Positions 1-64,000 of a stretch of 64,000 bases of DNA are shown here, piece after piece. The notes beneath the pieces are model-generated. The model searched no databases and was not told where the DNA came from. It was given only the letters and a program-made list of their open reading frames with translations. The position numbers and the translations under genes were made by a program. The DNA is from Pecten maximus (taxonomy: Eukaryota): contig NC_047024.1 in NCBI RefSeq assembly GCF_902652985.1, positions 17,794,001 through 17,858,000 on the forward strand, in the 5' to 3' direction. Every line of letters begins with the position of its first letter. Positions within the stretch are counted from its first letter, which is position 1.

Positions 1-60
1 AAATTACTTATAAAACACAGTATGTATTGCATAATGTGGAAAGGTTGTTTAAAAACTTAC

Positions 61-3000
61 ATTCTTTTCTTGGTTTTGGCCTTGTAGATTTTTCTGCAGT
101 TTTATTTTCCTTTTTAGCCCTCTTTCCTGATTTGCGTGCTGGTTTAGTCACCTCAATATCCATTTCTTCGTCCTCTTCAAACACAGCCAAATTGAAGGGC
201 TTTTTGTTGCCTGAACAGAAATTGACAGATTGTCACTATATTCCCAATATGTAAAAATCATTTAACTCTTTTTGTACCATTACCTAGACTTGTGTTATGT
301 TTGTATAATTTAAACATCAGTTTCAATACTTCACTTCAGATTACTTATAAAACGAGACAGCAAGTCCAGTAAAAACCATTAATAACAAATTGTGGAGTTC
401 TTTCAATAACCAGTATATTATGCTTTGATTACTTTCATGTGACCTAGAACATTCATGAACTCAAACATTTTCCTTTTTTATCTGTGATTTGCTCTCACAG
501 CAATCTAATGTCAATTAAATTCATCAATTATAATGATTTTTTTATATACTGATTCAAAAATCTCTGTTAATTTACACACTGATATCAGAGCGAGGATTTA
601 ATTGTCAACATTACTATCAGGAAATAGTATTTATATCTTGTAAACATTTGAAACTCCTTTAAATCAATTCTACATGGTAATCTAACAATAAAATTAAAAC
701 TACAATAAATGCATTCTTCATATATACCTAATTTTAGCCTATTGTGTATCTTGAATTGTTATTTACGATAATTTCATATCTTTTCAAGTCTTGATAAACA
801 ATGTGATGTATCTGACTTACGCAAAGCCGCTTCCACTTTGTCTCTGTTTTTCTTATCTTCAATTGCAAACTTTTTCTGAATAATAAAAAATGTAAATCTG
901 TTAAAAAAAGGAACGTATAATCATCAGTCATATCACCTGGTAATATATTAACATAGACAAATATTAAACGCATATCAGAACTTGAGTGCCGACTTGATTA
1001 TCTACAAGACATAATGTTTAAGTATTGTTAATCTTCAAATAAATCATGAATACTTTTGGAGAAGACTTATATAGGCTTGCCTGTTGTCCAATCCATTTGT
1101 TTTAGTATAACAATAAAACTTGTTGAAATGAAATGAAATCAATATTGCAAAAATGATGAATATGTCTGTATACCAAAAAGACAACTTACTTTGATGTCAT
1201 TGCGAGACCTCTTTGGAAACACACTATGAATCAGAGAGAAATCTGTGCCAATGTAACTCAATGCTTTGTAGAACTTTTCAGTCTCTGAAAACAATACAGA
1301 AAATATCTATATAGATCAAACCAGTCTTGGAGTTGGACGCTGAAACCAATTTAAGGGAACATCACTCTAAAACATGTTGATATATTATTTTCAGTAATAA
1401 GTTGTGTAAATAGGTTGCCTGGACTTAATAAATTTCTTTTACACAAAATTGCTTACAACAGAAAGCCGATGACAGGGTCCATTGAATTGGGAATTTCTAC
1501 ACGACAAAATGTGACAGTGGGAAAAACGAAAATAGTAAAATCCATACTTTCAGTTTTTCTTTGTTTTTTATTTCATTTTGTTATCTGTAGCTGTTTTTTA
1601 TTTTTCACTATTGCCTTAAAGGTCTTTGTATATAAAACATACTTAATCATTCAAAAGTGATTTCAAAATTCGGAATCTTTTTATGACAAATTGGGAATTT
1701 TCACAAGATTTTTTTTAGGGGAATGGGTCCTTTTAACGGACCCTTTTTCTATTGTAGGAAAATCCCTGATGATGAACTTGTACCTTTCTCCGACCATGAC
1801 AGCTTTTGTCTCTGCTTTCTGAAGCTGGTGTACGTAACGTTAATGTCAGTTTCATCGATCACATCTCCATCCTCCTCTATTACACTGTCGTTATTCTTTA
1901 TCACAAGACTGGAAGATAAATTAAATCATTATAGACCTGATTAATTAGAAATCTATCAAAACGAGTAGATAATACGGAATATCATGAAACGCTCAAGAAT
2001 TTCTTAAATAATGTCACACATTGGTTTGAAAACTCTACAAATAATATCAAGAAAATATTCTTCTAAAATAGCATGTTTGCTAAAATAGCACATTTGCTAA
2101 AATAGCACGTTTGCTAAAATAGCATGTTTGTTCAACATCTAAAGTGATGACATATAATAATGACTTGTATCTCAGATGTGTGGTATTCATCAGGATTTCA
2201 GTATTCTTCAAAAATCCATCAACCTAATGCTCAATCTATGATCAAAGAATCAGAACAGCAACATACAAACTGAGATGTCGAGCCAATATGAATGACATTC
2301 ACATCCAAGTGTTACAGGGCGACAAAAACATTCAGTGGCAGGTTTTTATTATTTCAAAATATTTTAATTGTCAACACAACAGGTATAATCTCAAGGTATT
2401 TTTACATAGAATATCATCAAGATTTGGTGTTGGCAAAAGGGATTGGACAACAGGCTCAGCCTATATTAGTCCTTTCCTATAGATTTCCAGTTTAATGAAC
2501 ATATGAGTATTGCAAAATTAGTATGTAGTTAGAAAATATTAGAAGTTAATAATTGATATGTATAAACAAAGAAAACACATTCTCACTCACTCTCATACTA
2601 CTATGTACTCATGATGTATTTTCAATTGATAGAACTTTTATATAAACAAATGAGTATATAAACATAATTATTACTTATAATTTTGAAAGCGTTTAATTTT
2701 TTTTAGATAAGAACTAGTGTTGGAGAGTATGATTATATTTAAATCAGTTGACAAGTCAATGACACCATATAATAGAACTTGAAGATTGACATATCAAGCA
2801 GGGCAGTGGCAGGGTTAGGTCATCACTACAATCTAACATCAACAGGATACATTCGGTTGGACACATGGCAGTTTGGTTTGGTTTATTTTGTTTAACGTCC
2901 TATTAACAGCTAAGGTCATTTAAGGACGGCCTCCCGTGCGTGCGACATGTATGCGTGTGGTAAGTGTGTATGTGTGTTTTGGGAGGCTGCGGTATGTTCG

Positions 3001-6000
3001 TGTTAAGTCTCCTTGTGATAGGCCGGAACTTTTGCCGATTTATAGTGCTACCTCACTGAAGCATACTGCCGAAGACACCCAGCATCATACCTTTCCTCGT
3101 TGATAATAATGTTGCCATCAGGTCCAATCTTGACCTGTGGTACCGGCATAACTTCATCCTCTGTGGCTTCTGGGTCATCCACCTTTTCTTCCTCCGCTGT
3201 TGGCGCAGTCAGACTGACCACACCTTCTTCCTCATCATCACTTGGAGAGACCGATTTCTTCTTCTTTTTATCTTGTCCAGGTTTCTTCCTGTTACAAAAT
3301 GTCTTAGTTACATTAAGGTGATTACAAGATGAATAATTAACATTATTATACCTTATGTAAGATTCTCGCCTTATTATTGGTCAATTCCTAATCACATGAC
3401 CTGAAACAATATGCAGTGTCAGAAACAGCGGTCAACATTGCCGTGGGATATTGCAATGTTCCCCGCTCCGCCCGAAAACGCACGATTGTTTCTTACGGAA
3501 AATCCCGAACATTGAAAAGGGAGACAATTCTTACAAACGCAACAGTGTAGTTTTACATGAAGAGAACTGTACCAGATAAAACAGATTTTTTCACTAGAAA
3601 ATTTTTCTATTCGGTATAATAAAATAAATAGTGCCCTTGTCTGAGGGGAATATGGAGGATTGCTTCCCCTCGAGAACATTATCTTCCCTCGCCTATTGGC
3701 TCGGGAAGATAATGTTCCCTCGGGGAAACAATCCTCCATATTCCCCTCAGACAAGGGCACTATTTATATAGTGTCTTTCTCACTAACATAACTCCAAAGT
3801 TAAAGCTTGTTCAACTACTCTTTAAAGGACTTGCACAACTAAATAATTTACTATATGTTATTACTAGTGACCCCATCCCTTCATTTGCTGGTTTGAAGTT
3901 CAAATAATGTAAAATTTATATCAAATTAAAGTTTGAAGTTTTTTCTATTGGATAAAAGTTGTAATTATATAGGTTTAATGGCATATAAGAGCTCACGGAT
4001 ACTAGAAAGACAGTAACCCTGACATTTACAGTGAACTGGGGAACCCCCACCTGGAGAATTCCTGCCTTATCCTTCATTATTCTATTTTCAGTATCTCAAA
4101 TCTCAAGACCCTACTCTTCATTCTCGTATATAGAAAGTAACCATTTATTTGCTCAAGAAAATCAGCTACAAACATAAGAAACACATTTTCTTCAGGGATT
4201 TGGTTCAGGTGAAACACCAGCTGATTGGCTGATTTAGTTGTGCGAGTCCTTTAAGCCAGAACAAACCAGAAAGATAACGTCAAATATATTTCTTCAAAAG
4301 TAATTCAGATTGCTACCACAACCAAATTTGACATAAACTTAAATATTACTTCATTGGGTTTGAAGATGGATTCCAGTAAATCAGGTCTCCCATCTTTATC
4401 TTGGTTCGGTCAACCGGAACATCAGTTGGTGCATCAACCTTGGTAGGCTTCTTTCGTTTGGGGGCAGAAGTCTGAAAAGAATCACAATATTTTTGGGTCA
4501 AGTACATTCTTGTTAGAATAATGCAATGTTACTTTACATAGAATCCAAACATCTATCTCACCAGGTCTATCATCAGAACTGATTACATAAAACTATGTCT
4601 GAAACTTTACCTACAAGACTGGAAAATGATGTCAAATGACGTAGTTTCACTTTGGATATGGCATATTAATCCCAATGTAATATTGATACTTCAAGTTGAA
4701 AACTGAGTATCGTATTGCCACCAATTTTTGTGGGCCGAAAATTCCATGATTTTCATGTTAAACAAAAGAATTTTAACGGATTAAATTTTGCAACCTTGCT
4801 TTAAAAGGATAGCTAATTTTCTTTATTGTTGGTCCTGATGTTGAATTACAAACTGTTCAGTGGTTCTTGGTCAAAAATTCTGTCACCTTTGTAGAAACAT
4901 TCACCTATTCAGGTTGTCTGTATCCTTTTCAGTAGACATTTGTTTTAAATGTTTTATTGGTATATTTAGCAGTCAAACACTAGTATAGTTCAACAAAATT
5001 AAGCAACAATTAATGCTTATCAACATATTGTGTATTACTTTTGTTATAACATAAACAAAACATAATTATACAGCATATATTGTGTTCTGAACAATTATAA
5101 TTATTGAAATAACCTTGGATGATTGGAGGCGGCTAAGGTGGTTAAACATGGTGCAATACAATGACAGTATTAATCGCAGTTTAACTATAAATTATTTTGC
5201 CGGTAGTGTTGGGACGATGATCGGTAAAGATCGATTAGCGATCGTTTATAGCATCTCGATGCCGATGATCGATGGCAAACATCAACAATCGATCATCGGC
5301 AAATATAAAAAGGTACCGAAACGAACGAACCTCATGATCAGTATATGTAATCGAACGCGCCCGTCAAACAATGTACAAAGATGGCGGCCGCTGAAGAAAA
5401 TCTAAGGGAAATATACCCAAACCCAGGCTCCATAACGAAATCAGATGTTTGGAAATTCTTCGGATTTTATAAAATTAATGATAATGAACCACCATCAAAA
5501 AAGAATTTGGATACAACGCAAGCTGTTTGCCGTCTATGCCGCAAGATTTACAGAAATACAGGTAAGTTCTACCAAGCTAACAAACTCGTACGGCAGACGT
5601 AACGTGTTTCATTTGTAAACTCAAAATTGTATCAGCCGTTTAGAACGCTTGTCAGTTGTATATTTATTATCTTTGAACAAGTATCAACTTAATGTTTTCT
5701 TCCGTCGTTTTCAGGAAATACTACGAATTTCAGAGCCCATATTGACGGGGAACACAAATTACCGTCGGGAAATTCCACACAATCGCGATCAGACAAAGTT
5801 GAAACAAAATTAGTTCAACCAACAATATCGGCTGCATTTGTCAAAAGATGTGATGTTGTATCAGGATCAAATACTGTATTGAGTCAAGAACGGAGAGGAC
5901 GGGTCGATGATGCAATATATCAACAGACATTAAAAACAATAATTTCCAGGGAGATCTGAGTGCATGTATTGTATTTGCATTTGTGAGTTTTTCACCCTTG

Positions 6001-8465
6001 TTCGTATACATGTTCAATAAATGTTTACTATTATTTTCTAGTCAAAAAAATGGTGTGTCAAAAATGTCAAAAACTGTCAATTGTCTAGTCAAGAATGTTT
6101 AGTTATTGTTTACTATTATTTTCTAGTCAAAAAAATGGTGTGTCAAAAATGTCAAAAACTGTCAATTGTCTAGTCAAGAATGTTTAGTTATTGCTCTGTT
6201 ATAAATACTAAATTGTTATTGTTTATCAGTTTAATAGCTCAATTAAGCTGTTTTCATTGTTAATAAAAATATTGTTTTTCTTGATTGTAGCTTTTTGTGA
6301 TTGATGTGTCCTCATGATCTAGTAATTAAAATTATTTTGAGAAATCCTCAAATCCCAAAAACATATCAAGTTGGAACACCCCTTTTCTATAGTGCTTAAA
6401 GGAACTGGTTAAGTGATTCATAAAGTGGCATTAACATATTAGAGACTTTATTATGTTTCACATACTACAGAGGGGGGTGAAGCATACAGTACACATACAA
6501 CACAAAATAAAGTAAACAAAGGCAGATAACTGAAAACAGTTTATTTCCATGCTAAGTTACTAATATTCAATGGAATTTTAAAGATATTAAAGTTATAAAT
6601 GCATTGGAAAAGTAAACCGATTATTTCACCGATTATCGGATCGAATAGGGTATCCGATTCCAACCGATGATCGATTATTATTTTCAACCGATTTCCCAAC
6701 ACTATTTGCCGGTAATATTTACCCAAGTATCATAATTTTACTGTCCTAATTTTCACCCCTAGGTCAATTGCCAGCGAAAAGGTGAAAATATCCCCATAAA
6801 AATAATCGGCTATACGGTATGTCCTTATTTTGAAATATACCGTAACTCTTTTAGAAAACTGTTAAAAGCATAACAATAATTGTTGATAAGAGTCGCACCC
6901 TACCTCTGCTACACTGGTATGCCGATGCCTTTTCTCTCCAGCCACCGTCTCACTTGTACTCATCTGTCTTTGCCTTCGTTCTATGACAGGCAGTACATCT
7001 ACACCACTCAGATTGCGATGACGACGCTCTGCTACAGTTGTCTCCCCTGGTATTCTTGTATCTGACCTGGAAGCTTGACCGCTTGTGTCCATTGCCTCTG
7101 TGGTTGGATAGTGGACCTGGAGCTCTCTTGCCACAACCACAGACTTCTCAGGTGAGGAGAGTGCTTTATCGGGGGACTGACTACAAAACCAATATTTTAA
7201 GCATGTTCATCTACGGTCAGAGACAGTTAAGAATTGGGCGAAATAATCTTATGAAAGGTTTATTTTACCAGCTACTTTAGGAATCACACTGCAATATATT
7301 TGTAGCATAATCCAATCGTAATGATGATTTGATTTTACTTATTTTTTCAAGGTACTTTTTAAAAAAAAATTCTTGAATAAAGATGTTGAATTGAGAATGA
7401 ACTCTGAAGCAGCACTTGTTTTCAAGTTTAATAAAATATGAGATAATGAATGGATCATAATTTGTGGTGGTTTTATATGTACATCATCATATCAATTCAA
7501 AAACTTTCACTACTACAAAATCTCCAGTAGAAAAAAATATGGTAGGGTGTCATACCTGATAATTGGTCTTGGTGATTTCATTGGAGATGAAGGGCCACTT
7601 TGGTTCGCACCTCCTTTAATAGTAAGCTCAGGGGCTCTGCAAGATACATTAAACACTCGTTCAAGAAAATAATGTAAATATAAACATAGACCTATATATT
7701 GGTGTAATACTTCATAATTAAAATCTCACTAGATATAAATTTTGTTTCTGTTGTCTTAAATTTTTTTTCCGTTGAACTAAATTAAATCAAATAGACTGAT
7801 AAGATTTCATGCTAACGAGCTGCAACAAGTTTTAAAAACAATGAAAATATGATCATATATTATTGCACTTCCTTTACTGTTAAAAATCTACACGAGTGAT
7901 TTGCTTATCAAAATTGTTTATAAGCCTAGGACTCTTACTTTTTGGGTCTTCCTGAATCAGAAAGGTTTGGCCTAGCCTTTGGCAGTCTGTTTCGTGTGAT
8001 CATCTGTACTTTGTTTTTGGGTGGGACCAGTATTTTTGGTAACACTGGTATCACATCCCCGCCATCTTTCCCAGGAGCTACTGTCTTGCTCTTGTCTGGC
8101 ACTCCAGATATGGCCATATCTTTAGTTTCTTCACTCGTTGTTTGGACAGGGGAGATAATTTCAGAATTATGTGCTTCACTTTTGCTGTCAGTACTACCAG
8201 CATTCTCGACATGATTATTTATTGGTTGCGTTTGTCTTTCTAGTTCATCCGTTGTGACCGACGCATCTTTCTCCAGTTCCTTGTCATTATCTTCGTCACT
8301 GACTTTTTTCCTCAACCTTTCCAATGTTTCTTTCTTTGGAACAGGAGAAGCAGGTGGTTGTTTACCCTTCTTGTCTGGAGCAAGTTTTGTTAACCCAGAT
8401 TTGGTTCCCCCAACCTTTGGCCCAAGGTTGGGTTTTATACTTAATCTTGAGCGTCTTGTTGCCAT
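61..8465 (-). CDS. BDP1: Transcription factor TFIIIB component B'' homolog (5' part; gene continues past the window start)
   Basis: Hand-spliced GT-AG exons in consistent phase: 8465-7939, 7636-7556, 7180-6904, 4471-4350, 3288-3091, 1908-1784, 1284-1190, 875-821, 210-61. Translation shows BDP1 hallmarks: N-terminal [50 protein letters not shown], and a SANT/Myb domain TYTSFRK...[39 protein letters not shown]. Confidence 0.93.
2062..2130. repeat. 17-bp tandem repeat (taaaatagcatgtttgc) x4
   Basis: Four near-identical units read directly in a BDP1 intron. Confidence 0.8.
2872..3084 (-). mobile_element. 5'-truncated SINE (probably Meta-domain family), sense in a BDP1 intron
   Basis: Nearly identical to 17234-17466 and partly to 31508-31662. 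Ends in ...ccttaaatgaccttagctgttaataggacgttaaacaaaataaaccaaacc. Confidence 0.85.
3624..3767. mobile_element. About 144-bp near-perfect palindrome, probably the terminal hairpin of a non-autonomous (Crypton-like) element starting near 3340
   Basis: ataaatagtgcccttgtctgaggggaatatggaggattg...caatcctccatattcccctcagacaagggcactatttat forms an inverted repeat. The family assignment is inference. Confidence 0.65.
3826..4250. mobile_element. Non-autonomous TIR element with TTAA target duplication (Kolobok-type)
   Basis: TTAA|aggacttgcacaactaaat ... atttagttgtgcgagtcct|TTAA: 19-bp TIR with 1 mismatch and AG/CT termini. Confidence 0.8.
5204..6704 (+). mobile_element. Internally deleted hAT DNA transposon
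   Basis: TIR tagtgttggga/tcccaacacta; perfect 8-bp TSD tttgccgg (5196-5203, 6705-6712); subterminal cgat-rich repeats; BED-finger coding remnant; internal ~85-bp direct duplication at ~6022-6193. Confidence 0.92.
5381..5959 (+). CDS. BED zinc-finger-only ORF (141 aa) of the hAT deletion derivative, two exons 5381-5561 and 5715-5959
   Basis: [10 protein letters not shown]...AVCRLC...[14 protein letters not shown] is a BED finger. Canonical gtaag/ttcag intron; stop TGA at 5957-5959; AATAAA at 6016. No DDE catalytic region. Confidence 0.7.
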
Positions 8466-8965
8466 CTCTGACTTTTCAAACTCTGAAATAATGAACAAAT
8501 TATAAAGTATATATATTTTGTAAATTAAATGAACATGCATATTTTTAAAAATAATTTAGATTTATGATTTTCACAAAATCTTGTTAGAGAGGAAATGATT
8601 CCTTCAACAAAATGTGCTGGTTACCTTGTTGTTAGGAATGGAAATTGATCTAAACATACTTTCACCTACTTCTTGTAAGTTCTGAAAATATCAAAAGCAT
8701 ATTATCACTATTTTGTTGCTGGGACCTATACTACTCCAATAATATTAGAGGTTTACACGACAGGAAACTTTTGACAGGCTGTCATGTAACGATATCCACC
8801 AATGTAATCAGGTGGAATAAGACCTCATATACGTATAGGAGTAGGACCTATACCCTTTTTTCAGTATCTAATTCACAAGTATTTTCCTGTGGATAACATG
8901 GATTGCTAAATATTGTGTTAATTGAATTATTTTGCATATAGGCATAATCGGTGGCATGCATTTAA

Positions 8966-9793
8966 AGGGACATCACGGTAAAAACGTTGTAATTTTCAAT
9001 GAATGTACGTGTTTTGTTCCTTTCCAGTTATGTTTCTGTGCTGTCCCAATGGTTACAGTCGATCCTCATGTCCAGCTTGACCACTTGATTTATTTGGGAA
9101 TCCCCCTCTAAATTTAGCGCGGAAATTATTTTTAAATCATCACGTAACTGTTTTGAAATCGAGGCAACACAAACACACGATAGTTTACATGGCGAATTAT
9201 TAGTTGGACAATGATATTATACAGTGGTTTAAATGTTAAATAACACGTTCTGTATATATTCCGGCACATATATTTATGTATAGTATAGTGACAGTAGCGA
9301 TGTACTGGTACAGACTGTATAAATATTACCGAGTTTCTGTAAATATTACCGAGATTGTCATGACCTACTATCCAGCAATCAAGCAGAATACGAGCAGCGT
9401 CCGTATTACTGCTGTTTTCATGTTTGAACTGTATTGTACTGCTTCCCCAGTTTAATTCTAGGATTGTGTTTGACCCATTTTCCAATTATTTTCTTCATTG
9501 CGGAAGCTGTTATCGTTTTCAACCGCAGTCGATTCACATTGGAAGCCATTTTTGTTTTCAGGTGTTTTAGTGTGTTGTGCGCATACGTGTTATCGTATAT
9601 GTCACAAAATTTGCATATTCAGACTATTGATCAACGAATTGTGATAACCTTTTTATAATTAATAATTGATGTTTTTTATATACATATATCATCAAATTCG
9701 AATGTTTATTGTTCATAAGGATATTTTTTTTAAAGATATACCCAATAATATGAAAAAATAAAAAATAAAAAATTGGTTTACCGTGATATCCCT
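8966..9793. mobile_element. Non-autonomous TIR element with TTAA target duplication (Kolobok-type)
   Basis: TTAA|agggacatcacggtaaa ... tttaccgtgatatccct|TTAA: 17-bp TIR with 1 mismatch. Confidence 0.8.
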
Positions 9794-9829
9794 TTAAATT
9801 GATCTGTAAAAGTTCAAGGAGAAGTAGTG

Positions 9830-9937
9830 TACAGCCAGCCGGGATCGAAACCGCGACCCCCGGCTTACTGGTCCGCTGCTCTACTGACCGAGCTTAAGGG
9901 AAATTCCCCCTAGCCGGAAGCTAGAAGGCGACCATAC
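9830..9937 (-). mobile_element. tRNA-derived SINE head / tRNA pseudogene
   Basis: Minus strand reads aagctcggtcagtagagcagcggaccagtaagccgggggtcgcggtttcgatcccggc, with A-box and B-box-like motifs but a poor acceptor stem. Confidence 0.6.
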
Positions 9938-11759
9938 AACTATGTACAGCATTTACAATTAAAACCCGGCCTGCTACAGATCCAAACTCACTACACTTCA
10001 TGATAATTCTCAGTACCGAAAGTCTCAGCAACTTCTGAAACGTATGTTTATTACTATAATCATACTGTACTCTGGTTGCATGCTGACTGTACCCAGGACA
10101 TCTAATTGACCCTAGATTTTCAGCAATTTCGGAAGTCAAATTACCATTTCTCAGAAATCTGAAGGGTTAAAACATGTCAACTAGGCATGTTTCTTCAAAC
10201 CAGAGTCTAATCTTATTTTGGGGAGTCAAAAATTAACCATACTCTCAAGGATCTACAGGACTCCCTGGCTGTTCCTGTATTTGTGTATAAGAGTTGGGGT
10301 TATCAAGGTCTGTTCCTTAATTTACGAAATGTCAACAAATGTTTAAATTCGGACAGAATTTCCAAATGATAACTCTGTGCACAGGGTTTTGCGTAATTAA
10401 ATGATTATGATAATAATAACAGAGTCGAGATCAATATAAACATGATGCTATATTATCTTAATTGATCTCGACTGTAGTTTTAATTATCATCATTAGCATA
10501 ATCCATCACCAGGTTATATTTCCTGTGGTCTGCTTGTACTCAATATGGTACGAAAACCAGTGTCGCTCGATCCCGTTTGACTCACACTTTTAGAAATCTG
10601 TGTGGTATATATGAGTATTTGGTTCCATTGCGTGGTGAGAAACACGTCTAAACCACAGAACAAAAATTAGTATATTGCTAACACTTCAAATTGTCTTCAA
10701 CATCCATTCAATATCTCGTGTTCCTCATGTGTCTTCCATGGTGGTCGAATAGCTTAACTTCCGGTACGGAGTTCTTATATATTACGGAATGAAATACAAA
10801 CGGGTCAGAGGTGATGCAATGTCGTGAAATAGTGCAGGATCATATAGTCGATAAGAAACAAAATGCAATATGTTCATTGATGTGTAAACTTTAACAGACA
10901 AAATAAAATGATACCATGCATATTATGTATTTATAGATGTTTTATGGAAAAAAATAATTTAGCTATTTTTTGTTTTCTGTATTTGATTCAATATAGTTGC
11001 AAATTAGTTATAGACTATATGTGCAAAACTTTGTCATTACGAAATTTTCTAAAAATAAATAACGATTACTATATAACCTTGTTGTTGGTGACCAAACTAT
11101 CATTACTAAACTTACATCTCATCGTTCATCATGTGCTGAACACTGATTTCCCCAAGGTTTTTCTGAACAACAGGTATGTAAAATTTAATGGTTCTACAAC
11201 CATCAGTACTAGATGCAATGTACGTACGTACATGTACCTTGTACAATGTAGTTGATTAAACGATTAATACGTTATTGTAGAGATTAAACAATCTAGTTCT
11301 GAATAAATCAATTCGTATTTTTAAATATTCATTTTATTTACAAAAGTTTTTTTTCCAATGCAGTCACATTAATATTGTTCATTCGTACTAAATACTAACC
11401 CATTTACACCAGATTTGTCTTTCATACAGTCATATTTCTCATACCATAAAAGCTATAAAAAAAATCGTAATGACTGCATACAGAAAGTTAATATTTCATT
11501 TTAAATAATACTGTATTGCTATAAGGAGGAAAATGGCCGAGAAAAAGAAAGAACGAGAAACAGGTGATAGGACAGAAATGAGAGAAAGAATGGAATGGAA
11601 GATATGGGAAGCTTATTCAGAACAGGCGTATCATGGAAGGAACTCTAAACCGAGTTAATTTAGGTTAAATCACTAGATAGTAACTGGGTAATTAAAATTT
11701 TATTCGTTGATGAAGATTTTGTAAACAGTTGCGTCAGGTTTTAGGCAATATCTATAAGT

Positions 11760-12340
11760 ATGATCCATTTCTTCCATTCATATGGGTCTTATTTACCACA
11801 TGGAATACATTTTCAACCACACAGTTTTCTTTTATTACATTTACTATAGAGACGTAACAAAGAGAGTAATGTGTACAGTTCTGGTTCTGTAGATATAAGG
11901 CTTAATTAGAAGAACAATTTCGTTATCGACACCATTATAAATGCCTGTATTATTTACCATTCCAAATAACAATATTCCTTTATTAATCTGTAATGAAATT
12001 GTTACTGCATCTAGCAATCTTTCAAGACTTGTCAGAAATATCTGGACGTCCTGACATTCCCATAACATATGAAGAATTGGCTCCCTTTCTCTATTACAAA
12101 TATTACAATCGGGATTGTTAGATAATCCTATACTGTATACATAGGTTGTTAGAATGAAGTGGTTAACCTTGAATTGTAGCTAGCAGAGTTTAGAATTTTG
12201 AGTTGTTCGAAAAGGATTACTGTATTTTTTCCCCATTTCTCTTTATTAAAATCAAAGATATTCCCCCATTTTTGCTGACCAGTTATATCGGTATTTTTTC
12301 TCAACAGAAAAAGGTAGAAGTCCTACTACCCTTATTTATT
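11760..12340 (-). mobile_element. Degenerate 3' end of an L1/Tx1-type LINE ORF2
   Basis: Minus translation QFKVNHFILTT...SNNPDCNICNREREPILHMLWECQDVQIF...ILLFG...LLIKPYIYRTR matches the C-terminal CxxC...H...C knuckle of L1/Tx1 ORF2; disrupted. Confidence 0.7.
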
Positions 12341-13345
12341 CGATTTTTGATAAGCAGTGAAAGATAGAATAGTTCAATATGTACAAATCTAATCTATAAT
12401 CAGACGGTACATTAGCGATCTGAAGTCTAAAAGGTCACTGTTGTAAATGTCTATAGATATATATACATACAAATGTATATGGTTTGTACTAAAATTAATG
12501 AATATAATTTTTACTATCTAGGCTGATCTTCGCCAATGGGCTGATACACGTAATTTATTTAGGCTTTGTTTGCCTAGCTCATACTGTTTACGCCCTGGGA
12601 ATCTGAGTGTGTGAAAGCTGGTTTCCGCGAAAATTACTTGTTTTATTTGTTAAAACAATTTTCTAAACATTGTTATTATGAAGTTATTCAATATTTTACG
12701 CATTCTTGAACACATATATATCGTCTAGCAGGCTGGAACGTTTTTACTACAAGTGGAAAATAATGACTTATTTCATTTTTTTCAGGAATCACGATGTTCT
12801 AGAGATAATCAACATGGGGATATAAAGATAGAGCAATAAATCTCGCCATGTAATGTTGTGCTGAAGCAACAAATCAGTATGGTGATTTAAGGAGAAAGTA
12901 AAGGAATTCACGGGACGTTGGACCTGGAGGAATTGCCACTTGCTAATTAATATGGCGTATTAAGGCGGCGTGGACCTAATGGACGTCAAGACAGGGAAAT
13001 GATTCGTTACAGTTGAATAGTGAATGCTGTGCATGCACTTCAACAAACATGGCTGAAAGTCACGTGTATGATATGCACGTGCGTTTCGGTCGCCGAGACG
13101 GAAAGGACCTAGATGTGGGCTAGGCAATATCTGCCCAATGCCCAAGGGCGATATGTCAACACCTGAAACGTATGATGGATGATCGCCCGAACAACATCGC
13201 ACGGATGCACCTGGCCTTGATGGGATCTGTACTCTCCTAGAAACGCCAATGGCATTTTTAAAGGAGACGAACATCCATGGAATGATCGGTTACGGAATCG
13301 AGTGGGAGGATGTGTGAAGGTGGGGATTGTGTCATCACCGTCAAA

Positions 13346-26555: not shown

Positions 26556-28165
26556 AATATGCATCGAATAGTTCATGTGTGTGTGTGTAATCTCCATAGT
26601 CAAAGATAATCATATTTGTCTGACACCTTATGCATCCTGAAAGAATATTGTTTTCGGAATTCTTAATTCAAATCTGGAAGTAGAACTATCATACTGAAAC
26701 ATCATATATCTTGAACAGATTATTTATAGATTTCAGGTTTTATGAGGTAGTATCTTGGTGAAAATCTGTATGTGATATATTTAATGAGGATTAATGCATC
26801 AAAAGCTGTCTGAAGAATGAATTATGACTAAATAATTAAGGTAGTTTCTTTGAATACATTTATATGGTTGAGAATATTCACTTTACAAGTCATACTAATA
26901 AATGATGGACAATTCATGGCCTAAATGCAGTGCACTTTGATAAACATGACAGTGTATGTATATGTTTACATGATGTAACATCACCACAAAAATAGATAAG
27001 TAACCTTCCGCCTATAAAAACGTGGATCCGTCTAAGGAAGCAAACATTTACGAGACTTTAAGCTATTCCAGGAATATCATTAGTATTGAGTAGAGAGATT
27101 CGTCATGTCTAAACATTTATTGAAAGGATTTTTAAAGCATATAACTTATATTACATACATAAAATGTATGTTCATGCTATTTTTCATACCTAAATAAATG
27201 TTAAAAGTGAAAGTTTATCTATACAGGAATTTGAAATAATACGAAATGGAATACAACTGTGATAGGAACGAAACATCCAGCAAATCGTCAAATCAATCAC
27301 TGTATTGTCTACTGATGTGCATGATGTAGGCTAGCGCGCCAGCGAAAATAATCGATACCGTTAAGTTGTAAGCGAACAATAAACCCTAATTCTAATTATC
27401 TCTACGGAACCATTATTCTCACCTTGATTGGGAATCTTATGCTGAAATATTAACCGTCTGTCAGTACGAATCGTACCGACACTGGTATGTCAACATCTAT
27501 TATTAACAACAACCATATTGATCAAACGAATTATGGTATGGTGGTTTCCAGGATTTTTATAAAACGTAGTAAATAATTTATTTAATGTTTTAGCAATAAA
27601 GTGTGCATTGAAGATTTCTGGAATATCTAAAAGCAAAAAATTATTATGATTAGAATCGTTTTAAGCAATAAAATGTGTAATTAAGGTTTCCGGAATATTT
27701 ACAAACATAGACAACTGTAATTAGTATTGTGTTTTAGAGATGAAGTGTGTAATTAAGACATTTCCAGAATAACTATAAACATAGACAATTTTTATTAGAA
27801 TGGTGTTTTGAAGATGAAGTGTGTATTTAAGATGTATCTATGTATTGTAATATATGTGATATTTGCTAGGGCTTTTTAGATTAAATACAACAATTCCTTT
27901 TTAATCATTTTTATAGAAATATTTATCCATTGTGCCTGCTCGATGAGTTTTGTGTAATTGACTGAGTTCCTGTTGTTATTTAAAGAAAATACTGTTTTTA
28001 AATTTGTTGATTTGATAAGCCTATACCGTTACACCTTCCATATGCTATGCACAACGAATATTTCAATAAGATGTATACAGTTATATACCTACATATGTTA
28101 CTATGTATTTCGTTATATATTGATAGAACTGTTTTGCCAAAACTATATAAATTATATGTACGTAT

Positions 28166-28377
28166 ACTGTAAACGAACATATTTTGGCGCCCTCAAATTT
28201 TGGCGCGTACCCGAATTTAAACATATAACCTCAATGATGAATTGACGCACATACAATATTTGCTGTAGAGAGCAATATACAGAAACTGTAATTAGCGAAA
28301 TCATAATTTAATGGAATGCTTTCAGCGTCAAAATCGCCAAAATAAGATTACCGCTAAAATATGTACACTTACAGTAC
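28166..28377. mobile_element. MITE with TA target site (ta|ctgta...tacag|ta)
   Basis: tactgtaaacgaacatatttt ... aaaatatgtacacttacagta are imperfect TIRs. Confidence 0.55.
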
Positions 28378-29824
28378 TTTCGACCCATTATATGTCTTTG
28401 TAATACCTTATTGAAATGATTATATTCTCTAACTGACATGCGTTTCGAAACAATTCCAACGCCAATTTATTGGTAACACATTTAAAACCAACTCAAAAAC
28501 GTTTTTGACCAGGATGTTTTTTTATTCATCGATACGAACTTTTTTGTAAAGGGAGATAACTTACAAAATACAAGTATGACGTTTAAGATATGATGCATCT
28601 TTAACTGAAACAATGACGATATACGAAATTTTAATCTGCCATAGTGAAAGTAATAGCATGTGCGAGACTCTATCGACATGTAAAATAAAATGATAAATAT
28701 GTTGTTGTTTTTTTCAGGAAATTTAGTTGAAATTATTTCGACTGTAATACATCTTAAACAATTAGCTCAACATCAACAGAGAAAATCGTTTATCAAGTAC
28801 AGAGCTAGATCTTCATCGAAACAAAATTGATCGATACTCGACAGTGTTAATGTCACTCCTAAACACGTTTTTCGCTATGCATTATGTTATGAGTATGAGT
28901 TGACACTTAATCCGTATGGCAAAAAATATAAGGGTTGTATCTGATGAACATTTCCAAGTATATTGTATTAGTTGTTACAAAGACTTAGGGAGAACTGCTG
29001 TTGTCTGATTAATCACTGTGTCTTATATTTTCAAAACGAATAAACAAGATAATCATTTAATGTGTTTGTATATTTTTGTGTACTAGTAGCAAATTCAATA
29101 TACACTGTAATTACTATTTTTGGCTGTGACTCAATGTAAACGTAATGTGTAGAAATGTATGTGAAATGACGGAGATCTAAGGAAAATAACCCACTAAAAT
29201 AAGGTTGTTTACAATCACTAACACATTTGTTCAGTTATAAAAACATATCATTTACAGTTTGACGCCCGACTAGTAAACAAACTACTTTATTGCATATTGC
29301 CAATAGTTCAAACATAATAGCATTTCAAATAAGCGCTTTATAAATAAGATTCATGTTTCGTCTAAAAATGTTACGTATGGAAAATACAAGATGTAAATGA
29401 TCCATAAATTAAGACTAAAAAAATCAGAACAATGTTTAGCTATTTTTTCATTGACCTATTGGTCAAATAATTTTATCAAAAATAGTTGTAAATGAAATTA
29501 ATATGTGTACGAGTGATTTGATCAGTTGACCTGCAGACGTAATGGGCAACAAAGATTCAAATAGGATGGTATTATAGACATGAACAGGTATGGACACAGA
29601 CTAATTCATTATCAAGATATAAAGGTCGTCTTTCATATCAATTTCCATGTAAAACAGATAAATAATGTTCTTGAAACTTTAGAAACATTTGCCGTTAAAA
29701 TATTTAATCAAATTCCGAAATAGATAACTGCAGAATCAGTATATCAATGATGCATATCAAATCATATATATTTATATATGATATGTATATAGATTGTCTT
29801 ATTGTTGTCTATATATAGATTGAG

Positions 29825-32800
29825 TCATGAGGGTTCATATTTAGGTTCAATTTTAGGGGGCTGCAAGAGTGGCGCATTCTCATTATTGATTGAAATTGTC
29901 ACTGTGTCTTTCCTAAGGAAAGGGTTAAGTACATTGTCCTGAAAAAGAAGAAAATTATTTTCATATTATTTGATAGCAACAAGGTAAAATATTTTTCCGG
30001 ATCAATATTAACGCCTTTGATACGGCAATATTAACTTTGTGTACCATTTTATGCTGAAGATTATCATTGAATTTATCCAATCATATATGCTGATAGCATA
30101 ATAGAGAAGTACGAAAACGCGTTATAATGTCAACGGACGTGACGTCATTATAGGTGGCCATTTTTATCTCAAAAAACATTTGTCTACATTATGTAGCAGG
30201 TTTTTACATCTGATAAATATTACAAATATCATCGGCATTATATAACAGTGGTTTTCGAATTTCTCCTATAGAAATTGTAAGTAACGTTCATTACTACCGT
30301 ATTGCTAGTGCAATTATGTCAACCAATCATATGATTACATAGGTACCCATTAGCTGATTTTAGATACGTCCTATATAGTTGATATATTTAAAGACGAATT
30401 ATCGTGCAAATAAAATACATTAATTACTTATTCTCACCTGCTGATTGTCCGCCATATTGGTGGCGATGCTGAATACAGCGGAAGTAATAGAGAGTGCAAA
30501 CAGTACCCAAAACACTGTCCTATAGTTCGATAAAAGTTCCACGGTGTCAACACTGAAACATGAAAAGTTATGACTGTTGATATTTTCAGATTGGTAATAA
30601 ATATATTCTTAACTGGTGTTTGTATGCAAAATGAGGAGAAGTTTGCCTCAAATTTGACGCACTGAATTCTTTTTGTATCCAGATCTGCACATTACTTGTT
30701 TAAGCTTAATTGAATTTGCTTTAGTGTATCAACTCTCAATTTCCTATTGGAATGTGCTGAAGAACCCTGTGTCTTTGGTACAATCCTTTGATTTAAAGAA
30801 ACCCTGTCTATTAAACATACATGTATTTTGTTAATATCTGCTAACATATTTTGGACATATCATTTATATACTACTGCTCAAAGTAGAAAATTGTTTCAAC
30901 AATTTTTTTTTTACATTTATACTGCCATTTACGACACATCCAAACACGTATATTTCGTATCATCGTAGACAAAATTCTTTACAACAGCACTATAACCAAG
31001 TTAGGTAGTAAGTGTCTGAATCGTATTTGCATTAAAATTCTAAAAATAACACGAGAGTTATATACTGCTACACGGTATAGAGTCCTGTTATCGCTCCTAG
31101 TGACTCGACATGATATACCTTTCAGTTGCTCCCATTATTTTTCCTACAGCAAGATTCGTCATTCCCACCCCTCCGCTCTGTATAAAAATGGCGATTCCTA
31201 CAGCAGTTCCGAATGTGTCAGGGCTGACCAACATAGCAAAACACGGCCAAACACACACCTGTATGGGAATTTTGTTTTTGATATAAGCGGTTATTAAAAG
31301 GATAATTTAAATGGCTTCGTTTGATTATAAAATACAAGAATAAATAATTCATTAGCATATATTTTATATTTAAAGGTCACTAATGCAAATGCTATCATCC
31401 TGAAAGAGAGAACTACAGAAAACATGGTTTCTTCCATTTTCACTATACGTATTTACGGCATGGATGGTAATAAACCAAAAAGTTATGCATTAGAATCTCG
31501 TCTCTTGTTTTGGTTTGGTTTGATTTGTTTAACGTCCTATCAACAGCTAAGGTCATTTAAGGACAGCCTCCCGTGCTTGCAACATGCATGCGTGTAGTGG
31601 TTGTGTATGTATGTTTTTTGAGGCTGGACACCCAGCAGGACACCCCACCCGGTCACATTATACTCTTGATGATTTTAACAAAGGTTAAGGGTTAGCAATA
31701 CATATGCTGTATCTAAAATATATTCACAAGATTGTGAGATATTTATACATGTATTTCCATATTCCGCCTAATTTCGTATATTTATTGGATTTATTTGTTA
31801 ACTCGATGATATTATTTTACTCAAGACTGCTATAGATTTCGAATAATGAAGATATTGACATTTTTTTTTATCAGATGTAGATTTTGGGAGTCGTGTTAAT
31901 ACTCACAGCATATGTAGTGTAGGTGACTCCTAGGTAAATTGTCAGCACTAACGGATGGATTCTGGGACAGAATGAGAGTAACATGTATACCGGTACAGTC
32001 AATATGGCGGAACAGCTCAACAGTATGCCAGTACAACGGAACCTTTTCTGAAATACCAAACACATGTATGGAACTTTATTTTTGTATTAGGAAAATGTTT
32101 TGTGAGTCAATTTCTTTTTAATTTGGTAATGTCTATGAGTCTTGATAGGGTGACACATATTTGTTAATTGTATATTGTTTGTATAAATACAGAGACTGTA
32201 TTTTAATATGTGATCTTTATTGTCTTCATTTAAGGAATAATCATGAAAAAATGAAATAACTAAATTTCACTCATGCCACCATATACTGTAGCATTTTCTT
32301 GAAACGGTATCCATCGGACTTATTAAGTATATTCTAAGAAACAATACTCCGTCCGATTTATTTCACTTAATACTAAGTATGTTCTTGGAAACAATATTCC
32401 ACCCGACTTATTCCACCAAATACTGTAGTATGTTCTTGGAAACAATATTCCATCCGACTTATTCCACCAAATATGTAGTATATTCTTGAAAACAATATTC
32501 CATCCGGCTTATTCCATAAATTGGCATTGACTCGATAGGTTCGACCTCTTGATGAATCTACTGTGAAGGAGAGCCTTTTCTTCTATGTTTGATCCTTACC
32601 GTATCCTTGGAATCGACCCGCTTGCCTATATTCGATAAGGAATTTGATGTCGTGTCCAAAATACCCGTGGCGAAAAATATTATTTTTATCTAATTTTGTT
32701 TAAGGACATTTAAAATATATCGGCTGAATTTCACATAGTTACCAACAATAGTCCAAGGAATGCTGGGATAATGATGGACACATCGTACACAGCTCCAACA

Positions 32801-35800
32801 TAATACGCGGAGCTGGTTTTGGAGTATCCATACCTGTCCTGGATGTACTTGCTACAAAACATTATTTCAAATTTTATTACCCAGAATTTTTTGTGATTGC
32901 AAAAATGTCTCCTGAAGCGAATGTGTGTTTAACATGTTAAGACGGAAGAAAACTTATAGCAAGTCATCTTCTTCTATTTAAACGTGTAGTAATGTTCATA
33001 TTTTGCCCTTATTTGATCCATTTTGAGTTTTTATTACGATTTCGTCTGGGTGACAGTTTACTGCGGAGACATGAATGGCCCAAAAACATTTCAACGTAAC
33101 TAAAGAAACGAATTAGCAACTCATCTTAAATCCTGCATACTCAAAGCCATAAGAACCCCCGGCGAGTTTTAGAAGGACGAAACAGCTGTATGATGCAGTT
33201 CATTCATTTTGATTGCACGTCACTCAATCTAGCTGTAAATGTGTTTTGAAAAATGCATTTTATTTGTTTTTGTACTAAATATCTTTTGCACAATACTTTG
33301 ATTTGTTAAAACAACCTAGTCCATTAAACCACAGTAATATAACGATTATACAAAGGGGAGTATGAAATATGAAATCTGAATAGATACAACATAGTCCGAA
33401 TACTGTAAACGTGGATATTTTCGCGGGGGGTTAATTTCGCGATTTCGATATGTAAACCATACGCGCTGGGATACTTTTCGCGATCAAAAGGACTCCGTGT
33501 AATAAGTGTAAATTTCCCCCTCGCGTAAATTTCCACGTTTACAGTAACTAAGAAAGTTCTTAAATGGAAACTCACATATTTATTCATGATATTTTGTCAA
33601 CCTACCTGCCATTACTGACGACGGGAAGATAAGCGGAGTAGTAACACACCACTGTTACACACAAGAGCCAATAGGATCTAGGTAGGAGACGGACATTTTT
33701 CATTTGTCTACAAAGGGTCTGGAAAAAAAATCAAAATTGTGAACTGCTAAGTTTCCATGCAAATTGTTTCCATTTGAATTTTTTTTGAGCAACTATGTCG
33801 TTTTGCCAAAGGATCAGGATTTCTTTTGTTGAAAAATACAGTCACAGGAGAGATAGCGTTAATATGGTTATTGTATTATAATGATCTATAATTAGCATGG
33901 GAATTTATAAATCTACACAAATGATATACCGTATATCGGGTTTTTTAGAGTGGCATTGCCAAGTGAAACATGGCCATGCTACGATTTGTAACCGTTACAC
34001 GGAAGGACAAAGAAAATCCGGTCAGGGACAGACCTGAGTTTACTGAAGCAAACAAACTTGTAGATAAATTATTATTACTGTACTTCTTCGTTTTTGTTGT
34101 ATATGAAATATATATACGCTAAAATTTGAATTACAGGTTGTGAAAACGCTAAAAATGAAATACGCTAAAAATAAAATGTGTCATTTTGTACAGAAAACGC
34201 GAAATTTGGCATACGCTAAAAAACCCGATATACGGTATTTATTTCGATAATTTAATTTCCATCCTCTAACTGACGAGTTTTACAGTTTACATATCCATAG
34301 TCGTTTGCTCTGCCAAATAAGGATGTTTTGTTATTTTCTGTACTTTCATTGAAGTATATTACATGTAACATTGCAATAACTTCATATTTCCTTGGTGCGC
34401 ATTATCTATAGATTCATAGTTGGTAAGCACGGCATTTCATAAAACATTTAACAATATCTTATACACATCGTATAAACAGCGGTGATTTAAATAGAACAGC
34501 CATATTATACTGGAAATGCTATGTGGTACCAATGATGACAACACTAAACAAAATAGTTCGAAGAGAAAATTGACCAAGAAATGTTCTTAATCATATTTTC
34601 TTATAATGATTGCAGTGTTTGTTTTATTGGATAGTACATACATCAACGTTTATCATAACTGTATATTCTAAGTTATATTGCATAAACATCTCGCAACTAC
34701 ACTCTGTCTGAAACAACTAGTAACAAGTAGCAGGGAGACCGGACAATCTATCGAGAGATAATTTATATATATTAGGGTGTATCTTTGGTAGACTTACAAC
34801 CGCTTCCTCTGCCTTTTCGGAAATAGAAGTCAGTTCTTTGTCAGAATTCTTCTTTCCATAGTAATCAAGCAACGATAAAAACACTGCACTCAAAGTCGTT
34901 GTACCGCAAAGTGCTGCCCCTAGATGTTTAAAATGATTATATTAAATGTAAGCATATTATATAATTAAGAATGTATATGCCGTTTGATTCCAAACAGATT
35001 AAGTTGATTCTTTTGAATGCATTTTTCTCTTCAAATAAACGGATAACACATATGAATAATCTCCCTTAGAAAATGTCACTAGTTCGACCCCTTTATCTTT
35101 TTTATGTTTTTATTTCTATTTCAATGCTAAAACTTTGTCATTTTGTAGCATATGTCACACATTTAGATGATTTCTGTATAAATATTGCATATATACTAGT
35201 AGTAGGAAAAACATTATTATGTATAGGAATCGATGACCCTTGACCATAACGTAAACATCCGGGCAAAATTTCAGAAATATCTACTTGATAACTTACTTAG
35301 TATTTTACCAATACGATAGCATAATTTTTGATCAATGAAGTCAAAAGTAATTTGTCTTTGTCGAAAAGCAGGAAAGAAATCTTTAGTAAATTTTCCCTCT
35401 GAGATCAGTAAGCAGTAAAGTTTTCTGGTTTTTTTTTCACAAGATTTTTTGTGTGAAATTTAATTACTACACTTTTATTACCAAGTGCAAATGGCACGTA
35501 GTAAAGTGGTACTAATCGATTCTAAGGATGCTTGTCATAATTATCACAACTAACCAACCCAGAGGGCGCCTGGCAGGCCAATCCAGTTCGCGATGTTAGC
35601 AGTGAGGAGAAAGTTAGAGACATTTCCGAGGCGTAGAGCTACTACATTGATGCTGAAGACAACAGCAAGGTTATTGGCAAACCACATACCCAGGACGCGG
35701 TCTTGAACAACTAAAACAGTAATAACAACATATGGTACGTATCTTGAATATTATCCTTATTTACTTTTAATTACTTGTTATAAAAAGTTTATTTCGAAAT

Positions 35801-38800
35801 GTTTCACAACGGTATTGTTCAAGTATCAAGAGGCTATGCATTTAATCACAAAAACACAGCAAAAAATTGCGAAACACGACTTGACATTCATCCTGCTCAC
35901 ATGGCAATTGTATAAGTACAGTCGTAAAGCATACATTTAAGATTCAACTTATATGTCAAACTTTTAATCAATATGTATGCCATTTCATATATGCACCCGC
36001 GGATTAGAACTATAATGTTCTTCATTCAAGCACAGGACGCACTTGGTCGGTTCACTATTAGTCGCGAATGATTTTGTGGGATACCAAAATGAAATAATTA
36101 TGTGAATGAATCAATTTAATTTGTAACAAGCTGTAATGCAATATTGATGATGTAAAAAATACTCAACATCAGCAAATGCTCGTTGTCAAAATAAAACATC
36201 TAATATGTAAATAGTGACTTGATTCACATGGTTAAGATGTCACAGTTAATGTGATTTCTTTTCAGTTATTGCAATTATCGATACTGATGTAGAAGTTAAA
36301 GTTTTGTACTTACTCAAAGCCGTCCCCGTCCCTGCTCCAAGAAGCAGACGACTACAGAACATCAACGGAAACATGGCAGAGGTTCCCCGTATGTGTCCTG
36401 TTACAGCCGAGGCAAACAATGCAGTCCCTAACCAGGCAACACTAGTCGACAAGATGGAGGACACTACAGTAATACAAGAGTATTAACTTTATTGAAATTC
36501 GTTGGATCTACGATAATCACGTGAAAAATGTTTGTCGGGTTTTCAGGAAGACGGCTCTTAAGTTGAATAAATTTCATAAAGTCACTTACATTATTTTTTT
36601 GTCGATGTAATAATCATTATGAAGATGATATTGACGATTGCTTCCACCAACTCATCATTATCGTAATAATTTCCTATCGATTTTCAACATATAAAAATCA
36701 CATTTCTTAACATTCAAGGCAAAAGGAACTTATTAATTGAAACAGACGATGTTTTCATGTAGACATATCGAGGATCAAATGCGTTTAAATTCATTAATAT
36801 CTCATTATTATCAATTCAATTTAATTTCCATACCACTAGAAAAATCATACTCTTTCCGTACAAGTAAGGAGGAATCCACTCATATCATCATTTACACATA
36901 CGATTTAAGAAATTTACAACGTCAAAATACCACCAGCGTTGTATGCCTGTTGCATATTTCTATCAATGTAATAAAATGTCGTTAAAAAGCTTAATATAAT
37001 ATAAAATATATAATGTGACATTAATGTGCGGATCAAAAATGTGTTTGACTCGTAAACAAATTGAATTACCGCGAATTCCAGCTCTGTCAACAAAATAACC
37101 TCCTGGTATAACTGTGGCGGCAGTCCTGGTTAGAAAAAAAATAATATAATAACTGAAACAAATGTACCAAACATTCATACATATTTGCGGAATAGATTAA
37201 TAATTGATTGACGGATTTGCTTAATGGAGAATGACGGAAACCAAATACATTTTTGTTATAGTTAATGCTATTAGTTTCGCCAGCCTTTATAAATGCTGAT
37301 TACACAAATAACTAATGAAATAAAATGTAGTGACTTATCTATTGATAAATAAATCTGATAATCTTTCATACTATATATAAATAGACAAGCTAATTGCAAT
37401 AATGATACAGTTCTCTTCCATTATGATTCCGCTATACTCAATTACATCCAGGCGTACGCTGCGTAGAGCTGGTTGTAACGGTCAGGCCCGAGCCCCACAC
37501 AGTCCAAACAGCACGTGACATTGGAGGTAATATTCTCACAGCTTCCGGTCTGTCAAAAGTTAACAAAGCGATCTAAAATCTTTGATTAACAGCGAAGTTC
37601 GAGTTTTTTTTCATTAGTGGTATAACTATCAATGTTTACGTAGTTTCAGAAATAAGCAGACACAATTTTAAGTGCCCTAAATATTTTGAGTAATAAAATA
37701 GTCCGTCAATTATCAATGTTCGACAAGTAAAAATTAATTCTGTGTAATTTCTAGCAGAAGAAATAAATTGCTTGAAGACTGATACATGATTGGATCGTCC
37801 TTCAAATAGTATCGGAATTTATATTAATGTATATCTTCAATTAAACATACCGAAACTAAATATTTATGAATAATGATTTTCCTAATTTCCCTTCCAGATT
37901 TCCAAAGCGTTGACACCGATGCGTGCCTGGGAGGACTAAAATGCTTATCTTACAATTTTCACCACTTTTTGCAGACACTGTGCATGCTATCAAGTTCATA
38001 TCTAGTTTGCAATTCATATGGATTTTTGTATTTTATGAACAGTTCTTACGATGACAGTTTTGCCAATTAATTTGCAACTTAACGTTTTGAATTGGTGACA
38101 GAATGCTAAGGTCAATGCAAAAAACGACTGAAATGAGCATAACATATGATGTAAAACATTAAAACTCTAATAATAGCCAGACGTATAGAACTGAGGTTTT
38201 TACGCGGAAAGCAAAGCTTTCCATAGGGTTGTTAAGAGGTCTAAACCTAATGGAGAGGCAAAAAACACATATATTCCGTCAATTATAAAAGGTTTGGCAA
38301 GGTAAACTGATGATTGTTCATATATTTATATCTAGCTCTACAATAACGATTCCCCTTACTGACCGAAGGACATGGAACATATGTATACAAAATATATTAC
38401 AAAGAAATAATCAACTCACATCCGTACCCTGTAGATCCTTCTGTAGTGCACTCAAGATGTCAACGTTAAAATACAAACCATATCCAAGGGTGCAGTTGAA
38501 GAATAAAAGTACATTCCGCCAGTTTCCTATAACATATACGAATGATATCCTTATTATTGGAAATTCTAATATTTCACCTTCGTCCCTACATATACCTTTC
38601 GTTTTAGATGAGGTCCCTGGGCATAGATGTCAACTACTTGTCAAAATATTGCACTGTGATCAGTTGCTACCATGCGTAGTTAAGACATATTTGCGAAATA
38701 GCTCTTAAACGGATCTTAATCGAAATGATGATTTCCTTTTCATATGATCATAGGTGCTGTGTGAACAAACAAACATTTTTCATATGACCTTAGGCGCTGT

Positions 38801-39248
38801 GTGAACAAGAAAACAAACAAAACAATTCAGTTATCGGATATCTGCGATATCTTCAAGTAAACCACCTTAGACAATTTGTTCTATAAGATTCAATAGTTAC
38901 AACAATAATCTAAAAACTATTGTTTGTATATTCCGTCATTAAAGGAAGGGGTATCTTAGGCAAACACTATAGCAGAGGTAGTGTACATAATTGAGGTCAA
39001 AAGAAGTGCGGCGTGCTGGTAACTGAACACGACCCTTAGTACACAGGCGCATGTTACTATGCATGGTTATCCTCTTCACAGTCAAGTTTTTACAGTGGTC
39101 AGTTTCGAACGAAATGACCAGTGGTCATAAAGAAGATAACGATACATACATATGGTAAATATATCGTCTCCTGAATGCAGAAATTACCCGATGGAGTGAG
39201 ATGGTAGGTGTTCAAATTGTGCGTATTTACCCAATACGACCCTTCCAT
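29825..39248 (-). CDS. MFSD1-like major facilitator superfamily (lysosomal dipeptide-type) transporter, about 495 aa, 13 exons
   Basis: Exons 39248-39188 (first exon tentative), 38526-38420, 37549-37446, 37125-37070, 36463-36314, 35710-35555, 34919-34798, 33718-33606, 32851-32743, 32047-31907, 31258-31119, 30552-30438, 29938-29825. All are GT-AG and in phase. Motifs: LLFFNC..YGLYFNVD, YNQLYAAYAW, GGYFVDRAGIR, RLLLGAG, VQDRVLGMWF, RLGNVSNF, YWLL, KYIQDRYGYS, GAVYDVS, VWP...V.P.TFGTA.G...IQ. Confidence 0.9.
31508..31662 (-). mobile_element. Internally deleted copy of the Meta-type SINE in an MFSD1-like intron
   Basis: Shares the tail tttggtttggtttg..tttaacgtcct..aacagctaaggtcatttaaggac and the segment caccccacccggtcacattata with 17234-17466. 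Confidence 0.75.
32285..32520. repeat. Degenerate ~50-bp tandem repeat
   Basis: gtatgttcttggaaacaatattccatccgacttattccaccaaa recurs about 4-5 times. Confidence 0.7.
33401..33547. mobile_element. MITE with TA target site
   Basis: tactgtaaacgtggatattttcgcgggggg ... cccctcgcgtaaatttccacgtttacagta: ~28-bp TIR. Confidence 0.75.
33927..34237. mobile_element. MITE with TA target site
   Basis: taccgtatatcgggttttttt ... aaaaaacccgatatacggta form TIRs. Confidence 0.75.
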
Positions 39249-40136
39249 ACATCGTAACGCACGCCTGTGTCTATGAACTGATATCATTTATCTACACTAA
39301 CAAGATTGTAAATACAAAGTAAACAAAGGAAGGAGACCTTGAATCCTATATAAATAATATCGGTATGAATCTTCATAAGACAATTATGCCATTAACAATA
39401 ATCCATTCAAATGGTAAATTAGGTATGTTTGTGCAAAAATCCTTCTATTCTATAATGATTCCATTTCTATCAAAAAAATATTCTATAAAAAATACTTCAT
39501 AAGTCTGTAATGATTTGGTTCAATATCTTTTCATTCGTTGCATCTTTGCAGCCGGAACATACAAATTAATTTGTATTCTACCCGATGAATCAAAATTATT
39601 CACTTTGATTTTAAATATGTCTTACAATAAACACTTCTTTGTCCAAAAATTACGAAAGGTAACCGACTGTTAATTTATCAAATCTACATCTCTGTCATCG
39701 TGTCCAACTAAGTACAAGTTGTTTTATATTACAAAATATAACCAAATGTTGATAGTGCCTTTCTGATTTAATATAATGTGTGTACAAATCAAAATTCAAG
39801 CTAAAATCAGTTTTGAATGGTATTTGCATACGCATGCGACGTTCAAAACCGTGATTTTATTCACCGTGTGTCTATCCGGTTATCTATGTATATAAAAAAA
39901 GTTCTCAAAATATAATATATAATTATAATGCATTGTTGTATATGATAGGTAATCATATTTTGAAATATCTATTGGAATGAATATGCTGAGATAAAGTCAC
40001 AATTCACATTACATGTATAAGTACAAGTTACTTACGTATCATTACTGGTTTGATTATCGACTGATATGTAGCAGACTGGGCTAAATGTCTATGTATATCA
40101 GCTATCATCAGGCTGATCTCCCCTTGGTTGATGTGA

Positions 40137-40358
40137 GGGGCCGCGGTGGCGGAGTGGTTAAGGTGCTCCGACACTTTATCACTAACCCTCCACCTCTGGG
40201 TTGCGAGTTCGAAACCTACGTTGGGCAGTTGCCAGGTACTGACCGTAGGCCGGTGGTTTTTCTCCGGGTACTCCGGCTTTCCCCCACCTCCAAAACCTGG
40301 CACGTCCTTAAATGACCATGGCTGTTAATAGGAAGTTAAACAAAAACAAACCAAACCA
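40137..40358 (+). mobile_element. Full-length tRNA-derived SINE with a V-domain-like core
   Basis: Head ggggccgcggtggcggagtggttaagg (A box) ... gagttcgaaacc (B box); core ggtttttctccgggtactccggctttcccccac; tail ccttaaatgacc..gctgttaatagg..gttaaacaaaaacaaaccaaacc. Confidence 0.85.
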
Positions 40359-41957
40359 CTTGGTTGAGTTTCTTGTAGTTGATAGTGATTACATAAATGA
40401 CATGACAAGGTATAGCACTTTTAGCATTGACTTAGTAACAGATACATTATATATATTATACCCTCGATGCTGCAGTCTTCTAGAATTTCTTATTTATTAC
40501 AGGTGACAAAAGTAATGGGAGTCCAGAGGACCCCGAAACACAAAATGGGTATAAGGAAATGTTCAATAAAAGCAGAAATTAATCTATTTGGTGCATTTTC
40601 GAAATTGCAATTTCCATATTTGGAATGCAATATAATTATCTATTATGTCATATGTGAACGATCAAAATAATCTACATGTATTACATCGTAGCTAGGGTTT
40701 ACAAATGGCACGTGCTGTCCACATTGACTAAGGGTTGTCTGAATGTGCGATATGTAATTTGTTTCCTCTCAGAATAACTTTTTCTTTTAAATGTCTCCCA
40801 TAATACTGCCTGATACTCGCATTTTAAGAACAGCGTTCTTTCTTTTCGAGGAAACAGCAGATTCTCTCCCCTAGGCCGGCAGATACTAATGTGGAGTTTT
40901 GTTTGTGGTCTCTGCTTTACTCAATCATTAAAACTCAAAACGTTAACTTTCTTTTTCTTTATCAAATTAACAATAATCTTATGTTTTATTTCATATATAC
41001 CATGCATCAGCTATCTATCTGACACTGCAAGAAATTATAAATGAAACAATATATGAATAACTATAAAATGAAATTCAGCTTCTTTCACAATTCACAGGTA
41101 CTCTGTGTATCGCCAAAATGTAATCCCTGATCAACACATTCTGAAAATAAGTGAGAACACTGTACTCTTTATAAATGTGAACCATAAGACATTGATTTTG
41201 AGTTGAAGTCTCGGGGTATATTCGTTTATCATGCATGTGAGTTAAATGAACACTGGCTGAACTATAAAATGACGAGTTAAAGCTCGTGTAATTTAAAAAC
41301 GTGCCACTTTCCATCATAAGAATATGATGTAAATGCCCAGTACACGGAAAATACCATGAATCATGACTGTAAGGGCAAATTTCATTCCATAATACTGATG
41401 ATTTATGCAGTATTATATGTTGGTAGTTTTCAGTTATAAAAGAAATATTATCTTGGTGTGTAATAGAGTAGCGTATATTGCAATTCAGAAAAGTTGAGTA
41501 ATAAAAATAAATGGTTATATTTATTTTTACTAAAAGAACATCATCAGTTGTGCGTTTTCCCCATGTTTGTCAAAATCATGTTTGATAATAATTATAATAA
41601 TAATTACAACAAAATTTACCATTTATTTCACTTCTACTGAAAGAGTCATATGTTTCGAATCAGCTATCGACATTATAACATTGCGATTATCTTAGTTTGA
41701 ACTGCAATGTCGTGTAATGTACCATCAGTGAAAGTTACAACTCATATTTCAAACCTTATTTATACAGTTCCTAGGTCAATCAATGAAAAGACAATCGAAA
41801 CATTAAAAAGGGGATATAAAGCCCGTCGTCCCACTAGATTATGAATAGTTTTTTTAAAAGGTAAAACCTGCAAAGAAATTGCGATTTGCTAATGGTTTTA
41901 GTCCTAGCGGCCATTTTTGGGCGATTGGTTTTAATACGGTGGTAATGACACACACCC

Positions 41958-41958
<1 letters not shown>

Positions 41959-41998
<40 letters not shown>
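41959..41998. repeat. (CA)n microsatellite
   Basis: About 19 CA units. Confidence 0.95.
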
Positions 41999-42007
<9 letters not shown>

Positions 42008-42559
42008 GGCAAAATAAAAAAAACATTATATTAAATGTGTATTAAGTATTTGTGTATACTTGTGAATACGAAACTGTTGTGACATTGATGAGTGATGATG
42101 CGTTTTATTAAGTATATACTGGAAAGTAATACTGGAAAGTACTTAATAAAGGCAATTACCCTAGAGAGAATATATTACATTCAATATATAATATAACCTT
42201 TGGGAGCAGCATTGACAGCATTTTGATACCTGTGTTTCTGTCTCGGGTGAAAAGAACTGTCTTGTGCAAGTCTATGATATAATTTAAGCTACGTAACACC
42301 ATGTTATTATTAACAACACCTTATACAATGACTTGATAACAATTACTGTAAAATTATTCGTGTGTATATAATGATTTTTTTATACTAATTACTTGAAATT
42401 GTGTTACAGTATATATGATGTCTTATTCTATACTAAACATGCTGACATATGTACAATTATAGACGTAGGGGTTTCTATGAAGAAGTCCGAAAAGCCTGTG
42501 ACGTATTTTTCTAATTCGGTACATCTCTGGCGTTTTCCGCGCGCCAATACCAATCGATC

Positions 42560-42621
42560 AAACATGTAGAAGCGTATTTTAGCGAACAAGTTTCAGCCTG
42601 CCGCGGTAAACAGTATAAATA
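42560..42621 (+). promoter_or_regulatory. Promoter of VWA gene copy A: p53-like element plus TATA box
   Basis: AAACATGTAG (42560), GAACAAGTTT-CAGCCTGCCG (42584-42603), TATAAATA (42614). Conserved in all four copies. CRE-like TGACGTA at ~42499. Confidence 0.6.
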
Positions 42622-43224
42622 GGGGTGCGAACAGACGACAGGCAGCAGTGTGTATTGGATCGGCGAGGTGAACACATTCACTGTACTGTACCTACGACTA
42701 CACACGTATACAGTGTAAAGCTATCGACTGGTTATAAACTACATATACCTAAGCTACCTTACTCTACGGTTATTAGAAAAGGTGATTTATGTAAACAAAT
42801 CTTAAAGGTTTTGAATAAGAATGTCAAACTTAATCAATACTATTTTATAGGAAGCGTAATTGATGTTAAAATTTAGCTAGTAAACCTCACAGCCTTTACC
42901 TTCATTTGCCCTAATAGTAACAGATCGTATATAGGGTTTAAAAAGAAAGTTCGCCTGAAGAGACTGTTTCATTTCATATACTACGTATGTAAGTAAAGGT
43001 GGTTTCAACGAAATAATTATAGGTTTTCATCAAAACAAAATTAAGAAATATTTCTATCATCTTTGTTCAAGTTTAGAAGTTTTTGTTGTATAGATGTAAA
43101 TATTACCAATCGTTAGACAATTATAACAATTCATGTATATTTATCTCTAGTATACCAATAAAGTAAAGTAATGGAGGAATAAGAATATAACGTTTTTATA
43201 AATATATTTTCAGATTTTATAATC

Positions 43225-45122
43225 ATGGCGGCACCACCCATGCTTCCACCTGGAGGACTCCTTGAAATCGTCTTCTCCTTTGATACTACCGGATCCATGT
43301 CCTCCATACTTGAGGAGGTCCAGGGAAGGCTACAGGACATGATACAGCGCCTCCAGGCGGATATTCCCGGCATCAGAATTGGTGTCATAGCCCATGGCGA
43401 TTACTGTGACGAAAAAGTCTTCTACTTGACCAAAGAACTTGACCTATGTACAAACGTTGTAGAACTTTGTAACTTCGTGAAGGGTGTGGAAGGAACTGGT
43501 GGTGGAGATGAAGATGAATGTTATGAATTAATTCTCCGAATGGTTCGACAAAATTTCACATGGACGCCAGCATCACAGAAAATCCTGGTCATGATTGGAG
43601 ACGCCAAACCCCATGAACCTGAATATGAACTGAATGTTGATAACATTGACTGGAGAGCAGAAGTCACGGATCTTCACAATATGGTAAGTAATGGAACCAT
43701 AACTGATCAATAACCTGTATGATTCAGAAATAATTATACATTTATCATATCAATATGAATCTCTAAAGGACTAAGTTCATTCCTGTAAAATCAATAATGA
43801 CAATTCTTTTTTCAGGGTGTGAAAATATATGGTGTCCAGGTGTTTGATCACCAAGGCGTTGAGGACTTCTACAAGACGATTTCCACAAACACAGAAGGAC
43901 ATTACCTCAAGCTGAACGAATTTTCCAATATCTGTGACTTCCTCATGGCTATCTGTTATCGGGAGAGGGGCGAGGACCTTTTTTCTGTAAGTATCAAACA
44001 CTGCCAAAAATCATGCAAATGTTTACCTGGAATATGAACTGAATTGATAAACATTATGCATTGTTCTTATCTTTCAGTTAGATAAAGCTTAAACATAGTA
44101 AAGACAAATATCAATAATTTCTAATTTGTCTATTACAGGGCTACGAAGCCGAAGTCCGAGGTCGATATGGGTCAGGTGGTATTAACAGAGACCTAGAGGG
44201 ATTATTTGGAACTCTGAGGAAGACCGATTCAAGTACAAGTGGCATTCACCCAGCCCCGTCACTTATTTCACCAATGTCATCTACAACAACGACTGTTACA
44301 ATGCCAACACCAAAGGTGACTCCTAATAGGCCAAGGGTGAATCCCAAGCGAAGGAACGTCACTGCCAGCAATATAAAGGTAACGACTGGTTTTTAGAGGC
44401 TTTATATTTTAAACAAAATTTTAAAATCCAAATATCGAACCAAAATTTGAATAATAATCACTGTAAATAAATTCCTTCGGCACTGCTCCAAGATTAAATT
44501 TCTTCTCTTGATATTAACTTGTTTTAGCTAGTGGGAATGCAACATCAACTAATAATTATATATTAAAATTTTCCAGAACAAATTCAAGAAAAGTGGTGAT
44601 GATGCTGATATGATTCCAAGAGAGAAAACAACGAATAAAGCCTTCACGTGCAACTGTCTAGATTGGACGTCATGGAGACTGGCGTATATTCCAACAGACG
44701 TGAATGAAGAAAAGACAAAACGTGGATTCAGGCGGAACTTCAGGGGAGCATGTCATAGGCGTGTTCAACTTTTCAGAGACAATTGCAAATCAGCCCTCTA
44801 TGAGGTAGCAGTACAAACAAAGGCACGTGGAAAACGCCACGTGATGTTCTCCAAGGTCATTTCCGGTACTATTGACAATCGTGAATGGGAATACAATCTT
44901 CTGTTTGGAGCGAAACAACGACTTCGCAGACAAATAAAAAGTGTTGTCGAACAGGGCTGCAAAGTGTTTGTAAGAAGGGCAGTCCTGAGTAAGAAATCTC
45001 TTGCTGAAGTGGACACTTTGAACAAATATAGTTACGCATGGAACCTCCAGAAATATACTCGTCAACACAGACGTGTCGTGAGAGACTATGTCGTCATTTC
45101 CGGTGAATGTATGGAGGAATAA
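43225..45122 (+). CDS. VWA domain + S/T/P/basic linker + ET-like (GIY-YIG-fold) domain protein, copy A, 471 aa; exons 43225-43683, 43816-43986, 44139-44378, 44577-45122
   Basis: Phase-0 GT-AG introns. VWA motifs IVFSFDTTGSM, IRIGVIAHGDYCD, TGGGDEDECYE, LVMIGDAKPH, GVKIYGVQ, FYKTIS..TEGHYL. C-terminal WTSW...ALYEVAV...HVMFSK...GCKVFVRRA...AE...KYSYAWN. No signal peptide. Confidence 0.9.
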
Positions 45123-47580
45123 ATTGGAGATTTGTGACACTGATAACTTAAGTGATGAAATAGGAAATATATGAACAGTATGTGATATCCAAGTAAATTG
45201 CCATTTCATTCCCTTGCCATTTCATGTTAAATACATATTTGTTATATATGTGCCATATGTATATATTTATCGTATTACTTTTTACCTATCTTGTTATTGT
45301 TTTGGTTGAAATAAAAATTATTAATGATTTATCTTTGTCGTCGTATATCAATGATGTCAAATGGTAAACAGATGATTATCGTCTGACAATATCAAGTAAT
45401 AAAATTCAAACTCCATTAAGAATATGTATTTCAATGTAGTAACATTATCCGTGTTGTAAAAAAACATATAAACTTGTGGTGGGAAGAAATATGAAAACAA
45501 GCGAAAATAATACCACCAACCAGCGTAATATGAATAATAGGGTAAGAAGTTCTTGGATGATAAATATCGCTTTAGATCTAACATTTTGGTGTTTTCCAGT
45601 TGTATATGGGTGTATATCTAAACGATCAGTATATACATATGTACATGTAATATCAAATATATACATGTGATTATTGACTGAACTCTCGTCACATGCACGT
45701 TAGTTTACAGGGGTCGATAAAGCATTATAAAAGAAAATTTGATCAGTTCAATTTCTCTGATTATATATGATATGTTTATGTCGAAAAATGAACAAAACTC
45801 ATCTTACAAACCTTATTAAGATACGATGATAATGAACAGATAAATTGATAGCGATACATGTATCGGTGGTAATCGTCTTATAGCGCATTTGGACTGAAAT
45901 ATTTTTGCTAATTTATTTGAGTATGCTTATTCATCATTTCGTTGACCAGTTTAAATTCAGCTATACGTTTAACATCTAGTGGACCAAAATGTAAAACGCT
46001 GACAGTAGTTTAGAATATAATAATTGAGAATATAAAAACAAAATTAGAAAATAGTAAATAATATTCTTCATACTATACCACAATTTGAACTAGGAATCGA
46101 TAACCAGTACAATGGGTATGAATGTGACTTTAAGGCAAAAGTTAAAATAGCATGAATGAGAAGAAATAAATAAACAAATAATGAAAAAACAACAGTTAAA
46201 TATCAGAGGTGACACGAGGATATCTGCTAAGGTCAAACGAACTACACTGCGTGGATGTGATAAAAAGTATAAACCTAACATTGCAAGTAGGCATCGGGAT
46301 GTTAACACAATAGGAATGATATTGTTGAAAAAAGAAATAATGAAACAAAGAGCCCGCTGTACAATACGCTATAACACATGGATTTGCTTGTGTTCCATTA
46401 CCTTGTGGTTTAATGACCAACTAAGTTATTTATGAATAACCATCACATATTGATTTGATATTTTTGAAAATAAACTTTAAATTCTATTAACCACGATCAC
46501 TATATACAATTATCATCTGATATGGTATATACAGAAACGGCTTCATCGTTTTTAAAAAGCTAATTATCATGTTCATTTAATACTTTTGTTATATTATAGA
46601 ATTATAGAGTTTATCCATTGTCGTTCAGAAATAAGCTATTCAATGATTAGAAAGATTTGCTTATCAAAATATTGTCTCACAATCAAATAAAAACAAAAGC
46701 ATATACATATTACGTGTAACTCGTTATCCAAATGATACTAGGACCCTTACATCAACAACAGCCACAAATGCATTATCTATTGATACGAGTACTTATAATA
46801 TTTTCGCATTACTTAATCGGGAGATTCGGCAAACTAAGTACAATGCTTATAATAATACATATATTGATTAAATCATAACAAAAATGAATAATTTAAAGGA
46901 GGATGTGACATTGTGGAAATGTGTATATACTGAACTTATAATAGCAAATATTATATACAAACTCCCGGGAACGATGTTAATAGAAGCAAGAACTGAGGTA
47001 GCATATTTTACCATACTATTTATCACCAAAAGTCAGACACGTATTATTGTAAAAAAACCTTACTTGTGTTACATGAAAGATCGTGCGTATGTCAACAGAG
47101 ATTACATGTATATGGAAAACACGTGCTGACATACAAAACAATGTGTAACATTCGATCGAAATTGTTTTAATAGAATCGAGAGGTCATATGTATACACGAC
47201 TAAGAATTTGACCAGATTGATGATCTATATAATCCCTGTTGTGTATTTTGCTCTGTCTAACGATTTATAATGTAGAACAGCACACTTATACAATGAAGAA
47301 ACACAATTCCAGTATCGCATCAACATTGTGATGAATGAATGCTATACTTTTGTTGAGAATTATCAAGGATATGACTTCTAATGAGCTTTTGTCTTCATTA
47401 ATATATATATATATATATATATATACGGTCCGCCGAGGCCTTTCATATTTTAACTATGCTGGCCTATGCATATTTATAGACACGGGGCTTAATTCTACAA
47501 AAAAGTCCGAATACGCTGTGACGCGATTTCTAACTCGATACACCTCTGCTTTTTCCCAATGAAGTGGTATCGATCGGTAC

Positions 47581-47642
47581 AAACATGTAGTGGCGTATTT
47601 TAGAGAACATGTCTCAGCCTGCCGCGGGAAACAGTATAAATA
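47581..47642 (+). promoter_or_regulatory. Promoter of copy B: p53-like element plus TATA box
   Basis: AAACATGTAG (47581), GAACATGTCT-CAGCCTGCCG (47605-47624), TATAAATA (47635). Confidence 0.6.
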
Positions 47643-48109
47643 GGGCTGCGAGCAGACGACAGGCAGCAGTGTGTATTGGATCGGCGAGGTGAACACATAC
47701 ACTGTACTATACCTACGACTACACACTTACATGTGTATATAGGGTAAAGCTATCAACTGGTAAACTACATATACCTGATCTACCTTACACTGCGGATATT
47801 AGAAAGAGGTGATTAATGAAAGCAAATCTTAATCATTACTATTTCTAGTTGTTGTTGATATCAGATCTAAAACCTCACAGTCTTAAGGGTATCTTCATTT
47901 TGTCCAATTGCAACAAATCTTGTATAGGGTTTAAAAAGAGCAGATACGTTCACCTTAAGAGACTGCTCAATTCCATCAAAACCTCAGACAATACTGTCAT
48001 AATGTATTGAATATAACAAATCTAGAAAATAATGTCATTATATATCAAAGTAGTATGTACGAATAAGTAAGTTAATTGATCTATAAATCTCCTTTCAGAT
48101 TTAATAATC

Positions 48110-50004
48110 ATGGCGGCACCACCCATGCTTCCACCTGGAGGACTCCTTGAAATCGTCTTCTCCTTTGATACTACCGGATCCATGTCTTCCATACTTGAGG
48201 AGGTCCAGGGAAGGCTACAGGACATGATACAGCGCCTCCAGGCGGACATTCCTGGCATAAGAATCGGTGTCATAGCCCATGGCGATTACTGTGACGAAAA
48301 AGTCTTCTACTTGACCAAGGAACTTGATCTCTGTACAGACGTTGTAGAACTTTGTAACTTCGTGAAGGGGGTGGAAGGAACTGGTGGCGGAGATGAAGAT
48401 GAATGTTATGAATTAATTCTCCGAATGGTCCGACAAAACTTCACATGGACACCAGCATCACAGAAAATCCTGGTCATGATTGGAGACGCCAAACCCCATG
48501 AACCTGAATATGAACTGAATGTTGATAACATTGACTGGAGAGCAGAAGTCACGGATCTTCACAATATGGTAAGTAATGGAACCATAACTGATCAATAACC
48601 TGTATGATTCAGAAATAATTATACATTTATCATATCAATATGAATCTCTAAAGGACTAAGTTCATTCCTGTAAAATCAATAATGACAATTCTTTTTTCAG
48701 GGTGTGAAAATATATGGTGTCCAGGTGTTTGATCACCAAGGCGTTGAGGACTTCTACAAGACGATTTCCACAAACACAGAAGGACATTACCTCAAGCTGA
48801 ACGAATTTTCCAATATCTGTGACTTCCTCATGGTTATCTGTTATCGGGAGAGGGGCGAGGATCTATTTTCTGTAAGTATCAAACACTGCCAAATCACTCA
48901 AATGTTTAACTGGAATATGAACTGAATAGATAAGCATTATGAATTTTTCTAATCTTTCAGTTAGATAAAGCTTAAACATACAAAAGACAATATCAATAAT
49001 TTCTAATTTGTCTATTACAGGGCTACGAAGCCGAGGTCCGAGGTCGGTATGGGTCAGGTGGTATTAACAGAGACCTAGAGGGATTATTTGGAACTCTGAG
49101 GAAGACCGATTCAAGTACAAGTGGCATTCACCCAGCCCCGTCACTTATTTCACCAATGTCATCTACAACAACGACTGTTACAATGCCAACACCAAAGGTG
49201 ACTCCTAATAGGCCAAGGGTGAATCCCAAGCGAAGGAACGTCACTGCCAGCAATATAAAGGTAACGACTGGTTTTTAGAGGCTTTATATTTTAAACAAAA
49301 TTTTAAAATCCAAATATCGAACCAAAATTTGAATAATAATCACTGTAAATAAATTCCTTCGGCACTGCTCCAAGATTAAATTTCTTTTCTTGATATTAAC
49401 TTGTTTTAGCTAGTGGGAATGCAACATCAACTAATAATTATATATTAAAATTTTCCAGAACAAATTCAAGAAAAGTGGTGATGATGCTGATATGATTCCA
49501 AGAGAGAAAACAACGAATAAAGCCTTCACGTGCAACTGTCTAGATTGGACGTCATGGAGACTGGCGTATATTCCAACAGACGTGAATGAAGAAAAGACAA
49601 AACGTGGATTCAGGCGGAACTTCAGGGGAGCATGCCATAGACGTGTTCAACTGTTTAGAGACAATTGCAAATCAGCCCTCTATGAGGTGGCAGTACAAAC
49701 AAAGGCACGTGGAAAACGCCACGTGATGTTCTCCAAGGTCATTTCCGGTACTAATGACAATTGTGAATGGGAATACAATCTTCTGTTTGGAGCGAAACAA
49801 CGACTTCGCAGACAAATAAAAAGTGTTGTCGAGCAGGGCTGCAAAGTGTTTGTAAGAAGGGCAGTCCTGAGTAAGAAATCCCTTGCTGAACTGGACACTT
49901 TGAACAAATATAGTTACGCATGGAATATTCAAAAAGACACTCGTCAACACAGACGTGTCGTGAGAGACTCTGTCGTCATTTCCGGTGAAAGTATGGAGGA
50001 ATAA
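48110..50004 (+). CDS. VWA + ET-like domain protein, copy B, 471 aa; exons 48110-48568, 48701-48871, 49021-49260, 49459-50004
   Basis: Same exon lengths (459/171/240/546) and splice sites as copy A; intact ORF. Confidence 0.9.
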
Positions 50005-51789
50005 GTTAAAGATTTGTGACACTGATAACTTAAGTGATGAAATAGGAAATATATGAACAGTATGTGATATCGAATTAAATTGCCATTGCATTCCTTGCCA
50101 TTCCATGTTAATTACATATTTGTTATATAAATGTGCCATATGTATATATTTTTCGTATTACTTTTTACCTATCTTGTTATTGTTTTGGTTGAAATAAAAA
50201 TTAATATTGACTTATCCTTGTCGTTGTATATCAGTGGTGTCAAATGGTCAACAGATGATTATCGTCTTATAATATCATGGAATAAAATTCAAACTGTATT
50301 CAGAAGATTTATTTCAATGTTGTAACGTTATCCGTAATGTAAACAAACATTAAACTTGTGGTGTGAGACATATGAAAACAAACGAAAATGAAACCACCAC
50401 TCAGCGTAATATGAATAATAGGGTGTGAAAATCTTGGATGACCAGCTGTAAATTCTGAAAGAGACATCTCTGTCATCGTGTTCAACTGAGAACGATGTTT
50501 TATATTGTAAAACAATCCAAGTTTGGTATTACCTTTCTGATTTATATAATGTGTGTACAAATAAAAAATCAAAGTAAAATAAGTTTTGAATGGTATTAAC
50601 AGACGCATGTAACGATCAAAACCGTGTGACTGCACTTTTAGTATGGACTTAGTAATAGACACAATAGATACATTAAACCTCGATACTGCAGTCTTCTAGA
50701 ATTTCTTATTTATTACAGGTGACAAAAATAATGGTAGTCCAGAAAACCCCGAAAAACAAAATAGGTATAATCAAATGCTCAATTATATCATAAGTAAATC
50801 TATTTGGTGCATTTTCTAAATTGCAGTTTCCATTTTTGGAATGCCATATAACTATCTACTATGTCATATGTAAACGATCCAAATAATCTACTTATATTAC
50901 ATCGCAGCTAGGGTTTACAAATGGCACGTGCTGTCCACATTGAATAAGGGTTGTCAGAAAGTGAATCAATATATAAATAACTTTATAAAATGAAATTCAG
51001 CTTCTGTAAATTCTTGGAAGACGAAATGCTTCACAATTTATAGGTACTCTGCTTATCGCTAAAAAGTATTCTCTAATGGACGTATTTAGAAAATCAATAT
51101 GAGACATACCATATACCGATGTGTATTAAAACGTTTAACAATAAATATCCAAAAGGGAGGGAACTTAAATATGTAGCTAGGTTTTTAGCTAGGTTTTTAC
51201 AAGATAAAAACCTATACTAAGTGATTTCACATGTTTCCTAAAATGATTTGATTTGTATATACATCGCGAGTGTAAATAAGATGACCTTGATGTACTGCAT
51301 GAATTAGTACGCATTCTCGTAGATTTTTTAAGTATGTTTTTTCCTCTGCTGTAAATACAGCATGCTAAAACAATTGAGTAAATTTTGTTCTAGTATAGCC
51401 ACTAATTTGTATAAGATATATATGGCAGAACAGTGTGCCTTATCTTCATCAGAGGGGCGTCACTTCAGGTTCTGTTTATTTTCTTTCATTTGTTTTCTGT
51501 CCGAAAGTGGTCTTAAAGTGCCAGGACGTTTTTTTTTACCCTTCTGCAAGGTTTGTATCCTATCCAGAAATATCAGTAACAGACTTCGGGTTTTTTGTAA
51601 CTAGTTCGGAAGAGTTTGTAACAGAAGCACTTTAGCTTAATTGTCCGGAAAAAACAAGGCTTATCTACCTTGAAGCGATTTTGAAATCCTTACCTGAAGC
51701 TTAATTCACTTCTACTATACCATTACATTCCTTAATTTCCTATTCCATTCTGTGCAATTAAACAAATAAACAACACTGTACTCTTTCAT

Positions 51790-52940
51790 AGATCCTATGA
51801 CTTTAGGTAACCAGAGTGTAGGTGGATATCGTAGATCCCATGACTTTATAGGTACAAATGTAACCAGAGTGTAGGTGGATATCGTAGATCCCATGACTTT
51901 ATAGGTACAAATGTAACCAGAGTGTAGGTAGATATCGTAGATCCTGTAACTTTATAGGTAACCGGAGTGTAGGTGGATATCGTGGATCCTATGACTTTAT
52001 AGGTAACCAGAGTGTAGGTGGATATCGTAGATCATGTGACTTTATAGGTAACCAGAGTGTAGGTGGATATCGTAGATCATGTGACTTTATAGGTAACTAG
52101 AGTGTAGGTGGATATCGTAGATCCTATGTCGTTATAGGTAACCAGAGTGTAGGTGGATATCGTAGATCCTATGACTTTATAGGTAACCAGAGTGTATGTG
52201 GATATCGTAGATTATGTGACTTTATAGGTAACCAGAGTGTAGGTGGATATCGTAGATCCTATTACATTATAGGTAACCAGAGTGTAGGTGGATATCGTAG
52301 ATCCTATAACTTTATAGGTAACCAGAGTTTAGACGGACATCGTAGATCCTATGACATTATAGGTAACCGGAGTGTAGGTGGATATCGTGGATCCTATGAC
52401 TTTATAGGTAACCAGAGTGTAGGTGGATATCGTAGATCCTATGACATTATAGGTTACCAAAGTGTAGGTGGATATCGTAGATCCTATGACTTTATAGGTA
52501 ACCAGAGTGTATGAGGATATCGTAGATCATGTGACTTTATAGATAACCAGAGTGTAGGTGGATATCGTAGATCCTATGACTTTATAGGTAGCCAGAGTGT
52601 AGGTGGATATCGTAGATCATGTGACTTTATAGGTAACCAGAGTGTAGGTGGATATCGTAGATCCTATGACGTTATAGGTAACCAGAGTGTAGGTGGATAT
52701 CGTAGATCCTATGACTTTATAGGTAACCAGAGTGTAGGTGGATATCGTAGATCCTATGACTTTATAGGTAACCAGAGTGTAGGTGGATATTGTAGTTCCT
52801 ATGTCATTATAGGTAACCAGAGTGTAGGTGGATATTGTAGTTCCTATGACTTTAGAGGTAACCAGAGTGTAGGTGGATATCATAGATCCTATGACTTTAT
52901 AGATAACCAGAGTTTAGGTGGATATCGTAGATCCTATGCT
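51790..52940. repeat. 45-bp minisatellite, about 25 copies
   Basis: Unit gatatcgtagatcctatgactttataggtaaccagagtgtaggtg, head to tail with no spacers. Confidence 0.95.
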
Positions 52941-52954
52941 TTTATGGAGGGTTA

Positions 52955-53475
52955 GTATAAGCAGTACACATTAAGTCATTGGCAGTAAGCAGTACGCAGT
53001 AAGCCCTTGACTATACGTAATACGCAATAACCCCTAAGCAGTAAACAGTAAGCAACGAGCCCTAGACTAAATGCAGTACACGATAAGTCTAGGAAATAAG
53101 CAGTACGCAGTAAGCCTTAAGCTATAAGCAGTACGCAGTATGCATTATGCTATGAGCAGTACGCATACAGCCCACAACTATTAGCATTACGCAATAACTC
53201 CTAGTACGTTTTTTCATAGATATTACTGTGTAAGCCTTAGACTATAAACAGTATGCAATCAGCCATACATATCACGCTGTAAGCTCTATAAGCAGTTCGC
53301 AGTTTTCCATAGATATCACGGTGTAAGACCTATAGCTATAAGCAGTATGCAGTCAGCCTTATACTATAAGCAGTAAATGTATACCTAGAAGTAAGTAGTA
53401 AGCAGTAAATCTATACTAAGAAGAACGCAGTAAGTAGTTGATTTATAGCTGCAAATTCGCAGTAAGCAGTAGATA
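52955..53475. repeat. Degenerate short tandem repeat (taagcagtacgcag motif)
   Basis: Recurring aagcagtacgcagtaagcc-like units. Confidence 0.7.
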
Positions 53476-53555
53476 TATTGCTGTCACTTATGGAATTCCA
53501 CTGCTGTAACATTTTCAGGCTATACATTTACCTCCCCATGGAAGAAAGAGAGACT

Positions 53556-55600
53556 TGAGAGATGTATTGTTATTGGGTACATCTGTTCTCCACACTTTAG
53601 AGATGCATTGTTATCGGGTACATCTGTTCTCCACACTTTGGAGATGTGTTGTTATTGGGTACATCTGTTCTCGGTACTTTAGAGATGTATTGTTATTGGG
53701 TACATCTGTTCTCCACACTTTATAGATGTGTTGTTATTGTGTACATCTGTTCTCCACACTTTAGAGATGTGTTGTTTTTGGGTATATCTGTTCCCCACAC
53801 TTTAGAGATGTATTGTTATTGTGTATATCTGTTTCCCACACTTTAGAGTTGTATTGTTATTGGGTATATCTGTTCCCCACACTTAAGAGATGTCTCGTTA
53901 TTGGGAACTTCTGTTCATATCTGTTCTCCACACTTTAGAGATGTCTCGTTATTGTGTATATCTGTCCTTCACACTTTAGAGATGTCTCGTTATTGGATAT
54001 ATCTGTTCCTCACACTTTAGAGATGTATTGTTATTGGGTACATCTGTTCTCCACACTTTAGAGATGTATTGTTATTGGGTATCTGTTCTCCACACTTTAG
54101 AGTTGTATTGTTATTGTGTATATCTGTTCCCCACACTTTAGAGATGTATTGTTATTGTGTACATCTGTTCTCCACACTTTAGAGATGTATTGTTATTGGG
54201 TACATCTGTTCTCCACACGTTAGAGATGTATTGTTATTGGGTACATCTGTTCTCCACACTTTAGAGATGTGTTGTTATTGGGTACATCTGTCCTCGGTAC
54301 TTTAGAGATGTATTGTTATTGGGTACATCTGTTCTCTACACTTTAGAGATGTATTGTTATTGTGTACATCTGTTCTCCACACTTTATAGATGTATTGTTA
54401 TTGTGTACATCTGTTCTCCACACTTTATAGATGTGTTGTTATTGTGTACATCTGTTCTCCACACTTGAGAGATGTGTTGTTATTGGGTACATCTGTTCTC
54501 CACACTTTATAGATGTATTGTTATTGGGTATATCTGTTCCCCACACTTTAGAGATGTATTGTTATTGGATAAATCTGTTCTCCACACTTGAGAGATGTAT
54601 TGTTATTGGGTATATATGTTCCCCACACTTTAGAGATGTATTGTTATTGGGTATATATGTTCTCCACACTTTGGAGATGTCTTGTTATTGTGTATATCTG
54701 TTCTCCACACTTTAGAGATGTATTATTATTGGGTATATCTGTTCTTCACACTTTAGAGATGTATTGTTATTGGGTATATCTGTTCATATCTGTTCTCCAC
54801 ACTTTAGAGATGTATTGTTATTGGGTATATCTGTTCGTATCTGTTCTCCACACTTTAGAGATGTCTCGTTATTGTGTATATCTGTCCTTCACACTTTAGA
54901 GATGTCTTGTTATTGTGTATATCTGTCCTTAACACTTTAGAGATGTCTTGTTATTGGGTATATCTGTCCTTCACACTTTAGAGATGTCTCGTTATTGGGT
55001 ATATCTGTTCTCCACACTTTAGAGATGTATTATTATTGGGTATATCTGTCCTTCACACTTTAGAGATGTCTCGTTATTGTGTATATCTGTCCTTCACACT
55101 TTAGAGATGTCTTGTTATTGTGTATATCTGTTCCTCACACTTTAGAGATGTATTGTTATTGGGTATATCTGTTCGTATCTGTTCTCCACACTTTAGAGAT
55201 GTCTCGTTATTGTGTATATCTGTCCTTCACACTTTAGAGATGTCTTGTTATTGTGTATATCTGTCCTTCACACTTTACAAAGGTATTGTTATCGGGTATA
55301 TCTGTTCTCCACACTTTAGAGTTGTATTGTAATTGGGTATATCTGTTCTCCACACTTTAGAGATGTATTGTTATTGGGTATATCTGTTCCCCACACTTTA
55401 GAAAGGTATTGTTATCGGGTAGATCTGTTCTCGACACTTTAGAGATGTCTTGTTATTGAACATATCTGTTCTCTACACTTTAGAGATGCGTTGATATTGG
55501 ATATATCTGTTCTCAATACTTTAGAGATGGATAGATTTTGTTCCATACATTTTAGAGATGTAATGCTGTTGGTTAAGTCTATTCTCCATACTTTAGAGTT
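53556..55600. repeat. 41-bp minisatellite, about 50 copies
   Basis: Unit gagatgtattgttattgggtacatctgttctccacacttta, head to tail, decaying at the right end. Confidence 0.95.
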
Positions 55601-56092
55601 GCATTCGTTCATTGCTTATATCACATCACTTGGTATGATTTGAATAGTTCATTATTTTTATTTAATTTTTGTAGCGTTTGTTATTGATATTGAAATGAAG
55701 TTAACACTTTTAATTTACGTATTGATTTTCATTAGATATAACAGTGTATATGATGAAAAACAGGTTATAAAATTCGCATTTAATATCATACTTTTTTTTA
55801 CATACGAAGGAGATACTGTTACTTTTAGTCACTCATTCCATACTGACTATGTTTTTCTTTTTATGACTCATTTGACAATATCAGTTAAATAACAACAATA
55901 CTGCCAACGATATATCAAATGGCTTTATTTAAAACCAAACAATTAACATACAAAATAAAAAATAATATAATTTAAAACTAATGTGACTTGGCAAGATATG
56001 ACAATTTAGTTCAATGTCATTTTAGCACCTCAATATTATGTTAATGAGTTCATAACACATTGAAATTATGTCTTTAATCGGATGATAAAAGT

Positions 56093-57992
56093 TTATTCCT
56101 CCATACATTCACCGGAAATGACGACATAGTCTCTCACGACACGTCTGTGTTGACGAGTGTCTTTTTGAAGGTTCCATGCGTAACTATATTTGTCCAAAGT
56201 GTCTACTTCAGCAAAAGATTTCTTATTCAAGATTGCCCTTCTCACAAACACTTTGCAGCCCTGTTCGATAATGCTTTTTATTTGTCTGCGAAGTCGTTGT
56301 TTCGCTCCAAACAGAAGATTGTATTCCCATTCACGATTGTCAATAGTACCGGAAATGACCTTGGAGAACATCACGTGGCGTTTTCCACGTGCCTTTGTTT
56401 GTACTACTACCTCATAGAGGGCTGATTTACAATTGTCTCTGAATAGTTGGACACGTCTATGACATGCTCCCCTGAAGTTCCGCGTGAATCCACGTTTTGT
56501 CTTTTCTTCATTCACGTCTGTTGGAATGTACGCCAGTCGCCATGACGACCAATTTAAACAGTTGCACGTGAAGGCTTTATTCGTTGTTTTCTCTCTTGGA
56601 ATCATATCAGCATCATCACCATTGCTCTTGAGTTTATTCTGGAAAAATGAAATAGATAATTATTAGTTGATGTTGAATTCACAGCAGCTTAAACAAATTA
56701 ATATCAAGAAAAGAAATTTAATCTTAGATCATTGCCGAAGGAATTTATTTACAGTGATTAGTATTCAAATCTTTTTTTAATATTTGGAATTTAAAATTTT
56801 GTTTAAAATGTAAAGCCTCTAAAAACCAGTCGTTACCTTTATATTGCTGACAGTGACGTTCCTTCGCTTGGGATTCACCCTTGGCCTAATAGGAGTCACC
56901 TTTGGTATTGGCATTGTAACAGTCGTTGTTGTAGATGACATTGGTGAAATAAGTGGCGGGGCTGGGTGAATGTCACTTGTACCAGAATCGGCCTTCCTCA
57001 GAGTTCCAAATAATCCCTCTAGGTCTCTGTTAATACCACCTGACCCATATCGACCTCGGACCTCGGCTTCGTAGCCCTGTAATAGACAAATTGGAAATTA
57101 TTGATATTTGTCTGAACGAAGCTTTAATTTTATCTAAATGATAGATAACAAATAATTTATTGTATACTAATCCATTTTATATGCCAGTTAAACTTTTATG
57201 TGTTTTTGGCAGTGTTTGATACTTACAGAAAATAGATCCTCGCCCCTCTCCCGATAACAAATAGCCATGAGGAAGTCACAGATGTTGGAAAATTCGCTCA
57301 GCTTGAGGTAATGTCCTTCTGTGTTTGTGGAAATCGTCTTGTAGAAGTCCTCAACATCTTGGTGATCAAACACCTGGACACCATATATTTTCACACCCTG
57401 AAAAATAAAGATTGATATTGTTGATTATACAGGAATTAACTCAGTGCTCTTTAGAGATAAATATTGATATTATAATGGTATAATTATTTCTGAATAATAC
57501 AGGTTATTGATAAGTTATGGTTCCATTACTTACCATATTGTGAAGATCATTGACTTCTGCTCTCCAGTCAATGTTATCAACATTCAGTTCATATTCAGGT
57601 TCATGGGGTTTGGCGTCTCCAATCATGACCAGGATTTTCTGTGATGCTGGTGTCCATGTGAAATTTTGTCGGACCATTCGGAGAATTAATTCATAACATT
57701 CATCTTCATCTCCGCCACCAGTTCCTTCCACACCCTTCACGAAGTTACAAAGTTCTACAACGTTTGTACAGAGGTCAAGTTCCTTGGTCAAGTAGAAGAC
57801 TTTGTCGTCACAGTAATCGCCATGGGCTATGACACCAATTCTGATGCCGGGAATATCAGCCTGGAGGCGCTGTATCATGTCCTGTAGCCTTCCCTGGACC
57901 TCCTCAAGTATGGAGGACATGGATCCGGTAGTATCAAAGGAGAAGACGATTTCAAGGAGTCCTCCAGGTGGAAGCATGGGTGGTGCCGCCAT
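56093..57992 (-). CDS. VWA + ET-like domain protein, copy C, 471 aa; exons 57992-57534, 57397-57227, 57076-56837, 56638-56093
   Basis: Same exon lengths and splice sites as copy A; intact ORF. Promoter with GAACAAGTTT (58531-58522) and a TATA box. Confidence 0.9.
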
Positions 57993-60900
57993 GATTATTA
58001 AATCTGAAAGGAGATTTATAGTTCAATTAAATTACTTATTCGTACATACTACTTTGATATAAAATGACATTATTTTTTAGATTTGTTATATTCAATACTT
58101 TATGACAGTATTGTCTGAGCTCCTGATGGAAAGGAGCAGTATCTTAAGGTGAACATATTTGTTCTTTTTAAACACTGTATAAGATTTGTTGTAATTGGGC
58201 AAAATAAAGATACCTTAGAAGTTATGGTAAAGACTGTGGGGTTTACAGCTAATATTAACAACGCTACCTAGAAATAGTAATGATTAAGTTACGTTCTCTA
58301 ATTGAAAGCCTATAAGATTTGTTTATATTAATCACCTTTTTCTAATAACCTAAGAGTAAGGTAGCTTAGGTATATGTAGTTTACCAGTTGATAGCTTTAC
58401 ACTGTATAAGTGTGTAGTCGTAGGTATCGTACAGTGTATGTGTTCACCTCGCCGATCCAATACACACTGCTGCCTGTCGTCTGCTCGCAGCCCTATTTAT
58501 ACTGTTTACTGCGGCAGGCTGAAACTTGTTCGCTAAAAATACGCTACTACATGTTTGATAACGAACACCACTTCATTGGAAATTATCAGAGGAGTATCGA
58601 GTTAGAAATCGCGTCAGAGTGTATTCGGACTTTTTCGTAGAATTAAGCCTTGCGTCTACAACTATGCATGAGTCAGCACAGTTAGAATATGAAAGGCCTC
58701 AGTGGACCGCCGTATATATATTTATGAAGACCATGCCTCTTTAAAAGTATTATCCTTGATAATTTTCAATAAACGTATAATATTCATTTCATCATAATGT
58801 TCATGCGACACTGGAATTGTATTAACTCATTATATAAATGTGATACGCTACAGTATATATATCGATAGACAGAACGAAAACACAACAAGGATTATATAAA
58901 TTATCAATTTAGTCAAATTCTCAGTCATGTATATATATGATATCTCGATTCTATTAAAAAAATGATCGAATGTTACACATTGTTCTGTATGTAAGCACGT
59001 GTGTGTTCATTTCCATATACATGTAGTCTTTATTGACTTACGCACGATCTGCTATGTAACATAAATACGTTATATTACAATAATATATGTCAGACTTTCG
59101 GTGATACATAGTATGGTAAAATATGTTACCTCAGTTCTTGCTTCTATTAACATTGATTCCTAGAGTTGATATATAATATTTGGTATTATAAGTTCAGTAT
59201 ATATACATTTCTACAATGTCACATCCTCCTTTAAATTACCCGTTTTCGTAATGATTTAATCAATATATGTATTATCATAAGCATTGTATTTAGTGTGCCG
59301 AATCTCCGGATTAAGTAATGCGAAAATATTATAAGTACTCGTATCAATAGATAATGTATTTGTGGCTGCTGTTGATGTAAGGGTCCTATTATCAGTTGGA
59401 TAACGAGTTACACGCAATATACATGCACCCAGATGTAATATTGTTCATGATTAACCAAGATTTTTTCGAAAAAAAAAATTCATTTGTTTGACTTTTGTTT
59501 TTATTTGATTGTGAGAGAATATTTTAATTAGATATTTCCGATCCTTGAATAGCTTATTTCTGAACACCATTGGATAAAACACTTTCATTATTTGAATCTA
59601 CAAAATATTGTACTTTGAGTTACGTTATGATGTGCTGTGTTTTATCAACAGTATTAATGAACTTGACAATAAGGTTTTGAAACGACGAAGCCGTTTCTAT
59701 ATATACCATATCAGATGGTAATTGTATATAGTGATCGTAATATAGAATTATAAGTTTATTCTTATGTTCTTCCTGGTCATTTCATTTCAATTTATTTATT
59801 TATTTTTTTCAAAAATATTAAATCACTATGTGTTGGTTCCTCATATAAAGGTAGTTTGTCGTTAAACCACAAAGTACATGGAACCCAAGCAAGTCAACGT
59901 AGTATACCGTATTATGCAGTGGGTTATTTTTCCATTTTATTTATTTATATTGTGTTAACACCCAGTTGCCTATTTTCAATGTTAGGTTTATATTTGTATT
60001 ACTTCCACTCTTTGTGATTCGTTTGACCTTAGCAGATATCCTCGTTTCGCCTCTGATGTTTAACTGTTGTTTTTTCATTATTTGTTTATTTCCCGTTCAT
60101 GCTATTTTACCTTCTGTCTTGAAGTCACATGCATACCCATTGTACTGGTTATCGATTCCTAGTTCAAATTGTGACATTGTATGAGGAATGATACATACTA
60201 TTTCTAATATTTGTTTTTATATTCTCAATGATTTCATTCCAAACTACTGTCAGTGGTTTATATTTTGGTCCACTGGACTTTTAGCGTATAGCTGAATTTA
60301 AACTGGTCAACGAAATGATGAATTAGCATATCCACAATATTTTCGTAGATAATATTGTAATATTTCTTCTGCAATTTGCGATTAGCACTAGTATAAATTA
60401 GCAAAAATATTTCAGTCCAAATGCGCTAAAAAAACTATTACGACTGCTATATGTATCGCTATCAATTAATCCGCTCATTATCAACATATCTTAATAACGT
60501 TTGTAAGATGAGTTTTGTTCATTTTTCGACATAAACATGTCTATATAATCAGAGAAATTGAATTGATCAAATTTTCTTCAATAATGCGTTATCGACTCCT
60601 GTAAACTAAAGTGCATGTCAGGAGAGTTCAGTCAATAATTACATGTATGTGTTTGATATTACATGTACATATGTATATATACTGATCGTTTATATATACA
60701 TCCATATACAACTGCAAAACATCAAAATGTTAGATCTAAAGCGATATTTATCATCCAGGAACTTCTTACCCTATTATTCATATTACGTTGAGTGTTGGTT
60801 TTATTTTCGTTTGTTTTCATATTTCTTCACACCACAAGTTTAATGTTTTCTTGCATTACGGATAATGTTACTATATTGAAATACATTTTCTGAATACAGT

Positions 60901-61190
60901 TTGAATTTTATTCCTTGATATTATAAGACGATGGTCATCTGTTAACCATTTGACCATTGATATACCACGACAAAGATAAATCAATATTAATGTTTATTTC
61001 AAACACAACAATAACAAGATAGGTAAAGAGTAATACGAACAATACATACATATGACACATTTATATAACAAATACAAAATACAAATGAAAGGGCAATCAA
61101 ATTAATGAAATGGCAATTTACTTCGATATCACATGCTGTTCATATATTTCTTATTTCATCACTTAAGTATGAGTGTCACAAATCTTAAAT

Positions 61191-63096
61191 TCATTCCTCC
61201 ATACATTCACCGGAAATAACTAAAAAGTCTCTCACGACACGTCTGTGTTGACGAGTGTCTTTTTGAAGGTTCCATGCGTAACTATATTTGTCCAAAGTGT
61301 CCACTTCAGCAAGGGATTTCTTACTCAGGACTGCCCTTCTTACAAATACTTTGCAGCCTTGTTCGACAACACTTTTTATTTGTCTGCGAAGTCGTTGTTT
61401 CGCTCCAAACAGAAGATTGTATTCCCATTCACGATTGTCAATAGTACTGGAAATGACCTTGGAGAACATCACGTGGCGTTTTCCACGTGCCTTTGTTTGT
61501 ACTGCTACCTCATAGAGGGCTGATTTGTAATTGTCTCTGAATAATTGGACACGCCTATGGCATGCTCCCTTGAAGTTCCGCCTGAATCCACGTTTTGTCT
61601 TTTCTTCATTCACGTCTGTTGGAATGTACGCCAGTCGCCATGACGACCAATTTAAACAGTTGCACGTGAAGGCTTTATTCGTTGTTTTCTCTCTCGGAAT
61701 CATATCAGCATCATCACCATTGTTCTTGAGTTTGTTCTGGAAAAAAATAAATAGATAGTTATTAGTTGATATTGCATTCACAGCAGCTTAAACAAGTTAA
61801 TATCAAGAGAAGAAATTTAATCTTTAAGCATTGGCGAAGGAATTTATTTACAGTGATTAGTATTCAAATTTTGGTTTGATATTTGGAATTTTAGATTTTG
61901 TTTAAAATGTAAAGCCTCTAAAAACCAGTCGAGTCGTTACCTTAATATTGCTGACAGTGGCGTTCCTTCGCTTAGGATTCATCCTTGGCCTCATAGGAGT
62001 CACCTTTGGTGTTGGCATTATAACAGTCGTTGTTGTAGATGACATTGGTGAAATAAGTGGCGGGGCTGGGTGAATGTCACTTGTACCAGAATCGGCCTTC
62101 CTCAGAGTTCCAAATAATCCCTCTAGGTCTCTGTTAATACCACCTGACCCATATCGACCTCGGACCTCGGCTTCGTAGCCCTGTAATAGACAAATTAGAA
62201 ATTATTGATATTTGTCTTAACGATGCTTTAATTTTATCTAAATGATAGATAACAAATCATTTATTGTATACTAATCCATTTTATATGCCAGTTAAACTTT
62301 TATGTGTTTTTGGCAGTGTTTGATACTTACAGAAAATAGATCTTCGCCCCTCTCCCGATAACAGATAGCCATGAGGAAGTCACAGATGTTGGAAAATTCG
62401 CTCAGTTTGAGAAAATGTCCTTCTGTGTTTGTGGAAATCGTCTTGTAGAAGTCCTCAACATCTTGGTGTTCAAACACCTGGACACCATATATTTTCACAC
62501 CCTGAAAAATAAAGATTGACATTGTTGATTATACAGGAACTAACTCAGTCCTCTTAAGAGATTCATATTGATATTATAAAAGTATAGTTATGTCTGATTA
62601 ATACGGCTTATCGATCATTTATGGTTCCATTACTTACCATATTGTGAAGATCATTGACTTCTGCTCTCCAGTCAATGTTATCAACATTCAGTTCATATTC
62701 AGGTTCATGGGGTTTGGCGTCTCCAATCATGACCAGGATTTTCTGTGATGTTGGTGTCCATGAGAAATTTTGTCGGACCATTCGGAGAATTAATTCATAA
62801 CATTCGTCTTCATCTCCGCCACCAGTTCCTTCCACACCCTTCACGAAGTTACAAAGTTCTACAACGTTTGTACAGAGGTCAAGTTCCTTGGTCAAGTAGA
62901 AGACTTTGTCGTCACAGTAATCGCCATGGGCTATGACACCAATTCTGATGCCGGGAATATCCGCCTGGAGGTGCTGAATCATGTCCTGTAGCCTTCCCTG
63001 TACCTCCTCAAGTATGGAGGACATGGATCCAGTAGTATCAAAGGAGAAGACGATTTCAAGGAGTCCTCCAGGGGGAAGGATGGGTGGTGCCGCCAT
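61191..63096 (-). CDS. VWA + ET-like domain protein, copy D, 471 aa; exons 63096-62638, 62501-62331, 62180-61941, 61736-61191
   Basis: Same exon lengths and splice sites as copy A; intact ORF. Promoter with GAACAAGTCT (63727-63718) and a TATA box. Confidence 0.9.
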
Positions 63097-64000
63097 GATT
63101 ATTAAATCTGAAAGGAGATTTATAGAACAGTTATAGTATGTGCTCCTCCATTACTTTATTTAAATGGTATACTGTAGATAAATATAAGTGAAGTGTGCTA
63201 ACGATTGGTAATATTTACGTCTATACAATGAAAACTTCTAAACTTGCATGAAGATAATAGAAATATTACTGAATTTTGTTTTGTTGAAAACCTATAATTA
63301 TTTCGTTGAAATCACCTTAACCTTAACTTTACGTAGTAGGCCTATATGAAATGAAACAGTCTCTTAAGGCGAACTTTCTTTATAATCCTTACATACGATT
63401 TGTTACTATCAGGGCAAATGAAGGTAAATGCTGTGAGGTTTACTAGCTAAATTTTAACACCAATTACGCTTCCCATAAAATAGTAATGATTAAGTTTGAC
63501 ATTCTTATTCAAAACCTTTAAGATTTGTTTACATTAATCACCTTTTCTAATAACCGTAGAGTAGCTAGGTATATGTAGTTTATAACCAGTCGATACACTG
63601 TATACGTGTGTAGTCGTAGGTATAGTACAGTGAATGTGTTCACCTTGCTGATCCAATACACACTGCTGCCTGTCGTCTGCTCGCAGCCCTATTTATACTG
63701 TTTCACGCGGCAGGATGAGACTTGTTCGCTAAAATACGCTTCTACATGTTTGATCGATTGGTATTGGCGCGCGGAAAAAGGCAAAGATGTACCGAATTAG
63801 AAAAATACGTCACAGGCTTTTCGGACTTCTTTATAGAAACCCTCACATCTATAATTATACATATGTCAGCATGTTTAGTATAGAATAAGACAGTATATAG
63901 ACTGTAGCACTATTTCAAGTAATTCGTTTAAAAAATCATTACATACACACGTATAATTTAACAGTAATTATTATTGTATATAGTCATTGTGTAAGGTGTT

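What the first reader, a model, noticed from the sequence alone, without database searches (positions are those of the whole stretch)
42560..42621. p53-type response element next to the TATA box, conserved through consensus-preserving substitutions in all four copies
Seen: about 20 bp upstream of TATAAATA each copy has a perfect RRRCWWGYYY half-site: A GAACAAGTTT, B GAACATGTCT, C GAACAAGTTT, D GAACAAGTCT. The differences fall only at the degenerate W and Y positions. An imperfect half-site (CAGCCTGCCG; CATCCTGCCG in D) abuts it, and AAACATGTAG lies 14-15 bp upstream, while flanking promoter sequence has diverged between the A/D and B/C types. A CRE-like TGACG also precedes it. Knowledge: p53/p63 family proteins bind tandem RRRCWWGYYY sites, and bivalves have p53-family genes. 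Inference: the array is a p53-family target, consistent with a DNA-damage role for a GIY-YIG-fold protein.
Basis: partly seen in the sequence, partly recalled or inferred. Interest (0 to 1): 0.7.

Follow-up and report, generated by a model that had tools for sequence, protein, structure and literature searches.

The report
p53-family site kept across scallop paralogs
A DNA site shaped like a p53/p63 binding site lies just upstream of the TATA box of a four-copy scallop gene, and similar sites lie at the predicted starts of three distant sister-gene lineages, so this unstudied gene family is likely switched on by the mollusc p53-family protein.

Summary
Perfect half-sites occur at chance level (12 vs 12.5), the four copies are 86-92% identical, and two consensus-keeping substitutions have P about 0.15. 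Stronger evidence lies elsewhere. The element is a no-spacer 20-mer (42584-42603) with C4/G7/C14/G17 intact, 30 bp before the TATA box of a spliced, transcribed gene for a vWA plus GIY-YIG-fold protein. The same rule, fixed on copy A, hits 3 of 5 other paralog lineages. There the site lies 139-169 bp before a predicted first splice donor, in promoters that no longer align with A's. Background is 7 sites in 441 kb, and 0 of 859 TATA-anchored windows. The rule's only hit in 40 kb of the genome's own p63-like gene lies 201 bp before the DeltaN first-exon donor, recalling the p53-DeltaNp73 loop. CP2/Grainyhead motifs fit worse. Binding, induction and orthologous promoters are untested. A DNA-repair role is not shown, and GIY-YIG catalytic residues were not found conserved.

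The parts
42584..42603 (+). Copy A: p53/p63-type 20-mer, no spacer (perfect half-site plus 3-mismatch half-site; C4, G7, C14, G17 intact)
42560..42569 (+). Copy A: upstream extra half-site AAACATGTAG (2 mismatches, CATG core), invariant in 4 of 4 copies, 5' edge of the conserved block
42499..42503 (+). CRE-like TGACG half-site, present in 4 of 4 copies; function untested
42614..42621 (+). Copy A TATA box TATAAATA
   Evidence: 5'-most listed RNA contig piece begins at 42661
42661..42781 (+). Non-coding exon 1 (5' end not mapped; start predicted near 42645), spliced GT..AG to 43214
   Evidence: joint seen in 2 of 4 runs, which read as copy-D-like alleles; runs are RNA by guess
43214..43683 (+). 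Exon 2, CDS from 43225, vWA domain
   Evidence: Pfam VWA E 1.5e-5; joints
43816..43986 (+). Exon 3, end of vWA domain
44139..44378 (+). Exon 4, Ser/Thr/Pro-rich then basic linker
44577..45122 (+). Exon 5 coding part, GIY-YIG-like fold domain
   Evidence: PF19239 E 6e-4, below cut-off; model pLDDT 91.7; T4 EndoII Z 7.2
47605..47624 (+). Copy B 20-mer (upstream half-site 47581-90, TATA 47635-42; CDS 48110-50004)
58512..58531 (-). Copy C 20-mer (upstream half-site 58547-56, TATA 58494-501; CDS 57992-56093)
63708..63727 (-). Copy D 20-mer, 4 mismatches so it fails the rule (upstream half-site 63742-51, TATA 63690-97; CDS 63096-61191)

Best explanation
The element is likely a binding site for the scallop's p53/p63/p73-family protein, lying 30 bp upstream of the TATA box of a spliced vWA plus GIY-YIG-fold gene. 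Shown: the motif, the TATA box, the exon structure, a p63-like gene with the DNA-contact residues, and same-geometry sites at three other paralog lineages and before the DeltaN exon. Inferred: a tetramer of the TA isoform binds the no-spacer 20-mer, helped by the extra CATG half-site 24-25 bp upstream, and activates transcription. The DeltaN isoform, driven by a similar site, would damp the response. The sites are imperfect, so activation would need raised p53-family levels, most likely after stress or DNA damage; that trigger is the least supported step (about 0.45).
For: (1) The rule (C4/G7/C14/G17 intact, at most 3 mismatches) was set on copy A before the paralogs were viewed. It hits lineages E, F/G and H, 139-169 bp before a predicted first donor (A: 198 bp) and 55-74 bp before a TATA-like box in F, G and H. 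(2) The four promoter lineages share no similarity above shuffles (scores 16-24, null maximum 25-37). (3) Background: 7 sites in 441 kb, 0 of 859 TATA-anchored and 0 of 171 donor-anchored windows; dinucleotide shuffles of the promoters hit in 0.2-0.6%. Without any anchor, P(at least 3 of 5 lineages within 6 kb) = 0.0065. (4) 0 of 4000 fully permuted motifs hit 2 or more lineages; 6 of 3838 half-permuted motifs hit all 3, and all six keep CNNG at a 10-bp period. (5) The own p63-like gene has equivalents of K120, R248, R273, C277 and R280 (human numbering recalled). The rule's single hit in 40 kb of that locus (2 mismatches; 1 such site in 441 kb of background) lies 201 bp before the donor of an exon whose 13 residues match the N-terminus of Mytilus P0018 and, at 12 of 13, Lottia DeltaNp63alpha P0030. 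(6) Literature: C4/G7/C14/G17 define p63 sites (PMC7735755); specificity is conserved out to fly p53 (PMC2807882); p53 activates the DeltaNp73 promoter (PMC4613676).
Against: No binding, reporter or induction data, and no orthologous promoter from another species was tested. The second half-site of A-C has 3 mismatches and a CCTG core; D and I have 4 mismatches and fail the rule. Lineages J (no site in 29 kb upstream) and K (none in 9.5 kb) are negative, though their promoters were not located. E's first exon had no RNA cover. TATA and donor anchors in E-I were picked after the hits were seen and are unverified by RNA. The anchor-free P rises to 0.043 at the upper 95% background rate, about what allowing 1-bp spacers, as one search did, would give. 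F, G, H and I each show a frame break in this assembly, so they may be pseudogenes or assembly errors. Perfect 20-mers are not enriched genome-wide (66 vs 118 for the reversed control). A review holds half-sites and spaced sites to be largely non-functional (PMC5511239), which weakens the role of the upstream half-site.
Confidence: 0.72

Rival explanations
1. The 10-bp-period CNNG repeat is bound by a CP2/LSF or Grainyhead factor, which share the p53 fold, and drives epithelial or constitutive expression.
For: The genome has CP2-family genes. CP2 binds CNRG-N5/6-CNRG, related to the p53 site (PMC5829564). One half of A, C, H and I is 2 mismatches from AACCGGTT. The permutation test pins down CNNG periodicity more than the flanks.
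Against: 0 of 10 sites fit CNRG-N6-CNRS on either strand, and 9 of 10 have at least one CWWG core. Grhl1 prefers central CG or CC and p53 prefers AT or AA.
Confidence: 0.1
2. The site is a real p53-family site but serves constitutive or developmental DeltaNp63-type control (epithelium, germ line), not a damage response. This rival concerns the trigger and is compatible with the best explanation's binding step.
For: Cores such as CCTG and CTCG fit p63's CNNG tolerance (PMC7735755). The gene is spliced in runs of 4 studies of unknown treatment. No conserved catalytic residues were seen.
Against: The TATA-proximal position fits inducible p53 targets (PMC5511239). The plant GIY-YIG gene ET2 is induced sevenfold by irradiation, ATM-dependently (PMC6585611), which is only an analogy.
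Confidence: 0.3
3. Chance: the motif rides in a core promoter kept alike by recent duplication or gene conversion, and the paralog matches are coincidences of a loose rule.
For: Half-sites occur at chance level; A-D conservation is not special; 2 of 5 lineages are negative; anchors were chosen after the hits were seen; the anchor-free P is only 0.007-0.04.
Against: Three non-alignable lineages and the DeltaN promoter all place a site 139-201 bp before a first donor, against 0 of 171 donor-anchored background windows. Permuted motifs do not reproduce this.
Confidence: 0.15

Closest known systems
p53/p63/p73 response element (RRRCWWGYYY x2, no spacer)
   Same: 20-bp geometry, C4/G7/C14/G17, one perfect half-site, promoter-proximal position.
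   Different: The second half-site is degenerate (3 mismatches) and there is an extra half-site at a 14-15 bp spacer. The host is a mollusc with a p63-like gene, and binding is untested.
p53-responsive P2 promoter of TP73 (DeltaNp73 feedback loop)
   Same: The scallop p63-like gene has a 2-mismatch 20-mer 201 bp before the donor of its DeltaN first exon.
   Different: Shown in mammals (PMC4613676, passages). Only predicted here, and outside the window.
Plant EFFECTOR OF TRANSCRIPTION / PF19239 GIY-YIG domain; T4 EndoII
   Same: The C-terminal domain matches PF19239 weakly (12 of 39 family members at E<=0.05) and folds like EndoII (Z 7.2, rmsd 3.4, 110 aligned).
   Different: It is fused to a vWA domain instead of ET repeats, the GIY/YIG motifs are degenerate, and no conserved catalytic Arg or Glu was seen.
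[quoted passage not shown]
   Same: Database name given to Mizuhopecten homologs; the similarity is probably through the vWA domain (inference).
   Different: Pfam finds no RING domain in the 4 full-length proteins scanned, so the name is likely a misleading transfer.

Membership tests
p53-family response element | Two decamers with no spacer and C4, G7, C14, G17 intact | tested here: met
   4 of 4 window copies and 5 of 5 sites in E-I
p53-family response element | Close match to RRRCWWGYYY in both halves (CWWG cores) | tested here: inconclusive
   One perfect half in A-G; second core CCTG or CTCG; both cores CWWG only in E and the DeltaN site; D and I have 4 mismatches
p53-family response element | Promoter-proximal position | tested here: met
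   Copy A: 30 bp before TATA, RNA contig from 42661. For paralogs the start is predicted only, and E had no RNA cover.
p53-family response element | Cognate factor with conserved DNA-contact residues in the genome | tested here: met
   PF00870 at G000:C16:6.63 Mb; named tumor protein 63-like; human residue numbering recalled
p53-family response element | Binding and p53-family-dependent transactivation | not testable with these tools
   needs EMSA, ChIP or reporter assay
p53-family response element | Conservation in orthologous promoters | not testable with these tools
   No relative genomes are held; all 24 listed runs were one organism; the metagenome scan gave 3 distant vWA loci, 32-45% identical. 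Paralogs were used instead.
CP2/LSF site | CNRG-N6-CNRG/C | tested here: not met
   0 of 10 sites; the N5 spacing was not tested
Grainyhead site | AACCGGTT | tested here: not met
   Best half is 2-5 mismatches away and none has a central CG
GIY-YIG nuclease superfamily (gene product) | GIY-YIG fold | tested here: met
   Ranks 1, 2, 4, 5, 7 and 8 of the wide search are EndoII, Hpy188I, I-TevI, UvrC, Eco29kI and a plant Grx N-terminal domain (family labels partly recalled). Best Z 7.2 is middling, next 4.4; Foldseek E 0.019.
GIY-YIG nuclease superfamily (gene product) | Catalytic Arg (helix 1) and metal-binding Glu (helix 3) | tested here: inconclusive
   In 39 aligned sequences no Arg exceeds 18 of 39 in residues 85-116 and no Glu exceeds 4 of 39 in residues 126-146; invariant residues are W22, E65, R122 and Y142. 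No residue-level superposition was done; expected positions are recalled.

The most novel reading that the evidence does not exclude
The vWA plus GIY-YIG-fold family (bivalves, gastropods, a brachiopod, a nemertean, a flatworm) is an old, undescribed effector arm of the lophotrochozoan p53/p63 pathway. Its p53-family site has been kept through complete turnover of the promoter in four paralog lineages. It is wired together with a DeltaN feedback site that would predate the split of molluscs and vertebrates, and the protein acts on damaged or foreign nucleic acid through a rebuilt active site.
Probability: 0.3. Interest if true: 0.68.

Novelty: new member of a known kind. Interest (0 to 1): 0.47.

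Why it matters
My searches (listings only) showed no mapped p53-family response element or direct target in a bivalve, though subscription papers are not covered. A TATA-proximal site kept in four promoter lineages, plus the DeltaN-promoter site, gives ready reporters for what the mollusc p53/p63/p73 protein controls. That bears on the ancestral role of the family, on bivalve neoplasias and on genotoxicity biomarkers. It also points to an uncharacterised protein family as a candidate effector.

Tried and rejected
Half-site enrichment in the window: none. Conservation among the four copies as evidence: not significant. Genome-wide enrichment of perfect 20-mers: none, 66 vs 118, with many near-identical repeats. 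RNA check of paralog E's first exon: no cover upstream of the vWA exon, so no verdict. MDM2 as a positive control: the one PF02201 hit reads like a SWI/SNF BAF60 subunit (my reading), so it was dropped. Orthologous promoters from metagenomes or runs: none obtained. Stand-alone relatives of the C-terminal domain: none at E<=0.001 among 31 candidates, which is weak evidence. The ESM Atlas gave no answer. A promoter for J could not be placed. The second, weaker pair of half-sites 37 bp upstream of the DeltaN site has 5 mismatches by eye and was not counted; the script line for it was off by one base. A mussel contig named R811 fell about 40-fold after injection injury (PMC6401078, passage and section 14 part 1), but its identity with this family is unverified, so it was not used. 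The DeltaN peptide was not found in the full-text library. Look-ups of earlier findings returned nothing. No supplements were read; expression tables there may bear on inducibility.

Full report
Observation. The window holds four recent copies of one gene: A and B on the plus strand, C and D on the minus strand, 86-92% identical. A perfect half-site is common, with 12 in the window against 12.46 expected. Among A-D, 2 of 10 columns vary in the perfect half, 1 of 10 in the abutting half and 0 of 10 in the upstream half. For comparison, 7 of 78 vary just downstream of the TATA box and 29 of 52 just upstream of the block. With the copies' own substitution spectrum, two substitutions both keeping the consensus has P=0.15.

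The gene. Contigs of 4 runs (RNA by guess, 4 studies) show four GT..AG joints. One of them, seen in 2 of 4 runs, joins a non-coding exon 1 (from at least 42661 to 42781) to 43214, so the TATA box at 42614 is the likely core promoter. The 471-residue product has a vWA domain and a C-terminal domain with a sub-threshold PF19239 match. Database names identify it as an uncharacterised Pecten maximus protein, with homologs in other scallops and Lingula. Of 150 listed cluster representatives I looked up 10; six carried names, from Mactra, Haliotis, Lottia, Babylonia, Tubulanus and Macrostomum. A model of the C-terminal domain (39 sequences, pLDDT 91.7) matches T4 EndoII best (Z 7.2, rmsd 3.4, 110 aligned), followed mostly by other GIY-YIG proteins (Foldseek E 0.019). 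No conserved Arg or Glu was seen in the helices that carry the catalytic residues in that family (expected positions recalled), so nuclease activity is doubtful.

The independent test. Searches of the own genome found five other lineages: E (85% identity in the vWA exon), F/G (62%), H/I (61%), J (49%) and K (vWA only). The rule was fixed on copy A: two decamers, C4/G7/C14/G17 intact, at most 3 mismatches, spacer 0-1. It found no-spacer sites in E (G000:C10:35233842-861), F (42217443-462), G (42223501-520) and H (C12:942445-464). I has the same site as H with 4 mismatches and has lost the TATA box. The sites lie 139-169 bp before a predicted first donor (198 bp in A), and 55-74 bp before TATA-like boxes in F, G and H. 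Other hits of the rule within 6 kb, not at such positions, were two in F and one in G, plus one inside the neighbouring copy's coding exon for B and for C. J and K have no site upstream, but their promoters were not found, and RNA did not cover E's predicted first exon. The four positive promoter lineages do not align with each other above shuffles, so the site is not carried by leftover similarity.

Controls. In 441 kb (40 spaced 10-kb stretches plus the first 41 kb of the window) there are 7 no-spacer sites with at most 3 mismatches and 1 with at most 2. None of 859 TATA-anchored and none of 171 donor-anchored windows holds one; a looser weighted score gives 2 of 859 and 1 of 171. Dinucleotide shuffles of the promoters hit in 0.2-0.6%. 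With no anchor, P(at least 3 of 5 lineages within 6 kb) is 0.0065, or 0.043 at the upper 95% background rate. With 120-bp windows it is about 1e-7, but those anchors were chosen after the hits were seen. Of 4000 fully permuted motifs none hit two lineages; of 3838 half-permuted ones 6 hit all three, each keeping CNNG at a 10-bp period. Perfect 20-mers are not enriched genome-wide (66 vs 118).

The factor and an internal control. The genome search found one p53-family locus, named tumor protein 63-like, with the DNA-contact residues kept. The rule's only hit in 40 kb of that locus has 2 mismatches and lies in the intron after the TA exons, 201 bp before the donor of a 13-codon exon. That exon equals the N-terminus of Mytilus P0018 and, at 12 of 13 residues, of Lottia DeltaNp63alpha P0030. 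In mammals p53 activates the DeltaNp73 promoter (PMC4613676, passages). This control was found by the same scan and not predicted in advance, and it is itself untested.

Mechanism. Most likely a tetramer of the p63-like protein binds the 20-mer, overlapping the region just upstream of the TATA box, and activates the gene; the DeltaN isoform would limit this (inferred). Positions 4 and 7 carry most of the specificity, which is conserved out to fly p53 (PMC2807882, passages). p63 sites are defined by C4/G7/C14/G17 and tolerate CNNG cores (PMC7735755, passages). Long spacers are penalised (PMC4470028, passages) and lone half-sites appear non-functional (PMC5511239, passages), so the unit is the abutting pair rather than the 14-bp-spaced pair. 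CP2 (CNRG-N5/6-CNRG) and Grainyhead (AACCGGTT) share the fold (PMC5829564, passages) and the family is present in the genome, but 0 of 10 sites fit the CP2 pattern at N6 spacing and 9 of 10 have a CWWG core. A damage trigger rests on analogy: the plant GIY-YIG gene ET2 is induced by irradiation (PMC6585611, passages).

Caveats. F, G, H and I each have a frame break in this assembly. No ortholog promoter, binding or induction data could be had. Ten literature searches were seen as listings, eight papers were read in passages, and no supplements were read; no report of this site or of this family as a p53 target appeared in them.

Verdict. Observation confirmed. A p53-family site is likely (0.72) and is a new member of a known kind of element; the damage-response role is open. 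Interest 0.47.

Noticed in passing
L072:1358-1377 (G000:C16:6626357-376): Two-mismatch p53-type 20-mer upstream of the DeltaN first exon (L072:1520-1558) of the p63-like gene, with a weaker pair of half-sites 37 bp further up; suggests an autoregulatory loop as at TP73 P2.
   Followed up: partly
L030 and L031, 8-10 bp before the TATA-like boxes of paralogs F and G: Perfect CRE palindrome TGACGTCA between the p53-type site and the TATA box; A-D have only TGACG further upstream, and H has a TGACGTCA in intron 1. G also has a third half-site 21 bp after the start of the 20-mer.
   Followed up: no
G000:C12:942445-464 and 932045-064: The H/I site overlaps a separate palindrome (GAACAG-NN-CTGTTC) kept in both copies; another dimeric factor could read it. 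I has lost the TATA box that H keeps.
   Followed up: no
G000:C10:42.218M, C10:42.226M, C12:0.937M, C12:0.930M: One frame break each in paralogs F (vWA exon), G and H (last exon) and I (N-terminal extension): pseudogenes or assembly indels.
   Followed up: partly
window 42429-42560 vs 47456, 58689, 63872: Upstream promoter sequence groups A with D and B with C, whereas over the whole gene A is as close to B as to D (92% each); suggests inverted duplication plus gene conversion.
   Followed up: partly
window 15035-16399, 25722-26209, 51786-52948, 53550-55622: Tandem minisatellite arrays; the last two separate the A/B and C/D inverted pairs.
   Followed up: no
L075-L089 and other matches: Many perfect p53-type 20-mers recur as near-identical sequences on several chromosomes, probably two repeat families that carry the motif.
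   Followed up: no
L028, about 1400-1500 bp upstream of E's vWA exon: A 100-bp hairpin-like inverted repeat in a high-depth stretch, probably a small mobile element.
   Followed up: no
L063-L065: Metagenome contigs encode vWA domains 32-45% identical to this family's vWA domain; no match to the GIY-YIG-like part was reported.
   Followed up: no

Follow-up and report, generated by a model that had tools for sequence, protein, structure and literature searches.

In the 64,000 nucleotides of Pecten maximus contig NC_047024.1 analysed here (the window), four paralogous genes, g1 to g4, encode proteins in which an N-terminal VWA domain is fused to a C-terminal domain (C-domain) whose modelled fold derives from GIY-YIG nucleases, with T4 endonuclease II (EndoII) and a giant-virus GIY-YIG family as its nearest relatives. 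The family is uncharacterised. On balance, we favour a soluble intracellular mollusc protein family in which the VWA domain would dock a partner and the GIY-YIG-derived C-domain would sit on nucleic acid.

Each gene comprises 471 codons as read from open reading frames and splice sites. Genes g1 and g2 lie on the plus strand, g3 and g4 on the minus strand, and together they are a tandem-plus-inverted array of functional paralogues with the following coding regions:
43225-43683, 43816-43986, 44139-44378 and 44577-45122, plus strand: g1 (ORFs, splice sites, RNA joints)
48110-48568, 48701-48871, 49021-49260 and 49459-50004, plus strand: g2 (ORFs, splice sites)
57534-57992, 57227-57397, 56837-57076 and 56093-56638, minus strand: g3 (ORFs, splice sites)
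62638-63096, 62331-62501, 61941-62180 and 61191-61736, minus strand: g4 (ORFs, splice sites)

All four genes are divided into four coding exons (153 + 57 + 80 + 181 = 471 codons) which contain no internal stops and are separated by phase 0 introns with GT..AG ends. The claim of a preliminary description of this DNA, namely four intact genes for 471-residue proteins with the same exon structure, therefore holds. The g1 unit (43165-45560) shares 95.3% DNA identity with g2.

Transcriptome contigs from four studies contained the splice joints exactly as modelled plus a 5' non-coding exon; the terminal exon, which is coding exon 4 in the numbering used below, had thus rightly been called exon 5. 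For g1, 3-4 runs of different studies gave contigs with joints 43683>43816, 43986>44139 and 44378>44577. In the contig of run X1, which covers 42661-42779, the first exon is joined to about 43212-43214, with 432 nt skipped between GT..AG ends. None of the four copies is damaged, and all are expressed. When the four upstream regions were aligned, a block at about 42590-42780 (g1 numbering) was almost invariant across the copies. The features upstream of g1 are given below; candidate p53-type decamers were picked out by eye, with RRRCWWGYYY as the pattern.
42560-42621, plus strand: putative core promoter (alignment of four upstream regions)
42560-42569, plus strand: candidate p53-type decamer 5' of the TATAAATA box (8/10 match)
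42584-42593, plus strand: candidate p53-type decamer 5' of the TATAAATA box (10/10 match)
42614-42621, plus strand: TATAAATA box in the putative core promoter (upstream alignment)
about 42661-42781 (5' end approximate), plus strand: non-coding first exon (transcriptome contig, run X1)

The g1 protein is organised as follows:
43225-43986, plus strand: VWA domain, exons 1-2 (Pfam, invariant MIDAS columns, AF2 model of homologue P0147)
44139-44378, plus strand: linker exon, 80 aa (composition, dN/dS, low pLDDT of the P0147 equivalent)
44577-45122, plus strand: C-terminal domain, 181 aa (AF2, VIA-align, BFVD, PF19239)
44790-45044, plus strand: GIY-YIG-fold core, residues ~72-156 (AF2 fold)

The VWA part is acidic (pI 4.3) and scored above the Pfam cut-offs for both VWA_4 (29.0 bits) and VWA (25.6 bits). 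The motifs listed previously for this exon (DTTGSM at exon-1 residues 20-25, GDYCD, GGGDxxECYE and IGDAxPH) and for the terminal exon (W30..W33, S72-ALYEVAV, H88-VMFSK, G127-CKVFVRRA, A143-E..L.KYSYAWN156 and R165-R166, in exon-4 numbering) were all found in place. In g1 the MIDAS is made up of D20, T22 and S24 together with the aspartate of the IGD motif. The MIDAS columns do not vary among 16 full-length relatives, and the metal site is complete. In the AF2 model of the full-length homologue P0147 the VWA domain spans residues 8-200, with helices on to 227, and in g1 the domain gains conserved helices from the first ~25 codons of exon 3. The domain had been likened to bacterial and vwkA-type rather than integrin VWA domains. 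This view was not supported: the best structural matches of full-length P0147 were integrin beta I domains (E ~1e-9), and searches of NCBIfam and PADLOC returned nothing relevant.

The 80-residue linker encoded by exon 3 has a pI of 10.9 and consists to 35% of S/T/P. Its equivalent in P0147 (residues 230-303) was modelled with pLDDT under 50, and the g1 linker is predicted to be disordered beyond its first ~25 residues. K+R content was 25-29% in the linkers of three other full-length relatives measured. Linker and exon 4 start together carry KRR..KFKK, which would resemble a bipartite NLS. Neither a signal peptide nor a TM segment was detected in the proteins (maximum Kyte-Doolittle(19) of 1.14), which supports the previous assignment of the proteins as intracellular.

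Among 30 relatives looked up, the 16 with names come from 13 bivalve and gastropod species and include no plant protein; judged by these 16, the family is mollusc-specific. All are annotated as 'uncharacterized' or 'VWFA domain-containing', and no description of a VWA plus GIY-YIG-fold architecture was found in the literature, in line with the earlier statement that no such protein has been characterised. In this genome each close VWA copy adjoins a C-domain copy (about 10 loci), and the VWA subtype was never found with another C-terminal domain. Values of dN/dS, for which exons 1 and 2 were pooled only to count substitutions, came to 0.03-0.17 in the VWA domain and 0.16-0.29 in the C-domain, with the linker at about 1; selection on the two domains is purifying, and the linker is evolving neutrally. 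The evolutionary rate of the C-domain is roughly double that of the VWA domain, and the same orthologues share 50-79% identity in the VWA domain versus 25-39% in the C-domain. The family has expanded by local duplication.

Exon 4 encodes 181 residues with a pI of 10.0 and 39 K+R, in which an N-terminal W..W extension is followed by the GIY-YIG-fold core. Its AF2 model (pLDDT 86.3, pTM 0.85; strand/helix order b-b-a-a-b-a) has a topology that was repeated in the independent model of P0147. EndoII was the top match in a Foldseek search of the PDB. In a blind VIA-align search of 48,161 PDB chains, ranks 1-4 were taken by EndoII (DenA, PDB 2wsh; Z 7.0, 112 residues, rmsd 3.4 A), Hpy188I (4.3), the UvrC GIY-YIG N-domain (3.8) and I-TevI (3.3), followed by PD-T4-3, Eco29kI and the AtGRXS16 N-domain; the best unrelated match had Z 3.2. 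A Z of 7.0 alone lies within VIA-align's 'common arrangement' range, and the case is made by all top matches belonging to one superfamily. The GIY-YIG fold proposed for the terminal exon is thus borne out by the AF2 model and by four GIY-YIG nucleases at the top of a blind search, and with the VWA profiles above cut-off so is the fusion itself. UvrC and I-TevI, two of the comparisons suggested earlier, are both among these four, but EndoII is closest. Structural matches in BFVD had E values of 8.4e-6 and 4e-4, with 'Endonuclease II' next (probability 0.96); the accessions of the top two are presumably associated with chloroviruses. The sole Pfam match was PF19239, with 20.0, 20.8, 20.9 and 21.2 bits for g1 to g4, just below the cut-off of 21.4. 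The alignments cover only profile positions 105-157 to about 101-161 of 163, a stretch that takes in helix 2, strand 3 and the YAW motif. At E<0.01, 30 of 117 relatives matched this profile (best 1.2e-6), several of them above the cut-off (28.6, 24.9 and 23.0 bits), and an EndoII-family protein also matches it weakly. Sequence-profile links to solved GIY-YIG enzymes were not significant: hhalign of the C-domain against an EndoII alignment gave a probability of 1.1%, and the A2 profile had no match among PDB sequences.

The DNA-damage or antiviral effector proposed earlier would have a catalytically active GIY-YIG nuclease or nickase as its C-domain, with the VWA sensor gating the activity, and would be the animal counterpart of vWA-effector proteins in bacterial conflict systems. 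We consider this possible though unlikely. The fold is closest to that of EndoII, an enzyme degrading foreign (host) DNA. In the window copies Y75 is kept, E144 and N156 are 12 residues apart like E118 and N130 of EndoII, and hhalign placed W155-N156 opposite EndoII W129-N130. Local amplification, the fast-evolving C-domain and the candidate decamers in the conserved promoter would likewise suit an effector, and bacterial MoxR-vWA systems carry nuclease effectors C-terminally on the vWA protein (PMC8195603). On the other side, all four copies have K/R in place of the YIG Gly and Phe in place of the YIG Tyr; the counterpart of the Arg at EndoII R57 or I-TevI R27 is unconserved, position 102 being Arg in three copies and Cys in g2; E144 is confined to the four copies and is Lys in the nearest paralogue; and the N156-equivalent Asn occurs in only 16 of 88 relatives. 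With regard to the roles of G49, R57 and E118 in EndoII, E118A abolishes catalysis and R57A is one of the two least active mutants (PMC2764454). The canonical PF01541 model was matched by none of the 117 relatives, and PADLOC returned nothing. The term 'nuclease' is weakened in that family-wide conservation is lacking for the YIG Gly, the catalytic Arg, the metal-binding Glu and the Asn. Because other residues are invariant instead (E76, R133 and W155, as well as W30 and W33, with Y153 and R165 nearly so), nuclease activity appears doubtful, and we think that the C-domain is mainly a nucleic-acid-binding or non-canonical module, not a classical one-metal GIY-YIG nuclease. It may be, however, that the invariant residues make up a catalytic site of another kind, in which case 'mainly binding' would be the wrong reading. 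Y75, the E144/N156 pair and Arg 102 in three of four copies would allow residual nicking activity in the window clade.

Loss of the canonical residues would also agree with a C-domain without nucleic-acid functions, i.e. a protein-binding or structural module in a pure scaffold or adaptor, and E76, R133 and the conserved Trp/Tyr cluster could be purely structural. This is improbable in view of the basic C-domain and the K/R-rich linkers of other relatives, the conservation of R133, R134 and R165, and the alignment by VIA-align of the N-terminal extension with the N-terminal region of EndoII, which contributes to DNA binding (K12; PMC2764454). Least probable by far is that the four copies are not host genes but cargo of a mobile element or integrated virus, comparable to a homing-endonuclease-like selfish gene. 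Viral proteins are indeed closest in both profile and structure (a Pfam family seeded from giant viruses, proteins in BFVD, and EndoII of phage T4), and the gene is present in several copies. However, the genes have a conserved four-exon structure, spliced mRNA and orthologues throughout bivalves and gastropods, in each case joined to the same VWA partner, and are under purifying selection; in 43-64 kb of the window there are neither ORFs for a transposase or RT nor terminal repeats other than the duplication itself, and IMG/VR holds no close viral relative.

In the favoured adaptor reading, the VWA domain would use its MIDAS metal site to dock either on a conserved partner or on another copy of itself and thereby bring the basic C-domain to nucleic acid, probably inside the nucleus; the conserved VWA domain of this nuclear or cytoplasmic adaptor would thus deliver a fast-evolving module whose nucleic-acid binding we infer from fold ancestry and charge. 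The faster evolution of the C-domain, together with local duplication, fits a possible part in defending the genome or in responding to DNA damage.

Compared with known systems, the N-terminal domain is most similar to integrin beta-subunit I-like domains in structure and to Pfam VWA_4 (hemicentin-1-like VWA) by profile, and shares with them a MIDAS signature of the D-x-[ST]-x-S-M type; identity, however, is just 12-16%, and the mollusc VWA is intracellular and lacks the hybrid and PSI context of integrin. The layout of N-terminal MIDAS VWA, linker and C-terminal effector recalls Dictyostelium vwkA and other intracellular VWA-plus-effector proteins, and in bacterial MoxR-vWA ternary conflict systems VWA, linker and effector also occur on one polypeptide (PMC8195603). 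The mollusc family differs in having no alpha-kinase, MoxR partner or vWA-L linker evidence, and in the constant pairing of its VWA domain in this genome.

PF19239 (GIY_YIG_domain) was built on a protein cluster of nucleocytoplasmic large DNA viruses, and PMC8715426 Table S2 has it among the families curated from clusters of giant-virus proteins; unlike the mollusc proteins, none of its viral members is known to have a VWA domain. Plant ET1/ET2/HRT and the mollusc family both carry a GIY-YIG-type domain inside a non-repair regulatory protein. A likeness to motifs of plant ET proteins (YE..V, VVY and YDYAWN) had been suggested earlier; none of the searches connected the two families. The GIY-YIG-type domain of ET2 is reported to nick DNA and to resemble UvrC (PMC6585611). 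ETs are described as plant-specific; they lack a VWA domain and carry Cys-rich zinc/DNA-binding ET repeats at the C-terminus, whereas the mollusc proteins have a VWA domain and no ET repeats. The match with EndoII takes in the N-terminal extension as well; the core ends in Trp-Asn in both, and in the window copies, as in EndoII, a Glu lies 12 residues before the Asn. The EndoII-family invariants G49, K56, R57 and Y61 have no conserved counterpart in the mollusc family, which has its own in E76, R133, W30 and W33, and whereas EndoII is a stand-alone phage enzyme of 136 aa, the mollusc domain forms the C-terminus of a VWA protein.

Four genes, g1 to g4, each encode a VWA domain (coding exons 1 and 2), a linker (coding exon 3) and a C-terminal domain of 181 aa (coding exon 4, the terminal exon; hereafter C-domain, with residues numbered from the start of this exon). 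Their coding regions are:

43225-45122, plus strand: g1
48110-50004, plus strand: g2
56093-57992, minus strand: g3
61191-63096, minus strand: g4

In the ORF listing for 43-64 kb of the window, the same three long ORFs recur in four sets, two per strand. Mapping of the g1 exons onto the other copies gave coding exons of 459, 171, 240 and 546 nt in every gene, with 471 codons, GT..AG introns that are all in phase 0, and zero internal stops. In g1, a splice acceptor precedes the ATG by 11 nt. Four sequencing runs, from four studies, yielded transcriptome contigs in which the introns are removed, with joints at 42779>43212 (inside the 5' UTR of g1), 43683>43816, 43986>44139 and 44378>44577, all of them GT..AG; as assembled contigs, these document the presence of transcripts and not an expression level. 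Since these contigs carry the spliced joints, each gene has five exons, the first of which is non-coding, and the genes are transcribed. The four intact, identically built genes of the preliminary description, and the five-exon numbering implied there, were thus confirmed, and all motifs quoted in it were found in the window copies.

Selection was assessed by Nei-Gojobori counts pooled per domain over the four window copies. dN/dS amounted to 0.03-0.17 for the VWA exons, 0.16-0.29 for the terminal exon and about 1 for the linker exon. Because of the low values in the VWA and terminal exons, both folded domains are under selective maintenance in all four copies. On these ratios and the RNA contigs, the possibility that the genes are pseudogenes or annotation artefacts was rejected.

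Exon 1 passed the cut-offs of two Pfam families, VWA_4, at 29.0 bits against a threshold of 27, and VWA, at 25.6 bits against 23.8. Sixteen full-length relatives show little or no variation at the MIDAS positions, which are D-T-T-G-S, the loop GGGD..E and the Asp of IGD. While the window exons were searched one by one, the full-length fold was read from an AF2 model of P0147, a natural homologue of 471 aa, which comprises a VWA domain (residues 8-200) followed by helices up to residue 227, a disordered stretch (230-303) and the C-domain (305-466). The pTM of this model, 0.51, does not point to a fixed contact between the domains. In the PDB, the model matches integrin beta I domains best (E about 1e-9, identity 12-16%). 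The Pfam scores, the metal-site residues and the VWA fold of P0147 together identify the N-terminal part as a VWA domain with a MIDAS. Neither a signal peptide nor a TM segment was found, and hence the protein is predicted to be intracellular. Integrin beta I domains head the PDB matches, and searches with PADLOC and NCBIfam returned nothing relevant; the proposed bacterial or vwkA affinity of the VWA domain, as opposed to an integrin one, was therefore not supported.

The C-domain was modelled with AF2 from A2, an alignment of 46 family members (pLDDT 86.3, pTM 0.85). DSSP assigned strands to residues 72-80, 87-96 and 129-136 and helices to residues 101-110, 114-125 and 139-150. The resulting order b1-b2-a1-a2-b3-a3, which is that of the GIY-YIG core and is preceded by extra strands, was also seen in the independent P0147 model. 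When compared with the PDB by Foldseek, the model matched T4 EndoII at rank 1 (probability 0.80). VIA-align, which works independently of Foldseek, likewise ranked EndoII first among 48,161 chains (Z 7.0, 112 aa, 3.4 A), followed by Hpy188I (Z 4.3), the UvrC N-domain (3.8) and I-TevI (3.3). PD-T4-3, Eco29kI and the AtGRXS16 N-domain are also in the top 14, and the best unrelated chain reached Z 3.2. Among predicted viral structures (BFVD), the best matches (E 8.4e-6 and 4e-4) are unnamed proteins whose accessions we take to be associated with chloroviruses; next came a phage 'Endonuclease II' (probability 0.96).

Pfam matched the terminal exon of all four copies to PF19239 (GIY_YIG_domain) only. 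The match is partial (profile positions 105-157), and the scores of 20.0, 20.8, 20.9 and 21.2 bits lie below the gathering cut-off of 21.4 bits. When 1.84 billion representatives were searched by phmmer with exon 4 as query, 117 matches were obtained, 30 of which match PF19239 at E<0.01. Since the relatives P0183 (28.6 bits), P0163 (24.9) and P0162 (23.0) exceed the cut-off that the window copies miss, membership of the latter in PF19239 appears to be supported only transitively. An EndoII-family phage protein also matched PF19239 weakly. The canonical GIY-YIG family PF01541 was matched by none of the 117 relatives at E<0.01; the controls EndoII and I-TevI scored 28.7 and 66.8 bits with it. 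As three independent lines (the name of the Pfam family, the ranking in the PDB and the predicted viral structures) meet on one superfamily, the C-domain very probably has a GIY-YIG fold, although a Z of 7 by itself would be weak. The GIY-YIG assignment of the preliminary description, for which a Foldseek check had been suggested, therefore holds, with EndoII as the nearest structure and UvrC and I-TevI lower in rank.

Other searches contributed little. A word-indexed protein search with exon 4 found nothing, and with A2 as query only two family members. Scores in the ESM Atlas were at noise level (0.78) for the whole domain and for residues 60-181, PHROGs contained nothing relevant, and a scan of IMG/VR with a single protein query gave no viral relatives. 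PF19239 was silent against the genome of the window at genome-wide E-values; the controls were equally silent, so that this search carries no information. Alignment of A2 by hhalign with T4 EndoII alone, the I-TevI N-domain alone or a seven-sequence EndoII alignment gave probabilities of 0.5-1.1%, which are not significant, and served solely to show the pairing of segments. Matches to an EF-hand, eL28 and BamA in PDB sequence searches (single sequence and profile) were discarded as chance matches, as was a Pfam match to EF-hand_11 (E 0.01) because it overlaps a strand region of the confident model.

To compare nuclease residues, T4 denA and six homologues were aligned. Invariant in this EndoII family are Y37, Y47, G49, K56, R57, Y61, E118 and N130; G49 and R57 have been described as strictly conserved, and catalysis is abolished in the E118A variant (PMC2764454). 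The tyrosine of the GIY motif is kept (Y75 in g1-g4; Y in 36, F in five and L in one of 42 relatives outside the window). At the YIG tyrosine (position 91), all four copies have Phe (relatives: Y 24, F 10), and the YIG glycine (position 93) is replaced by K/R, whereas Y47 and G49 are invariant in the EndoII family. The helix-1 arginine (R57 in EndoII, R27 in I-TevI) has no conserved counterpart 10-12 residues past position 91: Arg occupies position 102 in 12 of 42 relatives and in three of the four window copies (g2 has Cys there), position 103 is S, N or T, and at position 107 there is Arg in 15 of 42 relatives and Asn in the window copies. The window copies have E144 and N156 at a distance of exactly 12 residues, which is also that between E118 and N130 of EndoII; the two pairs are putatively equivalent, on the basis of spacing and a non-significant hhalign result. 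That alignment of A2 with the EndoII family (probability 1.1%) brings together helix 2, strand 3 and the ..WN end, in keeping with the structures. E144 occurs in none of 20 other sequences inspected, the nearest paralogue having K144; across the mollusc family no Glu column is conserved after strand 3, and only 16 of 88 relatives have the Asn at position 156. The family has other invariant residues, namely E76, R133 and W155, while W30, W33, W104, Y153, A154 and R165 are nearly invariant. Given that the YIG Gly, the helix-1 Arg, the Glu and the Asn are not conserved while other residues are invariant, classical one-metal GIY-YIG catalysis does not appear to be maintained by family-wide selection.

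The four genes are part of repeat units that form a similarity mosaic:

42315-45560: unit containing g1
47456-50441: unit containing g2
55660-58689: unit containing g3
59492-64000: unit containing g4
51789-52942: satellite, 45-bp unit, about 23 copies (also scoring at period 135), palindrome centre
53553-55529: satellite, 41-bp unit, about 47 copies, palindrome centre

In the flanks of the units, the closest pairs are g1/g4 and g2/g3, which indicates that the array arose when a tandem pair was duplicated in inverted orientation. In the gene bodies, the closest pairs are g1/g2 and g3/g4, with intron divergence down to 0-2%; between g1 and g2, introns differ by 0-2% and exon dS is about 0.1. This pairing with near-identical introns indicates later gene conversion between direct neighbours. 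Both satellites sit exactly between the inward-facing gene pairs and fill the centre of the inverted duplication. Long ORFs within them (e.g. 52617-52883 and 54431-54899) were dismissed as repeat artefacts. Elsewhere in the window, a 169-aa ORF (25632-26141, minus strand) with about five tandem copies of a unit of ~27 residues (MTMTVGVISRHPPSYDNDCWSPQDTCP) probably represents a minisatellite and not a gene, and a single-exon ORF of 245 aa (13310-14047, plus strand) encodes an aminoacyl-tRNA editing domain of the YbaK/ProX-like trans-editing type (PF04073, E 2.6e-18).

All four genes retain a promoter of their own, with a TATA box, and a first exon that hardly varies:

42560-42781, plus strand: promoter and non-coding exon 1 of g1, almost invariant across the four copies (equivalents upstream of g2-g4)

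The promoter contains a TATAAATA box; two candidate p53-type decamers, 14 bp apart, lie about 20-55 bp upstream of this box, one matching the consensus in 10 of 10 and the other in 8 of 10 positions. In g2, the perfect decamer carries two substitutions and still satisfies the consensus.

The genome (918,306,378 bases, 3,983 contigs) was scanned for further copies. About ten loci on three chromosomes were found, and every close copy of the VWA domain adjoins a copy of the C-domain; the two therefore form an obligate unit and not a promiscuous VWA domain with swappable effectors. Six further paralogues with the same exon order (loci L001-L004), whose C-domains are 27-56% identical to that of g1, are located as follows; three of the six look damaged, in the parts listed, and two or three of the roughly ten loci look broken.

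C10:35.229-35.233, C10:42.218-42.226, C12:0.923-0.940 and C7:45.911-45.921 Mb: six VWA and C-domain paralogues
C12:937306-937837: damaged C-domain, TAA, split over two frames
C10:42217913-42218345: damaged VWA, two frames
C10:42225679-42226184: damaged C-domain, two frames

The closest homologues are proteins of mussels, oysters and scallops. The relatives that carry names belong to Magallana, Mytilus, Mizuhopecten, Potamilus, Haliotis, Lottia, Lymnaea, Littorina, Batillaria and Gigantopelta, and all are annotated as 'uncharacterized' or 'VWFA domain-containing'. In the same orthologues, identity to the window protein is 50-79% for the VWA domain and 25-39% for the C-domain. A long form of 674-834 aa (P0227, P0195, P0232 and P0211, from Mizuhopecten, Mytilus and Potamilus) is extended at the N-terminus by about 190-300 residues without a Pfam match. 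In UniRef, the scallop long form bears the name of 'Ariadne-like RING finger protein R811' of mimivirus, a hint that a giant-virus protein is its best match in Swiss-Prot. The architecture was described in no paper found, searches with oyster, abalone and limpet accessions of the family retrieved no papers, and the 2006 GIY-YIG census holds no VWA-linked family, in agreement with the initial statement that no characterised protein of this kind was known.

What emerges is a new fusion that contains a GIY-YIG fold whose conserved core is remodelled. We consider it reasonably likely that the conserved VWA domain docks or oligomerises, that the linker carries an NLS-like stretch and that the GIY-YIG-derived domain engages nucleic acid. 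The acidic MIDAS VWA domain would bind a conserved partner or oligomerise, the basic linker would supply an NLS-like stretch, and the fast-evolving basic C-domain would contact nucleic acid, with cleavage at best non-canonical. The very basic character of the C-domain (pI 10.0) suggests that it still engages nucleic acid; that the protein is a pure scaffold appears improbable. An active nuclease serving as defence or damage effector, as originally proposed, is a less likely but serious alternative, above all for the window clade, which keeps the Glu/Asn pair.

A more specific version is unlikely: a lineage-specific family of genome-defence or DNA-damage effectors in molluscs. In it, a captured nuclease of the EndoII or giant-virus type, perhaps of viral provenance, would have been joined to a MIDAS VWA sensor, its active site being remodelled around E76, R133, Y153 and R165 and switched on by a VWA ligand. 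A selfish-element origin is hardly credible for genes in which both domains are selectively maintained. The combination of MIDAS VWA, basic linker and EndoII-like GIY-YIG fold is a previously undescribed animal domain architecture, multi-copy and transcribed, that is conserved in bivalves and gastropods. If the C-domain still cleaves or binds nucleic acid and is controlled by the VWA domain, it would represent a new effector type in invertebrate genome defence or DNA-damage signalling, with a bearing on bivalve antiviral biology, and another GIY-YIG fold recruited to a regulatory protein, as in plant ETs. If it is inactive, it would be a clean case of nuclease-fold exaptation, marked by invariant residues of a new kind. 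In both cases, the present database annotation is corrected.

Plant ET proteins carry Cys-rich zinc/DNA-binding repeats at their C-terminus, whereas in g1-g4 such repeats are absent by Pfam and sequence, and the protein stops 25 residues past YAWN with no further domain. Plant proteins were not seen among 30 phmmer relatives looked up; the 16 named ones are all from molluscs. According to Table S2 of PMC8715426, PF19239 (cluster_858) belongs to the Pfam families that were curated from clusters of nucleocytoplasmic large DNA viruses. For these reasons, the nearest demonstrable relatives of the C-domain are viral or phage GIY-YIG domains, and kinship with plant ETs is possible. By Pfam, neither an alpha-kinase nor an AAA+ domain was found in the exons or relatives; the family thereby differs from vwkA, which has an alpha-kinase domain. 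Bacterial vWA-effector conflict systems are characterised by a MoxR ATPase partner, a vWA-L linker and a defence-island context, whereas here no AAA+ domain was detected by Pfam, and PADLOC and NCBIfam gave nothing relevant. Should the captured-nuclease reading be true, the mollusc proteins would be the animal counterpart of these systems.
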